NCBI GenBank assembly: GCA_009786975.1 | Contig: WRGX01000219.1 | Location: 1 to 59,021 of the forward strand | Reading direction: 5' to 3' | DNA length: 59,021 nt | From: Defluviitaleaceae bacterium | Lineage (GTDB): Bacteria; Bacillota; Clostridia; Lachnospirales; WQUN01 | Part shown: positions 1 through 59,021 of the stretch, piece after piece | Layout of the letters: each line of letters begins with the position of its first letter | Position numbering within the stretch: the first letter of the stretch is position 1 | Translations under genes and position numbers: made by a program | Notes under the pieces: model-generated | Seen by the model: the letters and a program-made list of their open reading frames with translations, nothing else | The model's database searches: none | What the model was told of the DNA's origin: nothing

Positions 1-214
1 CCAACTCTCTGCTTGCAGTGGGTTGGATGGTTTTGGAGTACATTGTAGAGAATTACAGTTTTCTGTTGTATGTGGGCGAGGTCTTGACGCTTACAATACG
101 GGCGGCAGTTTGACGGTTACAAAATTTGCATGAATCCCTGCGGATTAAATTTTGCAACTAAGCTCGTGCGGGTGGGCTTGACGCTTACACAGCGCGGGGG
201 GATTCCTAGCATAC

Positions 215-255
215 AAAAAACGCTCGGTGTAAAATTTAACCGAGCGTTTTTTTTT
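215..255. terminator. bidirectional intrinsic terminator after the surface-protein operon
   Basis: Stem AACGCTCGGT (219-228) pairs with ACCGAGCGTT (239-248). An A-run lies upstream and a T-run (247-255) downstream, so it reads as hairpin plus U-tract on both strands. Confidence 0.6.
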
Positions 256-261
256 GTACGT

Positions 262-336
262 TAAACTGCTTCCGGCTTCGAGGGAATGCGTCGCCGCTAA
301 CGTGCGCCCCCGGTGCCCAATGCGCGCTTGGCGCGC
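262..336 (-). repeat. R90 repeat copy, reverse orientation, overlapping the 3' end of CDS 297..1151
   Basis: CCGGCTTCGAG core at 272-282 and head palindrome GCGCGCTTGGCGCGC at 322-336. It aligns along its length with the array units at 37610-37875. Confidence 0.85.
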
Positions 337-1151
337 CGCAACACAACTGCCCATAAGACCGCAGAAGCCGCAAGAGAGGCGAACATCACCGCCATAATCC
401 ATGTTATTTCGGCTACGCCGGAAGGGACCACAGGCCCGAATATCGTAACCGTTTGAGTTAAAACTCCGACAGGCGCAATCGAATTAAAAGCAATGTCGCC
501 CATACTGCCGTGAAGATTGAAAATCGCTTCTCCCGATGCGGCATCGTCGCGAACTCGGAAGTGAACCGTTGCCAGTAATCCCTCGTATTCGCTGTTTGTA
601 AAATCCGGTCTGAAAATTCCCCCAACGGGTACCGGGTTCCATTCGCCCGGCGGAAACATATCGGAATACTCAACTGTTGCGGTGGGATTGCGTTGCTCAA
701 AACGGCTTGCGTCAAACTCCAGATGCAGGTCAAAGAAAGCAACGCCCGGATTGTCGATAATATGAATTTCAACGTCCACGTCCTGCCCCTGTCCCGGGTT
801 TGAGTTCGACACCCGGATTTCCATCTCTATTTCATTGATGCTCATGGGTACGACCATCGAGCCCGGCGCGTGATGCGGTGCCGTTTGAGGCAATATTACC
901 GGGTGTCCCGCCAAATACGCCCGCAACAGCTCGGCATCCTCACGGGTTAAGCGTCCGTCACCGTTTACATCCATTGCAACACGGTCAATGTCAACATCTT
1001 GACCGGCAAGGTATTGCTCAAGTCGGAAGACATCAGCCATTGCAAAAACCCTGCCTTCGCTTTCATAGCGTTGGGCAGAAATCGGCGTTGCGCCTGATAA
1101 TAAAACCAGTGCGGCAACAACAAAAATTGAAAATTTGCGTAATGATTTCAT
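297..1151 (-). CDS. membrane-anchored cohesin-like protein with signal peptide and one dockerin-type Ca-binding repeat
   Basis: SD AAGGAGG lies 10 nt upstream of ATG 1151; ATG 1157 is also possible. Signal peptide MKSLRKFSIFVVAALVLLSGATPISA. Dockerin-type loop and helix DVNGDGRLTREDAELLRAYLAG. The beta-rich segment IEMEIRVSN..VDVEIHIIDNPGVAFFDLHLEFD..LLATVHFRVRDDAASGEAIF resembles a cohesin. C-terminal TM ITWIMAVMFASLAASAVLWAVVL. It starts about 20 nt after the giant gene stop. Confidence 0.7.
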   Translation of the reverse strand: MKSLRKFSIFVVAALVLLSGATPISAQRYESEGRVFAMADVFRLEQYLAGQDVDIDRVAMDVNGDGRLTREDAELLRAYLAGHPVILPQTAPHHAPGSMVVPMSINEIEMEIRVSNSNPGQGQDVDVEIHIIDNPGVAFFDLHLEFDASRFEQRNPTATVEYSDMFPPGEWNPVPVGGIFRPDFTNSEYEGLLATVHFRVRDDAASGEAIFNLHGSMGDIAFNSIAPVGVLTQTVTIFGPVVPSGVAEITWIMAVMFASLAASAVLWAVVLRRAKRALGTGGAR

Positions 1152-1171
1152 ATACATAATTCCTCCTTCGG

Positions 1172-4100
1172 CTAGTTGGCGGCAGGGAAGCTGAGAATAA
1201 GCCGCGCGAGATACTGCCGCAACAGATTTAAGTCGTATTCGTCAACTATGCCTCTGCCGCTTACATCCGCATTAGCCCTAATAATGTCGACACTGCCCGG
1301 ATTAGCCAAATACAGTGCCAACAAGAATGCGTCGGCCATATCTACCACGCCGTCGCCGTTCACATCCCCTAAAAGTACACTAATGGAACGTGCAAGCACT
1401 GTTACATTGATGGACACCTCAAGCGGATGTGTCGCTGTGTTTATAATGCCCGACGGCAGGTCGAAAATACCGAGAACCGTGAAGTTCTGCTCTGCGGTAA
1501 TTGCAGGGTCGTAATTCGAAGCCGCCACGTTCCATGTTACGTAAACCATTCTGTAAGTGGAGTCTGCAAGGTTGAGCCTCACTTGCGCGGGCAAGCCGAG
1601 CCCCTCTGCTGTTGCCTCCGCTCCGTGGAGAACGTTTGACACGTTTGCGGGCGGTTCAATTCCCGTTAATTCAATACCCAAGTTAAGAGTTGTAATGCCC
1701 TCGCTTGCCATTGGTTCGCCTGCGTTGTGCGTCGCATTGGCGGCAGACCGTGACCATACAAAATGTTGCGTACCCGGGTCACGACCGTCAAAGAATAATC
1801 CGGCTTGCCAGCCCGTTGTCGGGGCAACCGTACCGCTTGTGCTGATGGCGTACTCGATGGTTTGACCTGTATTGCTCGCAAGTTCTGCCGGGTATACAGT
1901 GATTGTGTTGTGGGTTACATTCGCCTCCGTCGCCGGGACTGCGATTGCCGAACCGGGCAGTAGGGCATGAACGCCACAATCACAATTGGGGTATTCGGTA
2001 CATTCGTTGCCGCATGTTGCACAACAAACGTCGTTATCGCCGCATTCCACACAGGGCCCGACGGCGGTTACGATAACGGCAGCTTCGCCGAAGACATCTG
2101 TTCCGGTGGCCGTTGCCCTTACAGTGATGGAAGTATCTTCCGGAACGCTTGCGTCCACGGTGAGCAATCCCGTATTGCTGATGCTTGCGCCGTCAACCGT
2201 CGGATATATGCTCCATTCCACGGCTTGAGATGCGCCTGTCGGACCGACAACTGCGCCGAACTGCAATGTTGCGCCTCGTTCCACAGTTGTTGCATCGTCT
2301 GCCGCGGTTACCGTTACGGTTTCGGGGGGTGTATCACCTTCGTTTTCACCGGTTATCATGATGTTATTAATCGAAGTGTTACCGTTTAACCTTCTGTCGA
2401 TAGTCAAGTCGCGGGCATATACTCGCAAGTAAACAACGGGTTGGTCGTTTACGGCGGCGGGAAGCAAGAAGTCTGTGAAGGAATGTGACGCCGGGTTTTC
2501 ATAATCCGTAATGTTTCCGTTTCCGCCTCTGAAGATGCTCCGTTCGCTGCCGGTAATGTGCATCCACTCGCCGTCCGAACCGATTCTGTATGCCAGTGCG
2601 AATGCATCCGGTCCTGAACTGGTGGAGCGTTGTTGCGCAGAGAAGCGGATGTTATTAAAGCCTTCGGTTGAGAATCTAACTTGCCACGCGCTTGCCGTTT
2701 CGATTGTCACTCCCGAGTCAAGCGACCCCGTACCGACCCCGCGCCATCCGCGACCGCCTACGTTATCGGCTATCCCGGCAGCATCGAGATTGGGGAAGTC
2801 TTCCCGCCCGTCTACGTCGACGAGTTGTGGGTGTACTAAATTTTCTTGGTTGCGGAAGTTAAACGGCGTATTCTCTCCTCGAATTTCTACCGGTGCATTG
2901 TTGCTGAATGCCTGCAAGCTGGAGACAGATTGGAACAATCCGCCTGTCGCATCCACATGCATGAAGCGCAGACTTTGCGTGTGCACAGTCGTTGCAATTT
3001 CCGCCAGCACCACATCACTACGCTGTACGGCGGGCGTTACGGTAACGGTTTCGGTACCAAAGACGTCCGTTCCGTATGCCGTTGCCACAACCGTAATGGG
3101 GGTACCTTCCGGAACGCTTGCGTCCACGGCGAGTAATCCCGCATCGCCGATGCTCGCGCCGTCAACCGGCGGATTAATACTCCATCCCACGGCTTGAGAT
3201 GCGCCGCGCGGGCCGACAACTGCGCTGAATTGCAGTGTCGCTCCCTGCACCACGGTTTCTGCACCGCCTGCCGCTGTTACCGTTACTGCCGTCGGGGTTA
3301 CATCTGCCGGCCACGCGCCGTCGCCGCTGTAGCGCGGGAAGGTTACATCCCAATTTCCTAATGGGTATGAGTCTAAGGGGCGGGTACCTTCGAAGTCCGC
3401 GGCATTGTTTTGTGTGTTTTGGAAATTAATTCTCCTCGGTGCTTCCGAGCGCGATACTCGCGTCGGCGCGCCAAAGTAATTGTCAAGCCTGTCGGCGGCT
3501 GCGTTTCGTCCGCCCACCAAGTCGATAACTCTGTTGTCGCCGGCCGCATTTGCCGGGGGCAGTGCGGCATGGTCGCTTACAAGCGCGACGGCGAAAGAGC
3601 GATTGTCAAACACTTGGTCCCAAGCGAAGTCATATGCCTCTATTTGGCGGCGGGCGGTCGCCGCACCTGTCCATACGCCTTGCGAACTGACAATCAGCAA
3701 CGAATGCATCGGCTGAATCGTCCGCAGTTCCGTCGGCAGTTCGCTTAGCGGAAGCACGTTCCAAGGAACAGGCGTTGCGGCGGCGATTCCTGCGGAATTT
3801 TGAACCTGCAATGAGAAATTACCGAGATAAACCGATTCGTCGGAAAGATTGTAAAGCTCAATAAAGCTGTGCGATAGCGCGTTCGAGTCTACAGATCCGC
3901 CTGCATGAATTTGGTGGATGATTACGTCGGGGTGGTCAAGGTGTGGGGTGTATGCACTTGTGAGGTTTACGTCAACCCTGAAAGATTCCGACACGCCTTG
4001 GCGGGTTACTTCAACATAGAAGTGTCCGATAACAGGCTCCACGTCCGTTGTCGGGCGGGTGCCTGTGACGGTAACGGTTGGGTTTGCGCCTTGCGAAACC

Positions 4101-7100
4101 GAGATGCTGACGAAGCTCTGCATGGCGGCGGGGATGGTGTAGTTCGCAGAAATGTCCCCGGTTGCCCCGCCGATTACGTTTACAACCTGCCCTGTGCCGG
4201 CATTCGCGTCGGTAAGCGAAACGCTTGCGGGGTTAAATTCAACGGTCGGATACCATGTTGTCGTGAGGTTTACATCCACTCTGAAAGATTCCGTCGTGTC
4301 TTGACGAGTTACATATACATAGAAGTAACCCACGACCGACGGCACATTCGTGCTCGGTCGAGTGGCTGTGACCGTTACGGAGGGCGTTGTTGCTGTCCAG
4401 TCCATTTCGACGTAATTAAGAAGCGCAGCGGGGATGGTGTAGCTTACGTCGATATTACCGGTTGCCGCGCCTGTCATATCTACGGTCGCAGTAAGATTTT
4501 GGTCGTTAACTTCGACATATTCCGGGGAGAAGTCAAGAATATCTGCCCATGTGCTGGTTAGGTTAACCTCTACCGGAAGATTTGCCGTCACACCATTACG
4601 GGTCACGGCTATATCGAAGTTGCCCGATATATTTCTGCCTTGTACCGTCGGGCGGATGCCGCTGATGGTTACGGTCGGTGTGCCCGCTGTCCATGTTACG
4701 GTAACGTAATTTTGCAATGCGTCGGGCAACGTGTAGCTTACTGCAATGTTGCCGGAGGCAGTACCCGTAACGGCGACGGCTTGCGAAAGGTTTCCATTGC
4801 TGATTACGGCGGATGACGGGTCAAGCCCAATGGTTACGTCATCCCAGTGTGCCAAAACGGTTACGTCACCGGCGGGCATCTCGAATGTTGTGATTGCGTT
4901 ATTTATTTGCGCAATTGTTACGCCGCCGATAACCACTGCCCAATGGCTGAATTCATAACCCGGTTGCGTGCCGGCGTTAATTGCAACGGTTTGCCCTGCG
5001 GGGAAGCTGCCCGCACCGGAAAGTGCGGCTGAAACGCCGCGGGCTCCGTTTACGGTTACAGTGAAGGTTTCAGCCGGATCCGAAGCTCTAAACGGACCTT
5101 CGATGTGACCGTCGGGAATTGATGCGCCGTATGAAATAAATGTAACGCCGGGTATGCTTCGGTCGTGTGATACTTGGCCGTTTCCGGTGTTTTGGTTCTG
5201 TGAGACCTGCCAGCCCCAGTCACTACTGAATGCGTTGGCTACAACATTGACGGTGGGAGCGGCAGTGACGGAAACGTGTATTACCCTACCTGCGCCGTGC
5301 GCACGGCCGTCGCCTGTATGGTCACGCGACTCGCCATTGCCGACTCTTAGAGTGAAATTTTGAGCCGCCGTAACATTGCGAGAAATCAACATGCGAGTTG
5401 CGTCGTCAGGTCTCATAACGGGAGCAGTTTCATCAATTCGATAGCTTTCAGTGCCGCCTCCGGTAAAATGCCCGTCAAACCACGTTCCGCGGACATACAC
5501 AGGGTCATTCACTATCGCTCTAAATTCCATTGGAAGGCTGGGAACGCCCACCACAAGTTCCTCCCGCCAAGTAGCAGTAAGGGTAACATTACCTGCGGGC
5601 ATGGTGAAGTACGTGATTGCGGCGTCGGAGTTTGCAAGGGTTACGGGAGTGCCTGATACAGTCCAGCCGTCAAAGAAATAATCATCGCCACGATTACCCG
5701 CAAACACCACCACACGGTCGCCCACATTGTGGATTCCCGCGCCGGATTCTGCGCCGCCGTGACCTTCGTTTATGGTCACTGTGTAACGCTGTGTCCAGTT
5801 GGCTTGAAGCACTACATCGCCTTCGGGCATTGTAAAGGTTGTTTGAACCGCGCTTGGGTCGGCGAGAGTTGCATTGCCGCTTGTCACGGTCCAGCCTGCG
5901 AAGGTATATTGGCCAAATGCGCCGGCGTTAATTGTTACGGTGTAGCCCGCGTTCGTTCTGTTTGGGGGCGCGCCGGGGCGGTTGGAGCTTGCGGTTCCGG
6001 GGTGACCTCCGTTTACTGTAATGTTGAATGCGGGCAAGTCTGCAAACACCGCCGTTAAAATTACAGCGTGATTTGGCTTTGTAAATGAAGCTACGGGGCT
6101 GTAAGGGTCAAGGTCGGCAAGCGGTCCGCCCTCGGTTACTTCCCAGTGGCTGAAATTTTGGTACCATCGCGGCGCAGTTCCTGCATTTATATGAACGGTT
6201 GCGCCTGTTGCAAATGTTCCGCTGCCGGAGGAACCCGCGCCCTCGCTTATAACCGTGACTATATCTGCGGGGTCGTTTACCGTTACGGGAATCGTTCCCC
6301 TTACGGTGCCGCTGGGTTCGTGCCAAGTCCAGCCGGTGGGCAAATGCTCGCTCCAGTCGATATTACCTGCGTCATGGGGCGTGAACACAGCTTCAAAAGG
6401 TTGGTTCGCACCGATTCCCGGGAGTTGCGCACCATCTAACCACGACCAAGTTCCTTCGGGCGAACCACCGGAAATTGCAGAGGCAGACAGTGGCTCACCA
6501 TGCCAAATTGCAGACGCTGTCGGAATGCCGATATCGCCTTCGCCCGCCAGTACCACAATTTGTACAATGTTTGTTGTGGAATAAAACATGGCTGTTTGGT
6601 CGGGTACAAATCGGATGCTGCGAGTTTGCAGACCAACACTGCCCACTTCTTGGTTGGGATTTACCCAAACAATGTAACCCGGTGTGGTTCCCGTGTTGCG
6701 CTGTATTCTTTCGGGACGGTCGGGGTCCATTATCGGGGTAGCGACTTCATGAAGCCTGTCACCGAAAAACGCAGAAAACTGTACAGGCCAATCAACATCG
6801 GGCTGTTCGCGTTGGCCTTCAATCCAAATTGCCGTAACGGTTACAGGGGCGTTGGGCATTGTAAAAGTAGTGACCGGATTGAAGCGGTCGGCAAGAGCGT
6901 CGGGGGATATGCCGGTAACATCCCATCTGTCGAAAACATAATTTTCACGCACGCCTGCGTTAATTGCCACGCTCAAGCCTTCCGGGAAGCGACCTTCCCC
7001 TGCCAGTTCAGGAGTCGTGGCAAACGAATCGATAACGGTTAAGTCAAACCTTTCAAGCGGCGGTTCCCAAGGGATGTGTCCGGGGGCGGGCGGAAAGAGG

Positions 7101-10100
7101 AACTCAGAGCCATCCGGCGTTGTAGCGGGGTTGCCGTATGAAATATACACTTGGTTTGAGGGTGGATTTTGCGAGAACACGGCATGGGGGTTAGTTGAAG
7201 TAAAGTTGCCGAATTGGTCAACGCTGAACTGCATTGCTCTGTCGTTGTCCGCCATATGACCGTGATGTCCGGTTTTTGCAATAAGGGTTAAATTTGCGCC
7301 CGGGTAATTGACCGGAATGTTCATAACCGTGCGTTCAGCCGCCGGGGTACCGTTGACACCCCACGGACCCGCCGCACCCGAAGCCGCAACATGACCTGCA
7401 ACAATTGCACCCTCGGCGTGGTTGGTTATGACAGTGTCGTTGCGAATGCCTGTTATATGGATAGGCCAATTCACGTTTGCCGCAGGGATTTCCCGCCAGT
7501 TTGCGTTAAAGCTCACATCACGCGCAGGCATGATAAAGTAGGTTATTGCTGCGTTTCGGTCGGCAAGCAGGAAAACATCCGAGCCGCTCCAGCCGTCGAA
7601 GAACCAACCACCGGCGCGCGTTCCGGCAAAGACAGTCACTCGCTCGCCTATTTCATAGGTTCCCGCGCCTGAAAGGGCGCCGGCAAAGCTGTTGTTAACC
7701 GTTACGTTATAAAATGCGTCCCAGCCGGCCAGAAGCACAACACTCGTCGCCGGGTCGGGCATGATGAAATAGGTTTCGGGGGAGGTTGGGTCGGCAATTA
7801 CAATGTCATCGCCGCCTTCCAAGACGGTCCATTCTCTAAAGTCGTAGCCGAAGTGATACCCGGCACTGATTAGTATGGTGTCGCCCGGGTTTGCACCGTA
7901 TGCCGGATACGCGCCCGCGCCGTATGGTGCAGTGCTGATTACGAGGGTGGTGCCGTCGCCGCCGCCTTGAATGCTCCATGCGCCGTCGCCGCTGTAGCGG
8001 GGTCGGAGTGCGGAAAGTTCTGCGTTGGTTATGCCGTTGGCGTGTGCGGCGACTTCCGGCCTTCTGTTTGCGTAACCTGTGGGATACCTAAAATCAACTT
8101 GCATGAAGTCGCTATAGTTACACCGGGTGTTTCGGAAATTTACGCGCCGCGCCGCGCCTTGTCTCCAGCTACGCAATGCCGGTCCTTCACCCAAGAAATT
8201 GAGTACGGCGGGCAGGTCGCTGTTGTCGTTGATTGCGGTAACCAAATCAAAAATAAGCGACCATTCATCCCTTGCGACTATGGGCGAAAGCGGCATTGTG
8301 CCTTCAACAAGCGCGACGGTTAACGCACGGTTGCTGAACCGCAAATTCCATTCCATGTCCCACTCGCCGTGCGGAATGACATAACGAGGCACGGGACGCG
8401 CGCCGGTTCCGTCGTTGTACCAATCTGTGCTTACTATAAGGAAGGAACTGCCCGGGCGCATACCCTCCGGCGATATTATCGGGTTGCTGAGGGGAAGCAC
8501 ATGCCATATGTCCTCGCCATGGTCACGACAGGGTCTTTGCATTTGCAATGACAAACCTTCCAATGAAATAACGGAAGACGTCGGGTTATGCAATTCGATG
8601 AAACCGTGAGACAGGGTATTGTCCCCCGGAGGGCCTTGCCCGTGTACTTGATTTATCAAAATGGAAGACGGGCGAAGCTCTTGCTCCACAAAGTTTGCCG
8701 TCACCGTTACCGGATTGCCGGGCAAGGGAGTGGGCATTACAAAAAATGCGTCTGTGAGGCTTGTAGGATTAATGATAGTAATATTGGGGGTGATTGTAGT
8801 CCATTCTTCGAAAGTATGACCAAAAGGCGCGGTACCCGGCTCAAGAGCTACAATTTGGCCGGCGGCCGCAGGATTGTGGAAAGCGCGATAGCCGTCGCCG
8901 CCGTTTAATATAACGACGCTTTGTGTGGGACCGACAGGAACAGGCCACACGCCGTCGTGGGAAGAGCGGGGGCGGAACAGTTCGATTTCTGCCATGTTTA
9001 AATCAGCAAATCTTACGGCATCAAAATCCAAGTAATTGTTTCGGGTGTTTGCCACGGTGTGTGGAATGGCGTTGCCGAGTTCGTCAAATTCCCACACACG
9101 CCGTGACGCTTCTTGACGAGAAATCCTGCTTGCAGGGGAGGGCCCCCAAACATTGTGTACAACGTCCCTTGGTGCGGGCGAGTTTACCACCCCCACCAAG
9201 TCGTCGATTCTGACCTGTTCGTCGGGGGTTATTATTCGCGACAAGGGAACAGGGCCGCCGCCTGCGGGGTTTTCCACAAGCGCGACGGTAAAGTTTCGGT
9301 TGCTGAACTCAACACCGGGCCACACCATGTCATAGTCTTCAATGATTAACCTTGGGACATGGCTGCCGCCGCCCGTGTTGCTCCATGCTCCGCTTACTAT
9401 AAGGAAGGAAGTGTTTGCAGGTATTATTGTGCCGACGGGGAATTCTAGGTATTCCCAATCGGTAGGTACTGTGTTGTTTGCTACGTTGTCACCGATATTT
9501 TGAATTTGCAGGGTTCGATTGGAAAGGTTTGCATCTCCCGGGCCGGGATTATACAGCTCGATAAAACCGTGAGAAACGGCGTTGTTGCCCTCGGGGCCTT
9601 GACCGTATACTTGGTGGATTATCGCAGTGGGTTCGTTTTCGTTAAAGTGAGCGGTGACGGTTACTTCGGTGGCGGCGGGGATTATACGGATTGTGTCGAA
9701 CGGGATTTGTTGCCCGGGGATGAAGGATGCGGTGTAGTCTGTGATGTTTTGCCCGTCGGGGCCGATGCTTCCGCCTACATAGATGCGTGCGCCTGCGCCC
9801 GATACCGTGAAGTGGGAGAAACGTTGGCCGGGTTGTGCGTTTGCGGTAACCGGGATTGGCATGTTGCGCACGTACCTCGCGCTGAAATCGCCTATTGCAA
9901 AGCCGGGGAAGCCGGCTACTGTTCTGTTGTATGACGAAAGGTTGCCCCATTCAAAAAGGTCTGCGCGTACATTTGCACCTGCGACGTTGAGCCAGCCAAT
10001 GTCTCCTGCCAAATTCTCTTCGGGGGAGCCGCCTTCAATGCGCCAGTTTACGCGGACGTATTGGCCTGCTGTACCAACGCTCAGGCCTTGGTTTTCGCGT

Positions 10101-13100
10101 CCCCATGAGCCTATGGCTCGTTGGGCGGGGCGGGGATTGTTGCCCGGTGCCATTGAGAAATACGCGCGCATATGCTCGATGGAGTTGTGGATGCCCGAAG
10201 CGTCACCCGGACCTGCCGTGCCTGCCCTGTGAATCAAGACATCTTGTTGGCCTCTTAGCATACTCATGGGTGGGGGGTTGCTTCCGCCGCCTAAATCCGC
10301 ACTGCCTCCTGCGGGTGCGCGGAGTGTATGCGGTTGCCAGCGGCTTCCGGAGGTGCCTTCCCACTGGGCGGCCCTGGTCGCGCGATCTGCCTCCGTAAAC
10401 GGATACGGGTTGTTGCTGGCCCACGGAACCATAAACGGGTTGCCTTCCGTTAAGCCCCAACGTTGGCGGTCTCTTCCGACGGTACTCAGGCGGGTGTCGA
10501 CCTGTTCCGAAATGATGCGCTCTACACGCGCGGGGTGGAATGCCGTGCCTGTGTAGGTTGAATAGCGGGCGGCAAAGGATTCGCGGAAATACGGGTTTTG
10601 CAAAAGCACACGGAAAATTCTGGCGGAAGCCTCCGGCCTTCTCCATGTGGAATTATCTCTCATAATGTCAAAGGGCAAGCCGCCCGGCAAGGGTTCGCCG
10701 CGGCAATCGTTTGCGGGGCGCGAGTCGTCCGGGGTCGCGTTGCCGCAATTGGCACAGCCTTCCGGGCAATACGGGCTGGTCATTGCGGTAAAATAATTCA
10801 GCATATTGTTCGCGCCGTGGAAAATGGCATTGTCAAAATCTTGCGCTATAAAACGCCATCTGCCGTCCGCGCCATACATGCCGGGGATGACAACCGGGTC
10901 GCCGAAAATATCTTCACCGGTAATGGGGTCGGAACCCAAATTGCGTGATGTCCGCCACATTTCGGCGTTGTTATTCAGCCAGTCCCAGTTTTCCAAATGG
11001 TAGTAGACGATAAACCAGTCGATGAAGTTATCCATGCACAGTACCGTGTCCAGGTAATCAAACCATTCGCGGGACAGATGGTCTTGACCTGCCCAGCCGT
11101 CGGGAACAGGTTCGCCCGCTTGCGGATGGTTGGGCGGGAAATATGCCGGCACTCGCCTTGCGTATCCGCTCCAGCCGCCTTCGTAGGCATCGTTCGGTGT
11201 GCCCAGGGCGGTTCTTCTTGTGCCGGTGGTCGCGTCAATTTCACGGCCTGCTATTCCGCCTGTATCGGATGGAGGGTAAATGATAAATCGGTTGGCAATT
11301 ATGTCCATCCACTCGTCTTGCGCAAGATGAACATTGTTGCGGGGAACGCCGTACATTTCGCCGATAAAGTGGGGATGCCTGTGTACGGACATATTGTACA
11401 TGCCCCAAAACTCGCCGTTTACGAAAACCGCGCTGTAGGTGGCATGTTGAATCATGGGGCGCAGGGGATGCGCAAGCCACATGGAAAGCGGGTCGCGCAG
11501 GTTTGTGCCTTCAATATCGGCTGTGCGGAGGTTAATGTGCCTGAAATTGGTGACAAGCTCGTTGGCGGCATAGAAATGCCGACGCGTGCCGGGGACTAAA
11601 TCGTAAGCTCCGGTTACGTCGCCGTCGCCTTGGTTGAAATTTATTCGAATGGAGCGAATCGGGAAGAAGCGCGACCAGTTGCCGAAAACCCACGTGCGAC
11701 CGCGCTGGTTAACAATCTCCCTGCCGCTTTCGTCATACACTTCAATGTTTGCAACTGCGCGGGGGCCGAGGTTTTGATAGCCCATATCGATGGCAACACC
11801 GTCGGGACGCCTGCGAACAGAGCCGAGGCCGAAATAGCCGCCGTCTTCCATGCCCGGCACAGGGTTGCCGAGGAAGTCTAAACCGTCCCAAAGACCGGCT
11901 TGAATTTGCGCAGGCCAGTCGTAGGGATAGAATCCTGCGCCTTCAATCGGCCAGTTTGTTGTTCTGCCTGCGGGCCAAAAAACGGGTCTGGTGAAGCCGG
12001 CGGGAAGGGGTCTTGCAGGTTGTGCGGCAACGCCGAGATGCGGCCCGATTGCGGGAGCGGCATAACCCGGAGGCGCACCGCGTGAAACCCAGTCGGAAAA
12101 GGGTTCCGGCGCGCCGGGTACTACCGCACCGCCGGGGCTTGCAGGAGGCGGACCGGAGCGTCTGCGCAATTGTCTGTCCCAGTTGCGCATCATTCCCGTA
12201 ATCGGGTGCGCGAATTCTTCGGGCTGAACAACAATGGAAATAATCCGCGTGTCGTCCCAGCCCAAGCCGCCGCCGCGGTTTACAATGAAGGTTTGGGTTG
12301 ATGCAGGCCCGGCAATGCCGTTTCTGTCAAAGCCTGCGGCACGGATTGCTATGCCGTTGTAAATCAGGTTCGGCACGAAATAGCCGCCGCCTGCGGCAGG
12401 GGGAGCAGGGTTTGAAATGGTGAAATTGGCATTGTTGGGAAAAGCGCGGAAGCGGCTGAGTACAGGGGAAACATACCCGCTGTCCTCAATGGTTCCGGAA
12501 GCCCAGCCAACATTCCAAAAGCCCGGGTTTCCGCGACCAATGCCGTGAACCGACATCGGGCTGTTTGCGTGGGTTGGCACAACGTAGTTAATCATCATGG
12601 TTTCGCCAGCCGGAAGCACGAAAGAGCAACCGCAGGTTGCCGCAATGTGCGGATAGCCCGGCAGTGCTAAAAAGTTTGTGGGCAAATTTCGGTTGACGGG
12701 GTCACAGTTGGGATAAACGCCGCACACAACGGGATAGCTTCCGTCGAAGGTGATGCGGACATTTGCGCCGTAACCGTGGATGCTTAGGGGGAACGCAGAT
12801 GTATGTACGCCCCCGCGTGCAGAAAAGGTTGGTGCGCGTTGCGGTTCCCCTATGAAAAAGGGTGTGATTTCGGGCGGCAAGAACAAGCCGTCTTCATCAC
12901 CGACCGCATAGTCGGATTGAAAGAACCGGGGTGTTTCATTAACTGCCCGTGTATAGACTACCTCATCAAAGCCGTTACTCAATTCGACCGGTTCGTCGGC
13001 AAAAACCGGCAGTGGTGCAAAGGATGCGAAGGAAGCGAAGGAAGAAAACACCATCAAAAATGCTGTTAACCACGCCAACATACGTTTTGCTCGTTTTTTC

Positions 13101-13102
13101 AT
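1172..13102 (-). CDS. giant (3,976 aa) secreted multidomain surface protein: CotH kinase-like, 3 lamin-tail domains, InlB-B/Listeria-Bacteroides-type repeats, 3x ~95-aa repeats, 2 Big_2, Cys-rich segment, C-terminal type-I dockerin
   Basis: - Uninterrupted 11.9-kb ORF with signal peptide MKKRAKRMLAWLTAFLMVFSSFASFA.
- CotH-like motifs: FFPIRSIRINFNQ, NLRTADIEGTNLRDPLSMWL, VFVNGEFWGMYNM (about nt 10500-11750).
- LTD motifs: IIHQVYGQGPEGNNAVSHGFIELYNPG (about 9625), ILINQVHGQGPPGDNTLSHGFIELHNP (about 8665), VIIHQIHAGGSVDSNALSHSFIELYNLS (about 3930).
- Many G(Y/W)xFxxW....TFxMPxxxVTxxAxW repeat modules.
- Two ~80%-similar Big_2 modules (about 2080-2340 and 3030-3290).
- Dockerin DVNGDGVVDMADAFLLALYLA...DVSGRGIVDEYDLNLLRQYLA. 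Confidence 0.9.
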   Translation of the reverse strand: MKKRAKRMLAWLTAFLMVFSSFASFASFAPLPVFADEPVELSNGFDEVVYTRAVNETPRFFQSDYAVGDEDGLFLPPEITPFFIGEPQRAPTFSARGGVHTSAFPLSIHGYGANVRITFDGSYPVVCGVYPNCDPVNRNLPTNFLALPGYPHIAATCGCSFVLPAGETMMINYVVPTHANSPMSVHGIGRGNPGFWNVGWASGTIEDSGYVSPVLSRFRAFPNNANFTISNPAPPAAGGGYFVPNLIYNGIAIRAAGFDRNGIAGPASTQTFIVNRGGGLGWDDTRIISIVVQPEEFAHPITGMMRNWDRQLRRRSGPPPASPGGAVVPGAPEPFSDWVSRGAPPGYAAPAIGPHLGVAAQPARPLPAGFTRPVFWPAGRTTNWPIEGAGFYPYDWPAQIQAGLWDGLDFLGNPVPGMEDGGYFGLGSVRRRPDGVAIDMGYQNLGPRAVANIEVYDESGREIVNQRGRTWVFGNWSRFFPIRSIRINFNQGDGDVTGAYDLVPGTRRHFYAANELVTNFRHINLRTADIEGTNLRDPLSMWLAHPLRPMIQHATYSAVFVNGEFWGMYNMSVHRHPHFIGEMYGVPRNNVHLAQDEWMDIIANRFIIYPPSDTGGIAGREIDATTGTRRTALGTPNDAYEGGWSGYARRVPAYFPPNHPQAGEPVPDGWAGQDHLSREWFDYLDTVLCMDNFIDWFIVYYHLENWDWLNNNAEMWRTSRNLGSDPITGEDIFGDPVVIPGMYGADGRWRFIAQDFDNAIFHGANNMLNYFTAMTSPYCPEGCANCGNATPDDSRPANDCRGEPLPGGLPFDIMRDNSTWRRPEASARIFRVLLQNPYFRESFAARYSTYTGTAFHPARVERIISEQVDTRLSTVGRDRQRWGLTEGNPFMVPWASNNPYPFTEADRATRAAQWEGTSGSRWQPHTLRAPAGGSADLGGGSNPPPMSMLRGQQDVLIHRAGTAGPGDASGIHNSIEHMRAYFSMAPGNNPRPAQRAIGSWGRENQGLSVGTAGQYVRVNWRIEGGSPEENLAGDIGWLNVAGANVRADLFEWGNLSSYNRTVAGFPGFAIGDFSARYVRNMPIPVTANAQPGQRFSHFTVSGAGARIYVGGSIGPDGQNITDYTASFIPGQQIPFDTIRIIPAATEVTVTAHFNENEPTAIIHQVYGQGPEGNNAVSHGFIELYNPGPGDANLSNRTLQIQNIGDNVANNTVPTDWEYLEFPVGTIIPANTSFLIVSGAWSNTGGGSHVPRLIIEDYDMVWPGVEFSNRNFTVALVENPAGGGPVPLSRIITPDEQVRIDDLVGVVNSPAPRDVVHNVWGPSPASRISRQEASRRVWEFDELGNAIPHTVANTRNNYLDFDAVRFADLNMAEIELFRPRSSHDGVWPVPVGPTQSVVILNGGDGYRAFHNPAAAGQIVALEPGTAPFGHTFEEWTTITPNITIINPTSLTDAFFVMPTPLPGNPVTVTANFVEQELRPSSILINQVHGQGPPGDNTLSHGFIELHNPTSSVISLEGLSLQMQRPCRDHGEDIWHVLPLSNPIISPEGMRPGSSFLIVSTDWYNDGTGARPVPRYVIPHGEWDMEWNLRFSNRALTVALVEGTMPLSPIVARDEWSLIFDLVTAINDNSDLPAVLNFLGEGPALRSWRQGAARRVNFRNTRCNYSDFMQVDFRYPTGYANRRPEVAAHANGITNAELSALRPRYSGDGAWSIQGGGDGTTLVISTAPYGAGAYPAYGANPGDTILISAGYHFGYDFREWTVLEGGDDIVIADPTSPETYFIMPDPATSVVLLAGWDAFYNVTVNNSFAGALSGAGTYEIGERVTVFAGTRAGGWFFDGWSGSDVFLLADRNAAITYFIMPARDVSFNANWREIPAANVNWPIHITGIRNDTVITNHAEGAIVAGHVAASGAAGPWGVNGTPAAERTVMNIPVNYPGANLTLIAKTGHHGHMADNDRAMQFSVDQFGNFTSTNPHAVFSQNPPSNQVYISYGNPATTPDGSEFLFPPAPGHIPWEPPLERFDLTVIDSFATTPELAGEGRFPEGLSVAINAGVRENYVFDRWDVTGISPDALADRFNPVTTFTMPNAPVTVTAIWIEGQREQPDVDWPVQFSAFFGDRLHEVATPIMDPDRPERIQRNTGTTPGYIVWVNPNQEVGSVGLQTRSIRFVPDQTAMFYSTTNIVQIVVLAGEGDIGIPTASAIWHGEPLSASAISGGSPEGTWSWLDGAQLPGIGANQPFEAVFTPHDAGNIDWSEHLPTGWTWHEPSGTVRGTIPVTVNDPADIVTVISEGAGSSGSGTFATGATVHINAGTAPRWYQNFSHWEVTEGGPLADLDPYSPVASFTKPNHAVILTAVFADLPAFNITVNGGHPGTASSNRPGAPPNRTNAGYTVTINAGAFGQYTFAGWTVTSGNATLADPSAVQTTFTMPEGDVVLQANWTQRYTVTINEGHGGAESGAGIHNVGDRVVVFAGNRGDDYFFDGWTVSGTPVTLANSDAAITYFTMPAGNVTLTATWREELVVGVPSLPMEFRAIVNDPVYVRGTWFDGHFTGGGTESYRIDETAPVMRPDDATRMLISRNVTAAQNFTLRVGNGESRDHTGDGRAHGAGRVIHVSVTAAPTVNVVANAFSSDWGWQVSQNQNTGNGQVSHDRSIPGVTFISYGASIPDGHIEGPFRASDPAETFTVTVNGARGVSAALSGAGSFPAGQTVAINAGTQPGYEFSHWAVVIGGVTIAQINNAITTFEMPAGDVTVLAHWDDVTIGLDPSSAVISNGNLSQAVAVTGTASGNIAVSYTLPDALQNYVTVTWTAGTPTVTISGIRPTVQGRNISGNFDIAVTRNGVTANLPVEVNLTSTWADILDFSPEYVEVNDQNLTATVDMTGAATGNIDVSYTIPAALLNYVEMDWTATTPSVTVTATRPSTNVPSVVGYFYVYVTRQDTTESFRVDVNLTTTWYPTVEFNPASVSLTDANAGTGQVVNVIGGATGDISANYTIPAAMQSFVSISVSQGANPTVTVTGTRPTTDVEPVIGHFYVEVTRQGVSESFRVDVNLTSAYTPHLDHPDVIIHQIHAGGSVDSNALSHSFIELYNLSDESVYLGNFSLQVQNSAGIAAATPVPWNVLPLSELPTELRTIQPMHSLLIVSSQGVWTGAATARRQIEAYDFAWDQVFDNRSFAVALVSDHAALPPANAAGDNRVIDLVGGRNAAADRLDNYFGAPTRVSRSEAPRRINFQNTQNNAADFEGTRPLDSYPLGNWDVTFPRYSGDGAWPADVTPTAVTVTAAGGAETVVQGATLQFSAVVGPRGASQAVGWSINPPVDGASIGDAGLLAVDASVPEGTPITVVATAYGTDVFGTETVTVTPAVQRSDVVLAEIATTVHTQSLRFMHVDATGGLFQSVSSLQAFSNNAPVEIRGENTPFNFRNQENLVHPQLVDVDGREDFPNLDAAGIADNVGGRGWRGVGTGSLDSGVTIETASAWQVRFSTEGFNNIRFSAQQRSTSSGPDAFALAYRIGSDGEWMHITGSERSIFRGGNGNITDYENPASHSFTDFLLPAAVNDQPVVYLRVYARDLTIDRRLNGNTSINNIMITGENEGDTPPETVTVTAADDATTVERGATLQFGAVVGPTGASQAVEWSIYPTVDGASISNTGLLTVDASVPEDTSITVRATATGTDVFGEAAVIVTAVGPCVECGDNDVCCATCGNECTEYPNCDCGVHALLPGSAIAVPATEANVTHNTITVYPAELASNTGQTIEYAISTSGTVAPTTGWQAGLFFDGRDPGTQHFVWSRSAANATHNAGEPMASEGITTLNLGIELTGIEPPANVSNVLHGAEATAEGLGLPAQVRLNLADSTYRMVYVTWNVAASNYDPAITAEQNFTVLGIFDLPSGIINTATHPLEVSINVTVLARSISVLLGDVNGDGVVDMADAFLLALYLANPGSVDIIRANADVSGRGIVDEYDLNLLRQYLARLILSFPAAN

Positions 13103-13303
13103 TTCGAAATACCACCCTTCTAAAATTTGAACTCATGTTCGGAAGGATTTTTGGAAACAAAAATGTTTCCAAACACCCTATGCTACATCTATATTACAGG
13201 GCAAATTTTTTTTTCGCAAGTGATTTTTGAAAAAAATATTCTTTACCCGATATTGAATCGGGCGGCTGTTATTTGGGGAGGAGGAGAGGTAAAAATCGCA
13301 ACG

Positions 13304-13393
13304 AAAAAGCGCGCCAAGCGCGCATTGGACACCGGGGACATGTGTCGGAGTCGGCGCATTCCCTCGAAGCCGGGAGCAATTTCCTAGCCCACG
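13304..13393 (+). repeat. R90 repeat copy, forward orientation, in a divergent intergenic region
   Basis: AAAAAGCGCGCCAAGCGCGC head (palindrome 13309-13323), then ACCGGGGACATGTGTCGG and CTCGAAGCCGGGAGCAATTTCC. Confidence 0.9.
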
Positions 13394-13437
13394 AAAAAAA
13401 TGAGTCGGCGAGTGTCACTCGCCGACTCATTTTTTTC
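13394..13437. repeat. P31 palindrome copy (terminator-like hairpin) with no gene to terminate
   Basis: A7-ATGAGTCGGCGAGTG-T-CACTCGCCGACTCAT-T7, with the perfect 15-bp arms at 13400-13430. It lies between the divergently transcribed giant gene and the SLH gene. Confidence 0.8.
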
Positions 13438-13548
13438 GTTGCGATTTTTTGGCAAAATCCGGCGATATTCGTCCGGTAAATTCTCTTTGCTTTTTTTCAA
13501 ACTGTAATGTATAATCACTCTGTAAAATTCAAAAGGGGGCTACTTATA

Positions 13549-15558
13549 ATGAAGAAAATTTTAACCATAGGTCTTATTTTATTGATTCTCGCGGCGTTTC
13601 CCGCTATCGCCACTGCGGCACAAACGCCCGCGCCCACACCTCCGCCCGTGCCGAATGTCGCGGACATCGAGCTGACCGTCGAGCTTCAGGGGCTGGAAAA
13701 TTTATTTGTCGGTGCCGAAGTCAGCGGGCGCATTTTATTTGAGCTGGAAGGCGCGCAGTTTGCGCAGGAAATTGCTCCGGAAGATTTTTGGGTAGGCAAT
13801 TTGCCGCCGGGTCTCGTTGCCGAAGATGCACGGCGCATCGGCAACCAACTCGTTGAAATTCGCATAACAGGCCGTCCCGACCAAGAAATCGCGACAGCGC
13901 GGGTTTTAACCACCCCCGCACGCCTGCACGTGCGCAATATTCGCCACGGACAACTCCTGTCGATTGCCACGATTCCCATCACGCGCGAAGGCTCGTTCAG
14001 CGTGGGTTCCGCCGCGGCAAGCTCGGGCATTTACCCTACGGCGATTTTCTTTGACCTGAACCCGTACGGAGCGTATCACCGCGACGCCTTCGTGCGCATA
14101 AATCTGCCCTACGGTTTCTCCCTTATAAACATCCGTTACGGCAGAATGAATTTGACCGAAGAAACGCAATTTACAAGGCATCCGAACAATCAGATAAGAA
14201 TCCACAGTTCGTTTTTGAACCGCATGGCGATTGGCGAATGGGAGCTTGAATTTATGATGAATCGCGGCGCAAATCCGACGGTTCGTATCGTAGTCATTGA
14301 TACAAGAACGGATGAAGAGCCGGAGGAATACGAGGAAGTCGGGCCGCCGCCCGCGCCGCCTCAAGCCCCGCCGCATCCCGACGACAGCTTTATGTACCTG
14401 ACAGGCGGAATCGCCGTGGATTTAAATTCCCTTCATTGGAACCTGAACCGCGCGCGTGTAACGCCCGAATTCCATGACGGCGTCGCGACCGCGACGGTTC
14501 GAGCCAATGTGCTGAATTACCTCGCATGGGAACGCCCCGGCGAAACCTTTCAGATTCTTACGCCGCACGCGCGAATTCGCATCCCGACAGATATTTTCGC
14601 TTCAATGTACGGCGCGAGTGCCGCAGTTTCAGCCAATGACCTGACCTACAGCCAAGTAGATTTGCGCATAACAATCGCCGACCGTTCCGGCGACGAGCGT
14701 TTCAACGAAATGCTTGAAGCGACGTATCCATACGGCGAAATTTTATCGTCCCTGCTCGAGTTTCGCGTGGAGCTTGTTTGTGCCGTAACCGACGAAATAA
14801 TCCTCACGGCGCAAGAATTCGCGACGCCGCTTGAATTGTCGTTTATCGTAATGGACAACGCCGGTCACCTGCGTCCCGCGGGCGTTTTATTCCGGACGCA
14901 ATGGATTGAATTTGTACCGTATCGTTCGCCCTCGCCCAACGAATTTGTCCTCAGAACAATTTTCCCGGGTACAATGGGCGTAATCCACAATCGCATCCAT
15001 TTCGAAGATATTTACTCGACCCACTGGGGATTTGTGCAGTCCTACACGGCGGCATACAGCGGTCTTCTCGTGCCGACGGCGCAACTCAGCCCCGATACAC
15101 CGATTACACGCGGCGAATTCGCCCAGCTTGTTGCCTCAATTTTACAGCTTCCCCGCGCAAGCGCGCATATCTCCGGCTTCACCGATGTCCCGCCGCCGAA
15201 CGTATTTTTCGACGGAGTAAGCCGCCTGTTTAACGCAGGTCTGCTCGGCCCCTATGTACCCGGCTCACGTTTCTATCCCAACTCGATAATAACGCGCGAA
15301 GAAATGGCATCGATAGTCGGCATGGCAATTCGCCTGAACGACCCCGTCCTGCCCGAAAATTCGCGCCCCCTCCTAACCTTCACCGACGGCGACGAATTCA
15401 CCCAAGCCCACATGCACAACGTCCAAGCAACCGTAGATTTCGGCGCAATGGTAGGCTATCCCGACAATTCCTTCCGCCCCCAAAGGCAAGCCACACGCAT
15501 CTACGCCCTCGAAGCCACGATACGTCTCGCCCGCATTTTGGGCATCCTCGACGAGTAG
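13549..15558 (+). CDS. secreted cell-wall protein with three C-terminal SLH domains
   Basis: SD AAAGGGGG lies about 10 nt upstream of ATG 13549, and the signal peptide is MKKILTIGLILLILAAFPAIATA. SLH-like segments: FEDIYSTHWGFVQSYTAAYSGLL, FTDVPPPNVFFDGVSRLFNAGLL, FTDGDEFTQAHMHNVQATVDFGAMVGYPDNSFRP. The longer ORF from 13507 lacks an SD. Confidence 0.8.
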   Translation: MKKILTIGLILLILAAFPAIATAAQTPAPTPPPVPNVADIELTVELQGLENLFVGAEVSGRILFELEGAQFAQEIAPEDFWVGNLPPGLVAEDARRIGNQLVEIRITGRPDQEIATARVLTTPARLHVRNIRHGQLLSIATIPITREGSFSVGSAAASSGIYPTAIFFDLNPYGAYHRDAFVRINLPYGFSLINIRYGRMNLTEETQFTRHPNNQIRIHSSFLNRMAIGEWELEFMMNRGANPTVRIVVIDTRTDEEPEEYEEVGPPPAPPQAPPHPDDSFMYLTGGIAVDLNSLHWNLNRARVTPEFHDGVATATVRANVLNYLAWERPGETFQILTPHARIRIPTDIFASMYGASAAVSANDLTYSQVDLRITIADRSGDERFNEMLEATYPYGEILSSLLEFRVELVCAVTDEIILTAQEFATPLELSFIVMDNAGHLRPAGVLFRTQWIEFVPYRSPSPNEFVLRTIFPGTMGVIHNRIHFEDIYSTHWGFVQSYTAAYSGLLVPTAQLSPDTPITRGEFAQLVASILQLPRASAHISGFTDVPPPNVFFDGVSRLFNAGLLGPYVPGSRFYPNSIITREEMASIVGMAIRLNDPVLPENSRPLLTFTDGDEFTQAHMHNVQATVDFGAMVGYPDNSFRPQRQATRIYALEATIRLARILGILDE

Positions 15559-15583
15559 GATGCCCAAATAATCTCACATTGAT

Positions 15584-15613
15584 TTGACAACCCCCCGAAA
15601 TAAAATGTAAAAT
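15584..15613 (+). promoter_or_regulatory. sigma-A-type promoter (TTGACA-N18-TGtTAAAAT)
   Basis: TTGACA at 15584-15589 and an extended -10 TGTAAAAT at 15606-15613, about 45 nt upstream of the small ORF at 15657. Confidence 0.45.
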
Positions 15614-15656
15614 ACCCCTCGCATGTAAAAAATTAAAAATCTAAGGAGATACAATT

Positions 15657-15809
15657 ATGCCGAAACCAAAACGCGGAAAACTCGCGCGCACAACAAAAGA
15701 CTGGCGTGGAAATTGCCCCGCTTGTACCCGTACCGGAGTAAAACTTCTTTGGGAAAAAACCGACGGTGAAAAAACCCTAAAAGTATGCAAGCAGTGCGGA
15801 GAGGTCTAA
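15657..15809 (+). CDS. small (50 aa) zinc-ribbon protein
   Basis: Not in the ORF track because it is under 60 aa. SD AAGGAG lies 7 nt upstream of the ATG. Translation: MPKPKRGKLARTTKDWRGNCPACTRTGVKLLWEKTDGEKTLKVCKQCGEV, with CxxC...CxxC. Confidence 0.5.
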   Translation: MPKPKRGKLARTTKDWRGNCPACTRTGVKLLWEKTDGEKTLKVCKQCGEV

Positions 15810-15879
15810 GGCGCGAAAAGGGACCGATATGATGAAGGCACTCCCTGTGGGGCTTGTCGCGAATCGAACGTACTTTCCA

Positions 15880-15908
15880 TTGACATTTTTTCGGGAATAT
15901 TTTATTAT
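15880..15908 (+). promoter_or_regulatory. candidate rplM-rpsI promoter
   Basis: TTGACA at 15880-15885, a 16-17 nt spacer, then TATTAT/ATTATA. A 16-bp tandem AACGAGATTTTCTTTC repeat at 15956-15986 lies in the leader. Confidence 0.4.
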
Positions 15909-16013
15909 ATTTGCATCTTAGCCCCGATTAAGATTTTTTTTAATGAAATTTTTTTAACGAGATTTTCTTTCAACGAGATTTTCTTTAATGCTTTAATGAA
16001 AAGAGGAAATGAA

Positions 16014-16451
16014 ATGCGCACTACCCACATTACAAAACCCCATGAGGTTACGCGCAAATGGTTCGTAATCGATGCCGAAGGCAAAAATTTGGGGCGGCTT
16101 TCCACGCAAATCGCACACATTTTACGGGGGAAGCATAAACCCACTTTCAGCCCCTCCGTTGACACAGGCGATTGCGTGATTGTCGTAAATGCGGAAAAGG
16201 TCGTCTTGACCGGTCGCAAAATGGACCAAAAAGTCTATGTAAAAAATTCGGGCTACATTGGTTCCAGAAAAGAAATCAAAATCAAGGACATGATGAAAAA
16301 AAAGCCCGAGTTTGTCCTTTGGCACGCCGTCAAAGGAATGCTTCCGAAAAATAATCTCGGTCGCAAAATGTTCGGAAAATTCCACGTTTTCGCGGGCCCC
16401 GAGCATAATCATCAGGCGCAAAAGCCCGAAGTCCTTGAATTGCAATTTTAG
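16014..16451 (+). CDS. rplM: 50S ribosomal protein L13
   Basis: [43 protein letters not shown] is a typical L13 N-terminus. SD AGAGGA lies 6 nt upstream of ATG 16014. Confidence 0.95.
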
Positions 16452-16506
16452 AAAGTGCAATTTTAGCAGGTTTCGGAAATTTTCAGTTTTATAAAGGAGT
16501 AAGTTT

Positions 16507-16899
16507 ATGGCTGCTGTTTCATATTATGGCACGGGCAGAAGAAAAAGCGCGATTGCGCGCGTATACCTCATGCCCGGTAAAGGCAAAATTTTTATAAACA
16601 AGCGCGAAATAGACGATTATTTCGGGCTTGATACGCTTAAACTTATCGTACGACAACCGCTTGAGCTTACGGGAACGTCGGCGAAATTTGACATCAAAGT
16701 CAATGTTTTCGGCGGCGGATACACCGGGCAAGCAGGCGCGATTCGTCACGGAATATCACGCGCGCTTCTTATCGCGGATGAAGACTTCCGCCAGCCGCTT
16801 AAAAAAGCCGGCTTCCTGACACGCGACCCACGCATGAAAGAGCGTAAAAAGTACGGACTCAAAGGTGCCAGACGCGCGCCGCAGTTCTCGAAACGTTAA
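16507..16899 (+). CDS. rpsI: 30S ribosomal protein S9
   Basis: [19 protein letters not shown] and the C-terminal [18 protein letters not shown]; SD AAAGGAG. Confidence 0.95.
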
Positions 16900-17963
16900 T
16901 GTTTTCTCTTGCTAACCCCACTCGTGCGAAAGCGCGAGATTTCAAATCCCCTCTCAGAAACCCCCGGTCACCCGCCGGGGGTTTTGTAAAACTGCAAGCC
17001 TTTGCTAAAATCAACCTCTTTTTGGATGTTGTCGCAAAACGAAGTGATGGATACCACGATATTTTTTCCGTGATGCAGAGCGTAAGTTTGAGCGACGAAA
17101 TTGAGCTTAGAAGGGTAGGGGGCAGCCGGAAAGTGCGACTTGTATGCGACGAACCGACCCTCCCGACAGATGGGCGAAATCTTGTTGTTAAAGCGGCGGA
17201 CGCGCTTATTCGCGAGTGTGGCATTTTCGAGGGGATTGATATTTTTTTGACTAAGCGAATCCCGTCGGGGGCAGGGCTTGCGGGTGGCAGCAGCGATTGT
17301 GCCGCGACGCTTTTGGGGATAAATGAGCTGTTTAATTTGAACATTTCGCTCCGGCGTCTTTTGGAAATCGGAAAATCGCTGGGCGCGGATGTGCCGTTTT
17401 GTTTGACCGGCGGCACGGCGATAACCGAGGGTATTGGCGAAAAAATTACGCCGATTAGGCCCTGTCCGCCGTGCTGTATTGTGGTTGCCACGCCTGAAAT
17501 TCATATTTCGACTCCCGAAATTTTTTCGCGACTTGACGCCGGGAATTTTAATAATGTCCCTGCGCGTGAAAAATTTTTATTTGCGCTTAACGAAAAAAAT
17601 AATTCGAAAAAAAATATTTCGCAAATCGCAAATTCACTGTACAATGTATTTACACCAATAACCGCCGCGCTTTATCCCGAAATTTTCGATTTAATTGCAC
17701 AGCTGAAAGGGCTTGGGGCAGAGGGTGCAGAAATGAGCGGCACCGGTTCCGCTGTATTTGCCGTTTTCGCCGATAAAAACGCCGCCGAATCGGCGGCCGC
17801 CGCGATAAATTGCAAAGCCTTCATTTGTACACCCGTTATACTCACGAACCGAAACTTCTTCCAAAAATCATCTGAAGTTTCGGTTCGTGAGCAACCGTCA
17901 GCCAGAAACGAAAGTGAACTTCTTTCGTTTCATGAGTATAACCGAAAGGATTGGTCCGTATGA
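16899..17963 (+). CDS. ispE: 4-diphosphocytidyl-2-C-methyl-D-erythritol kinase
   Basis: FAKINLFLDVVAKRSDGYHDI and the GHMP motif IPSGAGLAGGSSDCAATLLG. The only canonical in-frame start is ATG 16899, which overlaps the rpsI stop as TAATG. That gives a ~30-aa N-terminal and ~40-aa C-terminal extension over typical IspE, so both ends are uncertain. Confidence 0.8.
   Translation: MFSLANPTRAKARDFKSPLRNPRSPAGGFVKLQAFAKINLFLDVVAKRSDGYHDIFSVMQSVSLSDEIELRRVGGSRKVRLVCDEPTLPTDGRNLVVKAADALIRECGIFEGIDIFLTKRIPSGAGLAGGSSDCAATLLGINELFNLNISLRRLLEIGKSLGADVPFCLTGGTAITEGIGEKITPIRPCPPCCIVVATPEIHISTPEIFSRLDAGNFNNVPAREKFLFALNEKNNSKKNISQIANSLYNVFTPITAALYPEIFDLIAQLKGLGAEGAEMSGTGSAVFAVFADKNAAESAAAAINCKAFICTPVILTNRNFFQKSSEVSVREQPSARNESELLSFHEYNRKDWSV
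16958..16986 (+). terminator. terminator-like hairpin after rpsI, inside the annotated 5' end of ispE
   Basis: AACCCCCGG-TCACCCG-CCGGGGGTT followed by TTTTG. Confidence 0.45.
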
Positions 17964-19351
17964 AAAAAATAATCTCACTGCTGTTTGTGTTAATTTTATT
18001 TGCCACACCTGTTTTTGCTCAAACCCAAACTTTTCGGGACGTATCAACGGCCCACTTCGCCTTCGATGCAATAAACTGGGTTTCCGACCCGGAAAACGGT
18101 TCGTTTATGGTTGGTGACGCGGGAAATAATTTTCATCCCGGGCGGCATATAAATAAATTCGAAGCGGCACAAATTTACGCGGTTGCGGCCGGGTTTCGCC
18201 ATGTTGCGCACGGCTTGCCCGAAAACGAGCGTGAGATTTTTGCGCGTTCCTTTGAAATTTGGTTGCCGTTTTTGGACGAAATGGCGGAAGAGTATTCAAG
18301 CTGGAGCCGCGTTGTTGACAGGGAAATCGCGTTCTTGTTGTACCGAGAAATTTTAACCACGGACGATGTTCGGGGATTTGTGACACGCGTTGGCACATCC
18401 GAGCAACGTCCTTTTTTAACGCGCCAACAAGCCGTGGCGTGGATTGTGCGTCTCGTCGGCGAGGGCGAAGCGGCGCAGGAATTTGCTCTGCCACCGACCG
18501 TTCCGTTTCGCGATGACGCGCAAATTTCACACGCGTATCGACGCTATATTTACCACGCGCGTGACCTTGGGATAATCCAGGGCGCGGGCGGATATGTGAA
18601 CCCCGTCGCGCATTTCACGCGTGCGGAAATGGCCGTTGTTTTTCACAATGTGCTTGCCGAAGAGGCCCCCGAAATAATTGATACCGGCGTGACAACAGCT
18701 GTTTCCGGGGCGATTTCAAGCGTTCACATGGACTCGCATGTCGGCATCGAATCCGACGACGCCGCGGAAGTGTTTCCCGTTGCGCAAAACGCCGTGATTA
18801 CGATTGACAACGTGCAACGTTCCGTTGTGTTTTTGCGCGAGGGCATGGCGGCCGCCGCGCTTGTTGACGGGCAGGGACGCATTGTAAGCCTTTCGGCGCG
18901 TTCCGTCGAGGAACCCGAGGAGCAAGTAATACAAGGCGTTGTCGCGGATTTTATTGTGGCGGAAGAACCGGGCGACGCATCCACGCTTACGATTGAAAAC
19001 GCCGACGGCGAAATTTTCGAATTGGAAGTCACCCCCGAAGCGCAATTTTCACGCAACGACGAGCCGCTGACAGGCGTCGCCGAACTTCGCATAGGCGACA
19101 CAATAACCGCCGAAACCTACAACGACACTTTACAGCGTGCCGCCGCGTCGGGCGAAATAACAACCGCGCACGGCCGCCTGACAGAAATCCGCATAACCGA
19201 ACGCATAGCCGAAATCACAATGCAACTCGAGGACTCCACCGCAAGCTATTTTATTCGTCCCGAAATTTTCGACGCATATGAACTGCGCATCAATATGTAT
19301 TTCCACGTAAAACTAAACAGCCGCGAAGTCCTGGATATACATTTCGAATAA
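17960..19351 (+). CDS. secreted protein with N-terminal SLH-like domains
   Basis: Signal peptide MKKIISLLFVLILFATPVFA. SLH-like segments FRDVSTAHFAFDAINWV and FRDDAQISHAYRRYIYHARDLGIIQG. ATG 17960 overlaps the ispE stop as ATGA. Confidence 0.7.
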   Translation: MKKIISLLFVLILFATPVFAQTQTFRDVSTAHFAFDAINWVSDPENGSFMVGDAGNNFHPGRHINKFEAAQIYAVAAGFRHVAHGLPENEREIFARSFEIWLPFLDEMAEEYSSWSRVVDREIAFLLYREILTTDDVRGFVTRVGTSEQRPFLTRQQAVAWIVRLVGEGEAAQEFALPPTVPFRDDAQISHAYRRYIYHARDLGIIQGAGGYVNPVAHFTRAEMAVVFHNVLAEEAPEIIDTGVTTAVSGAISSVHMDSHVGIESDDAAEVFPVAQNAVITIDNVQRSVVFLREGMAAAALVDGQGRIVSLSARSVEEPEEQVIQGVVADFIVAEEPGDASTLTIENADGEIFELEVTPEAQFSRNDEPLTGVAELRIGDTITAETYNDTLQRAAASGEITTAHGRLTEIRITERIAEITMQLEDSTASYFIRPEIFDAYELRINMYFHVKLNSREVLDIHFE

Positions 19352-19402
19352 CCTCCCCTCCCCAAATGTAAGTTTTTTGAAGGGGGTGGGGGGCTTTTTT
19401 TT
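19352..19402 (+). terminator. candidate intrinsic terminator
   Basis: CCTCCCCTCCCC pairs imperfectly with GGGGGTGGGGGG, then CTTTTTTTT. The loop is large, so confidence is moderate. Confidence 0.45.
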
Positions 19403-19419
19403 CAAAAAAAATTCCGGAA

Positions 19420-19458
19420 TTAGGGCGTGTTGCCATTACGCGAATGGCACGCCCTAAA
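19420..19458. repeat. H38 hairpin repeat, full-length copy
   Basis: TTAGGGCGTGTTGCCATTACGCGAATGGCACGCCCTAA. The first 22 nt recur at 53077. Confidence 0.5.
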
Positions 19459-19493
19459 TTTGAAATTAAAATTTTCCAAAAAGGCGGTGCATC

Positions 19494-20750
19494 ATGGCGA
19501 AAGAAACAAAAAAATCGTTTGCATCACTGCCGAAACCCATTGACCTGACAGCACCGGATGCGCCCGAGGGGGCGAAAAGAGGACGGCGAAATGTGCCTGA
19601 ATTTGATGCGGTGCCTGTTGGTATGCCGCGGGAAAATGCGGAAACGAGGCGGATTCCGCCGCCTCCGCCGCCGCCGCTCAGGCCGGGCGATTTTCCGAAA
19701 AAACGCAGACCGTCGAAATCCGCGCCTCCGCCGCGCCTGCGTCCGCGCCGCAAAAATCGACTGATTCAAAGGCTGATTGGTTTTCGTATTAATCCGTTGA
19801 TTTTAAGCGTTGTCGGGTGGAGCGTCGCGGGGATTGCGATAATTGCGTTTTCGGTTTGGTTTATACGGGGATTGCTTGTTGATAATGCGTACGCAGTGTT
19901 TTTGGACGGAGAGCATGTTGGCTATATTGCGATATTCGAAGGCTTGACTTCCGAGGATTTTCACAACGAGGCGGTGCTTAGTTTAGAGGCGATACACAGG
20001 AACGTGCGCGTGCGCGTGGACCAGCGCGTTACCATTGAACGCACGCGAACCGCCGCCCGAAACCGTGAGGCGCGCGGCGATATTATCGCGCGGATAAACC
20101 ACCATGGTTTTACATTTACGATTGCGGCGCACGCGATTTATGTGAACGGCGTGCAGGAGGCTCTTTTAAGCACGCAATCCGATTTGAATCACGTTGAATT
20201 TATGCTTCAGGAGCATTGGCGGAACGAGCACACGGTTTCGGCGGAGTTTGTCGGCAACTGGGAGGTTCGGACGATGTATGTCTGCCCCGATGAAACGGAG
20301 TTTGATACGCCCGATTCCGCATATTTTCGGCTCGACCGCTCGACGATGCAACTTGCCGATTACACCGTTGTAAGCGGCGATACTTTGGACCGAATTGCGG
20401 TGCATTTCGGCACAACAACCACTCGAATTATGGAAGATAATAACATGCAAACGGCAAATATTTGGCCCGGCGACACGCTTCTTATTTACACACAAATGCC
20501 GCTGCTTTCCGTGCGCACGTTTGACGAAATTCACGACGATGAAGCAATTGAAGCACCCATCGAAAATCGCTACAATGTCGACATGCCGCTCGGCACACGA
20601 ACCGTAATACAGGACGGAATGGCCGGCCTCGCGCGCGTTACCGAGCGCATTACCCGCATAAACGGCGTGGAACAATCCCGCGAAATACTGGAAGCGGAAG
20701 TGGTGGTCGAGCCGATTCCCGACATAGTTGAATATGGAGTCGGCGAGTGA
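19494..20750 (+). CDS. membrane-anchored LysM and G5 domain protein with proline-rich N-terminus
   Basis: PPPPPPLRPG tract and TM ILSVVGWSVAGIAIIAFSVWFI. LysM: YTVVSGDTLDRIAVHFGTTTTRIMEDNN..IWPGDTLLIY. G5-like C-terminus: TRTVIQDGMAGLARVTERITRINGVEQSREILEAEVVVEPIPDIVEYG. Confidence 0.8.
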   Translation: MAKETKKSFASLPKPIDLTAPDAPEGAKRGRRNVPEFDAVPVGMPRENAETRRIPPPPPPPLRPGDFPKKRRPSKSAPPPRLRPRRKNRLIQRLIGFRINPLILSVVGWSVAGIAIIAFSVWFIRGLLVDNAYAVFLDGEHVGYIAIFEGLTSEDFHNEAVLSLEAIHRNVRVRVDQRVTIERTRTAARNREARGDIIARINHHGFTFTIAAHAIYVNGVQEALLSTQSDLNHVEFMLQEHWRNEHTVSAEFVGNWEVRTMYVCPDETEFDTPDSAYFRLDRSTMQLADYTVVSGDTLDRIAVHFGTTTTRIMEDNNMQTANIWPGDTLLIYTQMPLLSVRTFDEIHDDEAIEAPIENRYNVDMPLGTRTVIQDGMAGLARVTERITRINGVEQSREILEAEVVVEPIPDIVEYGVGE

Positions 20751-20763
20751 CACTCGCCGACTC
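20737..20763. repeat. P31 palindrome copy overlapping the stop codon of the LysM/G5 gene
   Basis: GAGTCGGCGAGTG-A-CACTCGCCGACTC. The last codons GVGE and the TGA stop are encoded by the 5' arm and loop. The flanking T-tract is weak (AATTTTA). Confidence 0.7.
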
Positions 20764-20785
20764 AATTTTAAAAAGGAGGGCTAAC

Positions 20786-21496
20786 ATGCCTGCGAAAATT
20801 CTTATTGTAGATGACGAAAAGACGATTGTTGACATTTTGGCGTACAATTTGCGCCGTGAGGGCTATGAAATTATTGAGGCGCACGACGGCAAAAAAGGGC
20901 TGGAACTCGCGCTTTCGGAAAATCCCGACCTCGTTATTTTGGACATAATGATGCCGGAGCTGGATGGATACGAAGTGTGTACACGGCTTAGAAAGGTCAG
21001 CCAGGTGCCGATTATTATGCTTACCGCCAAGGCCGAGGAGTCGGACAAGGTGCTTAGCTTTGAAATCGGCGCGGATGATTATATTACCAAACCGTTCGGG
21101 GTCCGCGAAATGCTTGCGCGGGTTATGGCGAATTTGCGGCGCGGAAGTATGGCGCAACCCGTTTCAAGCGGAACAAACAAGCTGATTTTCGGCGAACTGA
21201 GCATTGATTTGGACATGTTTGAAGTGACTCGCGGCGAGGAACAAATTGATTTAACGCGGCGTGAGTTCGAGCTTGTGAAATTTTTGGCGACGCAGAATAA
21301 TCAAATTTTTACGCGCGAGGCCTTGCTTGAAAAAGTCTGGGGGTATGAATATTTCGGCGACGTGCGAACCGTTGACGTTACGATTCGTCGTTTGCGCACT
21401 AAACTTGAAACAACGCCCGATAATCCGACGTATATTTTGACAAAACGCGGCGTGGGATATCATTTTACACAGGAATTTGGAGATGGGCTTGCGTAG
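20786..21496 (+). CDS. walR: OmpR-family response regulator, WalR/YycF-like
   Basis: SD AAAGGAGGG lies 7 nt upstream of ATG 20786. ILIVDDEKTIVDILAYNLRREGYEI..DLVILDIMMPELDGYEVC..PIIMLTAKAEESDKVLSFEIGADDYITKPF, plus a winged-helix C-terminus. Confidence 0.85.
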   Translation: MPAKILIVDDEKTIVDILAYNLRREGYEIIEAHDGKKGLELALSENPDLVILDIMMPELDGYEVCTRLRKVSQVPIIMLTAKAEESDKVLSFEIGADDYITKPFGVREMLARVMANLRRGSMAQPVSSGTNKLIFGELSIDLDMFEVTRGEEQIDLTRREFELVKFLATQNNQIFTREALLEKVWGYEYFGDVRTVDVTIRRLRTKLETTPDNPTYILTKRGVGYHFTQEFGDGLA

Positions 21497-23240
21497 TATA
21501 AAAACAAAACTGATTGCGATTTATGCCGCCGTTGTTCTTGTTGTTATGACTGTTAGCGGCAGTTTTATGTTGCTTTCCGTTCGCACAACGGAGATAAATC
21601 AAACCCATGACGCGCTTCAAAGCATTGCCACCCTTATCGAGGGGCGCATTGTTCAAATGAACGAACGCGCCGATTTTGGCGGCGCGCCGGAGTGGGGGAT
21701 GCTTAGCGGCTACGACATCGAGGGCGTTATTTTAAGCGACGCGGGGCGGGTTATTGCGCCGCCGGAATTTATCGGAATGAATTTTAACGACAACACGCTT
21801 GCGGAGGCACTTACGGGTGTGGAGTCGTTTAACGTCGGCAGTATTGGTTTGGATTTGCACGGCGCGGAGCGGCAATGGTTTACTTTTGCGATGCCTGTTG
21901 AACGCGACGGCGAAACTTTTGTGGTTTACACGCGGGTTGATATGGACACGATGAATGTGCGCCTGTTTAGCCTGACGTTTACGCTTGTGACGACGGTTTT
22001 AATCGCGCTTGCCGTGACCGTCGTTTTTTGGTTCTTTCTTGGAAGCACGCTTGCGAATCCCATTGTCGCCCTGACGAAACATGCGAAAGCTCTCGCGTCG
22101 GGCGATTTTTCGCACGAAATTGAAACGACGGGGGACGACGAAATCGCCCAGCTCGCGCGGGATTTTAACCATATGTCAAAGGAACTTCGTGCGACGCTTG
22201 GGCGTGTTGCAAGCGAAAACAACAAGCGGGAAGCCGTGTTGCAAAACACATCGCACGGTGTTTTGGCGTATGACATCAGCGGGCAACTCCTTCACGCAAA
22301 CCACGCAAGCGGCGACCTTTTGCAGGGCATCGACATCGCGGCAATCGACGCGCAAACCATTTTTACCTATTTCGGATTCGACCCCGAAGACGTAATGCAA
22401 ATGAAGCAGGGGGAAGTTCGCGACTCTGTCCACGAGGACGGCGAGCTTTATCTTTTCGCCTGCGTTACCGTGTACACCGACGAGGCCGGTGCGGTTGACG
22501 GATTTGTAATCGTTTTGCAGGACATAACGCGCCAGCAAAAATTGGACAATATGCGCAAAGAGTTTGTCGCAAACGTTTCGCACGAGCTTCGCACGCCGCT
22601 TACAAGCGTAAAAACCTATACGGAAACGTTGCTCGCCGGCGCGATTGATGACCGCGAAACAGCTTTGCAATTTTTAAAAGTCATCGACGACGAGGCCGAG
22701 CGCATGTCGCTTCTGATATCCGACCTTTTGGAGCTTTCGCGCCTTGATTCTAAGCACGCGACGCTTGAAATGGACGTTGTTGACCTTGTTGCGTTGTTGC
22801 GTTTGGCGATTCGGCAGGCGCGAGTTCTGGCAGAGCAAAAGGAGCAGGAAATCGAGTTCGATCCGCCCGACACCGTTTGTTTCATCGAAGCAAACGCTGC
22901 CCGAATCAACCAAGTCGTTTCAAATATTATTTCAAATTCAATCAAATACAGCCCCGAAAAAACCACGGTAAAAATCCGCCTGGAATCGACCGAAAAATTT
23001 TACCGCGTTTTCATACAAGACCAAGGCATGGGCATCCCGCAAGATAGCCTGAATCACATTTTCGAACGCTTTTACCGCGTCGACAAGGCGCGTTCGCGCG
23101 CGCTGGGCGGAACGGGCCTGGGGCTTGCCATCGTGAAGGAAATCATGGAAGAGCACGGCGGCAAAGTTTACGCTTCGAGCCAGCCGGGGCAGGGGACTAC
23201 TATGGTTTTGCGGTTTAATCGGATGGGGGAGGGGATTTAG
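21483..23240 (+). CDS. walK: sensor histidine kinase, WalK-like (TM-HAMP-PAS-HisKA-HATPase)
   Basis: H-box FVANVSHELRTPLTSV, N-box VVSNIISNSIKYSP, G-boxes DQGMGIP and GGTGLGLAIV. It overlaps the walR 3' end. The start is ATG 21483 or TTG 21477. Confidence 0.85.
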   Translation: MGLRSIKTKLIAIYAAVVLVVMTVSGSFMLLSVRTTEINQTHDALQSIATLIEGRIVQMNERADFGGAPEWGMLSGYDIEGVILSDAGRVIAPPEFIGMNFNDNTLAEALTGVESFNVGSIGLDLHGAERQWFTFAMPVERDGETFVVYTRVDMDTMNVRLFSLTFTLVTTVLIALAVTVVFWFFLGSTLANPIVALTKHAKALASGDFSHEIETTGDDEIAQLARDFNHMSKELRATLGRVASENNKREAVLQNTSHGVLAYDISGQLLHANHASGDLLQGIDIAAIDAQTIFTYFGFDPEDVMQMKQGEVRDSVHEDGELYLFACVTVYTDEAGAVDGFVIVLQDITRQQKLDNMRKEFVANVSHELRTPLTSVKTYTETLLAGAIDDRETALQFLKVIDDEAERMSLLISDLLELSRLDSKHATLEMDVVDLVALLRLAIRQARVLAEQKEQEIEFDPPDTVCFIEANAARINQVVSNIISNSIKYSPEKTTVKIRLESTEKFYRVFIQDQGMGIPQDSLNHIFERFYRVDKARSRALGGTGLGLAIVKEIMEEHGGKVYASSQPGQGTTMVLRFNRMGEGI

Positions 23241-23588
23241 ATGGAAACGCAGAAAATCGGAATGGACACGCGAATGAAAGATGCTATAGACACGTATGTG
23301 GAAAAAATTTCGTCGGACGATGATGTTTTACGGATTTACCTTTTTGGCTCGTGCGCAGACGATAGAACACATGAAAAAAGCGATATCGATTTAATGGTGA
23401 TTGTCGGTGACGCGCTTCATACTATAAAAAAATCTGCGGCATTGCGAAAAAATTTACGAGGACATCGCACAGTGCCGATGGATATGTTGGTAAACCGTGT
23501 TTCCGATTTTGAAAATTCTCAAGCATTCCCTTCCATTCAAAAAGTGATAAAGGAGCAGGGGGTTTTGCTTTATGAACGAGAACACTAA
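23241..23588 (+). CDS. minimal nucleotidyltransferase (MNT-type, antitoxin-like)
   Basis: LRIYLFGSCADDRTHEKSDIDLMVIV matches the GSx10-12DxD NTase motif. The ATG directly abuts the walK stop. The local region is AT-richer than its surroundings. Confidence 0.75.
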   Translation: METQKIGMDTRMKDAIDTYVEKISSDDDVLRIYLFGSCADDRTHEKSDIDLMVIVGDALHTIKKSAALRKNLRGHRTVPMDMLVNRVSDFENSQAFPSIQKVIKEQGVLLYEREH

Positions 23589-23652
23589 AAAATGGGTACA
23601 GACTTCAATAAATGTGCTTGTTAGCTCAACCACATTCAAAGCCAGAACTTAA
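23572..23652 (+). pseudogene. possible truncated remnant of the cognate HEPN gene
   Basis: ATG 23572 overlaps the MNT 3' end, as in MNT-HEPN pairs, but the ORF stops after 26 aa (MNENTKKWVQTSINVLVSSTTFKART). No Rx4-6H motif is seen in any frame up to 23800. Confidence 0.25.
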
Positions 23653-23800
23653 AAAAATTTCATAGAATTTATCATACAATTTAAAATGGGTGAACAAAAA
23701 GAATTGAAATGCTTGATTAAATTATTGGAAGATACGGTTCACCCGTACTGAAACACCAAAAAACCACGAGCAAACAAAAACTAGGCTGGGGTGACTTGAT

Positions 23801-24274
23801 ATGCAAATTATTCTGCGCAAGGCAACCCTCGATGATTTGGACAAACTAATCCGCTTGCGAATTGATTATTCAACCGAAGACAAGGGTCAAATGCCGCCCA
23901 AAGAAGAACACGCAATAACCGCGCAATTAAAAAAATACTTCCCAAAACATCTCGCCGACAACACATTTATCGCGATTTTCGCGGAACTGGACGGAAAAAT
24001 CGTGGCCACGGCATACCTTGCCATAAACGAAAAGCCCGCGAATCAAGCCTTCCCCACAGGCATCACCGCAACGCTGCTAAACGTCCTGACATACCCCGAA
24101 TATCGAAAAAAAGGCATCGCGACAAAAATTTTGCACAGAATAATCGAGGAAGCCCGACACGCGAATGTGTCATACATCGACCTCTCCTCAACTCCCGACG
24201 GCAAAGCCCTGTACGAAAAATTCGGCTTTAAGGAATCTGAAAAATATACTCCTATGGGATTGCGATTAATTTAA
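23801..24274 (+). CDS. GNAT family N-acetyltransferase
   Basis: The acetyl-CoA binding region VLTYPEYRKKGIATKILHRIIEEAR, and the size (157 aa), are typical. Confidence 0.85.
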   Translation: MQIILRKATLDDLDKLIRLRIDYSTEDKGQMPPKEEHAITAQLKKYFPKHLADNTFIAIFAELDGKIVATAYLAINEKPANQAFPTGITATLLNVLTYPEYRKKGIATKILHRIIEEARHANVSYIDLSSTPDGKALYEKFGFKESEKYTPMGLRLI

Positions 24275-24300
24275 CCCCGCACAAAAGGAGGGCAAAAAGT

Positions 24301-25575
24301 GTGAAAAACCAATTCACGGCAACGGTTAAATCCATAATAATTCTCGCGCTTGCCGCGCTTGCGGTTTATCAGGTTAGCCGCCTGTGGCTTGTTGAGCTTA
24401 TGGACGGGAACTTTTTTTTCTATTTGCAGGCGCGGTTTCCGCAGGCTGTGCCGGACGGACAGAGCGCGTTTACGCGGCCGTATCGCATTGTTAGCGGGGA
24501 CGGCGAGATTTTTGAAATTCGATACAGCGGAATCGGCGGCTCGGAGGAGTGGATTTTTGGCGAAAATGCGATTCGGGCGGTTTTGCGGGACGGCAACTCT
24601 GTTTTTCGCCCCGATTTTGGCCAGCCCGATTATTCATACGTCTTGGCGCGTCCTGTTTTAATTTACGAATACGCATTTGATATGTGCGCGGAAACTTTTG
24701 CGCGCGCGCTTGGACTGCGAAACGCCGACGTTCTCACGAGCGGAAGCCTCGCAAGCGGGAGTTTTGAAACATTTCGTGCCATTGCAATCACCCCGCCCGA
24801 TGCGGAAAATGCTGATTTGCACATGTGGGTTATCGCGAGCGACGGGCGGATTGGGCAGTTTATGGCGCGCAACGCCTCCGCATTTCAATTCGCAATCCCG
24901 CCTGTAAATCCCGACGGACTGCATTTTATTGCCACGACCGACGGTTTTTTACCGCAAATCCCTCCCGGCGGCTTCGTATACAACCGAATAACCGCCGAAA
25001 ATCCCTTTCGCGACCCGCGCGGACTTATCACGCTGTCCTACAGCCGAAGCCAAGTCGAGCCGTTTTTCGACAATCCCGCCGCAATCGTCCCAAGCGCGCG
25101 CGACGCTTACACCTTCACAACACGAAACACAATGGTGCGATATCTCGAAAACGCGGTGCTTGAATACACGAGTTTTCGAACCGTCGGGCACGCCGCGCAA
25201 GGCAGTTTTATGGGCAATTTTTCTGCCGCTCTGGCCTTTATTTCCTCCGACCCGCACGTTACGAACGAAATTTTTCTGCGAAACCATGAACAACGCGGGC
25301 GCGGGCACATCTTTTTCTTCGACTATGTAATCGACAATTGGCCCCTTGTTTTGACGGAAGAATGGGCAACCGGCCAAATTTGCACCGACCCCCTCTTCTC
25401 GCCCATCGAAGTAACCGTGGAATACGGTCGCGTAACGCGCTATCGACGCCTTGCGTACATCTTCGATACAGCCGAACCCGCCCGAAAAAATCCCGACATA
25501 CCCGACGAATTTTTCTCCCTCGGTTTTCCAATAAGCGGCGACCCGGAAATTTCGCTTTCGGTTATACTTGAATAA
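24301..25575 (+). CDS. yycH: YycH-like two-component regulatory protein (N-terminal TM, extracytoplasmic domain)
   Basis: GTG start with SD AGGAGGG. The N-terminus VKSIIILALAALAVYQVSRLWLV resembles YycH. The call is supported mainly by its position downstream of walRK and upstream of a YycI-like gene. Confidence 0.5.
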   Translation: MKNQFTATVKSIIILALAALAVYQVSRLWLVELMDGNFFFYLQARFPQAVPDGQSAFTRPYRIVSGDGEIFEIRYSGIGGSEEWIFGENAIRAVLRDGNSVFRPDFGQPDYSYVLARPVLIYEYAFDMCAETFARALGLRNADVLTSGSLASGSFETFRAIAITPPDAENADLHMWVIASDGRIGQFMARNASAFQFAIPPVNPDGLHFIATTDGFLPQIPPGGFVYNRITAENPFRDPRGLITLSYSRSQVEPFFDNPAAIVPSARDAYTFTTRNTMVRYLENAVLEYTSFRTVGHAAQGSFMGNFSAALAFISSDPHVTNEIFLRNHEQRGRGHIFFFDYVIDNWPLVLTEEWATGQICTDPLFSPIEVTVEYGRVTRYRRLAYIFDTAEPARKNPDIPDEFFSLGFPISGDPEISLSVILE

Positions 25576-25632
25576 AATTTTCAATTATCAACTGTGCAAT
25601 ATTTTTTTTCCCCCAAAAAAAGGAGCAAAAAA

Positions 25633-26493
25633 ATGGAATGGGAACGCGCAAAAAACTACATTTTAACGGCATTCATCCTGCTGAATCTTGGTCTCGCATT
25701 CCTCCTCCACCTAGAAGACCGGCGATTTAGGCTTACAGACGAAAGATGGCGGACGATTAACGAAGTGCTTTCGAACAATAACATCCACCTGTACACCTCG
25801 ATTGCGCGGCGTTTTCCGCCGATGCCCCACCTGGATGTTTCCGGTTATTACTACGATGTGGACTTGCTTTTGCAGATTTTTTTCGGCGACGCCGATTTTT
25901 TTCAGGTTGAAACTGCCGAAGGACACTATGTTTTTGAGACGGAAGCCGAGGCCCGAGGGCGGTTGGAAATAATTAATGGATTCGTAACCTTTGACAATCG
26001 GCTGGGTTTGGGAGAAAATAGGGAGGCTGAAATTTCTCATACAGAAGCGATTGCGCTTTCCGATGAGTTTATTTTGCTTTGGTTCGACGATTTTGTGCGC
26101 GACCTTGTTTTTGACCATTTCGAAGGCGTGCGGATAACTTATCGCCAAAAATATCGCGGGCGATTGATTTATTCGAACTATATCGAGTTTTTTATTACCG
26201 CGCGCGGCATCGAGTGGATTGATATGCAATTTGGGCGCGTGATAAGCCACAGCGCGGACGCGAGAATGATTTTTATGCCCGATGAAATTCTGCTTACGTT
26301 TATGCAACACGTCCAGCACGACGCGGTGGAAAACTCAATGTTTATAAATCATATCGATATCGTTTATTATCAGGAATACGTTTCGGATGAACGCGGCTCC
26401 GTTTATCCCGCCGTACCTGTTTACCGTATTTTTGTCGCGGACAGGGATATGGAATTTTTAATCAACGCATACACTAATACAATTATAAATTAG
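25633..26493 (+). CDS. yycI: YycI-like two-component regulatory protein
   Basis: SD AAGGAGC upstream of ATG 25633. MEWERAKNYILTAFILLNLGLAFLL resembles the conserved YycI N-terminus (MDWxKTKxIFIxAFLxLN). Confidence 0.55.
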   Translation: MEWERAKNYILTAFILLNLGLAFLLHLEDRRFRLTDERWRTINEVLSNNNIHLYTSIARRFPPMPHLDVSGYYYDVDLLLQIFFGDADFFQVETAEGHYVFETEAEARGRLEIINGFVTFDNRLGLGENREAEISHTEAIALSDEFILLWFDDFVRDLVFDHFEGVRITYRQKYRGRLIYSNYIEFFITARGIEWIDMQFGRVISHSADARMIFMPDEILLTFMQHVQHDAVENSMFINHIDIVYYQEYVSDERGSVYPAVPVYRIFVADRDMEFLINAYTNTIIN

Positions 26494-26506
26494 GGGGCTT
26501 TTTATT

Positions 26507-27607
26507 ATGAAACACACAATTTTGGCGGTTGATGACATTCAATCTAATTTAGACATGCTCGAAGTAATTTTGTCGGACCAGTACAATATGTACAAAGCAC
26601 AAAGCGGCGCGGATGCACTTGAACTTTTGCCGAAAGTGAAGCCCGACCTCATTTTGTTGGATTTGTCCATGCCGGAAATGGACGGCTTTGAGCTTATTGC
26701 GCGTATTCGCGGCTATGAACATTGCGAGTCGATACCTGTTATTTTTGTAACCGCGGCCGACGACACGTATAGCGAGGAAAAAGGGCTGCTATTAAGCGCG
26801 GTGGACTACATAAGGAAGCCGTACGTGCCAAGCGTAATCCGCGCAAAGGTTCGGAATCATGTCGATTTAAAAATTTATCGAGACGACCTTGAAGCGGCTG
26901 TTGCCGCACGCACGCGAGAGCTTGAAGAACGCGCCCGCCAGCTTTACGAGGCGCACAGCGCGACGATAATGGGCATGTCGATACTTTCGGAAAGTCGCGA
27001 CAAAGTCACAGGAGCGCATTTGCTGCGCATAAAAAGTCTGACGAGAATTTTGGCGATGAATTTTGCCAAAAATCACCCCGATGTTTTGGATAAAGCAACG
27101 GCGGACGCCATTATCATGTACTCGCCACTGCACGATATCGGCAAAGTCGGCGTACCCGACGCCGTTTTAACAAAAAAAGGCAAGCTGACAGACGAGGAAT
27201 TCGACCAAATGAAAGCACACGCCAAAGACGGCGGAAATATTTTGCGCGACCTCGCCAAGTTAATGCCAAGCGAACGCGACCTTCTTACGATTGCGATTGA
27301 AATTGCCGAAAGTCACCACGAACGCTTTGACGGAACGGGCTATCCCGGTCGCCTCGCGGGCGAGGACGTACCTCTCTCCGCAAGAATCGTCACAATCGCC
27401 GACATATACGACGCGCTTCGTTCGCCGCGCCCCTACAAGCCCGGTTTCACGCACGATGAGGCAATGAAAATTATTTCCGACGGCGACGGACGCACCGAGC
27501 CGACGCATTTCGACCCGCGAGTTTTGCAGGTTTTCCGCGAAACCCACGCCGACCTTTGCGCCGCATACGACGAAAACCCCGACCCGCAAACATCTGACAA
27601 TCTTTGA
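26507..27607 (+). CDS. response regulator receiver fused to an HD-GYP domain (predicted c-di-GMP phosphodiesterase)
   Basis: REC: ILAVDD..DLILLDLSMPEMDGFEL..PVIFVTA..DYIRKPY. HD-GYP: PLHDIGKVGVPD, ESHHERFDGTGYPGRL. Confidence 0.9.
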   Translation: MKHTILAVDDIQSNLDMLEVILSDQYNMYKAQSGADALELLPKVKPDLILLDLSMPEMDGFELIARIRGYEHCESIPVIFVTAADDTYSEEKGLLLSAVDYIRKPYVPSVIRAKVRNHVDLKIYRDDLEAAVAARTRELEERARQLYEAHSATIMGMSILSESRDKVTGAHLLRIKSLTRILAMNFAKNHPDVLDKATADAIIMYSPLHDIGKVGVPDAVLTKKGKLTDEEFDQMKAHAKDGGNILRDLAKLMPSERDLLTIAIEIAESHHERFDGTGYPGRLAGEDVPLSARIVTIADIYDALRSPRPYKPGFTHDEAMKIISDGDGRTEPTHFDPRVLQVFRETHADLCAAYDENPDPQTSDNL

Positions 27608-27665
27608 CGCAATAACCCGCAAATGATATAGTGTTACAATTTGATTACAGAGGTGGGGAAGTCGC

Positions 27666-28244
27666 ATGAATTTTACGCATTACGACTTGGGAGGCCTTGA
27701 AAAAGGAAAAACTGTTGAGGTCGTGCTTAATGGGAATGCCGCGAATGTGTTTCTTATGGACCACGAAAATATGGCGAAATATGTAAAAGCGAAACCGTTT
27801 AAGGCCATTGGCGGTCGAATGACGTTTTCGCCCATTCGAATGCAAACGATTTACGAAGCGCATTGGCACCTCGTAATCGATTTGCCCGACGGATACGGCT
27901 CGGTAAAATCAAGCTACCGCTTTTTGAAAAGCGCGGCGGCGAACATCAGCCTGCGTCCCGATATTTTCCGCCCCACAGAGGCGCAAATAAACGCGGTTAA
28001 ATCTGCGGCGGAATTAGAAGCGAAAAAACCCAAATCAGCCCTTGATAAAGAAAAAAAAGAGCCAGAAAAAAGGCTCGAAAGAATTCCGCCGGCACAAGTC
28101 ACCTGCCCAAGTTGCGAGGCATTAACAATGCTCGGTAAATTTTGTATGGAGTGCGGTCTGCTTTTGCAAAAAGCCTGCCAGTCCTGCGAAAGCATAAACC
28201 CGATGCAAGGAAAATACTGCATAGAATGCGGCACCAAAATGTAG
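27666..28244 (+). CDS. DUF1883-like domain protein with C-terminal double zinc ribbon
   Basis: MNFTHYDLGGLEKGKTVEVVLNGNAANVFLMDHENMAKYVKAKPFKAIGG...HWHLVIDL matches my recollection of DUF1883. C-terminus: CPSCEALTMLGKFCMECG..CQSCESINPMQGKYCIECG. Confidence 0.6.
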   Translation: MNFTHYDLGGLEKGKTVEVVLNGNAANVFLMDHENMAKYVKAKPFKAIGGRMTFSPIRMQTIYEAHWHLVIDLPDGYGSVKSSYRFLKSAAANISLRPDIFRPTEAQINAVKSAAELEAKKPKSALDKEKKEPEKRLERIPPAQVTCPSCEALTMLGKFCMECGLLLQKACQSCESINPMQGKYCIECGTKM

Positions 28245-28245
28245 A

Positions 28246-28368
28246 GCCCGCCAAGCGGGCGTGGGAACCGGGGGCATGTGTTGTGTGCGGCGCGTCCGCC
28301 AAGCGGCGTGGGGACCGGGGGCATATGTTATGTGCGGCACGTTCTCTCGAAGCCGGAAACTGATTCGC
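28246..28368 (+). repeat. R90 variant, about 1.5 copies, filling the whole convergent intergenic space
   Basis: Head variant GCCCGCCAAGCGGGC at 28246-28260, starting 2 nt after the stop. A second partial head CCGCCAAGCGG follows, then GACCGGGGGCATATGT..CTCTCGAAGCCGGAAACTG. It ends 2 nt before the Hpt gene stop. Confidence 0.75.
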
Positions 28369-28370
28369 TT

Positions 28371-28877
28371 TTAGGGCGTTCCGAACAGCTCCCGCAGAAC
28401 TTTCAACGTCACAAGAGCGTCTTTGAATGCAAAAAGTTCGATTTGTCGAATAAGTACCTTTGTTTCCGGGATTTTTTCGATTTCGGCAATAAGCTGGGTG
28501 CAGGACGCGTCGCTTGCGATAAGCAGGGCTTCCAGCCTGTCAAAAAGCGCGGTCTGCTCGTCTGACGCGGGCGGAAGTCCGTCGTCGTTTAAAATGCCCG
28601 ATGCCGCAATTTTCGCCAAAACATGGTCAAGCTCGCATTCTAATGCCTGCATATCAGGCTCTTTCGGGAGCTTTTTCTTGCGAAGCGTCTGCTCCACTTT
28701 AAGCGAGGCTTCGCGCAAGGTTTCCTCGTCGATTAATGCGGCGAGGCTTTTTAATGTGTGGGCAATTCGGTGCGCCGTCGCAAGGTGATTCGAGGCAATT
28801 TCTGCCCGCAAATCGTGAATTGTGTACCTTTGAGCCTTTGCAAAATCTCGGCGATAACGTACTGTTTCTCGTGTCAT
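28371..28877 (-). CDS. Hpt (histidine phosphotransfer) domain protein
   Basis: HLATAHRIAHTLKSLAALI matches the HxxKG/S phosphotransfer motif. SD AAGGGGG. Confidence 0.7.
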   Translation of the reverse strand: MTRETVRYRRDFAKAQRYTIHDLRAEIASNHLATAHRIAHTLKSLAALIDEETLREASLKVEQTLRKKKLPKEPDMQALECELDHVLAKIAASGILNDDGLPPASDEQTALFDRLEALLIASDASCTQLIAEIEKIPETKVLIRQIELFAFKDALVTLKVLRELFGTP

Positions 28878-28887
28878 GTGTTCCCCC

Positions 28888-29319
28888 TTAGGATTTTTTC
28901 AGTATTTTTTCTACCCTCTGAAGCACATCTTCCTCAACAAACGGTTTCCCGATAAAATCCGCCGCGCCAAGGGCGAAACCGCGCTCCTTGTCCTCGGGCT
29001 CGGTCGCGCCCGATAAAAAAATGACGGGAATTTTTTTTATTTCCTCGTCCTGTTTCAGTATTTTTATAACTTCAAACCCGTCTTGCCCCGGCATTTTTAT
29101 GTCCAATAAAATCAAATCAATGATTTGACTTCGGACGATTTCGAGACCGTCAACGCCGCTTTTTGCCACCCTGACGGAATACAGCGGCAAAAGAATTTGC
29201 GAAAGCGCGGAAATTATCATGGGCGTGTCGTCGATAATTAAAATGTTTAACCCACGCTCGTTTTCGCAATTAAAAAATGACACCATCTCGTCCGAACTCA
29301 CAGTGTCATTTTTTTTCAC
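28888..29319 (-). CDS. single-domain response regulator (CheY-like receiver)
   Basis: ILIIDD..DLILLDIKMPGQDGFEV..PVIFLSG..ADFIGKPF. GTG start with SD AGAGGGA. It ends 10 nt upstream of the Hpt gene. Confidence 0.85.
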   Translation of the reverse strand: MKKNDTVSSDEMVSFFNCENERGLNILIIDDTPMIISALSQILLPLYSVRVAKSGVDGLEIVRSQIIDLILLDIKMPGQDGFEVIKILKQDEEIKKIPVIFLSGATEPEDKERGFALGAADFIGKPFVEEDVLQRVEKILKKS

Positions 29320-29455
29320 AAAAATCCCTCTTTTCGTAAATTTTGCACGTTTTTGTTTAATTTTATCAAATCTTCACGCCATGTCAAGCGAAAATGTTTT
29401 TTAAGTATCCATGCCTTCGGGGACCCCAATATCTCGCCAAGCGGTTGAATCCTTC

Positions 29456-29482
29456 TCTCGAATCCGGGAGCAATTTCTCCCT
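29456..29482 (+). repeat. R90 tail fragment
   Basis: CTCTCGAATCCGGGAGCAATTTCTCC matches the CTCGAAGCCGGGAGCAATTTCC tail of the 13304 copy. It lies on the opposite side of the P31 hairpin from the full copy. Confidence 0.4.
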
Positions 29483-29497
29483 CTTAAGTATGTACAC

Positions 29498-29537
29498 AAA
29501 AAAGAGTCGGCGAGTGACACTCGCCGACTCTTTTTTT
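29498..29537. terminator. P31 palindrome acting as the atp operon terminator
   Basis: A6-GAGTCGGCGAGTG-A-CACTCGCCGACTC-T7. On the minus strand it follows atpC and one R90 copy. Confidence 0.8.
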
Positions 29538-29626
29538 ATGGACCGGTAAATGGCTCCCGGATTCGAGAGAACGTGCCGACGCCGACACATGTCCCCGGTG
29601 CCCAATGCGCGCTTGGCGCGCTTTTT
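29538..29626 (-). repeat. R90 repeat copy in the atp operon 3' UTR
   Basis: CTCCCGGATTCGAGAGAACG...ACACATGTCCCCGGTGCCCAAT, with GCGCGCTTGGCGCGC at 29607-29621. It lies 32 nt downstream of the atpC stop. Confidence 0.9.
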
Positions 29627-29657
29627 CAGTCAGTTTTCCTCCGCCGCTCATTCGTTC

Positions 29658-30092
29658 CTACTTCTCCTCGCTTTTCGCAACCTCAAGCTGCACCTGCATA
29701 CGGTGAATATCCTCGCGATATTTATGCTTTTCGTCCAAATCCGCAGTCCCATCCAAAAGCCGCCGAAGTTCCGACATTTCTTCCGAAATTTTCTGCGTAT
29801 CAATTTCATCCGGCCGAAACGCTGCGTCCGACAAAATCGTTACAACATCGTCACCCGCGTGCGCCACGCCGCCGAGAATCGCCATATGCGTCTCGCTGTC
29901 CTCGTCAAAAATGCGCAAAACACCCGTTCCGAGAACCATCGAAACAGGCATACGCCCCGGTAAAATGCCCAAGTCACCCGTAGTACAGCGCATAATCGCC
30001 ATATCAACGGATTTTTCAAACTTATACGGGCTTTTATCCGTCGCCATTGTCGGCGCGATTACCCGCAACTCAATTTTTTTTTCATCTGCCAT
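29658..30092 (-). CDS. atpC: F1 ATP synthase epsilon subunit
   Basis: SD GGAGGG upstream of ATG 30092. MADEKKIELRVIAPT..DLGILPGRMPVSMVL..ILGGVAHAGDDVVTIL. Confidence 0.9.
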   Translation of the reverse strand: MADEKKIELRVIAPTMATDKSPYKFEKSVDMAIMRCTTGDLGILPGRMPVSMVLGTGVLRIFDEDSETHMAILGGVAHAGDDVVTILSDAAFRPDEIDTQKISEEMSELRRLLDGTADLDEKHKYREDIHRMQVQLEVAKSEEK

Positions 30093-30172
30093 TTCTTTGC
30101 CCTCCGCTTCATCGGGGGATTCGCCCCTGAACCCTGGCACTGCGTGCGCCGGTCGGGCAGTTCCTTATCCGG

Positions 30173-31609
<1,437 letters not shown>

Positions 31610-31642
31610 TTATTTCCTGCTTGTCAAACCAAAGCGGTGTCT

Positions 31643-31737
31643 TTTTTTATGGGCCAGGAAACTGCTCCCGGCTTCGAGGGAATGTGCCGATTTCGACACA
31701 TGTCCCCGGTGTCCAATGCGCGCTTGGCGCGCTTTTT
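31643..31737 (-). repeat. R90 repeat copy inside the atp operon (atpG-atpD spacer)
   Basis: GGAAACTGCTCCCGGCTTCGAGGGAATG...ACACATGTCCCCGGTGTCCAAT, with GCGCGCTTGGCGCGC at 31718-31732. No P31 or other strong terminator lies next to it. Confidence 0.9.
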
Positions 31738-31856
31738 ATTTAAACTCGCCCCAATTCTCGCTCAAAAGTGCCGATTTGTTCTCAAAATCAATTTGATAGC
31801 GTATTGCGTGGTGATCTTTTATAAGCATTCCGTCGGTTAGGCGAATAGACGTCCTC

Positions 31857-32786
31857 CTACTGCAACGCATTCGCGCCCGAAACAATTTCGGTAATTTCCT
31901 GCGTAATCGCGCTTTGGCGTTGGCGGTTAAATTGGAGGGTTAATTTTTCGATAATTTCGCCGGCGTTCTTTGTGGCGGAGTCCATGCTTGTCATGCGGGC
32001 GGCTTGCTCGCAAAGCGCGGACGATGCCATCGCGGCGTAAAGGTACATCGAAAGATACCACGGAATCAAGCTCCGAAGCACGTTTTCAATTCCCGATTCA
32101 AATTCAACTTCCTGATTCAGCGACGACGCAGGCTTGGGGTCAGGTTTTGCGAAAAAGCCCAAATCCTCAAATTCCTCGCCGTCTTTCAGATTCGTGCCAA
32201 CAATGCAACGCAAATAATCCGGGTCGAGCGGAAGCACCTTGCGGATAATCGGCTCAAGCGAAAGCACCGTAAAAAACTGTGTGTACACAAGATATACTTC
32301 GTCGATGTCGCCTGCCTCATACATTTTGACGAGCTTGTCGCCGACGTCCTTTGCTTCTGTGAAATTCGGCGTTTCCGACGGCGGCGGCGCGTCTATGAGT
32401 TCCGCGTTGCGACGCTTAAAATAATCGCGCCCTTTTGTGCCTACCGGAATTATCAAAAAATCTTTTCCGTTTTGCTTGGAGTGCGCGTTAAGTGCCTTGC
32501 AAACGTTTGAGTTATACCCGCCGCAAAGCCCTCGATTACTCGTTATTAAAACGTAGGCCGTTTTTTTCACCGTTCTCGGCGCAACAAAAGGCTGCGACAA
32601 AGCACGCTCGTCGCAGACGGCGTTGTAAACAATATCAAAAGTAGCCTGCACAGGTCGCCCGACAGCCGTTTTATTGGCGCGGGCGCGTTGCAATTTCGAC
32701 GTTGCCACAAGGTTCATGGCCTGCGTTATTTGCGAAATATTTTTTACGGTTAAACGTCTGCGCTTAATTGCCTTCATTGAGGGCAT
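31857..32786 (-). CDS. atpG: F1 ATP synthase gamma subunit
   Basis: MKAIKRRRLTVKNISQITQAMNLVATSKLQRA and the C-terminal LTLQFNRQRQSAITQEITEIVSGA. Confidence 0.95.
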   Translation of the reverse strand: MPSMKAIKRRRLTVKNISQITQAMNLVATSKLQRARANKTAVGRPVQATFDIVYNAVCDERALSQPFVAPRTVKKTAYVLITSNRGLCGGYNSNVCKALNAHSKQNGKDFLIIPVGTKGRDYFKRRNAELIDAPPPSETPNFTEAKDVGDKLVKMYEAGDIDEVYLVYTQFFTVLSLEPIIRKVLPLDPDYLRCIVGTNLKDGEEFEDLGFFAKPDPKPASSLNQEVEFESGIENVLRSLIPWYLSMYLYAAMASSALCEQAARMTSMDSATKNAGEIIEKLTLQFNRQRQSAITQEITEIVSGANALQ

Positions 32787-32875
32787 ATCGCGTCACACTC
32801 CTATTTTCGCCATTCGCTGACACACGCAACGGCAAAAAACTTCGCCGCCCACTTGCGGCTCAACAACTTTTACCC

Positions 32876-34420
32876 TTAAAGGGTCGCTTTAAAGGCGGCG
32901 ATGGCGGATTCAACCTCCGCGCCCAGTTCCTTGCCGATTTGTTTCTCCGTGCGAATCTTTGCCAAAATATCGTCGTGCTTTTCTTCGAAAAATGTCAGGA
33001 ACGCCTTTTCCGTTTTTTGAATATCCTCAACGGAAACGCCTCCGAAATGTTTTCTCGTAATCGCGTAGAACAAAAGCACCTGATGCTCAACGGGAAGCGG
33101 CGCGCTTTGAGGTTGTTTCAGGATTTCAACAATGCGGCGACCTTGGTCGAGGCGGTCGAGGGTGTCTTTCGTCAAATCCGACCCGAACTGCGCGAAGGAT
33201 TCAAGCTCGCGGAACTGCGCAAGCTCCAAACGAAGCGGTCCGGCAACAGCTTTCATTGCCTTAATTTGCGCCGCGCCGCCAACACGAGAAACGGAAAGCC
33301 CCGGGTTAATCGCGGGACGAATTCCTTTGTTAAACGACTCAGATTCTAGGAAAATTTGCCCGTCGGTAATCGAGATAACGTTTGTGGGGATGTACGCCGA
33401 AATATCGCCCGCCTGCGTTTCGATTACAGGAAGCGCGGTAAGTGTTCCGCCGCCGCGTTTCTTCGACAAACAAGCCGCACGCTCCAAAAGGCGTGAATGC
33501 AAGTAGAAAACGTCGCCGGGATATGCCTCGCGACCGGGAGGACGGCGAAGCAAAAGCGAAAGCGCGCGATACGCAACGGCGTGCTTGGAAAGGTCATCGT
33601 ACACAACAAGAACGTCGCGCCCCTCTTCCATCCATTCCTCGCCGATTGCACAGCCCGCATAGGGCGCGATGTACTGCATCGGCGCGGAGTCCGACGCATT
33701 TGCGCTTACGATGCAGGTGTATTCCAGCGCGCCCGCTTCTTCAAGCGTCCGGGCAACACGCGCAACTGTCGAGGCTTTTTGCCCGATTGCGACGTATACG
33801 CAATAAACCCGAATGTCTTTCTCGCCGGATTTGGGTGCGCCGACTTTTTTATTTATCAGTGCCTGATTGATGATTGTGTCAATGGCAATGGCGGTTTTTC
33901 CCGTTTGACGGTCGCCGATAATAAGCTCGCGCTGACCGCGACCTATGGGAATCATCGCGTCAATTGCCTTAATGCCCGTTTGGAGCGGCACATTTACTTC
34001 CTCGCGTTCAATTACGCCGGGGGCAATGCGCTCGACCACGCGGGTTTTTTTGGAAAGAATCGGACCTTTATTGTCAACGGGCGTACCCGTCGGGTCAACA
34101 ACCCTGCCCAAAAGCGCGTCGCCAACGGGAATTTCTGCGATACGCCCTGTGCGTTTTACCGGGTCTCCTTCGCTGACGTGGTCATCCGCGCCGAGAAGAA
34201 CCGCACCGATGCTGTCCTCGTCGAGGTTCAGCGCGATGCCGTAAAGCTCACCCGGAAATTCCAAAAGCTCACCGCTCATGGCGTTGTTAAGCCCGTAAAC
34301 ACGCGCAATTCCGTCGCCTACGTGAATTACGCTTCCCGCTTCGGCAACGTCCATTTTCGCGGAGTAAGATTGTATTTGTTGTTTGATAATTGAACTAACT
34401 TCATCAGGTTTGAGTATCAT
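32876..34420 (-). CDS. atpA: F1 ATP synthase alpha subunit
   Basis: Walker [12 protein letters not shown], plus [27 protein letters not shown]. Confidence 0.97.
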
Positions 34421-34424
34421 AAAC

Positions 34425-34955
34425 TTACTCCCCTTTAATGTTTTCTTTCATATCTTTTAGCATCGTGCGAACGGTTCTGTCTAAAAAATACCCATCGGCT
34501 TGGATGCTTATACCCGCGATAACCGACGGGTCAACCAAAACGACGACATCGACCTGCTTGTTCAGCTTTTGCGAAAGCAGTGCCGTAAGTTTCGTGGCTT
34601 GCGCGTCGCTTAGCGGTACGGCGGAAACGACCCTTGCGGTTGTTTGCCGCTTGTGCGTTTTAATCATGTCGATTAGCTTGTTAAGCGCAGGCAAAAGGAA
34701 GGCTTCGCGGTTTTTCGAAATAACGAGCCGCATAAAGCCCAAAAGGTCTTGATGGACGGTATCCCCGAATGCTTTTTGCAAAAACGCAAATTTTTCATTG
34801 GAAGTAATGCGCGGATGCGTCAAAATACGCTGCACACTATCTTCGGCGATATTGTCTCGCACAAGGGTTGCTTGCATAAGATAATCGTCCAATAAGCCGC
34901 TTTCTTGCGAAATATCGAAAAGCGCGGTCGCGTAACGAATGCCTAAATCTGCCAA
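34425..34955 (-). CDS. atpH: F1 ATP synthase delta subunit (OSCP)
   Basis: YATALFDI N-terminus, 176 aa, positioned between atpF and atpA. Confidence 0.85.
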
Positions 34956-34968
34956 CGTTAAGCCCCCC

Positions 34969-35565
34969 TTACGCCGTCACGGCTTCAGTATAGATTGCCG
35001 TGGTGGCTTCGAGTTCAGCCATTGCTTCGTCGAATAATTTTTCGTGCGCTTTGGCGTCAACGCTTGCGGAAATCAGCTTCGCGGCCATGTCTGTCGAAAT
35101 ATCGACGATTGCTTGATGTACCGTGCCCTTGATTTGCTCAAGCTCGTTTGCGACATCGCGGGCGGCGCGTTCTTTCACATCTTGGGCTTCGGCTTTCGCT
35201 TCGTCCAACATTTTTGCGCGCCTTTCGCTTGCGGCTTTACGCGCTTCGTCCAAGATTTCGGCGCGTTCCGTTTCGATTTCTCTGACCTTTTGTTCGTACA
35301 TCGCCTTCAATTCCGCTGCGCTTGCCTTGCTTAGCGCGGCGTCGTTAATGTCGCCCTCAACGCGGTCCGCGCGGGCTTGAAGGATTTTCTTAACGGGCTT
35401 GTATAAAAGCCACGTTAGGAATGCCGCCGTTAAAATAAAGCTCAAAAGCGGCGGTATCATGTTCACGAACATGGGCAGATCCATGTCGAGAAGCGGGCGA
35501 TAGCGATATACTACATCGCCTTCGGCACTCAAAAAAAATAGGAATTGAGGATTCAATTGAACCAT
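34969..35565 (-). CDS. atpF: Fo ATP synthase b subunit
   Basis: Single N-terminal TM followed by a long charged helix (ARADRVEGDINDA...AEAQDVKERAARD). The start is uncertain: ATG 35565 abuts the SD, and TTG 35556 has better spacing. Confidence 0.85.
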   Translation of the reverse strand: MVQLNPQFLFFLSAEGDVVYRYRPLLDMDLPMFVNMIPPLLSFILTAAFLTWLLYKPVKKILQARADRVEGDINDAALSKASAAELKAMYEQKVREIETERAEILDEARKAASERRAKMLDEAKAEAQDVKERAARDVANELEQIKGTVHQAIVDISTDMAAKLISASVDAKAHEKLFDEAMAELEATTAIYTEAVTA

Positions 35566-35574
35566 CCCCTCATT

Positions 35575-35877
35575 TTAAGCTACGAACGGTAAAACTGCTG
35601 ATGCAAGTTCATAAAGTTCGAACAATCTGTCCATAAACGGATTTGCGAAAATCAAAAGGAATGAAATCAACAAGCCGTACACACCCGCTGTTTCCGCGAA
35701 ACCGCAACCGATAAACATCGTCGTGGTAATTGAACCCTTCGCTTCGGGTTGACGTCCGATTGCCTCAACGGCGTGGGCGGCAACGTTTCCTTGCCCGATT
35801 GTTGTCAAAAGACCGTTCAAGAGTGCGATTGCAGCCGCAATGTTGGACAAACCAACGGCTAATGCCAATGCGTCCAT
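35575..35877 (-). CDS. atpE: Fo ATP synthase c subunit
   Basis: Hairpin protein with the loop GRQPEAKG and the carboxylate in GFAETAGVYGL. Confidence 0.9.
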   Translation of the reverse strand: MDALALAVGLSNIAAAIALLNGLLTTIGQGNVAAHAVEAIGRQPEAKGSITTTMFIGCGFAETAGVYGLLISFLLIFANPFMDRLFELYELASAVLPFVA

Positions 35878-35958
35878 AAAAATTCCTCCTTGAAAATAAT
35901 TTTTATCTCAACCTGAAGCCTTCACGAATTTTCGGCGTGTAGCCCGTAAAAATTCGTG

Positions 35959-36654
35959 TCAACTGTCCGCCGCGATGCTTACAAAAGTAAGGCTTAGCAT
36001 CGTGAAAATGACAGCTTGCAAGGCCCCGGCAGCAAGATCGAAGTAAATATGAAGCGGGACGGGTAAAACCAAACGTGTGATAAAGGGCGCAATGCCGTAT
36101 AACAGCGACAAAAGTATCATGCCGCCCAAGATATTGCCGAATAAACGGAAGCTGAGCGAAATCGGCCGCGCAAGCTCGCCGATTACGTTAAGCGGCGCGA
36201 AAACGAAAACCGGTTCCAAAAAAATGCCTTTTAAGTACGCTTTCGGGCGGTGACGAACCCCCGCGAACTGTATAAGGAAGAAAGACAACAAGGCAAGCGG
36301 AAAAGTCATTCCCCAGTCCGCCGTCGGCGGGCGAACACCCGGAACAATGCCTATCATGTTTGATATAAGCAGAAATACCAACAGTGAGAAAAACCACGGC
36401 GAAAGGTACGCAACCACGTCACTTGTGTTACTTTTATAGAATTTTTCCCATCCGTCAATGCAAATTTCCATCACGTTTTGAAATCCTGTCGGCTTTACCA
36501 TTGGGTCCCAATTGCGGGATTTTATGCGGACGATTAGCGCGAGGAATAAAAGCAGGCCCATAACAATCCATATGCTTATGGTTGTATCGGTGATTAAAAA
36601 TTCGATTGTGTCGGTTACTCTGAAACTGCCGAAGACGTTGATGTTAAAGTCCAT
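35959..36654 (-). CDS. atpB: Fo ATP synthase a subunit
   Basis: The conserved Arg region LSFRLFGNILGG, and multiple TM segments. Confidence 0.9.
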   Translation of the reverse strand: MDFNINVFGSFRVTDTIEFLITDTTISIWIVMGLLLFLALIVRIKSRNWDPMVKPTGFQNVMEICIDGWEKFYKSNTSDVVAYLSPWFFSLLVFLLISNMIGIVPGVRPPTADWGMTFPLALLSFFLIQFAGVRHRPKAYLKGIFLEPVFVFAPLNVIGELARPISLSFRLFGNILGGMILLSLLYGIAPFITRLVLPVPLHIYFDLAAGALQAVIFTMLSLTFVSIAADS

Positions 36655-37237
36655 GTTTATCCTCCTTATCCGCGCCTATTGCTTTTAATTTGTCGATTGC
36701 GTCCTGCGTCGTGCTTTTTTCGTTTTTTGCAAGTAATTCGGGGTTATCTCTAAGTGCGTCGCGGAAAAAAAATCGCATCGAATGAGATGTAATCGGAAAT
36801 ATTAAAACTCCGAAAAACGCACCCATGAAATTTACATATTGCGGATTTCCTGCGTAATTTGTAGCGTTGGCATGAAGAAAACCGACCGCAAGCAGAACTA
36901 TCGCCATCGCAAAAAGCCGAATAAAAGACTGCCCCTTTAAGTAAAATTTTGCCGCCTCCGATTCGCGCTCAAGAGAATTTTTCACGGCACGTTTCAAAAG
37001 AAGAACTTTTGCGATATTAACCGCCGCCACCGCAGAAATTCCGGCGGCAAACGGGATTGTGTCATTTATCGTTACCGCCTCGGGGTTGCGGATGCCCATA
37101 ACGGCGGCGAATGTAAGCGAATCGGGGTTTGCCGCAAGAAGCATGAACAACGGGACACTCGCCACAGCCATTATACCCGAAAGCACGGCAATTACCAAAA
37201 TCATTTTAGTTGCAACGGTGTCTACATTGTACTCCAT
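36644..37237 (-). CDS. AtpI-like integral membrane protein (longer than typical AtpI)
   Basis: Hydrophobic 197-aa ORF overlapping the atpB start by 11 nt, at the canonical atpI position. Assigned by position only. Confidence 0.45.
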   Translation of the reverse strand: MEYNVDTVATKMILVIAVLSGIMAVASVPLFMLLAANPDSLTFAAVMGIRNPEAVTINDTIPFAAGISAVAAVNIAKVLLLKRAVKNSLERESEAAKFYLKGQSFIRLFAMAIVLLAVGFLHANATNYAGNPQYVNFMGAFFGVLIFPITSHSMRFFFRDALRDNPELLAKNEKSTTQDAIDKLKAIGADKEDKHGL

Positions 37238-37272
37238 ACTCGACCCCTAGAATCTCGATTAGAACTTATTGG

Positions 37273-37503
37273 TCAGAACTTTTTGGCGATATCAATCATC
37301 GCCTTAAAGGCCGCCATACAGCCCAACAGAGAAAGCACAATCGTAAGCCAGGGGCTTATGCCCAAAAGCCCGTCCAAAAAACGCCCGAGCAAAACCCCGC
37401 CAAGCACGCAAATCGCTACCGTTAAGCCGATATGCGTCATAACGCCCATCGCGCGGATAATATTTTTTCTATCCTGCTTGGAAAATTTATTATGTTTCTC
37501 CAT
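37273..37503 (-). CDS. atpZ: AtpZ/AtpI family small membrane protein
   Basis: 76 aa with two TM segments, MGVMTHIGLTVAICVLGGVLLGRFLD..PWLTIVLSLLGCMAAF. This is typical of the ATPase_gene1 family and of the first gene of atp operons. Confidence 0.7.
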   Translation of the reverse strand: MEKHNKFSKQDRKNIIRAMGVMTHIGLTVAICVLGGVLLGRFLDGLLGISPWLTIVLSLLGCMAAFKAMIDIAKKF

Positions 37504-37569
37504 TTATCTATAATATCTCAACAAAAAAAAATGTCAATCATTTTCGATTGCCATTTTTTATTATTTTGC

Positions 37570-37609
37570 AAAAAAGAGTCGGCGAGTGACACTCGCCGAC
37601 TCTTTTTTT
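37570..37609. terminator. P31 palindrome terminator separating the ABC gene from the atp operon
   Basis: A6-GAGTCGGCGAGTG-A-CACTCGCCGACTC-T7. Confidence 0.8.
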
Positions 37610-37875
37610 ACGGACGAGGAAACTGCCCCCGGCTTCGAGAGAACGCGTCGCCGCCGACACATGTCCCCGGTGCCCAATGCGCGCTTGGCGCGCTTTTTTA
37701 TGGGCCGGGAAACTGCCCCCGCCTTCGAGAGAACGCGTCGCCGCCTACACATGCCCCCGGTGCCCAATGCGCGCTTGGCGCGCTTTTTTATGGGCCGGGA
37801 AATTGCTTCCGGCTTCGAGGGAACGCGTCGCCGCCGACACATGCCCCCGGTGCCCATTGCGCGCTTGGCGCGCTT
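37610..37875 (-). repeat. R90 tandem array, 3 units, exact 90-bp period
   Basis: Head palindromes GCGCGCTTGGCGCGC start at 37679, 37769 and 37859. The array begins 8 nt after the ABC gene stop (37884) on the minus strand and ends at the P31 hairpin. Confidence 0.95.
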
Positions 37876-37883
37876 TTCATACG

Positions 37884-39656
37884 TTACGGGCGGGTTTCCA
37901 CCAACGAAAAATACTCCCCGCGAAGCTCCAAAAGTTCCTCGTGTGTCCCGCGCTCCGCGACTTTTCCGTGGTCAATCACCATAATCAAATCCGCGTGTTT
38001 AATCGTAGAAAGCCGATGCGCGATTATAAAGGAAGTGCGGCCTTGCAAAAGGCGGTCGAGGCCTTTTTGCAGGGCTTGCTCGGTGCGTGTGTCGATGTTT
38101 GCGGTGGCTTCGTCTAAGATTAAAATTCGAGGGTCGGCCAAAAGCGCGCGCGCGAAGGAAATCAGTTGCCGCTGACCGACGGAAAGCCGCGTACCGCGCT
38201 CGTTCACCTCGGTTTTGTAGCCCTTTTCGGTCTCCATTATGAATTCATGCGCGCAAACCGCTTTTGCCGCCGCGATTACCTCGTCGTCACTGGCGTCGAG
38301 GCGGCTGTAGCGGATGTTTTCCATGATTGTTCCCGAAAAAAGAAAGCTGTCCTGAAGCATTATGCCCATTTGTCGGCGCAACGAATACAGCGTCGCGTCG
38401 CCGATATCGAAGCCATCGATAAAAATTTGCCCTTTTTCAAGCTCGTAAAATCGCGAAAGCAGGTTCACAACCGTCGTTTTCCCCGCGCCCGTCGGCCCTA
38501 CAAGTGCAATCGTGCTTCCTGCTTCACAGGAAAAATTCACATTGTCCAAGACGGGCTGGTTTTTTTCGTATGAAAAACTTACATTTTTGAACTCGACACG
38601 CCCCTCGATTTCGGGCATATCGCACGCGCCGGGTTTATCCGCGACCAGAACCGGCTCGTCGAGGGTTTCAAAAATTAATTCGAGATAGCTCATGTTTGTG
38701 ACAATCGAATTGTAAAAAATCGCGATATTGTTAATCGGCGTCCAAAATCGATGAATGTACATGACAAACGCGACAAGAACGCCCACTGTAAGCGCGTTAT
38801 CAGCAATCATCGAAACCGCAACAACATATAAAAACGAAACCGCAAGCGTGCTGATATTTTCGATAGTGGGCCGCAACAAAAAGACCATCGCGATACCCTT
38901 CATCCAAGTTTTTTGTACGCTGTACGAAACATCGGCGAAAATCGCTTCATTTTCCGCTTCGCGCGAAAACGCCTGCGTAATTTTCACGCCCGCGATGCTT
39001 TCGTGAATATACGCGTTAAGATTCGACTGTTTCGCGCTGATTAACTGCCACGCCCGCCGATTTTTCGTGCGAATAATAAAAATCGCGCCAAAAAGAAAGG
39101 GCATCCCCGCCATTGCAACAAGCGTGAGCTGCGTGTCAATCGTCAGCATAATTACAACGATAATGCCAAGCGAAAGCATGTCTGTAATCACGTTTAAAAG
39201 CCCGTTCGACAGCATTTCGCTTAAGGAATTTATGTAATTAACAAGCCGCACAAGAATTTTCCCGTGGGGCCGCGAATCAAAAAAACTGAACGGCAAAAGC
39301 TGGATATGTTTAAACAAATCCAGCCGCAAGTCTCGAATTACGCCTTGCCCGACCTTAGCCATCGCCGCGATACGATATCGCATAAAAAATATGTTCAAAA
39401 AAATAGTAGCCAGCATGATTGCCGAAAGAATCAGCACCTGCGCCACATTTCCGGTCGGAATCGCCTCGTCCATAACAATCATCGTAAGGTACGGTGCCAA
39501 AAGCCCAAGCCCGCTCGAGGTAATCGTAAACGCAAAAGTAAGCCCGAAAACGCGCCGATAGGGACGAATATATTTCCCAAGCCGAAACAAATGCCCAAAC
39601 TTAAACACATTTTTTTGGTCGAGAACCTCGTCCTCGCGAAAAGTATTTCGCGCCAC
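37884..39656 (-). CDS. ABC exporter, fused permease/ATPase (type I exporter, probably homodimeric)
   Basis: Walker A GPTGAGKTT, signature LSVGQRQLISFARAL, Walker B ILILDEATANID. The start is reassigned to GTG 39656 (SD AAGGA 8 nt upstream), because the longer ORF to 39782 runs antisense through tRNA-Leu and has no in-frame ATG before the TM region. Confidence 0.85.
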   Translation of the reverse strand: MARNTFREDEVLDQKNVFKFGHLFRLGKYIRPYRRVFGLTFAFTITSSGLGLLAPYLTMIVMDEAIPTGNVAQVLILSAIMLATIFLNIFFMRYRIAAMAKVGQGVIRDLRLDLFKHIQLLPFSFFDSRPHGKILVRLVNYINSLSEMLSNGLLNVITDMLSLGIIVVIMLTIDTQLTLVAMAGMPFLFGAIFIIRTKNRRAWQLISAKQSNLNAYIHESIAGVKITQAFSREAENEAIFADVSYSVQKTWMKGIAMVFLLRPTIENISTLAVSFLYVVAVSMIADNALTVGVLVAFVMYIHRFWTPINNIAIFYNSIVTNMSYLELIFETLDEPVLVADKPGACDMPEIEGRVEFKNVSFSYEKNQPVLDNVNFSCEAGSTIALVGPTGAGKTTVVNLLSRFYELEKGQIFIDGFDIGDATLYSLRRQMGIMLQDSFLFSGTIMENIRYSRLDASDDEVIAAAKAVCAHEFIMETEKGYKTEVNERGTRLSVGQRQLISFARALLADPRILILDEATANIDTRTEQALQKGLDRLLQGRTSFIIAHRLSTIKHADLIMVIDHGKVAERGTHEELLELRGEYFSLVETRP

Positions 39657-39705
39657 AGTTTCACATCCTTGAATTTTTCTGTTATAATCCAATAATAGCA
39701 CAAAT

Positions 39706-39787
39706 GCGGATGTGGTGGAATTGGCAGACACGCGAGATTTAGGTTCTCGTGCCGTAAGGTGTGCAGGTTCAAGTCCTGTCATCCGCA
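39706..39787 (+). tRNA. tRNA-Leu (anticodon UAG)
   Basis: Cloverleaf read by eye. Acceptor GCGGATG/CATCCGC plus discriminator A. Anticodon stem CGAGA/TCTCG with loop TTTAGGT. Long variable arm. T-arm GCAGG-TTCAAGT-CCTGT. 82 nt, with no encoded CCA. An extended -10 TGTTATAAT lies at 39680-39688. Confidence 0.9.
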
Positions 39788-39799
39788 GAGCTAACGTAT

Positions 39800-39852
39800 A
39801 ATCCGAACCCGAACGATATTAGACTTATCGGCGAAGGGTTCGGATTTGTTTT
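39800..39852 (+). terminator. intrinsic terminator after tRNA-Leu
   Basis: AATCCGAACCC (39800-39810) pairs with GGGTTCGGATT (39836-39846), followed by TGTTTT. Confidence 0.6.
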
Positions 39853-39965
39853 GCCGCTTGACAAAAATTTGTTGACATAACAAGCGGCGATGCGAACCAT
39901 AATAATAATATGCAAAGCGTGCTATACAAGCCGACCCGAATAACGCAAGTACTTCCGCTTACAAT

Positions 39966-40292
39966 GTGCTAATGAATGAACTTGGTGCAAATGGCGGTTA
40001 CCAAAGCCGCTCCAGTGGTATGTTGGATATGCTGGCTTTTTGTGAAAAATACGCATTAGATTATCCGGAACTGGTTCAATTAAACGGGTGGCTAGCCGAG
40101 ATGTGCATTGTTCTGCGAGACTTCGAACGAGCTAAGCCCTTTATTGCAAACATGCACCCTGCGCTTAGGCCAATAATGCAAGGGGACATAGCCCTTGCCC
40201 GCGGGGACGAATCCGAAGCATATGCAGTATGGGCAAAAGCCTGGGAAGATATGAGGATGCTATTTCCATGTGGGAACGAATCATCAATGTAA
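39966..40292 (+). CDS. hypothetical protein (helical/TPR-like), possibly a gene fragment
   Basis: 108-aa ORF in an AT-richer patch beside the tRNA. No recognisable motif. A TTGACA box at 39872 followed by TAATAAT could serve as a promoter. Confidence 0.3.
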   Translation: MLMNELGANGGYQSRSSGMLDMLAFCEKYALDYPELVQLNGWLAEMCIVLRDFERAKPFIANMHPALRPIMQGDIALARGDESEAYAVWAKAWEDMRMLFPCGNESSM

Positions 40293-40323
40293 TGGCTTCT
40301 CAGGCTTAACGCCCAGCGAAAAA

Positions 40324-40588
40324 TTGAAACTAAAAGATGTTGCAGATGAATTTGAAATGATAACCGACGAAAGCCCTCTTTATTTACAACACGCAAACAG
40401 GAGAATTTGAATTTTACATCGACTCTGCGTATTCCGGCATAGATGCCGATGCAGAAAAATACGAATCCGATGAATGGATTTCCGCACCAAGCAAATTCGA
40501 CATTCACGAATACAGCATAATGGAAGATTTCGCAGAACAATGGGAATTTACGCTAACGACTTTCTCATTCAATATATCCACGCTATAA
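40324..40588 (+). pseudogene. frameshifted small gene, UPF0158-like by recollection
   Basis: Reading from TTG 40324 gives MKLKDVADEFEMITDESPLYLQHANRRI-stop. The +1 frame from 40400 continues GEFEFYIDSAYSGIDADAEKYESDEWISAPSKFDIHEYSIMEDFAEQW. The two halves join sensibly (YLxxxTGEFEFY) only if there is a 1-nt indel near 40385-40400. Confidence 0.4.
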
Positions 40589-40695
40589 TTATAGTGTAAC
40601 TCCTCTTTGGATTTAGGTCATTTTACGGCGTTCCTTGCTGAATATACGGGATTTTTGACGGTTTCTGCGCTATAACTTTTCGGGAGGGCAGGTTA

Positions 40696-42591
40696 TTATG
40701 CGCTCTCCTCAAACTGACTGCGATACAATTTTTCATAAACGCCGCCTGCGGCAAGAAGCCCGTCATGCGTACCTTGTTCGGCAATATCGCCGTCCCGCAT
40801 TACTAGGATTAAATCCGCGCTTCGAATCGTCGAAAGGCGATGCGCGATAATAAACGATGTGCGGCCTTGCATCAAATTGTCCATTGCGCGCTGGATTTGA
40901 ATCTCTGTGCGCGTGTCGACATTGCTTGTTGCTTCGTCGAGAATTAGAATGTCGGGGTTTGCCAAAATTGTTCGCGCGATGGTTAATAGCTGTTTTTGTC
41001 CGGCGGAAATATTGTCGGCTTCTTCATTGATTTGCATCCCGTATCCGTCGGGAAGCACGCGAATAAAGTGATGCGCCTGCGCCGCTCGTGCGGCGTTTTT
41101 TACGTCCTCGTCGCTTGCGTCGAGGCGTCCGTATCGGATATTTTCCGCAATTGTGCCGCTGAAAAGCCATGTATCTTGCAAAACCATGCCAAAATGCCGC
41201 CGCAATTCGTCGCGTTCGTATTCCGTAATATTTTTTCCGTCAACAAAAATCCCGCCCGACGCAACATCGTAAAACCGCATAAGCAGCTTGACAATCGTGG
41301 TTTTCCCCGCGCCGGTATGCCCGACAATCGCAATTTTCTGCCCCGGCTTAACCTCCGCCGTAAAATTTTTTATAACAGGCGTGTCCGGCTCATACCCAAA
41401 GCAGACGTTCTTAAACTCCACACGCCCAACGAAAGTTTTTTTGAGAAGGGTTTTTGGTTCCGGGGGCACGTGTAAATCCTTGCGCGTGCTCTCGAAGCCG
41501 GATGCTGTTTGCGTTGCTGCTTGTGTTGCTGATTGCGTTGAAAAAATTTCTCCCCCTAGGTCTTCTTCTTCCTCGCCCAAAAAATCAAAGACTCGCTCCG
41601 CCGCCGCCGCGGTTTGTTGGAAAACTGACGCGACTCCGGCGAGCTGGGCGATTGGGTGCCCGAGCTGGCGCGTGTACTGGATGAAGGCTTGAATTCCGCC
41701 GATTGTCATTGCGCCGTTAAGGGTCAGCGCGCCGCCGATTACGACGATTGCTACATACCCGATGTTACTAATAAATCCGACGATTGGCATCATCATGCCG
41801 GAGAAAAAATTTGCGCGCCAAGAGGCGTTATATAAGGCTTTGTTGTGCTCGTCAAAAGCCTCGACGGATTTTTTTTCGCCGTTGAACGCCTTGACGATGG
41901 CGTGCGCCGTGAACATTTCCTCGATGTGTCCGTTGAGTTTTCCCAGGTCTGCTTGTTGCGCCTTGAAATATTTTTGCGATTTTTGCACGACGAAGGCCGT
42001 GCAAGCCGCCGAAATCGGCAGGGTAATCAGGGCGACAAGCGTCAAAATCGGGCTGATTGTAAGCATCATTATAATCGTTCCGATGATGTGAACCGCGCTC
42101 ATTAACGCCTGGGAAATTCCCGAGCCAAGCGTGTTTGCCAAGGTATCGACGTCGTTTGATATGCGCGAAAGCACGTCTCCGTGCGGGTTTTTATCAAAAT
42201 ATTTCAGCGGCAAGCGATGAATTTTATCGCTTAATTCAACACGCAAGCGATACATAACACGCATGGCTACGCCCGCCATAATGTAGCCCTGTGCGTAGTT
42301 GAAAATAATATTCAGCGAGTGAAGCACGAGCATAATCAACAAAATTTGGCCGATTCGCGAAAAATCTATGCCGCCGACGCCCTCGCCCATGCGTATCAGC
42401 CCGCTGAAAATTTCGTCGGTCGCTTCGCCCAAAATTCGCGGCGCAAGCACCGCCATAATCGTCGAAACCACCATGAAAATCGTCGTAAGCGTGATGACAA
42501 ACATTTCGCCGCCGAGGTACGCCAAAAGTCGCCGAATCGCCCCGCGAAAATTTTTCGGCTTGTCTTCTTTGTGGGGCCCGTGTCGCCTCAT
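40696..42591 (-). CDS. ABC exporter, fused permease/ATPase (heterodimer partner 2)
   Basis: Walker A GHTGAGKTT, signature ISAGQKQLLTIARTI, Walker B ILILDEATSNVD. ATG 42591 overlaps the upstream gene stop as ATGA. The TMD-NBD linker is about 30 aa longer than in the paralog at 37884. Confidence 0.9.
   Translation of the reverse strand: MRRHGPHKEDKPKNFRGAIRRLLAYLGGEMFVITLTTIFMVVSTIMAVLAPRILGEATDEIFSGLIRMGEGVGGIDFSRIGQILLIMLVLHSLNIIFNYAQGYIMAGVAMRVMYRLRVELSDKIHRLPLKYFDKNPHGDVLSRISNDVDTLANTLGSGISQALMSAVHIIGTIIMMLTISPILTLVALITLPISAACTAFVVQKSQKYFKAQQADLGKLNGHIEEMFTAHAIVKAFNGEKKSVEAFDEHNKALYNASWRANFFSGMMMPIVGFISNIGYVAIVVIGGALTLNGAMTIGGIQAFIQYTRQLGHPIAQLAGVASVFQQTAAAAERVFDFLGEEEEDLGGEIFSTQSATQAATQTASGFESTRKDLHVPPEPKTLLKKTFVGRVEFKNVCFGYEPDTPVIKNFTAEVKPGQKIAIVGHTGAGKTTIVKLLMRFYDVASGGIFVDGKNITEYERDELRRHFGMVLQDTWLFSGTIAENIRYGRLDASDEDVKNAARAAQAHHFIRVLPDGYGMQINEEADNISAGQKQLLTIARTILANPDILILDEATSNVDTRTEIQIQRAMDNLMQGRTSFIIAHRLSTIRSADLILVMRDGDIAEQGTHDGLLAAGGVYEKLYRSQFEESA
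41430..41512 (+). repeat. degenerate R90 copy embedded in frame in the ABC linker
   Basis: 41457-41512 reads GGTTCCGGGGGCACGTGTAAATCCTTGCGCGTGCTCTCGAAGCCGGATGCTGTTTGCG. This aligns with the R90 core CACCGGGGGCATGTGTCGGCGGCGACGCATTCCCTCGAAGCCGGACGCAGTTTCCG. The head part (41430-41456) has decayed. Confidence 0.55.
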
Positions 42592-44468
42592 GAGACGGCA
42601 CCCTGACTTGATGCAATTTCGCGGTATTCCGCGCAATTTTTCAAAAGTTCTGCGTGAGTCCCGCGCCCGACGATTTTTCCTTCATCTAATACAAGGATTT
42701 GCTCGGCGTTTATAATCGTGCCGACGCGTTGCGCAATCACGATGATTGCGGCATTTGCGGCATGTTCGCGCAGGGCTTTTCGAAGTGCGGCATCGGTTTG
42801 GAAATCCAGCGCGGAAAACGCGTCGTCGAAGATTAAAATTTCCGGCTCTTTTGCAAGCGCGCGCGCAATCGAAAGCCGCTGGCGTTGTCCGCCGGAAATA
42901 TTTGTGCCGCCCTGCGAAATTTCCGCCGCGAATCCGCCCTCTTTTTCGGCAATAAAATCCGCCGCTTGGGCAACGCGCGCAATTTTTTCAAGGAAGGAAG
43001 GATTGTCTCCGGCTTTGTCTCCGGCTTCGAGAGAACGCGTGGCTTGCGACACATCTTCGCGGTGCCCACCGTGCGCTTGGCGCACTCCGTACTTTATGTT
43101 TGACTCAATCGTCCCCGAAAGAAGCTGCCCTTTTTGCGGCACGTAGCCGATTTTTTCGCGAAGTTCCGCCTGCCGCATCCGCCGAATATCCACCCCGTCA
43201 ACAAGAATCCGCCCGCCGCTTACATCGTAAAACCGAAGCAAAAGCTGCGCAATAGTGGACTTTCCGGCACCGGTTGCCCCAATAATCGCCGTAGTTTCGC
43301 CAGCTTTCGCATCAAACGAAATGCCCTCAACAGCCGCCGCCTCTGCGTTTGGATAGCTGAACGAAACCTGTTCAAAAACAATAGTCGGGGTCAAGGGGGC
43401 TTTGCTCCCTTGCGGGGGATTGGGGGCTGGTCGTCCGCCTAAAGGCGGACTGCTCGCCCATGCGACCGGGGCTGCGCCCCCAAGGTCTTCATCATCGACA
43501 ATACTAAACTCCGTATCAAGCACCTCGGAAATTCTCTTAGCCGAAACCTGCGCTCGCGGCACCATTACAAGCACCATCGAGAACATCATGAACGCGAAAA
43601 GGACTTGCATTGAGTATTGGAAAAAGGCCATCATGTCGCCGATTGGGAGGTCTTCGGAAAGGGTGCCGACGGAACGCGCGCCGAAAAAAATTATTGCGAC
43701 TTGCGTAAAACCCATGATGAACGTGATTGCGGGACCGATGAAAGCCATGGTTCTTCCGATGAAAAGACCGAGGTCGCGCAGGTCGGTGTTGGACTTGTCA
43801 AAACGGGATTTTTCGTGCGCCTGTGCGGCAAAAGCGCGGATGACGGGCAGGCCGTGCAGGATTTCGCGGGCGACGCGGTTGAGCCCGTCGGTCTTTTCTT
43901 GCACAAGAGCGAATTTGGGCATAACAATCGACACAAGAAGTATCACGATGCCGAATAAAATTATCACGGCAAGCCCCAAAATCCAGCTAAGCCCGGGGGC
44001 GCGGGTGAGTGCCATAAAAATTCCGCCGACAGCCAAAATAGGCGCGTAAAGAAGCATGCGCGCCGAAATGTTTGCGACATTTTGGACCTGTGTAACGTCG
44101 TTTGTGCAGCGTGTGATAAGCGACGCCGACGAAAATTTATCGAATTCCGTCTGCGAAAAGTTTTCGACTTTTATGAACAAATCGCGCCGCAAATCACGCG
44201 CCGCGCCCGCCGCAACTTTGGGCGAAATGTATGAAACAATAATCGAAAATGTACCCGCCAAAAGCGCGAAAAAAAGCATTGCGGCACCCGTTTGCAAGAT
44301 AAATTCCATGCGCGACTCGCCCGTTTGGTAGGCATAAACAATGCCGTCGTCAACGATTGCGGACATCAAGGTCGGCAAATAAAGCTCCGCAAGCGACTGC
44401 ACAAAAAGCAGCACAAGTATAAGAATTATTCCGCCCCAAAAGGGCTTTAAATATTTCGCCAGTGACAT
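42588..44468 (-). CDS. ABC exporter, fused permease/ATPase (heterodimer partner 1) carrying in-frame repeat insertions
   Basis: Walker A GATGAGKST, signature ISGGQRQRLSIARAL, Walker B ILIFDDAFSALD. It has an extra ~25 aa between NIKYG and the AADFI helix, and an extra ~24 aa in the TMD-NBD linker, relative to the two paralogs in this window. Confidence 0.9.
   Translation of the reverse strand: MSLAKYLKPFWGGIILILVLLFVQSLAELYLPTLMSAIVDDGIVYAYQTGESRMEFILQTGAAMLFFALLAGTFSIIVSYISPKVAAGAARDLRRDLFIKVENFSQTEFDKFSSASLITRCTNDVTQVQNVANISARMLLYAPILAVGGIFMALTRAPGLSWILGLAVIILFGIVILLVSIVMPKFALVQEKTDGLNRVAREILHGLPVIRAFAAQAHEKSRFDKSNTDLRDLGLFIGRTMAFIGPAITFIMGFTQVAIIFFGARSVGTLSEDLPIGDMMAFFQYSMQVLFAFMMFSMVLVMVPRAQVSAKRISEVLDTEFSIVDDEDLGGAAPVAWASSPPLGGRPAPNPPQGSKAPLTPTIVFEQVSFSYPNAEAAAVEGISFDAKAGETTAIIGATGAGKSTIAQLLLRFYDVSGGRILVDGVDIRRMRQAELREKIGYVPQKGQLLSGTIESNIKYGVRQAHGGHREDVSQATRSLEAGDKAGDNPSFLEKIARVAQAADFIAEKEGGFAAEISQGGTNISGGQRQRLSIARALAKEPEILIFDDAFSALDFQTDAALRKALREHAANAAIIVIAQRVGTIINAEQILVLDEGKIVGRGTHAELLKNCAEYREIASSQGAVS
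43003..43086 (-). repeat. R90 copy inserted in frame in the nucleotide-binding domain of the ABC gene
   Basis: TCTCCGGCTTCGAGAGAACGCGTGGCTTGCGACACATCTTCGCGGTGCCCACC, plus the head GTGCGCTTGGCGCAC (43071-43085). A 12-bp internal duplication GTCTCCGGCTTT/GTCTCCGGCTTC is present. The segment translates as VRQAHGGHREDVSQATRSLEAGDKAG. Confidence 0.85.
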
Positions 44469-44560
44469 TTAGGACACTCCTGAGATAGTTTTGGATGTTT
44501 TCGGAAAAAGTCCTTGTTTAAAACATTTTTATCCAACATCATTATACACCGATTCCCGGC

Positions 44561-44600
44561 AAAAAAAAATGAGTCGGCGAGTGTCACTCGCCGACTCATT
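44561..44600. repeat. P31 palindrome copy in a divergent promoter region
   Basis: A9-ATGAGTCGGCGAGTG-T-CACTCGCCGACTCAT (44569-44599). It lies between the ABC start (44468, minus) and the htrA start (44691, plus), so no gene ends here. Confidence 0.75.
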
Positions 44601-44690
44601 TGCACTCATCTGCAAAAAACATGAAAAATCTCGGTAAAAGCTCGACAAAAGCACGAAACAAGTGGTATTATTAAAGGTGAGGTGATTCAA

Positions 44691-46130
44691 GTGCATGAAA
44701 ACGAACGCGATGAATTCGATTTTTTCGGACTTTCCGAGATTGACAAAATACAGGAAGCAATTGAAAAAGACTTGGCAAACGAGGGTCAAACGACCGCGAC
44801 GCCGCAGGATGACGCCGCGTTTGCGAAGTTTTTTCTTGTTCCGGAGGAAAAAAAACATGGTGATGAATGGGCAGATATTTACGACGACTTAGCGGATGCG
44901 TCGGGTGAACCGCCCGCTTCATATCGCGTAATTGCTAAGCCCGCACCCGAAAAATCATGGTTCGGAGTCGCGGTCGCCTTGATGTTTGCCTGCACGCTCG
45001 GGATGGGGATTTTGGGCTTCGGCATCGGAGCGGGGTTGTCGTTTTTCGGTGGGGCAGAGCCTCCCCTCCCCGCGGAGGTCGTCGCGCCCGGCGCGGAATT
45101 TACGGCTACTTCGTATGTCTTTGAAATGGAGCGGGAAGTCGCGTCGCTTTCGGATATGATTGAGCTGATTGCACCGTCAGTTGTGGGTATTACGACACAT
45201 CGCGCACATCACGACAGACCTCACATGCAACTTTTCGACCCGATTGCAAGCTACGGTTCGGGAATAATTTTTGCATACACTCACGACAGAATTTTTATCG
45301 CAACAAATCTTTACGTCGTTCGCCCGGGGTATCGCTGGGATGTCAGCATCGACGGCAGTGCGCCGATTGAGGCGAGACCCGTCGGAACGAATGATGATTA
45401 CGATTTGGCGGTTGCATATATTTTAAACGCGGATTTAATGGCGGCGGGAATCGGCGAGGTTACGTTTGCGTCGTTCGGCGACTCCGACGAGATGCGAATC
45501 GGCGACGTTGTGCTTGCGATTGGGAACGCGATGGGGGAAGGGACTGCGGTTACTCAAGGGATTTTAAGCGCGGCGGAGCGTCCGCTTTATTTGCCCGGCA
45601 GAGAGTATCCGATTCCGCTTTTGCAAACCGACGCCGCGATAAATTACGGCAACAGCGGCGGCCCGCTTTTAAACACGCGCGGCGAAATTATCGGTATAAA
45701 CATGAATCGCGCGACCCGCCTTATGACGGACCCGTCGCTTGCGGAGGGCATGGGCTACAGTATTTCCGCGAACGTTGCCGCGCCGATTTTGCTTGAAATT
45801 GCGGCAAATTATCGTATGCCGGCGATTGGAATAAGCGGGCGTTCCCTTGCGGAAGATTTGGAAAATCGCGCGGAACTTTGGGGCATACCCGCGCTTGGCG
45901 TAATAATTCTCGAAGTGCATGAAGGCCGCGCCGCGTACAATGCAGACCTTCGCGAAGGCGACATTATAACCGCCTTCGACGGCCAGCCCGTCTTCGATAT
46001 GCCACAGCTCCAAGCCGCCATTCGCGCAAAAGAAATCGGCGACATCGTCGAAATTCGTATACTCCGCGGCGGCTCCGTCGCACACACCGTCGAAGTCGAA
46101 CTCGCCAAGATGATTCGCGACTTCTTTTAG
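44691..46130 (+). CDS. htrA: HtrA/DegP-family serine protease with TM anchor and C-terminal PDZ domain
   Basis: Catalytic-triad contexts IATNLYVV (His region), DYDLAV and GNSGGPLLNTRGEIIGI. PDZ: GVIILEVHEGRAAYNADLREGDIITAFDGQPV. GTG 44691 is preferred (SD AAGGTGAGG 9 nt upstream); the ORF opens at 44682. Confidence 0.85.
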   Translation: MHENERDEFDFFGLSEIDKIQEAIEKDLANEGQTTATPQDDAAFAKFFLVPEEKKHGDEWADIYDDLADASGEPPASYRVIAKPAPEKSWFGVAVALMFACTLGMGILGFGIGAGLSFFGGAEPPLPAEVVAPGAEFTATSYVFEMEREVASLSDMIELIAPSVVGITTHRAHHDRPHMQLFDPIASYGSGIIFAYTHDRIFIATNLYVVRPGYRWDVSIDGSAPIEARPVGTNDDYDLAVAYILNADLMAAGIGEVTFASFGDSDEMRIGDVVLAIGNAMGEGTAVTQGILSAAERPLYLPGREYPIPLLQTDAAINYGNSGGPLLNTRGEIIGINMNRATRLMTDPSLAEGMGYSISANVAAPILLEIAANYRMPAIGISGRSLAEDLENRAELWGIPALGVIILEVHEGRAAYNADLREGDIITAFDGQPVFDMPQLQAAIRAKEIGDIVEIRILRGGSVAHTVEVELAKMIRDFF

Positions 46131-46182
46131 CACCGAGTACACATGTCGGTTTTTCCGCATTCTCTCGAAGCCGGATTTATGG
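46131..46182 (+). repeat. headless partial R90 copy directly after the htrA stop
   Basis: CACCGAGTACACATGTCGGTTTTTCCGCATTCTCTCGAAGCCGGATTTATGG aligns with the R90 core and tail. No head palindrome is present. Confidence 0.6.
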
Positions 46183-46217
46183 TATGATGTCGAAAAATGC
46201 GTTAAGGATGTGAAAGA

Positions 46218-47264
46218 GTGAGAATTGCAATTTTAGGATACGGCGTTGTGGGTTCGGGCGTTGCGGAGGTTTTAAAGATTAACGCGGCGCAAGTGGCGAA
46301 AAAAGCGGGCGAATCCGGCGAATCCATTGATGTAAAGTATATTTTGGATACCAGAGATTTTCCGGGCGAAGACCAAAAAAGCAAATTTATAAAAAATTTC
46401 GAAGAAATCGAGCGTGACCCCGAAATAAAAATCGTCGCGGAATGCATCGGCGGCGAAACCACCGCGTACGATTTTGCGAAACGCGCGATTTTGGCGGGCA
46501 AACACGTTGTTACGCCGAACAAAGCCTTAATAGCGGCGCACGGCGCAGAGCTTTTCGCGCTGGCGAAAGAACGCGGCGTGCATCTGCTTTTCGAGGCAAG
46601 CGTCGGCGGCGGGATTCCGCTGATTCGCCCGTTTTGCGGCGCGCTTTTGACCGACGAAGTACAGGAAATCGCGGGGATATTAAACGGAACCAGCAATTAT
46701 ATTTTGACGCAAATGAATGACAACGGCAAAAGCTACGACAACGCACTGAAATCCGCGCAGGAGCTGGGCTACGCCGAAGCCGACCCGACCGCCGATGTGG
46801 GCGGGTTCGACGCGTGCCGAAAGCTCTCGATTTTGCTCTCGCTTGCCACGGGCAAAACCGTCGATTACAAGGATATTCCGACGGAAGGCATCGAAAAAAT
46901 AACTGCGGACGACTTCGCCTTTGCCGCCGAAAACGGCTATACCCTCAAGCACCTCGCGATAGCGAAAATCTCCGCCGGCGGCGTACAAGCCGTTGTCGCG
47001 CCGTTTTTGGTAAAAATCGGGCATCCCATGTCAACGGTAAGCGACGTGTACAACGCCCTGTGGGCGCGTGCGAAAACAACGGGAAGCGTAATGTTTTACG
47101 GAAGCGGCGCGGGAAAACTCCCGACGGCAAGCGCGGTCGTAAGCAATCTCGTTGACATAGCGCAAAACGCCTGTGCCGCGCACATATGGACCGCCGAGCG
47201 CGTAAAAATTTTGCCCGCCGAAGGATTTGCCATGAAAAAAACGTTCCGTATCTACGAGGGATAG
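46218..47264 (+). CDS. hom: homoserine dehydrogenase (no ACT domain)
   Basis: NAD fold IAILGYGVVGSG, plus LNGTSNYILTQM and GYAEADPTADVGGFDA. GTG start. Confidence 0.9.
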   Translation: MRIAILGYGVVGSGVAEVLKINAAQVAKKAGESGESIDVKYILDTRDFPGEDQKSKFIKNFEEIERDPEIKIVAECIGGETTAYDFAKRAILAGKHVVTPNKALIAAHGAELFALAKERGVHLLFEASVGGGIPLIRPFCGALLTDEVQEIAGILNGTSNYILTQMNDNGKSYDNALKSAQELGYAEADPTADVGGFDACRKLSILLSLATGKTVDYKDIPTEGIEKITADDFAFAAENGYTLKHLAIAKISAGGVQAVVAPFLVKIGHPMSTVSDVYNALWARAKTTGSVMFYGSGAGKLPTASAVVSNLVDIAQNACAAHIWTAERVKILPAEGFAMKKTFRIYEG

Positions 47265-47277
47265 TGGGGGGCATAAT

Positions 47278-47952
47278 TTGAGCGAATATATAATGGAAGC
47301 CCGAGATGTCAAACGCGCGTTCCCTGTTGGGGGCGGCGATTTTTGGGCATTAAAAGGCATCTCGCTAACCGTTTCCGAAAATAAATTAACAATACTTAAA
47401 GGGCGAAGCGGCAGCGGAAAAACCACGCTTATGAACATGCTCGGAATGCTTGATTATCCGACGTCGGGCGAGGTTTTTTTTGACGGCGAATCAAAATTTT
47501 CCGAAAAAAAACGCGACATCTTGCGCCGAAATGAAATGGGATTTGTGTTTCAATCCGTTGCGTTAATCGGCATGATGTCGGCGTTCGAGAACGTCGAATT
47601 TATGTTGCGCCTAAACAAGGCGAACGCCGCCGAGCGCAAGGCGCGAGCGGAACATTGCCTCGAGCGCGTCGGTCTCGCGCCGCGAATGCGCCATATGCCC
47701 AGCGAGCTTTCCGGCGGCGAACAACAACGCGTCGCAATCGCCCGTGCAATCGCGCATCGCCCGAAAATAATCTTCGCCGACGAACCCACCGCCGAACTCG
47801 ACACGCATACGGGCTTGCAGGTAATAAAAATTTTCAAAGATTTAATCGAGCAAGAAGGCGCGACAATCGTAATGACAACGCACGACCCCGGTTTGATGGA
47901 GGTCGCGGACAAAGTGTACGAGATGGCGGATGGGGAAATCATTAACGGATAA
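47278..47952 (+). CDS. ABC transporter ATP-binding protein (MacB/LolD/FtsE-like NBD only)
   Basis: Walker A GRSGSGKTTLMN, signature LSGGEQQRVAIARA, Walker B IIFADEPTAELD. TTG start with a G-rich SD. Confidence 0.85.
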   Translation: MSEYIMEARDVKRAFPVGGGDFWALKGISLTVSENKLTILKGRSGSGKTTLMNMLGMLDYPTSGEVFFDGESKFSEKKRDILRRNEMGFVFQSVALIGMMSAFENVEFMLRLNKANAAERKARAEHCLERVGLAPRMRHMPSELSGGEQQRVAIARAIAHRPKIIFADEPTAELDTHTGLQVIKIFKDLIEQEGATIVMTTHDPGLMEVADKVYEMADGEIING

Positions 47953-47980
47953 ATTTCTTAGCCGAACGGGGCAATGCTAA

Positions 47981-48874
47981 ATGGAGTCTGAAAATAAAAA
48001 CGTAATCGAGGCCGAAAGCCTCGTAAAAATTTACAAAACGAAGGACATCGAAGTGCTTGCGTTGCAAGGACTTGACCTTATAATTGAGCGCGGCGAAATA
48101 ATGGCGATAATCGGCAACAGCGGCAGCGGGAAATCGACCCTGTTAAACATGATTGGCGGCCTCGACAAACCCTCGGCAGGCAAACTTTTCGTTGACGGAA
48201 AAGATTTGTTCAAATTGCGCGAGAAGGATTTGGTCGAATACAAAATTTCTACCGTGGGCTTTGTTTGGCAAAATAACGCGCGAAATTTAATCCCGTACCT
48301 TACCGCAATCGAAAACGTAATGATGCCGATGCAGTTTAATCGCAAAAATCCGATAAAAAACAAGCGCGCGCGGGCAATGGAACTTTTGGAGCTTACGGGC
48401 ATGAGCAAACGGGCGAAACACCGCTTGAATCAGCTTTCCGGCGGCGAACAACAACGCATCGCAATCGCACTTGCGCTTGCGAATCACCCCGCCGTTTTGC
48501 TCGCCGACGAACCGACGGGAAGCGTCGATACACGCACGACGGAATATATTTTGGACATGTTCCGCTCCGTAAACAAAGAGCTTGGCACAACAATCGTAAT
48601 CGTCACCCACGACCGCGAAATCGCGAAAAAAGTCCAACGCGTCGTCGCAATTCGCGACGGCAAAACGTCCAGCGAATTCATAATGTCTTACGCAGAACGC
48701 CTTGCAGGCATCGAGGGGTTTGAGCAAAAACAAATCGAATACGCAGTTTTGGACCGCGCGGGACGCGTGCAAATTCCGCGCAACTTTTTGGATAAAATGA
48801 ATTTGGAAAATAATCGGCTGCTCATTCACATGGAGGACGACGGACGCGTTGTGCTTTCCGCGCCGGAGAAATAA
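47981..48874 (+). CDS. ABC transporter ATP-binding protein with a C-terminal SpoVT/AbrB-like tail
   Basis: Walker A GNSGSGKSTLLN, signature LSGGEQQRIAIALA, Walker B VLLADEPTGSVD. The ~70-aa tail YAVLDRAGRVQIPRNFLDKMNLENNRLLIHMEDDGRVVLSAP resembles the swapped-hairpin GRVxIP motif. Confidence 0.85.
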   Translation: MESENKNVIEAESLVKIYKTKDIEVLALQGLDLIIERGEIMAIIGNSGSGKSTLLNMIGGLDKPSAGKLFVDGKDLFKLREKDLVEYKISTVGFVWQNNARNLIPYLTAIENVMMPMQFNRKNPIKNKRARAMELLELTGMSKRAKHRLNQLSGGEQQRIAIALALANHPAVLLADEPTGSVDTRTTEYILDMFRSVNKELGTTIVIVTHDREIAKKVQRVVAIRDGKTSSEFIMSYAERLAGIEGFEQKQIEYAVLDRAGRVQIPRNFLDKMNLENNRLLIHMEDDGRVVLSAPEK

Positions 48875-48894
48875 GGATACTTTTTTGGGCATGA

Positions 48895-48936
48895 CAAAAA
48901 TGAGTCGGCGAGTGTCACTCGCCGACTCATTTTTTC
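48895..48936. terminator. P31 palindrome terminator after the ABC ATPase pair
   Basis: A5-ATGAGTCGGCGAGTG-T-CACTCGCCGACTCAT-T5, with arms at 48900-48930. Confidence 0.8.
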
Positions 48937-49048
48937 TATGCTCAAAAAATTGAAAACGCCCTTCCGACACACGCCCTAAAGTTTTTTTCCGCATAATCTG
49001 TGAAAAATATGTAAAACATGATAAGGAGGGGCAAAAGGAGAATTTTAC

Positions 49049-50137
49049 ATGGAACAGATTAAGCTGGGCGTTGTCGGCCTCGGGCTTGCGTGGGAGCGGC
49101 TTCACGCGCCCGCGCTTGCAAAACTGCGGGACAGATTTGAAATTGCTGCGGTGTGTGACAGGGATTTGGCAAAGGCACAAAACGTTGTGCAATTCATGGG
49201 GCATTCGCCCGAAAACGCTTTTGATGATTTGCAAAAAATGCTTGAGCGGGACGACATCGAGGCGATTTTGTCGCTTGTTCCCATCAGCGAAAACTTTGAA
49301 ACCGCCGCAACCGTCATGCGAAGCGGCAAGCATCTTTTGGCGGAAAAACCCTTCGCGGCCTCGCCCGACGCGGCACGGAGGCTTATTCAAATGTGCGATT
49401 TGTCAAGCTCGACGGTTATGGTTGCGGAAAATGTGCGTTACGAGGAACAAAACGTGCTGATAAAAGAGCTCCTCACAAGCGGCGAAATCGGCGAGCCGAT
49501 TTTTTTCATCGATACGCACATCATCGACTACGCGAGGGAGTCGGAGCGCGGCGGTTTCGGTCAAACAAATTGGCGGCAACATCCGCGATATGAAGGCGGC
49601 GTGATTCTTGATTCCGGCGTGCATCATATGGCGAGGTTGCGGTATCTTTTCGGCGATATCGACAATGTGTCCGCGCACGGGCATCCGCCCATGCACGATT
49701 TCGCGCCGTATTCCTGCATAAACGCGCTGTTAAAATTTGAAAATATCACGGGACATTACACATTTTTCACGGCAGGAAGGGAAACACAAGCACCGCTCGT
49801 TGGGTTGCGAATTTACGGCACAAAAGGCGAAATTTTCCTCGAGGATTCAAACTGTGGGTTCGTAAACATTTCATATACCGACGAACGCCCCTCCAACGCC
49901 GTTAACTACATGCCCGGCCTCGGCTACCAGCGCGAGCTTGAAAACTTCCACGCCGCAATTCGCATGGGCGCGAAAATCGAATCCGGCCCCGAAAAGGCCG
50001 TCGGTGACATCGAAGCTGTTTTCGCTCTGTTGGAATCCGCCCGTGCAAACGAATCCTCCCCCTCGGATGCGTCCGAAAGACTGACGTCGGCCTACATTTT
50101 TCCAAAAGTCACAATGTATCCGGGCGCAAGAGTTTAG
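49049..50137 (+). CDS. Gfo/Idh/MocA family oxidoreductase
   Basis: Rossmann N-terminus IKLGVVGLGLAWERLHAPAL and the EKP motif LLAEKPFA. SD AAAGGAG. Confidence 0.85.
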   Translation: MEQIKLGVVGLGLAWERLHAPALAKLRDRFEIAAVCDRDLAKAQNVVQFMGHSPENAFDDLQKMLERDDIEAILSLVPISENFETAATVMRSGKHLLAEKPFAASPDAARRLIQMCDLSSSTVMVAENVRYEEQNVLIKELLTSGEIGEPIFFIDTHIIDYARESERGGFGQTNWRQHPRYEGGVILDSGVHHMARLRYLFGDIDNVSAHGHPPMHDFAPYSCINALLKFENITGHYTFFTAGRETQAPLVGLRIYGTKGEIFLEDSNCGFVNISYTDERPSNAVNYMPGLGYQRELENFHAAIRMGAKIESGPEKAVGDIEAVFALLESARANESSPSDASERLTSAYIFPKVTMYPGARV

Positions 50138-50491
50138 GCGCGCCAAGCGCGCGGTGGGCACCGGGGACATGTGTCGGCGGCGACGCATTCCCTCGAAGCC
50201 GGGAACAGTTTCTTGGTCCACAAAAAAGCGCGCCAAGCGCGCGGTGGGCACCGGGGACACGTGTCGGCGGCGACGCATTCCCTCGAAGCCGGACGCAGTT
50301 TCCGAGCCCATAAAAAAGCGCGCCAAGCGCGCGGTGGGCACCGGGGGCATGTGTCGGCGGCGACGCATTCCCTCGAAGCCGGACGCAGTTTCCGAGCCCA
50401 TAAAAAAGCGCGCCAAGCGCGCGGTGGGCACCGGGGACACGTGTTGGCGGCGACGCATTCCCTCGAAGCCGGATGCAGTTTACCGGTCCAC
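50138..50491 (+). repeat. R90 tandem array, 4 units, exact 90-bp period
   Basis: Head palindromes GCGCGCCAAGCGCGC start at 50138, 50228, 50318 and 50408. Units 2 and 3 differ at 2 of 90 positions. The array starts on the nucleotide after the TAG stop of the upstream gene. Confidence 0.97.
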
Positions 50492-50533
50492 AAAAAAAAC
50501 AACCCGGATGTCAGGTTTCCGGGTTGTTTTTTT
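50492..50533. terminator. bidirectional intrinsic terminator between the oxidoreductase gene/R90 array and glgD
   Basis: A8-AACAACCCGGA (50498-50508) pairs with TCCGGGTTGTT (50518-50528), then T7. Confidence 0.8.
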
Positions 50534-50578
50534 GGAGATGATGAGGGCGAATTTCAATTTTTGAGAGTGGAAAAAGTA

Positions 50579-51697
50579 TCAAGTGACTACTTCTTGCCCT
50601 TTAGGTATAACAATCGGGGCTTCCGGGGTGCCGATTATTCGTGCGCCGGGGTGCAGGGTTACGTCTTTGTCGATGATGGCGTGTTCGACGACGCAGTCGT
50701 TTCCGACAACTACTCCCTCCATTAAAATGGAGTTGGTTATATGAGTTCGGTCGCCTGCGAAAACACGGCGGAAAATTACGGAACGGTTTGCGTAGCCATT
50801 TAAAATTGCGCCGCTTCCGATTATGCAGTTTACGACATGCGCGTCGTTGTTAAATTTTGCGGGCGGTTCGTCCTTTGGCTTGGTCTTGATGTAGGGGTGT
50901 TGCAACATGAAATCGTTTCGAATTTCGCGGCGCAAAAAGTCCATGTTGCAGTCGAAATACGAGTGGATACTGCCCAAATTGCGCCAGTATCCGTCAAAGC
51001 GGTAGCCGTAAATGCGAAGCCGCTTGCGATAGCGCGAAAATAAATCCAAAACCAGGTCGTAACGCCCTTCGGAAACGATTGTCTCGATAAGTTCGATTAA
51101 AAGCGGGCGCGAGATTACATACACGCCGATTGACGCCAAATCCGACTGCGGCTCGAGCGGCTTTTGCTCGAGGTCGGTCAGTCGCTCGGCTTGGTCAAGC
51201 TCCATTACGCCGTACTGGCGAATATCGTCGCTGTCGGGAACTTGGCGATACGCAATTGTAATGTCGGCGGCTTTTTGTTCGTGATACTCAATCAGCTTGT
51301 TAAAATCCATTTTGTACACACAGTCGCCGGAGGAAATTACGACGTACGGCTCGTTGCTTCGTTTCAAATACGTGAGGTTTTGATAAATGCAGTCGGCGGT
51401 TCCGCGAAACCAAACCGAGTTTTCGCCGCTTTGATACGGCGAAAAAACGAACATGCCACCTTGTTTTGTGCCCAAATCCCACCATTTCGGGGCATTTAGA
51501 TGGTCGTGCAACGAGCGCGAATTGTATTGGGTTATAATCGCGACTTTTTTTATTCCGGAATTTGTCATACTGCTTAGCGGGAAGTCGATTGCGCGATAAC
51601 AGCTTCCCACCGGAAGCGCGGACGCGGCGCGACTGTGCGTAAGCGCGCCAAGTCGTTCGTTTCTTCCGCCTGCCAAAATTATTCCGACCGCTCTCAT
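50579..51697 (-). CDS. glgD: glucose-1-phosphate adenylyltransferase subunit GlgD
   Basis: The N-terminus [44 protein letters not shown] lacks the catalytic GGxGxRL consensus, as GlgD does. Its start overlaps the glgC stop (ATGA). Confidence 0.9.
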
Positions 51698-52998
51698 GCT
51701 CTCACCCCGCTTGGATTTATTTGTTTAACGATGCTTTGCCCGCTTTCAAGTTTTTTGTCGGGATAGTCGTTGGGCGTTGTTTTGCCGTAAATTACGCAAT
51801 TTTTGCCGATTATTACGCCGCTCGGGACTTCCGAATGCTCGCCGACAACGGTTATGCCCGTGTCGTAAATTTTCGGGCGATGTACGTTTGGGATATCTTC
51901 GCCAACGTCCGCGCCGATTTGCGTGTTGTCGCCGACTTTGCAATGCGCGTCGATTATTGTGCGGTCAAGCACGGAATTTTTGCCGACGTAACAGCTTTTC
52001 ATCAAAATCGAGTTGCGCACAATCGCCCCCTCTTCGACAATTACGTCCGGCCCGAGAATCGAGTTATATACCTTGCCCAAAACCTCGCAACCCTCGGAAA
52101 TTATACTGGCCTTGACTTCGGAGTTCGAGCCGGAGAAGAGAGGGGGCTGGTGGTCGGAGTCGGTATACGTTTTGTCGTAGCTTTCATACAGATTAAAATC
52201 GGGGACGGTTTGAATCAAATCCATGTTTGCCGCCCAGTAGGACTCGATTGTTCCGACGTCTCGCCAATATTCGATAAACGGGTACGCAAACATGCGTTTG
52301 CCTTCCGACAAAAGCATCGGCAAAACGTGTTTTCCAAAGTCCGAATCGGGGTGGATTTTATTGTCGCGCTCAAGCGCGTCGCGAAGAAGGTCCCATTTGA
52401 AGATGTAAATGCCCATGTTTACGAGGTTTGATTTCGGATTCGGCGGCTTTTCTTCAAATTCATAAATCCGATTGTCGTCCTCGATGTTGATTACGCCGAA
52501 ACGGCTTGCTTCCTCGATTGGAATCTCAAGCGCGGCGATGCTTACGTCGCATTTGTTTTTCTTGTGAAACGCGAGCATACGCGCGTAATCCATTTTGTAG
52601 ATATGGTCGCCGCCGAGAATAAGCACGTATTCGGGGTTGCATTGGTCGATAAAATCCATGTTTTGATAGATGGCGTCGGCGGTTCCGGCGTACCATTCGC
52701 CGCTGGCGTCCTTCATGTGCGGCGACAAAATCGTTACGCCGCCTCTGCGTCTGTCCAAGTCCCAAGGCGAACCGATGCCGATATGCTGGTTCAATTGAAG
52801 CGGCTGGTATTGCGTCAAAACGCCGACCGTTGTTACGCCGGAGTTAACGCAATTTGACATGGCGAAGTCGATAATCCGATACTTTCCGCCAAAAGGTACC
52901 GCCGGTTTCGCCTTGCTCGAGGTAAGTACGCCCAAACGACTGCCTTGCCCCCCCGCCAACAACATCGCGATCATTTCCGATTTGTGCAAGTTGTCCAC
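51694..52998 (-). CDS. glgC: glucose-1-phosphate adenylyltransferase GlgC
   Basis: [43 protein letters not shown]. The start is ambiguous: GTG 52998, or TTG 52989 with better SD spacing. Confidence 0.92.
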
Positions 52999-53076
52999 CT
53001 CTTTTCTATAAAATTTACCGATGCTTCATTATTTCACCAAACATGCGTGTAGTCAATAATGTAGTCAATAATAATT

Positions 53077-53103
53077 TAGGGCGTGTTGCCATTACGCCCT
53101 AAG
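53077..53103. repeat. H38 hairpin repeat, internally deleted copy
   Basis: TTAGGGCGTGTTGCCATTACGCCCTAA equals the 19420 copy minus 11 nt (GAATGGCACGC) between ACGC direct repeats. It still forms a 9-bp hairpin. Confidence 0.5.
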
Positions 53104-53154
53104 GAATTGCACCATTTTCTAAGCGGGAACACGCACAAATGTTCTTCTTTGTCT

Positions 53155-53598
53155 TTAAGAAATTGGCCTGACTCGCCTTGTTTGTAATCTTTTTACCACA
53201 AGTTCGGGGATTTGCCCACGTTCGGGCGGCGTGCCGCAGACCTTGAACATAGTTTCGGAGTCGGCGGCGATAAAGCCAATCAGCTTTTTAAACACAGTCG
53301 CGACCTTGCCGGAAAGGTTTAATTTTTGAATCAGACAGACGATTTCTTTGTATGTCATAACATCGGAATACCGCAGTTTTCCGTCCTTTGCCGGCAGTTT
53401 AATTTGCAGGCTTTTAAACACTCTCGCGTCCTTGGACATACGAAATTTAACCTGCTTCCAGTAATTTCTTGCAGTGTCGTAATCGGTACTCCGAAGCGCG
53501 GCGATTACATCGACTACGCTGTAAAGCCAAGTTTTCATTTTCGGGTCCCACACGGCGCGGGGTTTTCTGCCGCCGAAGAGTTTTACAAGTCGTTCCAT
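53155..53598 (-). CDS. Bro-N-like (prophage antirepressor N-terminal type) orphan protein
   Basis: AVWDPKMKTWLYSVVDVIAALRSTDYDTARNYWKQVKFRMSKDA..LQIKLPAKDGKLRYSDVMTYKEIVCLIQKL matches my recollection of the Bro-N pattern (WYFSVVDVVxVLTxS..NYWxxLKxRL...QLKLxAxDGKxRxTD). The region is AT-richer than its neighbours. Confidence 0.5.
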   Translation of the reverse strand: MERLVKLFGGRKPRAVWDPKMKTWLYSVVDVIAALRSTDYDTARNYWKQVKFRMSKDARVFKSLQIKLPAKDGKLRYSDVMTYKEIVCLIQKLNLSGKVATVFKKLIGFIAADSETMFKVCGTPPERGQIPELVVKRLQTRRVRPIS

Positions 53599-53714
53599 GC
53601 GTGCCTCCTGATATTTTTTAATCGGTTACAGGGCGTAACCGGTTGATTTTTTTAGAGGGTAACATGATTTTTTCGGGTTGTAAAGCGTACGGTATAAAAC
53701 AAAGTTTTTCCCGT

Positions 53715-53780
53715 GTCGGAATGCCCGGCGACAACGCTTTCCGACACATGCCCCCGCTACCCACTACGCGCTTAGCGCGC
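53715..53780 (-). repeat. degenerate R90 copy abutting the SDR gene stop
   Basis: CCGGCGACAACGCTTTCCGACACATGCCCCCGCTACCCACTACGCGCTTAGCGCGC. The ACACATGCCCCCG core is kept, and the head is reduced to CGCGC-TTA-GCGCG. Confidence 0.55.
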
Positions 53781-54499
53781 TACCACGGCCACTCATAACC
53801 GTCGTAATCCACCATTACGAGCCGATTTTCATCCCCAAGCGGCGTTTCAAAATATTTTGCCGCGATTTCGCCGATAACATCGGGGTCATACTTTCCGTCT
53901 TTGGCTAATTCGCCGTTTTGTTCGCGAAATTTCATCCACCCCGGGTGAAACAGGCGAAACGTGTAGCCCTGCGGGAACAATTCGTTATGCAAAAGACGCA
54001 CGCCCATATTCATTGCAGCCTTGCTCATGGGATACGGAAAGTCGTCGATAAAGCGGGTTTTCATCAAATTTATGCACGAAACTTCGCTGGATACATAGCA
54101 CAGCCGCCGCTCGCCGCCCCTCATAAGCGGCAAAAACGCCCGCGTAAGCCTAAGCGGCCCAAGCGCGTTCACATTAAACGAATTCCACGGCGCGTCCAAA
54201 TCCATCGGCGCGTCATACAATTTGCACTCCACCTTGTTCATCAACGCCGCGTTTGAAATAAGCATGTCAACCACGTCGGTGTTTTTCGCGACTTCATCGG
54301 CGGCGGCGAAGATACTTTCCTCGCGGCCTAAATCAACGCGAACAATGTGAAGGTTCGAGTTTTTTTCGCGCAGTTCCTCCAAAAAAAAGTAATCCTCCAT
54401 GAACTTCACCGCAAAAACCTGCCAATCGCGGCTTAAAAATTCCTTGCAAAGCGAAAGCCCCAAACCCCTGTCCGCACCTGTTATGAATACGCTTTTCAT
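53780..54499 (-). CDS. short-chain dehydrogenase/reductase (SDR) family oxidoreductase
   Basis: MKSVFITGADRGLGLSL (TGxxxGxG), with the YxxxK context PYPMSKAAMN. SD GAAGGGG upstream of ATG 54499. Confidence 0.85.
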   Translation of the reverse strand: MKSVFITGADRGLGLSLCKEFLSRDWQVFAVKFMEDYFFLEELREKNSNLHIVRVDLGREESIFAAADEVAKNTDVVDMLISNAALMNKVECKLYDAPMDLDAPWNSFNVNALGPLRLTRAFLPLMRGGERRLCYVSSEVSCINLMKTRFIDDFPYPMSKAAMNMGVRLLHNELFPQGYTFRLFHPGWMKFREQNGELAKDGKYDPDVIGEIAAKYFETPLGDENRLVMVDYDGYEWPW

Positions 54500-54657
54500 G
54501 GCAAAACCCCTTCTTATACCAATATCTCGTTCATTCAATCCGAATCCACCATTCGCACAAATTATATCATTGTTTTTTCATCTGTGTGAAAATCGATGAC
54601 ACTAACCTTGGTCTGTGCTTATTGTCTGTGGTAATATCTTCGCACGAGGTGAAAAAC

Positions 54658-55869
54658 ATGCATGTAAGCGGCATAATCGCCGAATTCAACCCGCTTCATC
54701 GCGGGCATATCGCCCATATAAATGAAACGCGACAAAAATTCGGCGGAAAAATCGTTGTTGCGATGAGCGGGAATTTCGTCCAGCGCGGCGAACCCGCGAT
54801 TTTTGACAAACGAAAACGCACCAAAACGGCTCTTTTGGCGGGCGCGGACATTGTGCTTGAAATTCCTGTGCCGTATGTGATTGCGGGCGCGGATTATTTT
54901 GCGCGAGGAAGTGTCGGGCTTTTGGCGGCGACGGGCGTGGTTTCGACGCTTAGTTTTGGCAGTGAGTGCGGGGATATTGAGGCGATTCGCCAAACGGCGG
55001 ACGTGCTTGCGAACGCGCGCCAAATGCGCGTGCCGATGGCGACACATGCTCCCGAAAACGATTTCGGTTTGTTTGAAGAAACATTGCGCGCGCATCTCGA
55101 CGCGGGCATGTCCTTCGCGGCGGCGCGCGGCGCGGCACTTTCGGCGTGCTTGCCCGATGCGCCGGAAGGCTTGTTCACCAAGCCGAATAACTGCCTCGCA
55201 ATCGAATATTGCAAAGCACTTCTCCTTCTCGGAAGCCCGATGGAAGTTTTCACAACACACCGTGCGTCCGGCGGCCCGTCCGCGACAAAAATTCGCGCGC
55301 GCCAAGCACGCAATGAGCACCGAAGACGCATATCGCACATCGACGACTTCTCAAAAATCTTCCGCCATCTCCTGCACACGCGTGATTTCGACCTCGGCGA
55401 AGGTTTACAAAACCGTTTCCGCAAATTTTCCGCCGAATTCACCCAAATTTCCGAAATAATCGACGCGGTAAAAACCAAACGCTACACGCGCACGCGCCTG
55501 TCCCGCGCGGTTTTGGGCGTAATTTTGGGCATCTCTTCGGCAGATATGGATTTTTTTGATTCGGCGAAAAACTGCACCCGTCTTCGGGGGAACCCGTCGC
55601 ATCCAGCACATGACTTCGGTGCCCAATACATACGCGTTTTGGGCTTTCGCAAAGAAAGCGCGGATTTGCTTGGCGCGATAACAAAAAAGGCCGCGCTGCC
55701 CGTCATAACGCACGGCGCGGCCATGGATGAAATTTTACGCGGCGACAAAGGCGAAGCCGCCGCCGCCATGCTTGCGAAGGACTTCGAAGCAACCGATATT
55801 TACCGAATCGCAACAAACACACCCTGCGCCTTCCGAGGCGAACGCGGCGAAGGGATTATTGTAGTGTAG
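54658..55869 (+). CDS. tmcAL: tRNA(Met) cytidine acetate ligase (TmcAL/YlbM, UPF0348 nucleotidyltransferase)
   Basis: GIIAEFNPLHRGHIAHINETR (HxGH motif), AMSGNFVQRGEPAIFDKRKR and ADIVLEIP. SD GAGGTG upstream of ATG 54658. Confidence 0.8.
   Translation: MHVSGIIAEFNPLHRGHIAHINETRQKFGGKIVVAMSGNFVQRGEPAIFDKRKRTKTALLAGADIVLEIPVPYVIAGADYFARGSVGLLAATGVVSTLSFGSECGDIEAIRQTADVLANARQMRVPMATHAPENDFGLFEETLRAHLDAGMSFAAARGAALSACLPDAPEGLFTKPNNCLAIEYCKALLLLGSPMEVFTTHRASGGPSATKIRARQARNEHRRRISHIDDFSKIFRHLLHTRDFDLGEGLQNRFRKFSAEFTQISEIIDAVKTKRYTRTRLSRAVLGVILGISSADMDFFDSAKNCTRLRGNPSHPAHDFGAQYIRVLGFRKESADLLGAITKKAALPVITHGAAMDEILRGDKGEAAAAMLAKDFEATDIYRIATNTPCAFRGERGEGIIVV
55566..55650 (-). repeat. degenerate R90 copy embedded in frame in tmcAL
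   Basis: GAAAAACTGCACCCGTCTTCGGGGGAACCCGTCGCATCCAGCACATGACTTCGGTGCCCAAT aligns with GGAAACTGCCCCCGGCTTCGAGAGAACGCGTCGCCGCCGACACATGTCCCCGGTGCCCAAT at roughly 70% identity by eye. The head palindrome is lost. Confidence 0.5.
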
Positions 55870-55873
55870 ACGG

Positions 55874-56641
55874 CTAAGACGAAACGTTTGCCGCAACATT
55901 CGGCAACTCACTATTGTCCCCGACGGCGCGGGAAACGTTCGTTTCGCTCGTTGCATCAGCAGTTTCCACCGCGCCCTTGGCGCGACGCAGAATTTTCATG
56001 GTTTCCTCGTCAAGCGGCTCGTAACGCACGCCGTCGGGCAAGCCTTTATTTGCGTTCTGAAACCGCGCGGCGGCGGATTCGGGCGAAGACGCTTGGGCTT
56101 GCATTTGCGGCGGCGCAGACATCGTCGGCGATTTCAACATACGGCCAAGCGGCGGAGCCATCGACGGTCTTTGGGCATGATTCTGCGGCGGAATCATAGG
56201 AGTCCGTTGCGCCTGCGAATAATCATATCCGGCTTCGTGACGAGCTTGCGGCCTCGGCTTCATGTCCCCGGTTAGAAGCGTCCGTTGCGCCTGCGAATAA
56301 TCATATCCGGCTTCGTGACGAGCTTGTGGCCTCGGCGACCGACCCGCCGTAAGCGGCTCAACCGGAACAGCTCGCCGTTCCCCGCGGGCAAGCCCAAGCG
56401 GATAATTTCTGAGCCAAACGTCCGAACCTCCCGAAACATGCGCGGAAGTCCCCGCGCTCTGCGTATTTTTTGCCTCGCGCCCGCGGCTGAAATATGCCGT
56501 CGGTGCCGGCGGAAAATTTAAAGGCATAACATGCACCCCATCAAGTCGAGAAAAACGCGGACTTCGTACTACTTCCCTCTCGAAAGGTTGAAATAGTACC
56601 ACACGTTCTTTTTGCGACTGTTTTTTTCGAAGAAAAAACAC
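55874..56641 (-). CDS. hypothetical P/Q/R-rich protein with an internal 26-aa duplication
   Basis: 255-aa ORF convergent with tmcAL across a 4-bp gap. The start is uncertain: GTG 56641 abuts its SD, and ATG 56527 is also possible. No recognisable domain. Confidence 0.4.
   Translation of the reverse strand: MFFLRKKQSQKERVVLFQPFEREVVRSPRFSRLDGVHVMPLNFPPAPTAYFSRGREAKNTQSAGTSAHVSGGSDVWLRNYPLGLARGERRAVPVEPLTAGRSPRPQARHEAGYDYSQAQRTLLTGDMKPRPQARHEAGYDYSQAQRTPMIPPQNHAQRPSMAPPLGRMLKSPTMSAPPQMQAQASSPESAAARFQNANKGLPDGVRYEPLDEETMKILRRAKGAVETADATSETNVSRAVGDNSELPNVAANVSS
56203..56336. repeat. 78-bp-period tandem duplication (about 1.7 units) inside the P/Q/R-rich ORF
   Basis: TCCGTTGCGCCTGCGAATAATCATATCCGGCTTCGTGACGAGCTTG(C/T)GGCCTCGGC occurs at 56203-56258 and 56281-56336, with 1 mismatch in 56 nt. 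It encodes RPQARHEAGYDYSQAQRT twice. Confidence 0.9.
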
Positions 56642-56896
56642 TTCCTTCTTCCCTGCATGTTATGCATATTTATTGAAAATTGTGCAAAAACCCCTCCCCG
56701 CCTCTGCACACAACAAACAAAAATCACCAAAATCGGCAAAACAGAGCAGATATGGGTAAAAAAAGCGTAATAAAAACGCAAAATTCATGTAAAAAATATT
56801 GCGCCGCGTGCATAAATATGCTAACCTAAAATCCTAAAATTCGTTAATAACGAAATTTAACTTGACAATTTCAAAAACTGACTGGGAGGGGACAGT

Positions 56897-58762
56897 ATGA
56901 CAAATTTGAACACCGGTTTGATTTACACCGACGTAAGCGGATGCATCGATTGCAATAAATGCATCCACGAATGCCCCGTTTTAAAGGCAAATGTTGCAGT
57001 ACCCGATGGTTCCGGCTCGTACAATATATGCGTGGACCAAAACGAGTGCATTTTATGCGGAACATGCAACGACACCTGCACGCACAATGTCCGACATTTC
57101 CGCGACGATTGTGACAGCTTCTTCGACGACCTAAAACGCGGGAAAGCAATTTCGGTTATTGTAGCTCCCGCGTTTTATATTAACTATCCAAGCGAGTACA
57201 AGCGCGTTTTCGGATATTTGAAAAGCATGGGCGTGAAAAATTTTTATTCCGTAAGCTACGGCGCGGATATCACGGCATGGGCGTACTTAAATCACATCAC
57301 CCAAACGGGCAAAATGGGCAATATCGCCCAGCCCTGCCCCTGTATAACAAATTACATCGAAAAACATCAGCCCGAGCTTATCCCAAGCCTAATCCCCGTA
57401 CACTCGCCCATGATGTGTATGGCAATATATTTGAAGCGATACAAAAATGTAAGCGACAGCCTGATGTTCCTGAGTCCGTGCATCGGCAAAAAAGTCGAAA
57501 TCGACTCGAAGCGCGGGTTGGGGATGATTGACTACAACGTTACGTTTGCCACCCTGATGGAGCGCGTCAAAAACAGCGGAGTAAACCTAAACGCACAGCC
57601 CGAGGTCGACGATGTCATCGACTACGGCATGGGCGCGCTTTTTTCAAAGCCGGGCGGCCTGCGCGAAAACGTGGAATTTTACGTGGGGACCGACGCCCTT
57701 GTCGTGCAAGTCGAGGGCGAACACAAGGCGTATTCCTATCTGAAAAATTTTGCGAAACGCGCGGGGTCAAGCTCGCGGTCGATGCCGATGCTTATCGACA
57801 TATTGAACTGCGAAGCGGGTTGCAACCAAGGCACAGCAACCGAGTTTCGCCACTCCACCGACGATTCCATCGCCTTCGAAGCACACCAAATGCGCGCAAA
57901 AAAAGTTAATGGCATGACCGACGCAGAGGGCAATATTTTAACCGACCCCGCCGACCGTCTCGCCCGATTAAACGAAATGTTCGCAGATTTGCGCCTCGAC
58001 GACTTCAAGTGCAACTATGACACAAGCGAGGCACTTCGCACACGCTCAATCGGCGACATGGAAATAAATAAAATTTTTGCGGATATGCTCAAAACCACGC
58101 ACGAGGACAAAACGATTGATTGCAGCGCGTGCGGCTATAAAACCTGCCTTGATTTGGCGCAAGCAATCGCGTACGGCATCAGTTATCCCGAAAAATGCGT
58201 GTACTATGTAAAAGCGAACCTGGACGTACAAATCGAGCATCAAAAAGCCATCGTTGACGGTTTCGCAAACATAAACAATTTGCTCGCCGAGCTTACAAAC
58301 GACAATATAAAAACATCTGAAAGCACAACTTCAATAAACAATCACATCAACGAAGCCGTCGAGCAAGGCGGCGTTATGCGAAAAACCCTCGAGGACATAC
58401 AGGCGGAGTTCGCAAATTTAAACAAAACCTACATGGAAATCGCGACAATCGCGCGGCAAACCAGCTTACTTTCCATAAACGCGGCAATCGAGGCCGCCCG
58501 CGCCGGAAACATGGGTAAAGGCTTTGGCGTCGTTGCGGAAGAAGTCGGCGCGCTTGCAAAAAAAACCATGAGTACCGTAAATGTCAACTCCGAAAACTCC
58601 GAAAACATCTCCAAAGTTTTGAACAAACTAATCGCCGACACAAACTCCCTCATCTCAAAAATCGACAACGTAAACAGCTCCACCGATGAAATCACCGAAA
58701 GCGTAAGCGACATCACCGCAAAAACAGAAAACATTCTCGCGCTTATGGATGAATTGAAATAA
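56897..58762 (+). CDS. soluble [FeFe]-hydrogenase-like (2x[4Fe-4S] plus H-cluster-type domain) protein fused to a methyl-accepting chemotaxis signalling domain
   Basis: Ferredoxin motifs [12 protein letters not shown] and [11 protein letters not shown]. Ordered Cys motifs [14 protein letters not shown] and [14 protein letters not shown] hairpin [44 protein letters not shown]. No TM segment. SD GGGAGGGG. Confidence 0.85.
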
Positions 58763-58770
58763 CTTTTTAC

Positions 58771-58857
58771 AAAAAGCGCGCCAAGCGTGCATTGGGTACC
58801 GGGGACATGTGTCGGCGGCGACGCATTCCCTCGAAGCCGGGAGCAGTTACCCGGCGT
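58771..58857 (+). repeat. R90 repeat copy in the 3' UTR of the hydrogenase-like MCP gene
   Basis: AAAAAGCGCGCCAAGCGTGC (one G-U compatible change), then TACCGGGGACATGTGTCGGCGGCGACGCATTCCCTCGAAGCCGGGAGCAGTTACC. It starts 9 nt after the stop. Confidence 0.9.
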
Positions 58858-58859
58858 AC

Positions 58860-58900
58860 AAAAAAACAATCGTCCGGTATCACCGGACGATTGTTTTTTT
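58860..58900. terminator. bidirectional intrinsic terminator
   Basis: A7-AACAATCGTCCGGT (58865-58878), loop ATC, ACCGGACGATTGTT (58882-58895), then T-run to 58900. Confidence 0.8.
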
Positions 58901-59021
58901 GTGGGATTCCAGAAGAAACACCGCCGTGTAGCAAAATGGATATGGGCGTGCAGTATTCTTTCAATTTATTCCCGATGAGAATCCCGATGCCACCAAGCAT
59001 ATGTCCGCGAATATGCTCTCC

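What the first reader, a model, noticed from the sequence alone, without database searches (positions are those of the whole stretch)
41430..41512. R90-derived segment translated in reverse-complement frame r1 within the TMD-NBD linker of ABC exporter 40696..42591
The linker between RVFDFL and GRVEFKNV is about 50 aa, against 19 aa in the paralog at 37884. It contains TASGFESTRKDLHVPPEP, which matches the r1 reading of R90 (TASGFEGMRRRRHMPPVP in ORF 49871..50458) at 10 of 18 positions. The underlying DNA aligns with the R90 core. The extra length is about 30 aa, which equals one 90-bp unit.
Basis: seen in the sequence. Interest (0 to 1): 0.65.

Follow-up and report, generated by a model that had tools for sequence, protein, structure and literature searches.

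The report
Repeat-derived insert in ABC exporter linker
A piece of a 90-bp repeat that litters this termite-gut bacterium's genome sits in frame inside an intact ABC exporter gene, adding about 31 probably floppy amino acids between its membrane and ATPase domains; this is a new example, in a Firmicute, of the "selfish DNA inside protein-coding genes" known from Rickettsia.

Summary
An nhmmer model built from seven R90 units hits 41456..41511 (E=5.6e-5, model positions 20-75). Only 1 of 5000 shuffles of the insert scores as well against the R90 consensus.

The gene (40696..42591, minus strand) is an intact TM288-type half-transporter. Its segment from RVFDFL to GRVEFKNV is 64 aa, against a mode of 33 aa in 119 homologues. 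None of them carries this sequence. Three orthologue contigs (60 kb) contain no R90.

An independent assembly at 82x depth reproduces the insert. AlphaFold gives pLDDT below 50 for residues 346-385 and otherwise only for the N-terminal residues 1-8. dN/dS against the closest orthologue is 0.125.

The case is not isolated:
- The partner gene carries a stronger R90 piece in its ATPase domain (43016..43084, E=7e-13).
- The partner's own linker carries a second repeat, R2.
- R2 occupies this finding's linker site in the closest orthologue.
- TmcAL in this window also carries R90 pieces in frame.
- HflX, ThiI and a radical-SAM gene in another Defluviitaleaceae genome do too.

Verdict: a real, RPE-like, probably neutral in-frame insertion. 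It is a new member of a known kind, and the R90 family itself is undescribed.

The parts
40696..42591 (-). ABC exporter half-transporter 'ABC-B' (631 aa). It is TM288-like: consensus Walker B ILILDEATS and degenerate signature ISAGQ. It hosts the insert.
   Evidence: Intact ORF whose start overlaps the partner's stop. PDB phmmer: 3qf4_B TM_0288 E=9e-152 and 8wcw_B E=2.5e-154. dN/dS 0.125 against the orthologue in L001.
41451..41543 (-). Extra linker DNA absent from orthologues (about 93 nt, 31 codons, roughly aa 351-381). Boundaries are approximate, +/-10 nt.
   Evidence: Protein alignment of 120 homologues. DNA alignment with L001 shows shared host flanks GAGAAAYTTTTTT and CTYYTCAAAAAAACT. 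PDB alignments break at query residue 344 and resume at 388. AlphaFold pLDDT is below 50 for residues 346-385.
41456..41511 (+). R90-core-derived segment, model positions 20-75. It encodes QTASGFESTRKDLHVPPEP on the minus strand.
   Evidence: nhmmer 19.0 bits, E=5.6e-5. Shuffle test 1/5000. On the + strand the core hairpin survives as a 15-bp stem with 4 G.U pairs; the whole insert folds at -40.5 kcal/mol (z=-5.6). The mRNA strand folds at -15 kcal/mol (z=0.07).
41503..41540 (.). 12-nt tandem duplication (3.2 copies) encoding STQSATQAATQT. It accounts for about 24 nt of the extra length.
   Evidence: Tandem Repeats Finder.
37604..37877 (-). R90 tandem array A (3 units). It starts 10 nt after the stop codon of ABC paralogue 37884..39782 and is followed by an intrinsic-terminator hairpin.
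50138..50497 (+). R90 tandem array B (4 units). It starts immediately after the stop codon of oxidoreductase 49049..50137 and is followed by a terminator hairpin.
42588..44468 (-). Partner half-transporter 'ABC-A' (626 aa). It is TM287-like, with degenerate Walker B FDDAFS.
43016..43084 (-). Second, better-preserved R90-derived in-frame insert, in the ATPase domain of ABC-A (..VRQAHGGHREDVSQATRSLEAGDKAG..). A 26-aa gap lies opposite it in the closest orthologue.
   Evidence: nhmmer 44.3 bits, E=7.3e-13. Alignment with the L001 orthologue. Adjacent 12-nt duplication at 43003..43027.
43387..43487 (-). Copy of a second repeat family, 'R2' (about 101 nt), in frame in the TMD-NBD linker of ABC-A (LGGAAPVAWASSPPLGGRPAPNPPQGSKAPLTP).
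   Evidence: A 27-aa gap lies opposite it in the L001 orthologue. It is 96% identical over 102 nt to an intergenic copy in L011. A 50-nt core is also present in L001 at 11071..11120, identical to the L011 copy and 98% (49/50) to the window's.

Best explanation
A copy, or the core module, of the R90 repeat family became inserted in antisense orientation into the DNA encoding the linker between transmembrane helix 6 and the nucleotide-binding domain of a heterodimeric ABC exporter subunit. R90 is a small structured repeat that normally lies between stop codons and terminators in this genome.

The copy survived for three reasons. Its length kept the reading frame, this reading of R90 has no stop codon, and the linker is a surface-exposed site of variable length.

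Since then the copy has decayed to about 70% identity with the consensus. Its GC-clamp hairpin is no longer recognisable. The Arg-rich RRRRH has been replaced by RKDLH. The copy has grown by a 12-nt slippage duplication.

Today it is most likely translated as a roughly 31-residue disordered extension of the linker. It probably has little or no effect on transport, so it is a tolerated passenger rather than an adaptation.

Shown: the DNA homology to R90, absence of the segment from orthologues, an intact ORF under purifying selection, predicted disorder of the insert, and presence of the insert in an independent assembly. Inferred: translation, neutrality, the insertion mechanism (transposition or recombination at an A/T run) and the timing (after the split from the L001 lineage).
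For: - nhmmer gives E=5.6e-5 for the segment, and 1 of 5000 shuffles reach the observed score.
- None of 119 homologues has this sequence. The modal linker segment is 33 aa against 64 aa here.
- Solved TM288-type structures align up to query residue 344 and again from 388.
- AlphaFold pLDDT is below 50 for residues 346-385 and, apart from that, only for the N-terminal residues 1-8.
- dN/dS is 0.125 against the closest orthologue, and all ATPase motifs are intact.
- An independent Logan contig at 82x depth matches 41158..42000 with no differences and shows no joint that skips the insert.
- Orthologue contigs L001, L013 and L014 have no R90.
- The same thing has happened elsewhere. In this window: the ABC-A ATPase domain (E=7e-13) and TmcAL (E=1e-12), in different frames and orientations. 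In another Defluviitaleaceae genome: HflX, ThiI and a radical-SAM/DUF512 gene.
- The ThiI copies read GFEGTRGYLHVPPE and GFEGTRDHLHVPPE, in the same frame as GFESTRKDLHVPPE here.
- Other homologues carry unrelated extra residues at the same linker site, so the site is permissive.
Against: - The score is modest (19 bits). Only the core of the unit is recognisable, so a full 90-bp unit may never have been inserted.
- The exact boundaries, and any target-site duplication, cannot be defined without a closely related empty site.
- The closest orthologue already carries a different insert (R2) at the same place. An older shared insertion that was later replaced therefore cannot be excluded.
- No transcript or peptide evidence exists.
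- The core hairpin is still well formed on the + strand (z=-5.6). That could mean the copy is under structural constraint rather than decaying freely.
Confidence: 0.85

Rival explanations
1. The insert came from a short 'core-only' variant of the family, a module of about 45 nt running CCGG...CCGG. That variant either spreads on its own or was copied in by recombination or gene conversion. A full 90-bp unit was never present, so the approximate 30-aa = 90-bp equality is a coincidence.
For: Only model positions 20-75 match. The ThiI gene of another genome carries three tandem core-only units with periods of 60-68 nt, no GC-clamp hairpin and a very similar peptide. About 24 nt of the extra length is a 12-nt duplication.
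Against: The T run at the 5' side of the insert (gene sense) coincides with the A/T-run end of R90. The match can be extended weakly, 10 of 14 bases by eye, towards model position 80. Every full copy in this window is the 90-bp form.
Confidence: 0.25
2. The insert has been co-opted. Either the longer linker changes coupling between the membrane and ATPase domains, or the hairpin retained on the + strand acts at the nucleic-acid level, for example as an antisense RNA or a DNA structure.
For: The + strand fold is much stronger than shuffles (-40.5 kcal/mol, z=-5.6) with G.U pairs. The mRNA strand does not fold comparably. Coding copies in two genomes share the LHVPPE changes, with Leu encoded by different codons.
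Against: The region is predicted to be disordered. No orthologue needs it. Part of the strong fold comes from the low-complexity 12-nt repeats. The hairpin may simply be inherited from the source copy. Three sequences are too few to show convergence.
Confidence: 0.08
3. The resemblance is chance similarity within an ordinary, fast-evolving, variable-length linker.
For: The linker varies in length across the family (30-64 aa), and the match is short.
Against: E=5.6e-5 window-wide. Only 1 of 5000 shuffles reach the score. Much stronger R90 pieces sit in frame in the neighbouring gene and in TmcAL. The same frame and peptide occur in ThiI of another genome.
Confidence: 0.03
4. The insert is an assembly artefact: a repeat-induced chimera placed R90-like sequence into the gene.
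For: R90 is multi-copy, and repeats are a classic cause of metagenome misassembly.
Against: An independent assembly of run X1 (2258-nt contig, depth 82) covers 41158..42000 with no differences, and no joint skips the insert. The copy is about 30% diverged from every other R90 copy, so reads from other copies could not have produced it.
Confidence: 0.02

Closest known systems
Rickettsia palindromic elements (RPEs): Ogata et al. 2000 Science 290:347; Ogata et al. 2002 Genome Res 12:808, as summarised in PMC10969869
   Same: A family of small hairpin-forming repeats (about 100-150 bp) found both between genes and, in frame, inside unrelated housekeeping genes. Copies inside genes keep the ORF open, sit at positions compatible with the protein fold, and decay with time.
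   Different: There is no sequence relationship. The host is a free-living gut Firmicute (Defluviitaleaceae), not an obligate intracellular alphaproteobacterium. R90 is 90 bp, forms head-to-tail tandem arrays, and its intergenic copies lie between a stop codon and an intrinsic terminator. Copies inside genes use several frames and both orientations, rather than one conserved peptide per family.
Intragenic enterobacterial small mobile sequences (ERIC, RU-1/2/3): Delihas 2007, PMC2759123; Delihas 2011, PMC3184786
   Same: Intergenic MITE-like repeats that carry open frames and are occasionally found fused in frame to host genes, adding new peptide segments.
   Different: Those elements have terminal inverted repeats and TA duplications typical of MITEs. 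R90 shows no terminal inverted repeats. Its only candidate duplication is an A run.
REP/BIME elements of enterobacteria and SPRITE, the pneumococcal rho-independent-terminator-like element (named in PMC10969869; the details used here are from my own knowledge)
   Same: Structured GC-rich repeats that occupy 3' untranslated regions between stop codon and terminator, in a preferred orientation and sometimes in clusters. R90 contains a GC hairpin which, on one strand, is followed by a T run.
   Different: REPs are 20-40 nt and cluster in alternating orientation. R90 is longer, tandem and head-to-tail, and it also occurs inside genes. Association with a RAYT-type transposase was not tested.
TM287/288-type heterodimeric ABC exporters (PDB 3qf4, 4q4a and others)
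   Same: The host gene pair has this architecture: one chain with a degenerate ATP site (FDDAFS) and one with a consensus site (LDEATS), encoded by overlapping genes. The match to TM_0288 has E=9e-152.
   Different: The solved proteins have a linker of about 10 residues where this protein has about 43. Neither R90 nor R2 sequences occur in them.

Membership tests
RPE-like 'protein-coding repeat' phenomenon (as a kind, not the Rickettsia families themselves) | The inserted segment is homologous to a multi-copy repeat that also occurs intergenically in the same genome. | tested here: met
   nhmmer E=5.6e-5 for the insert. There are 12 full-length intergenic units in the window, at 70-92 bits.
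RPE-like 'protein-coding repeat' phenomenon (as a kind, not the Rickettsia families themselves) | The insertion preserves the host reading frame and the host gene stays intact. | tested here: met
   A 631-aa ORF with all ATPase motifs. dN/dS 0.125. The extra length is 31 codons.
RPE-like 'protein-coding repeat' phenomenon (as a kind, not the Rickettsia families themselves) | Orthologues in other genomes lack the segment. | tested here: met
   None of 119 homologues has it. DNA comparisons with L001, L013 and L014 agree.
RPE-like 'protein-coding repeat' phenomenon (as a kind, not the Rickettsia families themselves) | The insertion is recurrent, in several unrelated genes. | tested here: met
   ABC-A ATPase domain and TmcAL in the window. 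HflX, ThiI and a radical-SAM/DUF512 gene in Emb289P1bin119.
RPE-like 'protein-coding repeat' phenomenon (as a kind, not the Rickettsia families themselves) | The insert lies at a structurally permissive, surface position. | tested here: met
   It lies between TM6 and NBD strand 1. pLDDT is below 50 for residues 346-385. Solved homologues have a gap there.
Rickettsia RPE families proper | Sequence homology to an RPE family. | not tested
   No RPE sequences were available to compare. The host phylum and the element sequence make membership implausible. I do not file it there.
MITE | Terminal inverted repeats. | tested here: not met
   The unit ends are GCGCGCCAAGCGCGC... and ...CCCATAAAAAA, which are not inverted copies of each other. 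The hairpins are internal.
MITE | Target-site duplication. | tested here: inconclusive
   Most intergenic copies are preceded by AAAA(A) and end in AAAAAA. That could be a duplication, or just a preference for A runs.
MITE | A cognate transposase or parent IS element. | not tested
   No transposase was seen among the roughly 18 window ORFs scanned with Pfam. The rest of the genome was not available.
REP/REPIN | A palindrome of 20-40 nt, inverted pairs, and an associated RAYT. | tested here: not met
   The unit is 90 nt, and the arrays are head-to-tail with an exact 90-nt period. RAYT was not testable.
Curated RNA family (Rfam 15) | A match at the gathering score. | tested here: not met
   Only a tRNA matched in the whole window. 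The best sub-threshold match on array B was 22.8 bits against a gathering score of 97.
TM287/288-type heterodimeric ABC exporter (host gene) | ABC_membrane plus ABC_tran half-transporter pair with one degenerate and one consensus ATP site. | tested here: met
   Pfam and PDB matches. FDDAFS in ABC-A against LDEATS in ABC-B, and signature ISAGQ in ABC-B.

The most novel reading that the evidence does not exclude
Termite-gut Defluviitaleaceae carry at least two families of small structured repeats, R90 and R2, that behave like Rickettsia RPEs. They repeatedly colonise housekeeping proteins in frame: ABC exporters, TmcAL, HflX, ThiI and a radical-SAM enzyme. They appear to prefer A/T runs next to hairpins, so that the same linker site was hit independently by different elements in sister genomes.

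The process may be ongoing. R2 copies are 96% identical or better across genomes whose orthologous genes differ by dS of about 0.9. If this holds, it would be, as far as I know, the first extensive case of protein-coding selfish repeats in Firmicutes, and a natural system for watching new protein segments arise.
Probability: 0.5. Interest if true: 0.7.

Novelty: new member of a known kind. Interest (0 to 1): 0.55.

Why it matters
It shows that in-frame colonisation of essential-type genes by small selfish repeats is not a peculiarity of Rickettsia. It also happens in a free-living gut Firmicute lineage. One heterodimeric ABC exporter has been hit three times by two element families.

Practical consequences:
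- Annotation: unexplained 'linker expansions' and odd low-complexity segments in MAG proteins can be repeat-derived.
- Protein evolution: disordered linkers act as landing pads for new sequence.
- Repeat biology: R90 is an undescribed family, 3'-UTR-resident, terminator-associated and strand-asymmetric in its structure.

The individual insert itself is most likely functionally neutral.

Tried and rejected
- Rfam gave nothing. The gathering scan of the whole window found only a tRNA. The permissive scan of array B gave only noise.
- No RNA-seq runs hold the gene, so transcription across the insert could not be shown.
- A search of 5.8 billion proteins with the R90 peptide in the frame used here (60 aa) returned a single 94-aa hit. 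The segment is therefore not a known protein motif, and the search gave no census.
- The metagenome scan for the R2 core returned only two contigs, one of which I already had.
The family's phylogenetic spread is therefore unknown.
- I tested whether R90 is unusually 'coding-compatible'. It is open in 5 of 6 frames, but 17% of shuffles are too, so this is not significant.
- I tried to define exact insertion boundaries and a target duplication from L001 and L013. Host flanks are recognisable, but the site in the closest orthologue is occupied by R2 and the next one is too diverged. Boundaries stay at about +/-10 nt.
- Covariation in R90 is weak. Four of the 15 predicted pairs have changes on both sides, mostly in the GC clamp, and the core shows G.U wobble changes. 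The covariation energy term is small (-0.72), so an RNA-level function is suggested but not shown.
- I considered CRISPR for the arrays and rejected it: the period equals the unit and there are no spacers.
Full report
**1. What is at the coordinates**

The window (59 kb, 51% G+C) comes from a termite-gut bacterium of the family Defluviitaleaceae. The nearest named proteins are 'MAG: Defluviitaleaceae bacterium'. The only public run holding the sequence completely is a termite gut metagenome. MAGs of this family from higher termites are described in PMC7024585.

The gene 40696..42591 (minus strand, 631 aa) is an intact ABC half-transporter. Its start overlaps the stop of a partner half-transporter at 42588..44468. 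It matches chain B of the TM287/288 heterodimer at E=9e-152. It has a consensus Walker B (ILILDEATS) and a degenerate signature (ISAGQ). The partner has the degenerate Walker B (FDDAFS). This is the classical asymmetric heterodimer arrangement.

**2. The repeat**

R90 is real.
- Tandem Repeats Finder reports arrays of exactly 90-nt period at 37604..37877 (3.0 copies) and 50138..50497 (4.0 copies), both at 92% matches.
- A profile of the seven array units finds five more full-length single copies: 248..336, 13309..13398, 29532..29621, 31643..31732 and 58776..58865, at 70-82 bits.
- It also finds about ten partial copies.

Written in the orientation GCGCGCCAAGCGCGC...CCCATAAAAAA, the unit has a 6-bp GC-clamp hairpin followed by a longer stem. 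The strongly conserved part is CCGGGGRCAYGTGT-N13-TTCYCTCGAAGCCGG. This strand folds at -47.7 kcal/mol (z=-3.2). The complement folds at -38.2 kcal/mol (z=-0.8).

I aligned 22 copies from this window and from another genome. The clamp shows changes on both sides that keep pairing. The core shows G.U wobble changes that are allowed only on this strand. The covariation energy term is small, however.

Intergenic copies share a context:
- Most are preceded by a short A run.
- All but one are followed directly by a classical intrinsic-terminator hairpin with a T run.
- Three of them have the same hairpin, GAGTCGGCGAGTGTCACTCGCCGACTC.
- Six of the seven intergenic loci lie 0-124 nt after the stop codon of a gene on the same strand. 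The exception is 13309, which lies in a divergent promoter region.

No Rfam family matches. There are no terminal inverted repeats.

**3. The observation checked**

The R90 profile hits 41456..41511 on the + strand, antisense to the gene. The score is 19.0 bits, E=5.6e-5 for the whole window, over model positions 20-75. In an independent local-alignment test, 1 of 5000 shuffles of the 121-nt linker DNA reached the observed score.

Read on the gene's strand, the segment gives QTASGFESTRKDLHVPPEP. The same reading of R90 gives ETA(P/S)GFEG(T/M)RRRRHMPPVP.

The GC clamp is missing. The 12-nt tandem duplication at 41503..41540 encodes STQSATQAATQT and supplies about 24 nt of the extra length. So the equation of the extra length with one clean 90-bp unit is only approximate.

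**4. Is it an insertion?**

I aligned the 119 best homologues out of 8000 with E<=1e-50.
- The stretch from RVFxFL to GxVxFxxV is 33 aa in the great majority, with a range of 30-56. Here it is 64.
- None of the homologues has the R90-like sequence.
- Solved structures of the family align up to residue 344 (EEEED) and again from 388 (VGRVEF). They have about 10 residues between these points where this protein has 43.
- At the DNA level the closest orthologue (P0002, 83% identity, locus L001) shares the host flanks GAGAAAYTTTTTT and CTYYTCAAAAAAACT, but has different DNA between them.
- Contigs carrying orthologues (L001 21.9 kb, L013 16.8 kb, L014 21.8 kb) contain no R90 at E<=1. The 59-kb window contains more than twenty pieces.

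**5. Is it an artefact or a dead gene?**

Neither.
- An independent assembly of run X1 yields a 2258-nt contig at depth 82 that matches 41158..42000 without a single difference. No joint skips the insert.
- The copy is about 30% diverged from all other R90 copies, so it could not have been assembled from their reads.
- The ORF is intact.
- dN/dS against the L001 orthologue is 0.125, with dS of about 0.9. The partner gene gives 0.132.

**6. Where it sits in the protein**

I ran AlphaFold2 with a 57-sequence alignment. It gives a confident model (mean pLDDT 83.9). Only two regions fall below pLDDT 50: the N-terminal residues 1-8 and residues 346-385. The insert falls between the end of the TM6 helix (residue 338) and the first NBD strand (residue 391).

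Several other homologues carry unrelated extra residues at the same point: P0005, P0011, P0016, P0040 and P0120. The site therefore tolerates length changes.

**7. It is one of many**

- The partner gene carries a much better preserved R90 piece (43016..43084, 44 bits, E=7e-13) in its ATPase domain, in the sense orientation and a different frame (VRQAHGGHREDVSQATRSLEAGDKAG). The closest orthologue has a 26-aa gap there. It too has an adjacent 12-nt duplication, at 43003..43027.
- The TmcAL-like gene 54658..55869 (PF05636, E=8e-90) contains R90 pieces at 55556..55629 (E=1e-12), 55297..55351 and, weakly, 55026..55074. The Thermotoga TmcAL structure has gaps opposite two of them.
- The dockerin protein 297..1157 ends inside an R90 copy.
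- In another Defluviitaleaceae MAG (Emb289P1bin119), R90-like pieces lie in frame in HflX, a radical-SAM/DUF512 protein and ThiI.
- The ThiI copies read GFEGTRGYLHVPPE and GFEGTRDHLHVPPE. This is the same frame as the present insert and strikingly similar to it. They consist of the core only.

**8. A second element at the same site**

The partner's own TMD-NBD linker holds a 101-nt element that I call R2 (43387..43487). It is absent from the L001 orthologue, which has a 27-aa gap there. It is 96% identical to an intergenic copy that follows a permease gene in contig L011.

In L001, a 50-nt R2 core lies in the linker of the orthologue of the present gene, at the site where the window has R90. 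That core is identical to the L011 copy and 98% (49/50) to the window's.

So the two closest genomes carry different elements at the same linker position. Both lie next to the same T run. Either the site is a hot spot, or an older insert was replaced. The high identity of R2 copies contrasts with a host dS of about 0.9. This suggests either recent mobility or strong constraint on R2.

**9. How it most likely works**

The best-supported reading is a passenger insertion. A member of the R90 family landed in the linker-coding DNA, probably at the T/A run. It kept the frame and contained no stop codon in that reading. It was tolerated because the linker is exposed and flexible, and it has been drifting since.

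On the + strand the core hairpin is still a 15-bp stem with four G.U pairs. The whole insert folds at -40.5 kcal/mol (z=-5.6). On the mRNA strand the fold is unremarkable, at -15 kcal/mol (z=0.07). Translation should therefore not be impeded.

I cannot tell whether the retained hairpin reflects constraint or inheritance. I give the co-option reading a low probability. A more serious variant is that a core-only module was inserted, rather than a full 90-bp unit (probability 0.25).

**10. Comparison with known systems**

Functionally this is the phenomenon described for Rickettsia palindromic elements. It was also described, on a smaller scale, for intragenic ERIC/RU elements (PMC10969869; PMC2759123).

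R90 is not a member of those families, and it fails the MITE criterion of terminal inverted repeats. In its intergenic life it resembles REP/BIME and SPRITE-type 3'-UTR elements. It differs from them in length and in its head-to-tail arrays.

I rate the finding as a new member of a known kind.

Noticed in passing
window 43016..43084 (within gene 42588..44468, minus strand): A second, much stronger R90-derived in-frame insert (E=7e-13) in the ATPase domain of the partner ABC subunit. It encodes HGGHREDVSQATRSLEAGDKAGDNPSF and is absent from the closest orthologue. A 12-nt tandem duplication lies beside it at 43003..43027.
   Followed up: yes
window 43387..43487; L011 1026..1127; L001 11071..11120: A second repeat family, 'R2' (about 101 nt; core GGTCGCATGGGCGAGCAGTCCGCCTTTAGGCGGACGACC). 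It sits in frame in the partner's TMD-NBD linker, intergenically in L011, and in the linker of this finding's orthologue in L001. Copies are 96% identical or better, although the host genes differ by dS of about 0.9. It occurs only once in the window.
   Followed up: partly
window 54658..55869 (+), hits at 55556..55629, 55297..55351, 55026..55074: The TmcAL-like gene (HIGH_NTase1, PF05636) carries two clear and one weak R90-derived pieces in frame, in different frames and orientations. The T. maritima TmcAL structure has gaps opposite two of them.
   Followed up: partly
window 248..336 and ORF 297..1157 (-): The dockerin-domain protein runs into an R90 copy, which supplies its last 13 or so residues and its stop codon (C-terminal extension ...RRAKRALGTGGAR).
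   Followed up: no
window 13399..13435, 29495..29531, 37568..37603: The same terminator hairpin, GAGTCGGCGAGTGTCACTCGCCGACTC with flanking A and T runs, follows three separate R90 loci. The repeated unit is therefore sometimes R90 plus a terminator module.
   Followed up: no
window 39706..39787 (+): A tRNA gene (Rfam 54 bits) overlaps the 5' end of the long ORF 37884..39782 (-). The true start of the ABC paralogue must therefore lie further downstream; Pfam matches fit a start near 39617.
   Followed up: partly
L003 2319..3929, L003 5973..7733, L010 6704..7999 (Defluviitaleaceae MAG Emb289P1bin119): R90-like pieces lie in frame inside HflX (splitting the GTPase domain), a radical-SAM/DUF512/PDZ protein (two pieces) and ThiI (three tandem core units between the ferredoxin-like and THUMP domains).
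   Followed up: partly
window 28249..28366: A degenerate tandem pair of truncated R90 copies (TRF period 47) lies in the convergent intergenic region between 27666..28244 and 28371..28877.
   Followed up: no
window 1172..13102 (-): A single ORF of 3976 aa next to a dockerin-domain protein (297..1157), with an SLH-domain protein (13507..15558) on its other side. It is presumably a giant cell-surface protein. I did not examine it.
   Followed up: no
L001 10036..10065 (linker of P0002 gene): A near-perfect 30-nt palindrome, GAGAAACTTTTTTTGAAAAAAAAGTTTCTC (14-bp arms around a 2-nt centre), lies in the coding sequence immediately 5' of the R2 core. A shorter version (CTTTTTGAAAAAAG) is present at the uninserted site in L013. 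It may be the feature that attracts the elements.
   Followed up: partly

Follow-up and report, generated by a model that had tools for sequence, protein, structure and literature searches.

An in-frame copy of a structured 90-nt repeat in an ABC exporter gene of a termite-gut Defluviitaleaceae bacterium

The gene at 42588-44468 of a 59,021-nt contig from an uncultured Defluviitaleaceae bacterium (WRGX01000219.1, assembly GCA_009786975.1; the whole stretch is called the window here) encodes an ABC exporter, and part of its nucleotide-binding domain (NBD) resembles the translation of a repeat, R90, that occurs elsewhere on the same contig. The locus raises the question of whether an interspersed repeat has entered a protein gene in frame, as known for the Rickettsia RPEs, and, if so, how old the insertion is and whether the protein or the mRNA makes use of it. 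The original prediction, made from the window alone, placed a near-complete in-frame R90 copy at 43003-43086. We describe below the repeat family, its copies within genes, the orthologs of the exporter and the known systems to which R90 may be compared.

The R90 family and its place downstream of genes

Uncultured termite-gut Defluviitaleaceae of one clade (Clostridia, Lachnospirales) carry R90, a structured repeat of 90 nt that is interspersed in their genomes. With an nhmmer profile of about 101 positions, built from 12 full copies, 12 full and about ten partial copies were found in the 59 kb of the window, and the 12 intergenic copies were recovered by repeat search and the profile at E-values of 1e-26 to 1e-31. 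In the sequence collections, R90 occurs at no fewer than seven loci in genomes and at least 11 loci in metagenomes, and it is known from at least three related genomes (those of the window organism, of Emb289P1bin119 (GCA_009781765.1) and of the ERZ27257299 / JGI24703J35330 organism) and at least two termite samples. Of the six reading frames of the 90-nt unit, five are open (P about 0.03 by shuffling), and the CTCGAAGCCG motif shows no variation across 31 family members. At one locus (L005), the head is followed by four 63-nt core units and then by the tail.

The R90 consensus has an RNA fold z-score of -4.1 in the sense orientation, and a multibranch fold is predicted for it. Of the hairpins, the RNAalifold consensus retains only the one in the head and, in part, the one in the core, with one compensated pair, so covariation support for the full fold was dropped. 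The canonical head hairpin is GCGCGC-CAA-GCGCGC; across the family its pair 11-21, which lies beside the pair compensated in the exporter gene, is GC in 27 cases, AU in three and GU in one.

Several known classes of element were considered and rejected. The two ends of R90, GCGCGCCAAGCGCGC... and ...CCCGGCCCAT(A)n, do not form an inverted pair, and its hairpins lie inside the unit. Matches of 8 nt, rich in A, flank two of about 17 loci (ACGAAAAA at 13303 and TACAAAAA at 58770), the rest having none or the consensus A-run. With no terminal inverted repeats, and with possible target-site duplications that are inconsistent, R90 does not have the anatomy of a MITE. At gathering thresholds, Rfam gave only a tRNA in the window, and a permissive Rfam scan of an R90 array gave chance-level matches (best 22.8 bits against a cut-off of 97). 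A phage origin was rejected, the pattern being absent from IMG/VR. As a separate observation, the terminator palindrome described below is present on a single contig labelled as viral, which comes from the same termite sample. Neither a transposase nor a RAYT was found by Pfam among the 27 annotated ORFs of the approximately 42 long ORFs in the window.

R90 usually sits in the transcribed 3' part of genes, in sense, as a single copy or as tandem arrays with a 90-nt period. Examples in the window are as follows.

13303..13399, plus strand: full intergenic R90; palindromic terminator at 13402-13428 next
29530..29628, minus strand: full R90 downstream of atpC; on its other side a terminator palindrome (29504-29530) and a partial inverted copy (29447-29504)
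31641..31738, minus strand: full R90 in sense between atpG and atpD, within the ATP synthase operon (nhmmer)
37602..37879, minus strand: intergenic array of three units, 10 nt past the stop of the ABC gene 37884-39782; terminator palindrome at 37576-37602 next
50134..50498, plus strand: intergenic array of four units, its head adjoining the TAG stop of the oxidoreductase gene 49049-50137
58770..58867, plus strand: full R90, beginning 13 nt past the stop of the gene 56897-58762

The ORF at 50171-50725 is the open f1 frame of the four-unit array and has no support as a gene. Of the 27 R90 arrays compared, 12 begin 15 nt or less past the stop of a long upstream ORF, in sense. The repeat often starts at the stop codon or a few bases away from it, usually with the conserved palindromic terminator next, and at least four unrelated genes end in TTAG with CGCGCC directly behind it. 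Read on the antisense strand, the head is a hairpin with a T-run, as in a terminator, and inverted R90 pairs flank a terminator at L018, at L021 and at window positions 29447-29628. UAG recoding by a PYLIS-like hairpin after TAG was considered because TAG abuts the head hairpin, and it was rejected since the frame past the stop varies between loci and the genes have no internal TAG. An integron attC-like site was considered because GTTAG occurs at some R90 junctions; the housekeeping genes concerned, the occurrence in both orientations and the fact that most junctions are not GTTRRRY led to its rejection.

The tight position of R90 heads against stop codons, together with the conserved terminator, is a regularity that calls for explanation. 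One reading, which we regard as unlikely, treats R90 not as an ordinary selfish repeat but as a mobile module for the 3' ends of genes, in which a stop codon, T-A(n)-G joined to the head hairpin, forms the 5' boundary. Such a module would spread by a mechanism targeting stop codons or A-runs (e.g. microhomology-mediated or reverse-transcription-like integration). It would provide genes with a stop and a structured 3' UTR and would insulate them from antisense transcription, and the in-frame copies in genes would be misfires at internal A-runs.

R90 copies within genes

The exporter gene, called ABC1 here, and its partner ABC2 contain the following features.

40696..42591, minus strand: partner exporter gene ABC2; its Walker B (LDEATS) and H-loop (IAHR) are canonical (Pfam, translation, P0241)
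41431..41511, plus strand: R90 relic in the TMD-NBD linker of ABC2, antisense to the gene and read in r1 (ASGFESTRKDLHVPPEPKT) (nhmmer E=2.1e-6; tblastn of r1 E=5.7e-4)
42588..44468, minus strand: ABC exporter gene ABC1, a half-transporter of 626 aa (Pfam ABC_membrane E=4.5e-34, ABC_tran E=6.4e-29)
42984..43086, minus strand: R90-derived in-frame insert, sense, f1 frame, in the helical subdomain, with NIKYG before it and the FLEKIA helix after it (nhmmer E=1.8e-14)
43004..43027, minus strand: 12-bp tandem duplication in the R90 tail (AAGCCGGAGACA twice on the coding strand; sequence and consensus alignment)
43071..43085, minus strand: head hairpin GTGCGC-CAA-GCGCAC of this copy, with one compensated change from C:G to U:A relative to the canonical hairpin
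43386..43490, minus strand: second ABC1 insert, in the TMD-NBD linker (DLGGAAPVAWASSPPLGGRPAPNPPQGSKAPLTPT), not R90; absent from all orthologs, pLDDT below 50

The two proteins fit a heterodimeric type IV (ABCB-like) exporter, with ABC2 as the canonical partner and ABC1 as the subunit with the degenerate nucleotide-binding site, in which FDDAFS replaces the Walker-B glutamate and IAQR replaces the H-loop histidine. The stop of ABC1 overlaps the start of ABC2. The Walker A (GATGAGKST), Q-loop (VPQKGQ), signature (SGGQRQR), Walker B (FDDAFS) and H-loop (IAQR) regions of ABC1 are all in frame, consistent with the earlier statement that its ABC motifs are intact.

The insert in the NBD is homologous to R90. 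It matches profile positions 9-99 on the coding (minus) strand, from 43086 to 42984, with 49 bits, and the predicted coordinates were essentially right. The copy is 82% identical to the reference copy over 71 nt and 77-80% identical to its closest copies, and an exact 67-mer of it has one occurrence, with 0 expected in shuffles. The inserted codons correspond to residues 462-491 (42996-43085), and the peptide, VRQAHGGHREDVSQATRSLEAG, is the f1 reading of R90, as had been proposed. The loop has 23 extra residues relative to both paralogs in the window, in agreement with the first comparison, and to 106 of 120 orthologs. The core, the tail with its 12-bp duplication and the compensated head hairpin were likewise found. 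The RNA fold of the copy has a z-score of 0.0, compared with -4.1 for the consensus, having decayed except for the head hairpin. The second ABC1 insert is unique to the lineage and contains the hairpin GTCCGCC-TAAA-GGCGGAC; it was considered as another repeat family and rejected, no further copy being present in the window or in the related loci compared.

R90 is also present in other genes of the window.

246..337, minus strand: full R90 over the 3' end of the dockerin/cohesin gene 297-1157 (nhmmer E=4.8e-26; Pfam)
54658..55869, plus strand: tmcAL-type nucleotidyltransferase gene (PF05636) with three R90 relics (Pfam E=1.1e-89; PDB 5y0r E=2.2e-38)
55012..55075, plus strand: tmcAL relic (a), in sense and in a frame like f1; it adds 15 residues found in this genome alone (nhmmer E=0.002; clean gap in 20 orthologs)
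55296..55352, plus strand: tmcAL relic (b), in sense and in frame f1 (ARQARNEHRRRISH), located where the sequence is variable (nhmmer E=8.4e-5; no net gain relative to the closest orthologs)
55552..55639, minus strand: tmcAL relic (c), antisense and read in r3 (NCTRLRGNPSHPAHDFGAQ); it adds 16 residues found in this genome alone (nhmmer E=4.2e-14)

The original prediction listed three further genic copies, and their analysis supported and extended the idea of in-frame spread. The r1 copy reported at 41430-41512 is the relic at 41431-41511 in ABC2, whose linker is 24-28 residues longer than in 19 orthologs. The r3 copy reported at 55566-55650 lies at 55552-55639 and corresponds to a clean gap both in 20 orthologs and in T. 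maritima TmcAL, but it is not the sole copy, since tmcAL has three relics. The f2 copy at 297-336 is R90 in the f2 frame, as stated; however, it is a C-terminal read-in rather than an internal insertion, with the last 13 codons and the stop of the dockerin/cohesin gene lying inside the repeat. In addition, gatA of a related genome (L024) contains one R90 copy in frame. Most genic copies are partial relics, and a peptide search for further degenerate relics gave nothing convincing beyond the nhmmer matches.

Age and constraint of the exporter insert

The loop from YG to AQA has 15 residues in 106 of 120 orthologs and 38 in ABC1. Only the window protein (P0001) and P0002, a relative 81-84% identical to ABC1 from the genome Emb289P1bin119, carry R90 in this loop; because the other 118 orthologs lack the sequence, the alternative that R90 derives from the ABC gene was rejected, and the insert is a derived state. 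The P0002 insert is R90 DNA (E=2e-13) and begins at the same nucleotide after TACGG as the window copy. A homologous insert in R90-free genomes had been named as evidence against the original prediction; the homologous insert found here is derived from R90, and its genome contains R90-type arrays. The alignment also bore out a derived insert, but not the clean indel of about 75-84 nt that had been anticipated: the net gain is about 69 nt, and the native loop is replaced.

The best explanation as a whole, and in our view quite a probable one, is that the spread of a 3'-UTR repeat left ABC1 with an extended loop, tolerated and near-neutral. An R90 copy would have entered the loop after NIxYG in the helical subdomain of the degenerate NBD, replacing about seven native loop residues. 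Since the unit has 30 codons and five of its six frames are open, the insertion would not break the reading frame, and it would have survived because the loop tolerates extra length. After the split of the two lineages, the insert would have persisted as a near-neutral, probably solvent-exposed loop extension, kept in frame and free of stops by selection on the downstream ABC motifs, while its peptide drifted, its tail gained small duplications and its RNA fold decayed. The insert is presumably translated, and we infer that it has no function of its own in the transporter.

Both genic copies have CA(A/T)GCC in place of GCGGCG, a change absent from 42 other aligned copies. These shared derived substitutions make one old insertion, common to the lineages of the window and of P0002, the likely origin on sequence grounds, and it is most likely older than the divergence of the window genome and Emb289P1bin119. 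The alternative is that R90 was inserted twice, independently and at the same nucleotide, in the window lineage and in Emb289P1bin119, the position being a preferred or the only tolerated site. We consider this unlikely, though it is an alternative to be reckoned with. P0108, from the G_N genome, is 83% identical to the window protein, close to the 84% of P0002, and has no insert, and a three-way tree of window, Emb289P1bin119 and G_N joins no pair firmly and does not group the carriers, the counts of shared-derived sites (1, 5 and 2) slightly favouring window with G_N. Single origin would therefore need an early branching of G_N or a later loss there. The genic copies are also nearer to intergenic R90 (80% and 84%) than to each other (73%); the sequence after the head follows the local subfamily (GGTGGG in the window, AGTGAA/AGTGGA in L001 and L005); and the same loop has taken unrelated inserts of 21-70 residues, in the same place, in five other orthologs. 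Against two insertions, the carriers agree to the base in their 5' junction, three derived nucleotides (CA. GCC) are common, one of them synonymous, and the loss of native loop residues took the same form in both copies, with the protein continuing at FLEKIA. The pair identity of 73% moreover exceeds the expectation from independent decays of 20% and 16%.

The carrier pair also allows the constraint on the insert to be compared with that on the gene around it. Between the window and the L001 ortholog P0002, omega is 0.76 and amino acid identity 43% over 21 insert codons, whereas the other 552 ABC1 codons, under strong purifying selection, have an omega of 0.10 and 84% identity at a dS of about 1.1. 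The insert has a pLDDT of 51-58, compared with 81 or more in the flanks, and falls at a gap of 20-21 residues in alignments with solved ABCB / P-glycoprotein NBDs; judging from pLDDT and this gap, it is probably exposed to solvent.

This contrast bears on whether the 30 residues have been co-opted by the degenerate NBD as a surface element with a function or a regulatory role, such as docking or the modulation of NBD dimerisation, which we find very unlikely. The insert has been retained with its frame intact in two lineages through a dS of about 1.1, a helix is predicted at residues 470-484 and the SLEA motif is conserved in both carriers. However, omega and identity in the insert are far from those of the rest of the gene, its model confidence is low, the loop lengths (38 residues in the window, 60 in P0002) and tails differ by lineage-specific duplications, and 118 of the 120 orthologs, including the equally close P0108, manage without it.

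A residual role of the RNA, in which the head hairpin and the invariant CTCGAAGCCGG motif would act in the ABC1 mRNA, either as a translational pause before the signature motif or as a binding or processing site common to R90 in 3' UTRs, seems to us a shade less credible still. The hairpin is compensated in the window copy (the L001 genic copy keeps the canonical form), the insert has a lower pS than the remainder of the gene (0.32 against 0.58, a weak signal from 21 codons, which give little statistical power), and the CTCGAAGCCG motif, invariant in the family as noted above, is kept in both genic ABC copies and in the relics in ABC2, at 46129 and at 28297. Retention of the head pairing by double substitution, together with the low pS, could reflect residual constraint or gene conversion. 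On the other hand, the genic copy as a whole folds no better than shuffled sequence, the CTCGAAGCCGG/CTCGAAGCCG motif is lost in tmcAL relic (c), and one compensated pair among about 14 substitutions has a chance of roughly 5-10% by a rough estimate, with hairpin-templated mutation as an alternative. Finally, although the window protein is known from a single contig, we give almost no credence to an assembly accident or a dead gene with a fortuitous open frame, given a 626-codon ORF with all ABC motifs and an omega of 0.10 that includes the 130 codons downstream of the insert, an ortholog with a homologous insert identical in three independent assemblies, and translational coupling to an intact partner gene; a disruption hidden by sequencing errors, the other objection raised at the outset, thus did not materialise.

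Comparison with known repeats and implications

As described in PMC10969869, RPEs (Ogata et al. 2000) are short structured repeats of about 100-150 nt that lie between genes and in frame in unrelated housekeeping genes, with open frames in the element, fold-compatible insertion sites and no transposase. R90 resembles them as a repeated structured element with in-frame copies in intact unrelated genes (ABC1, ABC2, tmcAL and gatA), with open frames and no associated transposase seen. Judged by their description, RPEs are nevertheless unrelated to R90 in sequence and taxon (Alphaproteobacteria, not Clostridia); R90 has no family match in Rfam, and its host belongs to Defluviitaleaceae, not Rickettsiales. 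R90 is also shorter (90 nt) and is found in sense after stops, in 90-nt tandem arrays and with a terminator palindrome, for which RPEs are not known.

In S. pneumoniae, of Bacillota, some copies of BOX/RUP are fused to or lie inside ORFs (Croucher et al. 2011; PMC3184786, PMC10969869). BOX resembles R90 in its variable internal units (boxA-(boxB)n-boxC, compared with head-core-tail at L005) and in being transcribed with its neighbours; by its description it is set apart from R90, no sequence likeness having been noted. To our knowledge, no account of BOX places it directly at stop codons or links it to a single conserved terminator. According to PMC3184786, the betaproteobacterial repeat element BRE of Bordetella lies inside about nine protein genes (Hot et al. 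2011), and small repeats of this sort, with intragenic ERIC cited there as well (Delihas 2007), otherwise extend the 3' ends of ORFs. The dockerin/cohesin gene likewise ends inside R90, but BRE and ERIC belong to other phyla and other element families. We know of no report on BRE or ERIC in which the constraint of an insert was compared with that of its host gene.

REPs, the REP/BIME elements of Enterobacteria and Pseudomonas (REPIN-RAYT systems), are extragenic by definition, typically lie in inverted doublets and have a cognate RAYT transposase in the genome. R90 is found in the same extragenic 3'-UTR and intercistronic places with the same orientation bias: like REP/BIME, it is a clustered, GC-rich hairpin repeat in 3' UTRs and between cistrons (as at atpG/atpD). 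It differs from them as a 90-nt multi-hairpin element rather than a palindrome of 20-40 nt, most copies have no GTAG-type 5' tetranucleotide, its copies line up in direct tandem as well as in inverted pairs, and no RAYT was seen among the annotated ORFs. Liang, Rudd and Deutscher are said to have provided, in 2015, the basis for a role of REPs in protection of mRNA 3' ends or in translation near the stop. By analogy, a role of R90 in mRNA 3'-end protection or in modulating translation beside the stop codon is plausible.

In the literature, we found no description of such an in-frame repeat for Clostridia or Defluviitaleaceae, and the taxon and the R90 family appear undescribed, as the original prediction suggested. 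The phenomenon itself is not new, nor is it confined to Rickettsia, because in-frame or intragenic small repeats are documented for BOX/RUP, BRE, ERIC, QMITE1 and Anabaena MITEs (as described in PMC10969869 and PMC3184786).

R90 extends the phenomenon known from RPEs to free-living or gut Clostridia, outside reduced intracellular genomes. R90 inserts inflate protein lengths, arrays give rise to spurious ORFs such as 50171-50725, and the inserts can mislead gene callers and the placement of domain boundaries in metagenome-assembled genomes. The carrier pair offers a rare quantitative contrast, an insert with an omega of about 0.8 inside a gene with an omega of about 0.1, which bears on the origin of new loops. 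Essential housekeeping genes such as gatA, tmcAL and the ABC exporter can carry such passengers long-term, with permissive loops being colonised.

The R90 family in the window

A repeat search of the window yielded families of 64-130 nt, among which R90 (a structured 90-nt repeat) is a genuine family with the following members:

212-341, R90 copy
13301-13398, R90 copy
29497-29626, R90 copy
31608-31737, R90 copy
58768-58865, R90 copy
37569-37878, tandem array of three units
50130-50497, tandem array of four units

Weaker members were also returned, including 43016-43086 (82% identity over 71 nt). The nhmmer profile, built from 12 full window copies, recovered these copies at E values of 1e-26 to 1e-31. 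The consensus in the sense orientation folds much better than shuffled sequences (z=-4.1); its head hairpin is backed by covariation (27 GC, 3 AU and 1 GU at one pair), and the core hairpin has partial covariation support. R90 matched no family in Rfam, no terminal inverted repeats were found, flanking 8-nt duplications were seen at two R90 loci only, and the 27 annotated ORFs (of ~42 long ORFs in the window) included no transposase. In some copies (L009:4686-4813 and L013:2182-2291), a further hairpin (GGGTGCGGGCACGTTTCATGTGCC...) is nested behind the invariant CTCGAA motif.

With a unit length of 30 codons and five open frames out of six (P ~0.03 in shuffles), R90 need not be lethal where it inserts. 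Since most frames are open, long ORFs also run through R90 arrays or copies at 50171-50725, 37432-38175 and 29411-29983 (all on the plus strand). These are probably not genes, and the two tested (the first and the last) had no Pfam match; open R90 frames are thus a trap for gene callers.

The insert in the ABC exporter

The original prediction placed an R90 copy in frame within the ABC exporter gene ABC1 (42588-44468, minus strand), and the profile confirmed it (43086 to 42984, minus strand; E=1.8e-14, profile positions 9-99). In the 626-residue product, the insert accounts for residues 462-491. The head hairpin (43071-43085, GTGCGC-CAA-GCGCAC), the 12-bp tandem duplication (43004-43027) and the peptide, a reading of R90 in sense frame f1, were all as first described. 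The genic copy folds no better than shuffles (z=0.0). In the alignment to solved P-glycoprotein nucleotide-binding domains, the insert corresponds to a gap of 20-21 residues, from NIxxG to the helix ahead of the A.A..FI segment, which we take to be the variable part of the ABC domain's helical subdomain. In an AlphaFold2 model (mean pLDDT 76), the insert scored 51-58 and the residues just past it at least 81.

The nearest database proteins are annotated as from Defluviitaleaceae MAGs of termite guts, a family placed in Clostridia, order Lachnospirales. We measured the loop between the invariant YG and AQA in 120 ABC1 orthologs.

Length of the YG-AQA loop
106 of 120 orthologs: 15 residues
113 of 120 orthologs (the 106 included): 12-17 residues
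P0001 (window protein): 38 residues
P0002 (ortholog from the related genome G_E): 60 residues
P0022, P0039, P0045, P0067, P0105 (unrelated inserts): 21-70 residues

R90-like sequence was found in the loops of P0001 and P0002 only, and on this sequence comparison the R90 insert is a derived state. The NIxYG loop is permissive, because five orthologs carry unrelated inserts there; these may originate in other repeat families of their own genomes.

Three related genomes were told apart, namely the window organism, G_E (Emb289P1bin119, WQVC01; loci L001, L005 and L026) and G_N (ERZ27257299 / JGI24703J35330_11747279; loci L022-L024). The insert is common to the window and G_E; G_N lacks it, its loop being YGNENAELEKIA. 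The G_E gene (L001) matched the profile at E=2e-13, and its copy keeps the canonical head hairpin. The three ABC1 proteins gave no clear branching order, because their pairwise identities are near-equal (84.3, 83.3 and 81.5%) and their shared-derived sites number 1, 5 and 2, which would accommodate two independent insertions at a hotspot, in the window lineage and in G_E. We consider this unlikely, however, since the two copies have an identical 5' junction (after TACGG), share a derived change (GCGGCG to CA(A/T)GCC) present in none of the 42 other aligned R90 copies, and resume at FLEKIA. The same features point to a single old insertion, likely before the split of the window organism and G_E.

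Nei-Gojobori estimates, window versus G_E ABC1
Rest of ABC1: 552 codons, amino-acid identity 84%, omega 0.10, dS 1.09
R90-derived part of the insert: 21 codons, amino-acid identity 43%, omega 0.76

The insert tails differ between the two through lineage-specific duplications. The contrast in constraint, these duplications and the lost fold therefore indicate that ABC1 is functional and the insert a drifting passenger, whose frame would be protected by the downstream ABC motifs. A tolerated, near-neutral loop extension left by an old R90 insertion is, with good probability, the best explanation.

A second insert in ABC1 (43386-43490, minus strand), unique to the lineage, places ~22 residues (AAPVAWASSPPLGGRPAPNPPQGSKAPL) in the TMD-NBD linker. 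Hairpins abound in its GC-rich DNA, and no further copy was found in the window or the other loci examined. This linker also holds unrelated inserts in four orthologs (P0013, P0027, P0036 and P0106).

R90 inside other genes

54658-55869, plus strand, tmcAL (PF05636, E=1e-89), host of three R90 relics (partial, decayed copies)
55012-55075, tmcAL relic (a), sense, 15-residue insert
55296-55352, tmcAL relic (b), variable region, no net gain in length
55552-55639, tmcAL relic (c), antisense, frame r3, 16-residue insert
40696-42591, minus strand, partner exporter gene ABC2, antisense relic in frame r1 in the linker
L024:20333-20410, gatA of G_N, in-frame copy, frame f2 (nhmmer E=1e-9)

Relics (a) and (c) occur in none of 20 aligned tmcAL orthologs, G_E and G_N included, and likewise not in T. 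maritima TmcAL. The ABC2 linker exceeds that of 19 orthologs by 24-28 residues, and the dockerin/cohesin gene (297-1157, minus strand) ends 13 codons into an R90. The gatA insert adds a net 17 residues relative to S. aureus GatA (2DF4). It takes the place of the conserved GSSTENS-type segment beside DEFAM, a surprising position near a conserved motif of an essential enzyme.

Next to this dockerin/cohesin gene and an SLH/CBM_X2 protein gene (13507-15558, plus strand) is a 3976-residue ORF with internal repeats (1172-13102, minus strand); the group has the look of a cellulosome-like surface system. A plus-strand tRNA gene at 39706-39787 (54 bits) covers the start of the mechanical ORF 37884-39782, and the true start of this third ABC exporter gene must therefore lie further downstream.

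Stop codons, palindromes and known repeats

R90 usually follows genes in the sense orientation, both in the window and at no fewer than 13 other loci taken from two termite metagenomes. Among the matches listed, 12 of 27 arrays had a head hairpin that began no more than 15 nt from a long ORF's stop codon, often fused to, or within 1 nt of, the stops (mostly TAG, often TTAG) of unrelated upstream ORFs.

Head at a stop codon: window 28242, 46129, 50134, 53781; L005:4111; L013:2182; L015:2152; L014:149
Fusion TTAG/CGCGCC: L005, L013, L015
Fusion GTAG/CGCGCT: window 53781
Fusion TAG/GCGCGCC: window 50134

Such stop-proximal starts are far commoner than expected from random placement in 3' regions. 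The arrays are mostly followed by a perfect palindrome with an A run and a T run at its borders, GAGTCGGCGAGTG-N-CACTCGCCGACTC. This second repeat family (13-nt arms) is conserved base for base at many genes and has six copies in the window; it usually follows R90 arrays directly but also stands without R90.

Palindrome copies: 13402-13428; 20737-20763; 29504-29530; 37576-37602; 44571-44597; 48902-48928; also L011-L021

This palindrome was not found in the examined loci of the sister genomes G_E and G_N. From its sequence it looks like a bidirectional terminator. Convergent genes have one common palindrome with inverted R90s to each side, one R90 copy lies between atpG and atpD, and the antisense strand of the head hairpin with its T-run resembles an intrinsic terminator.

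R90 behaves as the Rickettsia palindromic elements (RPEs) do, but is not an RPE, as it occurs in another taxon and the Rfam comparison gave no homology. In G_E, a modular variant (L005:4111-4380) has a single head hairpin joined to a TAG stop and continues through four core units of 63 nt to a tail, which recalls the boxA-(boxB)n-boxC layout of pneumococcal BOX elements. The interpretation of the original prediction was supported, although its novelty was overstated: PMC10969869 and PMC3184786 document in-frame or intragenic small repeats in other bacteria (RPE, BOX/RUP, BRE, ERIC, QMITE1 and Anabaena MITEs). Our literature search returned nothing comparable for Clostridia or Defluviitaleaceae, and the R90 family and its taxon appear to be undescribed so far, whereas in-frame repeat insertion itself is already known. 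The stop-codon and terminator context goes beyond the known behaviour of such repeats; by analogy with REP/BIME elements, R90 might shield 3' ends, influence termination or act as an insulator against antisense transcription.

Follow-up and report, generated by a model that had tools for sequence, protein, structure and literature searches.

A contig of 59,021 nt from a termite-gut Firmicute (a Defluviitaleaceae bacterium; the whole stretch is called the window here) contains four head-to-tail copies of a GC-rich repeat directly after a stop codon, which raises the question of what kind of repeat this is and how its copies came to lie where they do. The repeat, named R90, has 82 bases and three hairpins, is apparently undescribed and was found at more than 20 sites of the contig.

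Census of R90 in the window

The searches with blastn, nhmmer and a covariance model (CM) were concordant and gave 13 full-length units and 8–9 decayed copies. The multicopy family of at least 13 members proposed in the earlier note is thus real, and all 14 firm entries of its copy list were borne out. Its “possible” copy at 56229–56272 was not recovered (nhmmer E 0.46); it is part of a 57-nt duplication at 56202–56336 that is distinct from R90. The copy at 55297–55352 (+) and a weak match at 54991–55083 (+) were absent from that list. The copies and their adjoining features are the following, with TRF denoting Tandem Repeats Finder and TSD the duplicated target.

247..342, minus: full unit (CM 78.8 bits), followed by a terminator hairpin at ~212–246; it holds the final 14 codons and stop of a dockerin-protein ORF, 297–1157 (−)
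13301..13308, plus: left 8-nt TSD copy ACGAAAAA (repeat search and sequence)
13303–13398, plus: full unit including the target copy (blastn, nhmmer and CM census)
13309..13390, plus: 82-nt element proper, inserted in a long perfect palindrome, in its 5′ arm (repeat search)
13391..13398, plus: right 8-nt TSD copy ACGAAAAA, equal to the “tail” of the 90-nt unit
13399..13449, no strand: rest of the interrupted palindrome (T27 hairpin 13402–13428 and extended arm), keeping the pre-insertion sequence
28240..28387, plus: variant copy of about two partial units, 47-nt period (TRF, nhmmer, CM), beginning at the TAG stop of ORF 27666–28244
29446..29479, plus: fragment, model positions 50–83 (nhmmer E 6e-4; CM weak, E 0.08), facing the hairpin 29504–29530 from the side opposite to the next unit
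29532..29627, minus: full unit (CM), followed by the T27 hairpin 29504–29530; 31 nt 3′ of atpC (29658–30140, −)
31643..31738, minus: full unit (CM) in the atpG–atpD spacer of the ATP synthase operon, on the strand of both genes; no hairpin follows it
37576..37602, no strand: T27 palindromic terminator-like hairpin GAGTCGGCGAGTGACACTCGCCGACTC, adjoining the tail of the next array
37604..37879, minus: three-unit array (TRF; CM), 6 nt 3′ of the ABC transporter gene 37884–39782 (−)
41442..41549, plus: decayed copy, antisense, in-frame (nhmmer E 6.5e-6; CM E 1.6e-6)
42983..43091, minus: copy, sense, in-frame (CM 55 bits)
46106..46198, plus: headless and tailless core (nhmmer E 6e-6; pattern match), beginning at the TAG that ends the HtrA-like gene 44682–46130
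50138..50497, plus: four-unit head-to-tail array (TRF; CM 76–105 bits per unit), period 90 made up of the 82-nt element and an 8-nt A-rich junction, with its start at the TAG that ends the GFO/IDH/MocA oxidoreductase gene 49049–50137
50498..50541, no strand: bidirectional terminator-like hairpin (A-run, CAACCCGG...CCGGGTTG, T-run) abutting the array tail; dG −17.4 kcal/mol for the 40 nt past that tail
53705..53786, minus: copy truncated at its 3′ end (nhmmer, CM), its head fused to the TAG stop of the SDR gene 53780–54538 (−)
54991–55083, plus: weaker third match in the TmcAL-like gene (CM E 7e-3)
55297..55352, plus: probable sense copy (..ARQARNEHRRRISH..; nhmmer E 2e-4; CM E 3e-4)
55553..55641, minus: copy, antisense, in-frame (nhmmer E 5e-13; CM 41.9 bits)
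58770..58865, plus: full unit (CM), followed by a terminator hairpin at 58866–58901; 8 nt past the stop of the gene 56897–58762, with TACAAAAA at both flanks

TRF gave a period of 90 with 4.0 copies and 92% matches for 50138–50497, and a period of 90 with 3.0 copies for 37604–37877. All four units of the former array share GGT at unit columns 22–24, which points to local amplification. A degenerate pattern of the R90 core had nine exact matches in the window and none in 100 shuffles. At the Rfam gathering threshold the window matched one tRNA only, so R90 falls in no Rfam family, and permissive thresholds gave no meaningful sub-threshold match on the R90 array. R90 had no blastn match in plasmid and phage collections; the sole IMG/VR match (L043) is the same genomic region as locus L036. 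Among the matches listed, related subfamilies were confined to Defluviitaleaceae MAGs and three termite-gut metagenomes. The subfamilies are genome specific and arrays carry array-specific variants. The copies of one genome are only 77–85% identical, which speaks against a burst in recent times and would allow for their long-term retention by selection. Between two lineages with a gene identity of ~80%, the consensus is 91.5% identical.

Placement at gene ends and fold of the unit

Most copies of the window sit between a stop codon and a terminator. R90 starts −4 to +8 nt from the stops at 28244, 46130, 50137, 58762 and 37884, where the earlier note had placed copies right after stop codons, and from a further stop at 53780. 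A hairpin with dG ≤ −10 kcal/mol was found within 0–3 nt of the A-rich tail in 43 of 53 (81%) intergenic copies with an intact tail; 17 of these 43 hairpins are the head of the next R90 and the others are terminator-like GC-rich hairpins. On the other side, a hairpin lies 5′ of the head in only 17% of these copies. In the window, every copy that lies in a spacer between tandem genes has the orientation of those genes (5/5). Over all loci, as counted with a home-made, codon-usage-scored gene caller, the ratio in such spacers was 20:12, a moderate bias, and 39 copies had a same-strand upstream gene versus 20 with an opposite-strand one. The orientation flips with the local gene direction within 59 kb and not with the direction of replication. 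The genes hosting R90 copies have no common function, and the neighbours of arrays are housekeeping genes.

The reverse strand of the head reads GCGCGCTTGGCGCGC followed by TTTTTT, and a terminator pattern scan flagged it in three of the four units of the 50138–50497 array. In the forward orientation the A-run comes before the stem, so the terminator pattern occurs on the reverse strand only. The opposite strand of the head and T-run looks like an intrinsic terminator, a resemblance that the earlier note had pointed out and the scan now predicts.

The fold into three hairpins is supported by covariation: 85% of cells pair with a covariation score of 0.251 versus 0.175 in shuffles, and an alignment of 83 sequences has two-sided changes in 16 of 24 pairs, compared with 11.5 ± 1.5 in shuffles (0/500). 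The single long hairpin given by the minimum free energy fold of one unit was rejected in favour of three hairpins, as only 70.7% of cells pair in it, with little covariation. RNAalifold on the gapless alignment recovered the head hairpin alone because the subfamilies differ in register. In 39 of 50 units the forward strand has the more stable fold, by ~3 kcal/mol, and the strand asymmetry of G-U versus A-C pairs is weak (232 versus 182). Unpaired boxes ACC, UCGAAG and CAGUUU are near-invariant across subfamilies with differing stems. Each end of the unit has a hairpin close by, H1 at the 5′ end and H3 at a distance of ~10 nt from the 3′ end, and these two are unrelated in sequence. The most conserved part of R90 is internal (TTCYCTCGAAGCCGG) and not terminal, which is unusual for a transposon recognised by its ends and counts against a mobile reading.

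Insertion footprint and copies within genes

The footprint of an insertion was seen in the perfect palindrome at 13291–13449. Its 5′ arm is split by an 82-nt insert with an 8-nt duplication, ACGAAAAA, on both sides, and both pieces of this arm (13291–13308 and 13391–13414) pair with the unbroken 3′ arm at 13416–13449 by repeat search. The 90-nt period is thus the sum of 82 and 8 and not 30 codons. Arrays of the R90 family elsewhere have periods of 47, 55, 62, 63, 89, 92, 93 and 99, which makes the codon multiple a coincidence for intergenic arrays. Of the codon-multiple period claimed earlier, the exact 90 nt in the arrays stands and its 30-codon meaning does not. The duplication is unambiguous at this one site (13301–13308/13391–13398), and no further palindrome keeping a pre-insertion sequence was found at R90 copies. 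Flanks matching over 7–9 nt occur at 58770 and 31643 and at the related loci L013, L003 and L019. Flank matches of at least 7 nt were found at 30% of copies versus 17% in mismatched controls, a general test that is merely suggestive of target duplication, and the outer flanks of the arrays (50132, 37879) carry none. Terminal inverted repeats were not found in R90; the outer stem, columns 23–28/85–90, pairs in 49% of cells.

As the earlier note had stated, the window has no transposase or RAYT-like gene: a Pfam scan of its 39 ORFs gave no transposase or RAYT domain and no Y1_Tnp match. The window also encodes no reverse transcriptase. No candidate transposase was recognised in the related loci either, and neither these loci nor the window hold a parent insertion sequence with R90-like ends. 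R90 copies lie at non-orthologous positions in related genomes. The atpG–atpD spacer carries R90 in the window and none in the related locus L004, which has R90 3′ of atpC on the other side of the terminator and in the opposite orientation to the window copy. Another related locus, L037, has copies at places that are empty in the window, and no orthologous locus was found among 47 R90-derived peptides of a related MAG. With many copies, mostly at gene 3′ ends and at non-orthologous sites, and one insertion with an 8-bp target duplication, the REP/MITE-like distribution first suggested for R90 holds.

In-frame R90 segments were found in three genes of the window, namely two ABC exporters and the TmcAL-like gene. 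In the exporter 40696–42636 (−), the copy at 41442–41549 is translated (..ASGFESTRKDLHVPPEP..) in the TMD–NBD linker, which has 43 aa as compared to 10 aa in PDB 8wcw_B. In the exporter 42588–44468 (−; ABC1), the copy at 42983–43091 is translated (VRQAHGGHREDVSQATRSLEAGDK) within the ATPase domain. This insert is missing from the PDB homolog, from 12 of 16 close homologs and from the ortholog at L044, an empty site in a protein 83% identical, and residues 466–488 have pLDDT <50 in the structure model. In the TmcAL-like gene 54586–55869 (+), the copy at 55553–55641 adds 14 aa that T. maritima TmcAL lacks in a PDB alignment. Relatives carry in-frame R90 in HflX, UvrC, TruA, a class-V aminotransferase (Aminotran_5), a GHMP kinase, GT4 and an AI-2E transporter. 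Both in the window and in relatives, the conserved domains split by R90 are intact on both sides. The tolerance within genes, likened earlier to that of Rickettsia palindromic elements (RPE), is therefore stronger than was claimed. Frame 0, with the peptide ARQAR..HRGHMS..THSLEAG, is used in 13 of 20 sense copies within ORFs, and several frames and both strands occur overall. The copies in ORFs are decayed, scoring 38–60 bits versus 75–113 bits for the best-preserved intergenic ones. Five of the six frames are open, as had been read by hand, yet 7% of composition-matched shuffles have at least five open frames. In a related MAG, PGAP annotated R90 with at least 43 small “hypothetical proteins”.

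Nature of R90

These findings together suggest that R90 is probably a small, non-autonomous, structured mobile element of 82 nt without terminal inverted repeats, which duplicates 8 bp of an A-rich target with a consensus of about NNNAAAAA. It would land by preference in an A-tract just 5′ of a GC-rich hairpin; as such hairpins are mostly intrinsic terminators, copies would gather between stop and terminator on the strand of the upstream gene. The 5′ head (A-run and GCGCGC-CAA-GCGCGC) may imitate this target site, and re-insertion at its own head, or unequal exchange, could build up head-to-tail arrays whose period is 82 + 8 = 90. The element would be co-transcribed within the 3′ UTR, where it could fold into three hairpins and may have a role at the RNA level, and the opposite-strand head with its T6 would be an intrinsic-terminator-like signal tolerated at gene ends. 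Coding insertions that keep the frame would survive as hydrophilic inserts of 20–30 residues in permissive loops, as in RPE. The mobilising enzyme would presumably act in trans from a gene outside the window. It is doubtful that a mechanism new for small bacterial repeats operates, in which structure would guide an element lacking inverted repeats into the A-tract directly 5′ of a GC-rich hairpin (a terminator or the head of R90 itself) with an 8-bp duplication. The invariant internal boxes (ACC..., UUCYCUCGAAGCCGG and CAGUUU) might then be recognised by a dedicated partner, protein or RNA, which would also act on the many 3′ UTRs with R90.

The placement between stop and terminator on the strand of the upstream gene, the covarying hairpins, the near-invariance of the unpaired boxes while stems vary, the better forward fold and a consensus more alike between two lineages than their genes would also fit a functional cis-acting 3′-UTR RNA module kept by selection, with spread being secondary. 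Such a module could make mRNA more resistant to 3′ exonucleases, act as a site of processing or of protein binding, or give rise to a multicopy small RNA derived from 3′ UTRs. We consider it unlikely as the primary nature of R90, since intergenic copies are not kept at orthologous positions, many copies lie in ORFs in both orientations, the host genes share no function and the G-U versus A-C asymmetry is weak; it is also compatible with the mobile element and not exclusive of it.

Other routes of spread fit less well. To our knowledge, Y1 transposition (IS608/ISDra2, RAYTs) makes no target duplication, and the one at 13301–13398 speaks against a Y1 (HUH) transposase, either IS200/IS605-like or RAYT-like, that would move R90 as single-stranded DNA in the manner of REP/REPIN or PATE. 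A hairpin-built, strand-specific element with hairpins near both ends and no terminal inverted repeats would suit such an enzyme, but H1 and H3 are unrelated, there is neither a GTAG motif nor inverted REPIN pairs, orientation follows local genes and not replication, and Y1_Tnp is absent from the window ORFs, which leaves this route improbable. Still less credit can be given to a bacterial SINE-like spread, in which the 3′-UTR transcript is reverse-transcribed and integrated at A-rich sites. The A-rich target duplication and 3′ end, the lack of inverted ends and the co-orientation with transcription agree with it; against these, intergenic copies show no excess of 5′ truncation (9 versus 15 truncated at the 3′ end), the A-run is inseparable from the duplicated target, the window encodes no reverse transcriptase and we know of no bacterial precedent. 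A protein-coding repeat (a peptide module such as PARCEL) with dead intergenic remnants, or an assembly artefact, is effectively refuted. The open frames, the prevalence of frame 0 and the PGAP-called proteins had spoken for the coding repeat, but the best-preserved copies are intergenic and start at or after stop codons, those in ORFs are decayed and lie in several frames and on both strands, many intergenic arrays have periods that 3 does not divide, and five or more open frames also occur in 7% of shuffles. The artefact, which the earlier note had named as a possible refutation, is contradicted by the recurrence of R90 with sequence variation in at least three independent metagenome assemblies and two MAGs.

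Among known repeats, the mobile element proposed here is best read as a variant of the REP/MITE/RPE type. The RPE are short structured repeats found between genes and often in-frame in unrelated conserved genes, with a peptide tolerated in surface loops and no known cognate transposase (PMC10969869). R90 likewise lies between genes and in-frame within unrelated conserved ORFs, with a conserved peptide, the frame kept and the flanking domains intact. It differs in sequence and host (free-living/gut Firmicutes versus obligate intracellular alpha-proteobacteria), in length (82 nt versus about 100–150 nt), in having three hairpins versus one long palindrome, and in its head-to-tail arrays, its sites mainly just 5′ of terminator hairpins and its 8-bp target duplication. 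Since the host phylum and the consensus are not those of Rickettsia, R90 is claimed only to work like RPE.

A REP is a single palindrome of ~20–40 nt (about 35 nt) with a 5′ GTAG, paired in inverted orientation, linked to RAYT and free of target duplication, and REPs stabilise upstream mRNA. R90 resembles REP, BIME and REPIN as a clustered GC-rich hairpin repeat after stops within transcription units including operons, whereas it has 82 nt with three different hairpins, a 5′ flank of AAAAAA, direct head-to-tail arrays only, an 8-nt duplication and copies in ORFs; lacking GTAG and inverted pairing and making a TSD, it is not a REP. Small size, non-coding nature, many copies, a TSD (clean at one site in R90) and, presumably, co-transcription with neighbours are shared with MITEs (Correia/NEMIS, ERIC, Nezha, QMITE), but R90 is not a classical MITE: terminal inverted repeats are absent, and the window and related loci yielded no parent insertion sequence whose ends match it. 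Classical MITEs occasionally insert in-frame within genes (PMC10969869). The SPRITE, BOX and RUP repeats of Streptococcus pneumoniae are <200 bp, are predicted to fold when transcribed and are enriched near gene 3′ ends; SPRITE is terminator-like with A/T-run ends and has no known partner IS (PMC3049150). R90 is likewise an interspersed Firmicute repeat of <200 bp near gene 3′ ends. SPRITE, however, has an AT-rich sequence with one 18-bp duplex, and a U-tract comes after it in the orientation of SPRITE itself. In R90 the strand that resembles a terminator is the opposite one, and a separate terminator lies 3′ of the unit. Inverted terminal repeats, which R90 lacks, are present in BOX and RUP. 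An integron attC site is a single imperfect hairpin bounded by RYYYAAC and GTTRRRY beside cassette genes, and CRISPR repeats have unique spacers. Both identities were rejected for R90: it has three hairpins, no core-site motifs, units that abut without spacers and housekeeping neighbours.

R90 has already given dozens of spurious “hypothetical proteins” in the annotation of a public MAG and inflates protein lengths in these lineages. If the mobile-element reading is true, Rickettsia would not be alone in having its housekeeping proteins heavily colonised in-frame by a small structured repeat, and free-living gut Firmicutes would share this. With its 82 nt, clear footprint and hairpin-adjacent target, R90 would be tractable for finding the enzyme that moves repeats without inverted ends. 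The same three-hairpin RNA and antisense terminator at many unrelated 3′ ends may then shape mRNA ends genome-wide.

Copies of R90 and their distribution

The window contains 13 full-length units of R90, an 82-nt repeat, and 8–9 partial or decayed ones within 59 kb, for which blastn, nhmmer and the covariance model R1 were concordant. A degenerate pattern of the conserved core gave 9 matches in the window and none in 100 shuffles. All the firm copies of the earlier note were confirmed, and two more were found in the gene 54586–55869; a tentatively listed copy (56229–56272) was not R90 and belonged to an unrelated 57-nt duplication. This direct repeat (56202–56258 and 56280–56336; 98% identical, 78 nt apart) lies inside ORF 55874–56641(−), which has no Pfam domain, and is distinct from R90 though it contains CCGGCTTCG. 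Tandem Repeats Finder located two arrays.

R90 arrays in the window
50138–50497, + strand: four units head to tail, period 90, 4.0 copies, 92% matches
37604–37877, strand opposite to the 50138 array: three units

The window, a complete metagenomic contig of 59,021 nt, belongs to a Firmicute in which genes for dockerin, SLH and ribosomal proteins accompany an F-type ATP synthase operon. The gene 1172–13102(−), which contains internal DNA repeats (for example, 2059–2317 and 3028–3286), encodes a protein of 3976 residues that combines CotH, lamin-tail, InlB B-repeat and dockerin domains. The product of 56897–58762(+) carries a Fe-only hydrogenase large-subunit domain, Fe-S motifs and a methyl-accepting chemotaxis signalling domain, and is thus a sensory hydrogenase-like fusion. 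Because a tRNA-Leu gene at 39705–39788(+) overlaps the 5′ end of the ABC transporter ORF 37884–39782(−), the true start of this ORF must be further downstream.

R90 had no match in Rfam or in plasmid and phage collections. Among the matches listed in exact-pattern scans, the sources were only the termite-gut Defluviitaleaceae MAG WQVC01 and three JGI metagenomes (Ga0123355, Ga0209755 and JGI24703J35330). A profile of the R90 frame-0 peptide retrieved 47 of 5.8 billion proteins. No fewer than 43 of these, annotated as “hypothetical proteins” of 45–102 residues, come from a second Defluviitaleaceae MAG, public at NCBI (locus tags FWF77_; within P0122–P0167); they are translated R90 units with the adjoining hairpin and represent spurious gene calls. 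Subfamilies are genome-specific, with the window consensus sharing 91.5%, 80% and 72% identity with the consensus sequences of the three metagenomes; copies of one genome share 77–85% mutual identity and orthologous genes across these genomes show ~80–83% DNA identity.

Folding of the unit

The alignment of 40 full-length units from four sources showed nearly invariant boxes (ACC-G-RRR-ACA, TTCYCTCGAAGCCGG and CAGTTTCC) with variable stems between them. An individual unit was predicted to fold as one long hairpin, but this fold suited the family poorly (70.7% of cells paired), and the best-fitting fold was three successive hairpins with 85% of cells paired overall.

Hairpins of the R90 unit
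H1, the GC-rich head: columns 7–12 with 16–21, 96% of cells paired
H2: columns 33–45 with 50–61, 86% of cells paired
H3: columns 67–72 with 81–86, 73% of cells paired

When the partners were slid by 1–3 columns, only 32–58% of cells paired. The covariation score of this fold was 0.251 against 0.175 in shuffles, and changes on both sides occurred in 16 of 24 pairs as compared with 11.5 ± 1.5 in shuffled data (0/500), the latter on 83 sequences aligned to R1, a model-fitted alignment that favours structure. In 39 of 50 units, folding favoured the forward over the reverse strand by ~3 kcal/mol, and G-U exceeded A-C pairs slightly (232 versus 182). From pairing, covariation and folding together, the hairpins are real, and they may act either in RNA or as single-stranded DNA. 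None of the models tried accounted for the strong conservation of the internal unpaired boxes. The reverse-strand head plus TTTTTT, which the earlier note had likened to an intrinsic terminator, passed a terminator pattern scan.

Insertion footprint and placement next to hairpins

The region 13291–13449 is a long perfect palindrome with an unbroken 3′ arm (13416–13449) and a 5′ arm in two pieces.

Insertion footprint
13291–13308 and 13391–13414: pieces of the 5′ arm, which share one 8-nt partner in the 3′ arm
13309–13390: 82-nt R90 (GCGCGCC...TAGCCC) inserted where the 5′ arm is A-rich, with duplicated ACGAAAAA

This shared pairing means that the intact 3′ arm preserves the pre-insertion sequence. 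The 90-nt period is thus the 82-nt element plus an 8-nt duplication, and the tail varies between copies and is often the same as the 5′ flank because it belongs to the duplicated target. The flank matches the tail at 58770 (TACAAAAA), at 31643 (ATAAAAA) and similarly in other loci; over all copies, such matches reached only 30% versus 17% in mismatched controls. Array periods elsewhere were 47, 55, 62, 63, 89, 92, 93 and 99, and often not codon multiples, so the 30-codon period to which meaning had been given is a coincidence. That five of six frames of the unit are open is true, but the same holds for 7% of composition-matched shuffles. A GGT at columns 22–24 is common to all four units at 50138 and present in no other copy, which argues that arrays grow locally.

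Taking dG ≤ −10 kcal/mol in the 40 nt after the tail as a strong hairpin, 43 of 53 (81%) intact-tail intergenic copies had one 0–3 nt after the tail; 17 of these hairpins were the head of the next unit and the remainder were terminator-like with a T-run. Upstream of the head, a strong hairpin was present in only 17%. One hairpin can have copies on both sides (29446–29479 and 29532–29627). These hairpins also recur as repeats: a perfect 27-nt palindrome (GAGTCGGCGAGTGWCACTCGCCGACTC) has six copies in the window, three adjoining R90 and three solitary, and looks terminator-like owing to the A-run before it and the T-run after it.

Second repeat family, GAGTCGGCGAG-TGWCA-CTCGCCGACTC
13402–13428, 20737–20763, 29504–29530, 37576–37602, 44571–44597 and 48902–48928

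ORF 19494–20750 ends within the 20737 copy, its stop codon overlapping the palindrome. Different repeated terminator hairpins are present in the related genomes (GGGGCTGTTGCAAATTTTGCAACAGCCCC; ACCTATCGGTA...TACCGATAGGT).

The upstream gene was on the same strand at 9 of 10 intergenic R90 loci of the window, and all five copies in its tandem-gene spacers were co-oriented. Over all loci, with genes called by our own codon-usage caller, the upstream gene was same-strand in 39 versus 20 cases, and in tandem-gene spacers in 20 versus 12. Some 24 of the 39 co-oriented copies begin −6 to +11 nt from the stop codon, and in several the stop codon TAG is fused to the head. The inferred target is an A-tract immediately 5′ to a GC-rich hairpin; this would account jointly for the location in 3′ UTRs, for the orientation and for arrays arising by self-targeting.

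Copies inside genes, turnover and nature of the element

In the ABC exporter 42588–44468(−), a sense R90 encodes VRQAHGGHREDVSQATRSLEAGDK within the ATPase domain, giving 29 residues in place of the 6 of a solved homolog. Of 16 close homologs, 12 lack any insert at this site, and the WQVC01 ortholog carries a longer R90-like one there. The 83% identical ortholog at the related locus L044 lacks the insert and represents the empty site (...TAT GGC AAC GAA AAC GCG GAG CTT GAA AAG...). Residues 466–488 had AlphaFold pLDDT <50 between confident flanks, in a model of moderate quality (mean pLDDT 67.8). The same ORF has a second in-frame extra segment (LGGAAPVAWASSPPLGGRPAPNPPQGSKAPL, 43374–43493(−)), which is absent from the L044 ortholog and most homologs and likewise has pLDDT <50 in the model; from short blastn matches to two related loci (L034 and L018), it probably represents another small repeat family, the third here, with copies in ORFs. 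An antisense R90 lies in a linker of 43 residues in ABC exporter 40696–42636(−), as compared with 10 in a solved homolog. The TmcAL-like gene 54586–55869 has one or two sense copies as well as an antisense copy, which adds 14 residues compared with Thermotoga TmcAL.

In related loci, R90 splits the HflX G domain, a radical-SAM/DUF512 protein, TruA, a class-V aminotransferase and a GHMP kinase, and lies N-terminal to the matched domains of a GT4 glycosyltransferase and an AI-2E transporter. It added ~114 residues to the RNase H-like domain of UvrC (3 × 60 nt and one more unit). Periods of 60 and 66 were found solely where the array is inside an ORF.

Tandem shortened R90 in related loci
L003, 588–776: 3 × 60 nt, UvrC coding sequence
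L034, 7417–7611: 3 × 66 nt, class-V aminotransferase coding sequence

These arrays give repeated 20–22-residue peptides in conserved enzymes. Within ORFs, sense copies outnumbered antisense ones (17 versus 5), and sense copies were read in frame 0 in 13 of 20 cases (ARQAR..HRGHMS..THSLEAG) and in frame 2 in six. Covariance-model scores were 38–60 bits in ORFs and 75–113 bits between genes, and the coding copies are therefore older or more altered. Antisense copies in ORFs have lost the head, which would in such a position be an intragenic terminator.

The window and the related MAG locus L004 share the ATP synthase operon at 82% DNA identity. The atpG–atpD spacer has R90 in the window (31589–31856) and a GNAT-like ORF in L004 (3960–4425); 3′ of atpC, the window copy is forward and before the terminator, whereas that of L004 is reverse and after it. 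At L037, R90 lies directly 3′ of two genes whose window orthologs lack it. No intergenic R90 was found at orthologous positions in the loci compared.

The footprint, turnover, genome-specific subfamilies and ORF insertions together show that R90 is a non-autonomous element, mobile or formerly mobile. No transposase or RAYT gene is encoded in the window, as the earlier note had stated, nor any reverse transcriptase. A SINE-like RNA route was unsupported, with 9 copies truncated at the 5′ end versus 15 at the 3′ end. The R90 finding is real, and its earlier interpretation was essentially right except for the codon period and literal REP or MITE membership. The RPE-like character proposed inside genes was borne out by in-frame copies within conserved genes, where R90 behaves like RPE (PMC10969869), and in intergenic DNA it behaves like REP, SPRITE or MITE elements (PMC10969869; PMC3049150). 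However, it differs from REP in having neither GTAG nor inverted pairs, from REP and IS200-type elements in making a target duplication, and from classical MITEs in lacking terminal inverted repeats. Going by its position and sequence and the known behaviour of REP and SPRITE, R90 may be co-transcribed and may stabilise mRNA 3′ ends or stop antisense transcription. Of note are the in-frame colonisation of housekeeping genes in bacteria other than Rickettsia and the apparent hairpin-adjacent targeting without inverted terminal repeats.

What the first reader, a model, noticed from the sequence alone, without database searches (positions are those of the whole stretch)
55566..55650. Degenerate R90 copy read in a fourth frame inside tmcAL
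The TmcAL segment NCTRLRGNPSHPAHDFGAQY matches the r3 reading of R90 (NCFRLRGNASPPTHAPGAHC in ORF 37432..38175) at 12 of 20 positions. The DNA aligns over about 60 nt, including the invariant GGTGCCCAAT. It lies just before the conserved YIRVLGF block, so the insert is probably about 20 aa. The head palindrome is eroded, which fits an old insertion under protein-level selection.
Basis: partly seen in the sequence, partly recalled or inferred. Interest (0 to 1): 0.6.

Follow-up and report, generated by a model that had tools for sequence, protein, structure and literature searches.

The report
Repeat-derived loop inside tRNA-modifying enzyme gene
A piece of a 90-base repeat that litters this gut bacterium's genome sits in frame inside the gene for a tRNA-acetylating enzyme and adds an extra loop, a further example of the "selfish DNA inside genes" known from Rickettsia.

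Summary
tmcAL (54658..55869, +) carries an in-frame, degenerate piece of the R90 repeat. A profile of 269 full R90 copies scores 45.2 bits on 55553..55629 (E 1.2e-11 genome-wide; 0 of 2000 gene shuffles reach it).

None of 111 TmcAL homologs has it. The loop is 31 aa here against 7-15 aa elsewhere.

A low-depth contig of a relative in the one run that holds this DNA shows the empty site. It sets the insert at 55560..55616: 57 nt replace 9 nt, a net gain of 16 aa.

The T7 run on the left and CGGTGCCCAAT on the right are ancestral gene sequence that R90 also contains. The terminal palindrome is therefore absent rather than eroded, and the junctions lie at short homologies.

Two further R90-derived patches, antisense, sit in the same gene at 55015..55075 (+15 aa) and 55297..55352. 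The three patches coincide with the only low-confidence coils of an otherwise confident TmcAL model.

Genome-wide, R90 has about 800 copies (2.7% of the assembly). It lies in frame in at least 23 Pfam-verified genes, mostly antisense; sense copies never keep the terminator-like hairpin.

The scan already noted R90 on this window. This is a new member of a known kind (like Rickettsia palindromic elements).

The parts
54658..55869 (+). tmcAL coding sequence (403 aa plus stop), tRNA(Met) cytidine acetate ligase family
   Evidence: Pfam PF05636 HIGH_NTase1, E 7.8e-90. phmmer to T. maritima and B. subtilis TmcAL structures, E 1.6e-38 and 1.4e-36. AF2 model pLDDT 91.3, Foldseek TM 0.82 to 5y0t. Shares all 61 invariant columns of the 112-sequence alignment. 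The ATG at 54658 matches the ortholog N-termini.
55560..55616 (+). Site C (the finding): 57-nt R90-derived insert in sense orientation, read as (D)SAKNCTRLRGNPSHPAHDF. It replaces 9 nt of the ancestral loop, net +48 nt or +16 aa.
   Evidence: nhmmer 45.2 bits over 55553..55629. The insert alone scores 23.9 bits; none of 5000 shuffles reaches that. Boundaries come from the empty-site contig, record 4. Absent from 111 of 111 homologs. Coil at residues 303-324 with pLDDT 60-66.
55551..55557 (+). T7 run at the left junction. It is ancestral (codes D-F-F) and matches the T6 that starts every R90 unit.
   Evidence: Present in the empty allele and as TTTTT/TTTTTT in orthologs L004, L002 and L007. R90 consensus positions 1-6 are T6.
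55617..55627 (+). CGGTGCCCAAT at the right junction. It is ancestral (codes G-A-Q-Y) and identical to R90 positions 65-75 in units that read ...CCCAAT.
   Evidence: The empty allele continues from 55617. R90 units a1_0 and a1_1 read CCGGTGCCCAAT.
55297..55352 (-). Site B: antisense R90 patch that starts with the palindrome head (GCGCGCCAAGCACGC), read as ARQARNEHRRRISH. It replaces the EKLHARGG.. segment of the closest relatives, net +9 nt.
   Evidence: nhmmer 22.9 bits, model 36-90, E 1.1e-4 genome-wide; none of 2000 shuffles reaches that. 23 of 26 nt identical to the R90 reverse-complement head. G003 and P0002 differ here. Flagged as a terminator-like hairpin on the minus strand at 55313..55293.
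55015..55075 (-). Site A: antisense R90 patch with palindrome head GCGCGCCAAATGCGC, an internal 18-nt deletion, then body. Read as ARQMRVPMATHAPENDFGL, net +45 nt or +15 aa.
   Evidence: nhmmer 17.3 bits, model 12-69; none of 2000 shuffles reaches that. Gapped alignment: 13 of 15 for the head, then 20 of 27. All 111 homologs have exactly 9 aa here against 24. Coil at residues 123-135, pLDDT 59-73.
37604..37877 (+). Reference R90 tandem array (3 units of 90 nt), intergenic, directly after a 27-nt palindrome and its T-run
   Evidence: TRF period 90, 3.0 copies, 92% matches. nhmmer 89-93 bits per unit. Each unit ends in GCGCGCTTGGCGCGC plus a T-run, flagged as terminator-like.
50138..50497 (-). 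Reference R90 tandem array (4 units)
   Evidence: TRF period 90, 4.0 copies. nhmmer 91-93 bits per unit.

Best explanation
Shown. R90 is a 90-nt, lineage-specific, very high-copy repeat. Each unit consists of a T6 run, a 69-nt body and the hairpin GCGCGC-TTG-GCGCGC; the hairpin is followed by the next T-run and so looks like an intrinsic terminator. The unit is 30 codons long and open in 5 of 6 frames.

A 57-nt piece of its body (about model positions 8-64) sits in frame, in sense orientation, in a loop of tmcAL. There it replaces 9 nt (ESHG becomes DSAKNCTRLRGNPSHPAHDF, net +16 aa). The piece is missing from every other TmcAL examined. The gene keeps all family-invariant residues and a confident TmcAL fold, and the insert is a low-confidence coil between helix 294-302 and strand 325-330.

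Inferred.
- The patch entered where the gene happened to resemble R90 on both sides: a T7 run and CGGTGCCCAAT, 11 nt apart in the ancestor. Entry was either one short-homology copy event (template switch or illegitimate recombination with one of about 800 R90 copies), or insertion of a unit at the T-run followed by deletion between the two CGGTGCCCAAT direct repeats.
- Either route leaves out the hairpin and T-run. That module would act as a terminator inside a sense transcript, which would explain why only a truncated copy survives here.
- The extra loop is a tolerated passenger, not an adaptation.

tmcAL was hit three times. The two other patches are antisense, which is the orientation in which the hairpin has no trailing U-run.
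For: R90 origin:
- 45.2 bits, E 1.2e-11; none of 2000 shuffles reaches it.
- The insert alone scores 23.9 bits; none of 5000 shuffles reaches it.
- Orthologous loci reach at most 7.1 bits.

Lineage-specific insertion:
- 0 of 111 homologs have a loop longer than 15 aa.
- There are gaps against G003 and against TmTmcAL 5y0r.
- Empty allele: a 125-nt contig at depth 2.7 reads 55542-55559, then AAGCCACGG, then 55617-55663. This translates to DFFESHGGAQYIRV. Its loose end continues as ..LLGEITKKA, the ortholog consensus.

Gene intact:
- 61 invariant columns are shared; pLDDT is 91.3; TM is 0.82 to 5y0t.
- The three lowest-pLDDT stretches, blocks 121-140, 201-230 and 301-320, are the three R90 sites.

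Family behaviour:
- 798 hits at E<=1e-3. 713 hits at E<=1e-5 form 540 arrays covering 2.66% of the assembly.
- The family was found only in G000, G003 and G009 of 31 related genomes, plus one weak hit in G002.
- 32 of 40 spanning ORFs tested have Pfam domains.
- In 23 genes with Pfam-matched residues on both sides there are 34 antisense copies, 25 of them reaching the end of the hairpin. There are 6 sense copies, none reaching it. With tmcAL added, Fisher p = 5e-4.
- Intact units are flagged as terminator-like.

T-run and A-run targets of full copies:
- RNase R: ATAAAAA in the empty G004 and G002 sites.
- HI0933-like: an A-run in G004.
- RibF: GGAAAAT.
- 48-70% T at each of the six positions after arrays.
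Against: - The empty allele rests on one short contig. Its left arm is 18 nt, below the 30-nt side the tool advises for joints. It has 5 differences in the 47-nt right arm and comes from another organism in a run that may be the source of this assembly.
- The one-step and two-step routes cannot be told apart. A simple count for the two-step route gives +47 nt rather than +48 nt, so it needs one further 1-nt change.
- Copies in arrays are not independent, so the Fisher p value overstates the case. I assigned genes to the 'flanked by Pfam' set by hand.
- Part of the orientation bias is expected from target supply. Sense-strand A6 runs outnumber T6 runs 1.9 to 1 in 808 long ORFs.
- Low pLDDT in the insert may only reflect that no homolog has it, not real disorder.
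- There is no evidence here that the insert is transcribed or translated, or that the enzyme is active.
- No mobilising enzyme was found. PF01797 was not found in G000, G003 or G009, which are 92, 94 and 71% complete.
Confidence: 0.85

Rival explanations
1. A complete R90 unit was inserted long ago, and its terminal palindrome has since decayed by point mutation under protein-level selection.
For: The copy is diverged: 74% identity, 44th lowest of 572. Full units do sit in other genes next to A/T-runs. The left junction is a T-run.
Against: Downstream of 55616 the sequence is the ancestral gene itself. CGGTGCCCAATACATACGC continues unchanged in the empty allele and codes the conserved GAQYIRV. 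There is no room for a decayed 15-nt palindrome. The net gain is 48 nt, not 84-90.
Confidence: 0.07
2. The extra loop is adaptive: R90-encoded peptide recruited for a new tRNA contact, partner or regulation in TmcAL.
For: The frame is kept, and the copy has diverged from the consensus more than most. Three patches are tolerated in one enzyme. RPE inserts in Rickettsia have been discussed as possible sources of new protein parts (PMC10969869 and PMC2229807, passages read).
Against: Only one lineage has it, so no conservation can be measured. The loop is predicted as low-confidence coil. The same repeat is scattered through at least 23 unrelated genes in several frames and both orientations, which fits tolerance better than recruitment. 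The one RPE insert tested at the bench, in gmk, was neutral or slightly harmful (PMC2229807, passage read).
Confidence: 0.05
3. Assembly artefact: a repeat read was wrongly threaded into tmcAL in a fragmented metagenome bin of 219 contigs.
For: Repeats break and confuse short-read assemblies, and many contigs of this bin end in R90.
Against: The insert is a diverged, truncated copy found nowhere else (at most 74% identical to any of 269 full copies). It keeps the frame. A second assembler's contig of the one run holding it is identical across the whole gene at depth 82; that is the same reads, so it is not independent.
Confidence: 0.02
4. Chance resemblance, or the reverse direction of descent with R90 derived from this tmcAL loop.
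For: Eleven of the matching bases (CGGTGCCCAAT) are indeed ancestral gene sequence.
Against: The insert without those bases still scores 23.9 bits against a shuffle maximum of 5.1. The loop is absent from 111 homologs, while R90 occurs in G003 and G009, and G003's tmcAL lacks it. The tmcAL copy is among the least consensus-like copies.
Confidence: 0.01

Closest known systems
Rickettsia palindromic elements (RPE; Ogata et al. 2000, as described in PMC2229807 and PMC10969869, passages read)
   Same: Short, high-copy, lineage-specific repeats that lie both between genes and in frame inside conserved housekeeping genes. They add a peptide that the protein tolerates, and their unit is open to translation.
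   Different: - The host is an unrelated gut Firmicute; NCBI labels homologs as Defluviitaleaceae MAGs.
- The unit is 90 nt, against 105-150 nt for RPE.
- There are no terminal inverted repeats.
- The 3' module looks like a terminator.
- Tandem arrays of up to 5-6 units occur inside genes.
- Several frames and both strands are used.
- There is a strong link to T-runs and to a second palindrome family.
- Sequence relatedness to RPE was not tested.
Intragenic MITEs with open frames (ERIC, the 107-bp Correia/NEMIS form, YPAL; PMC2229807, passages read)
   Same: Small non-autonomous repeats found fused in frame to host ORFs. Only forms without stop codons occur inside genes.
   Different: MITEs are defined by terminal inverted repeats and target-site duplications. 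R90 shows no TIR. It has only T/A-run flanks that could be either target or element sequence. No parent IS was identified.
REP/BIME elements with RAYT transposases, and terminator-like repeats such as SPRITE of S. pneumoniae. SPRITE is known to me only from the abbreviation list of PMC10969869; its properties are recalled.
   Same: GC-rich hairpin repeats placed after genes, often in clusters, that resemble or act as terminators.
   Different: REPs are 20-40 nt and extragenic. No Y1/RAYT family gene (PF01797) was found in G000, G003 or G009. R90 is longer and enters genes.
TmcAL (B. subtilis YlbM, T. maritima TmcAL; PDB 5y0n-5y0t)
   Same: Same family and fold. The enzyme makes ac4C34 on elongator tRNA(Met) from acetate and ATP (PMC11109946, passage read).
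   Different: This copy has three repeat-derived segments, about 56 of its 403 residues, at loops that are 9 aa, 7-68 aa and 7-15 aa in 111 homologs.

Membership tests
TmcAL / PF05636 HIGH_NTase1 (the host gene) | Significant match to the family profile over its full length | tested here: met
   PF05636 E 7.8e-90, residues 2-389 against profile 1-392 of 402.
TmcAL / PF05636 HIGH_NTase1 (the host gene) | Fold of solved TmcAL | tested here: met
   AF2 pLDDT 91.3. Foldseek TM 0.82 to T. maritima TmcAL (5y0t) and 0.76-0.77 to B. subtilis TmcAL (5y0n, 5y0o).
TmcAL / PF05636 HIGH_NTase1 (the host gene) | Acetate- and ATP-dependent ac4C34 formation on tRNA(Met) | not testable with these tools
   Only conservation can be shown: all 61 invariant columns of 112 homologs are kept.
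R90 repeat family (this genome) | Significant match to the profile of full-length copies | tested here: met
   45.2 bits, E 1.2e-11. The insert alone scores 23.9 bits.
R90 repeat family (this genome) | Complete unit with 3' hairpin GCGCGC-TTG-GCGCGC and T-run | tested here: not met
   The match stops at model position 77, and the bases beyond 55616 are ancestral gene. It is a fragment, not a whole unit.
RPE-like in-frame repeats (functional class) | High-copy short repeat found in frame inside conserved protein genes, absent from orthologs | tested here: met
   798 hits. 23 Pfam-verified genes. Empty orthologous sites for tmcAL, RibF, RNase R and HI0933-like.
RPE (Rickettsia families proper) | Sequence homology to an RPE family; long stem-loop formed by terminal inverted repeats | tested here: not met
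   No TIR. The whole unit folds no better than shuffles, z 0.07 and 0.27. Homology to RPE sequences was not tested. The host is a Firmicute.
MITE | Terminal inverted repeats | tested here: not met
   Only the 3' hairpin is found; the 5' and 3' ends do not pair.
MITE | Target-site duplication | tested here: inconclusive
   Bodies are flanked by A/T-runs on both sides, and the empty sites are A-runs. The run is also part of every unit in arrays, so duplication cannot be separated from element sequence.
REP/RAYT system | Cognate Y1 (RAYT/TnpA) transposase gene in the genome | tested here: not met
   PF01797 was not found in G000, G003 or G009 (92, 94 and 71% complete). The search rang in 6 of 14 control genomes.

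The most novel reading that the evidence does not exclude
R90 spreads mainly by short-homology copy-and-paste aimed at T-runs rather than by a transposase. Terminator tails, Phe/Lys codon runs and its own T6 would all be targets, which would explain tandem arrays, attachment to the second palindrome family and patches bounded by microhomology. That would make it a steady generator of new loops in essential enzymes of a free-living gut Firmicute: three aminoacyl-tRNA synthetases, RNase R, LigA, RibF, TilS and TmcAL. Transcription termination would act as the filter that decides which orientation and which part of the element can stay inside genes.
Probability: 0.3. Interest if true: 0.65.

Novelty: new member of a known kind. 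Interest (0 to 1): 0.45.

Why it matters
This tmcAL gene is a compact record of how selfish repeats remodel essential proteins. One enzyme took three separate hits, and about one residue in seven is repeat-derived, yet it keeps its invariant residues and its fold.

The empty allele gives base-level junctions for such an event, which is uncommon. It points to short homology, not decay, as the reason the terminator-like end is missing.

Together with the genome-wide pattern (antisense copies whole, sense copies always truncated), this gives a testable rule for which repeat insertions genes can tolerate. It also shows that RPE-like behaviour is not confined to reduced intracellular genomes.

For annotation, the case is a warning. 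R90 arrays create long spurious ORFs: 8 of the 40 spanning ORFs tested had no Pfam match. R90 also inflates real proteins by up to about 180 aa.

Tried and rejected
- Rfam at gathering thresholds on the whole window found only a tRNA at 39706-39787 and no family for R90.
- Folding one R90 unit on either strand gave no excess stability (z 0.07 and 0.27). Only the 3' hairpin is robust.
- A search for a Y1/RAYT transposase (PF01797) as mobiliser found nothing in the three R90-bearing genomes. Other transposase families were not searched.
- Target supply as the sole cause of the orientation bias: A6:T6 is 1.9:1 in long ORFs. By my hand count about 25 antisense and 6 sense events were observed. Target supply explains part of this, not the truncation pattern.
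- G003 as an empty-site reference for site B. G003 and P0002 have a different short segment there (EKLHARGG..) with no R90 signal, so site B is a replacement and its ancestral state stays unclear.
- RNA evidence: no RNA holder was listed for the stretch.
- Independent DNA evidence: only one run holds the stretch, and it may be the source of this DNA.
- The TmcAL structure paper (DOI tried) is not held. Statements about which TmcAL domain binds tRNA are therefore not made from it.
- The scan's notes, searched by R90 sequence, showed no look-alike in other genomes.
- Literature searches turned up RPE and MITE reviews, and nothing on such repeats in Defluviitaleaceae or termite-gut Clostridia. 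That covers four term sets in the held library only.
- One search was a script stub that did nothing.
Full report
**What is at the coordinates.** The ORF covering 55566..55650 is tmcAL. The longest frame runs 54586..55869. The ATG at 54658 matches ortholog N-termini, giving 403 aa. It matches PF05636 (HIGH_NTase1) at E 7.8e-90 and the solved TmcAL proteins of T. maritima and B. subtilis. TmcAL makes ac4C34 on tRNA(Met) from acetate and ATP (PMC11109946, passage read). NCBI labels close homologs as Defluviitaleaceae MAGs.

**What R90 is.** Tandem Repeats Finder reports 90-nt arrays at 37604-37877 (3 units, +) and 50138-50497 (4 units, -).
- A profile of these 7 units finds 759 hits at E<=1e-3 in the 2.21-Mb assembly.
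- A profile of 269 full-length copies finds 798 hits at E<=1e-3 and 646 at E<=1e-10.
- The 713 hits at E<=1e-5 form 540 arrays: 418 single, 85 double, 26 triple, 8 quadruple and 3 quintuple. They cover 58.8 kb, 2.66% of the assembly.
- The consensus unit is a T6 run, a body, and GCGCGC-TTG-GCGCGC. The next T-run follows. A simple scan flags each intact unit as terminator-like.
- Apart from that hairpin, the unit folds no better than shuffles and has no terminal inverted repeats. Rfam has no match.
- By BLASTN the family occurs in G000, G003 and G009 of 31 related genomes, with one weak hit in G002. It was found in none of the other five congeners or the 21 other genera searched.

**Check of the observation.** The protein comparison (12 of 20 residues) is correct as read.
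- The improved profile hits 55553..55629 on the + strand, model 1-77, 45.2 bits, E 1.2e-11 genome-wide.
- None of 2000 dinucleotide shuffles of the gene scores above 12.8 bits.
- 42 kb of orthologous loci from 11 relatives score at most 7.1 bits.
- Identity to the consensus is 74%, the 44th lowest of 572 ungapped copies (median 86.7%).

In an alignment of this protein with 111 homologs (the 112-row alignment, from the 120 listed), the stretch between ILGI and YIRVLGF is 31 aa here. It is 7-15 aa in all 111 others, and 74 of them have 15.
- The closest species genome (G003, 73% nt identity across the gene) lacks it.
- T. maritima TmcAL aligns with a gap.
- The condition that would have refuted the reading, homologous residues with no length difference in unrelated orthologs, is not met.

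**Exact boundaries from an empty allele.** Only one public run holds this DNA, and it may be its source.
- Its main contig is identical over the whole gene at depth 82. This is a second assembler working on the same reads.
- A 125-nt contig at depth 2.7 lies on 55542-55559 with 0 differences, then has 9 other letters (AAGCCACGG), then lies on 55617-55663 with 5 differences. Its loose end continues as ..LLGEITKKA, the ortholog consensus.
- Read in frame it gives DFFESHGGAQYIRV, the ordinary ortholog loop (compare L008, HGGAQYIRV).
- I read it as a relative's tmcAL with the site empty. The caveats are the 18-nt left arm, a single contig and low depth.
- It sets the insert at 55560..55616: 57 nt in place of 9, net +48 nt, with 20 residues replacing ESHG.
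- The insert alone scores 23.9 bits against R90; none of 5000 shuffles reaches that (maximum 5.1).

**What the junctions say.** The T7 run (55551-55557, coding D-F-F) and CGGTGCCCAAT (55617-55627, coding G-A-Q-Y) are present in the empty allele. Both are also R90 sequence, at positions 1-6 and 65-75 in units ending ..CCCAAT.
- The 'invariant GGTGCCCAAT' is therefore ancestral gene sequence, and the palindrome was never left in the gene.
- Two routes fit. One is a single copy event primed by the two short homologies. The other is insertion of a unit at the T-run followed by deletion between the two CGGTGCCCAAT repeats.
- I cannot separate the two routes. A simple count for the second gives +47 nt, so it needs one more 1-nt change.

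**Two more patches in the same gene.**
- Site A: the profile hits 55075..55018 on the minus strand (17.3 bits; none of 2000 shuffles reaches that). Site A begins with a palindrome head GCGCGCCAAATGCGC (13 of 15), skips 18 nt of the unit, then matches 20 of 27. Every one of 111 homologs has exactly 9 aa here, against 24.
- Site B: the profile hits 55352..55297 on the minus strand (22.9 bits; none of 2000 shuffles reaches that). Site B matches the R90 head at 23 of 26 nt. It replaces the EKLHARGG segment of the two closest relatives, net +3 aa.
- Both are read in the same antisense frame (ARQMR.., ARQAR..).
- Together the three patches account for about 56 of 403 residues.

**Structure.** AlphaFold2 with the 112-sequence alignment gives pLDDT 91.3 and pTM 0.91. 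Foldseek gives TM 0.82 to 5y0t.
- The lowest-confidence stretches are blocks 121-140 (59, 73), 201-230 (77-83) and 301-320 (66, 60).
- The coils at 123-135, 219-227 and 303-324 are the three patches.
- Low confidence may partly reflect that no homolog has these residues.

**Genome-wide context.**
- Of 759 hits, 128 lie in a frame open for at least 100 codons on both sides, in 88 distinct stop-to-stop ORFs. Of the copy-ORF pairs, 100 are antisense to the ORF and 30 are sense.
- I tested 40 of the 88 ORFs against Pfam, and 32 have families at E<=1e-5. The 8 without a family all carry only sense-oriented copies: 6 hold at least one complete or nearly complete unit, and the other 2 hold fragments. 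All look like spurious array ORFs.
- I kept 23 genes in which the copies have Pfam-matched residues on both sides. I dropped 9 where the copy lies outside matched regions or the ORF may fuse two genes: L020, L022, L025, L026, L030, L034, L036, L054 and L070.
- In the 23 genes there are 34 antisense copies in 18 genes. Of these, 25 reach model position 89-90 and 18 are full length. There are 6 sense copies in 6 genes, and none reaches position 89. With tmcAL added, Fisher p = 5e-4. Copies in arrays are not independent.
- The genes include LeuRS, ValRS, AlaRS, RNase R, LigA, a ClpB-like ATPase, RibF (3 full units between its two domains), ThiI, TGT, PrmA, AroC, and MiaB-like and RlmD-like enzymes.
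- Target supply explains part of the bias: A6:T6 runs are 1.9:1 on the sense strand of 808 long ORFs. It does not explain why sense copies are always truncated.

**Where full units go.** Empty orthologous sites are A-runs.
- RNase R: ATAAAAA in G004 and G002.
- HI0933-like: GTTAAAAAAATCATAAAAAAC in G004.
- RibF: GGAAAAT in G009 and G003.
- After arrays, 48-70% of bases at each of the next six positions are T.
- Upstream of arrays, 77% of 317 flanks fold at -12 kcal/mol or better, against 12% of 600 control T6 sites. Many of these flanks are one and the same palindrome (see the items noticed in passing).
- No Y1 transposase family gene was found in the three R90-bearing genomes.

**Comparison with what is known.** In-frame insertion of short repeats into conserved genes is the hallmark of Rickettsia palindromic elements. 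It also occurs with ERIC, the short Correia form and YPAL (PMC2229807 and PMC10969869, passages read). The one RPE insert tested at the bench, in gmk, was neutral or slightly harmful.
- R90 works like these elements, but it is not an RPE or a MITE by their defining features: it has no TIR, a different host, and no demonstrable TSD.
- My searches found no description of such a repeat in this group.
- The scan has already noted R90 and two other in-frame copies on this same window. I re-detected those copies at 43015-43083 and 41458-41511.

**Verdict.** It is a new member of a known kind. It is of moderate interest for three reasons: the three hits in one essential enzyme, the base-level junctions, and the rule that links orientation to the terminator-like module.

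Noticed in passing
window 37578-37600, 13404-13426, 20739-20761, 29506-29528, 44573-44595, 48904-48926: A second high-copy family: a perfect palindrome, GTCGGCGAGTG[A/T]CACTCGCCGAC, with an A-run on one side and a T-run on the other, like a bidirectional terminator. It has 329 copies with at most 2 mismatches in the genome. 195 lie within 20 nt of an R90 copy, and 190 of those are on the T6 (5') side of R90. R90 arrays therefore usually start at this palindrome's T-run.
   Followed up: partly
G000:C75:489-1889 (L034), G000:C215:26954-28996 (L021), G000:C131:2495-3928 (L033): Tandem R90 arrays read through inside real genes. There are 5 units in a TilS-like PP-loop protein, 6 units in an RlmD/TrmA-like methyltransferase, and 3 full units plus a partial one between the FAD-synthetase and flavokinase domains of RibF. 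G009 and G003 RibF lack the array.
   Followed up: partly
L033 (RibF), aa 218-307: In the antisense frame that would read TAA in the consensus tail (CCCATAAAAAA), the RibF units read CCGGCAAAAAA instead, so the stop is absent. This may be a subfamily, or selection on translated copies.
   Followed up: no
L040 (G003 RNase R) and L073 (G003 HI0933-like): At the same loops where G000 carries R90, G003 carries other, unrelated insertions: 165 nt in RNase R, and 270 nt coding a low-complexity SKSPPESK-type linker in the HI0933-like gene. The latter shows no R90 signal. These loops seem to be general hot spots for insertions.
   Followed up: partly
window 55874-56641 (-): An ORF convergent with tmcAL, with stop codons 4 nt apart and no terminator between them. 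It has no Pfam match and contains a twice-repeated PRPQARHEAGYDYSQAQRT segment. The first terminator-like hairpin on its strand beyond its stop codon is the antisense R90 remnant inside tmcAL at 55313-55293.
   Followed up: no
window 56897-58762 (+): A 621-aa protein that joins an Fe-only-hydrogenase large-subunit domain and Fe-S motifs to a methyl-accepting chemotaxis signalling domain. It may be a hydrogenase-like sensor.
   Followed up: no
window 28248-28366: A 47-nt tandem repeat (2 copies) overlaps weak R90 hits on the minus strand. It may be a rearranged R90 derivative.
   Followed up: no
window 55699-55740: A second low-depth contig in the same run (281 nt, depth 3.8) matches tmcAL here with 4 differences. 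It then diverges into a different sequence for the variable LRGDKGEAAAAM region, so at least one further relative is present in that community.
   Followed up: no
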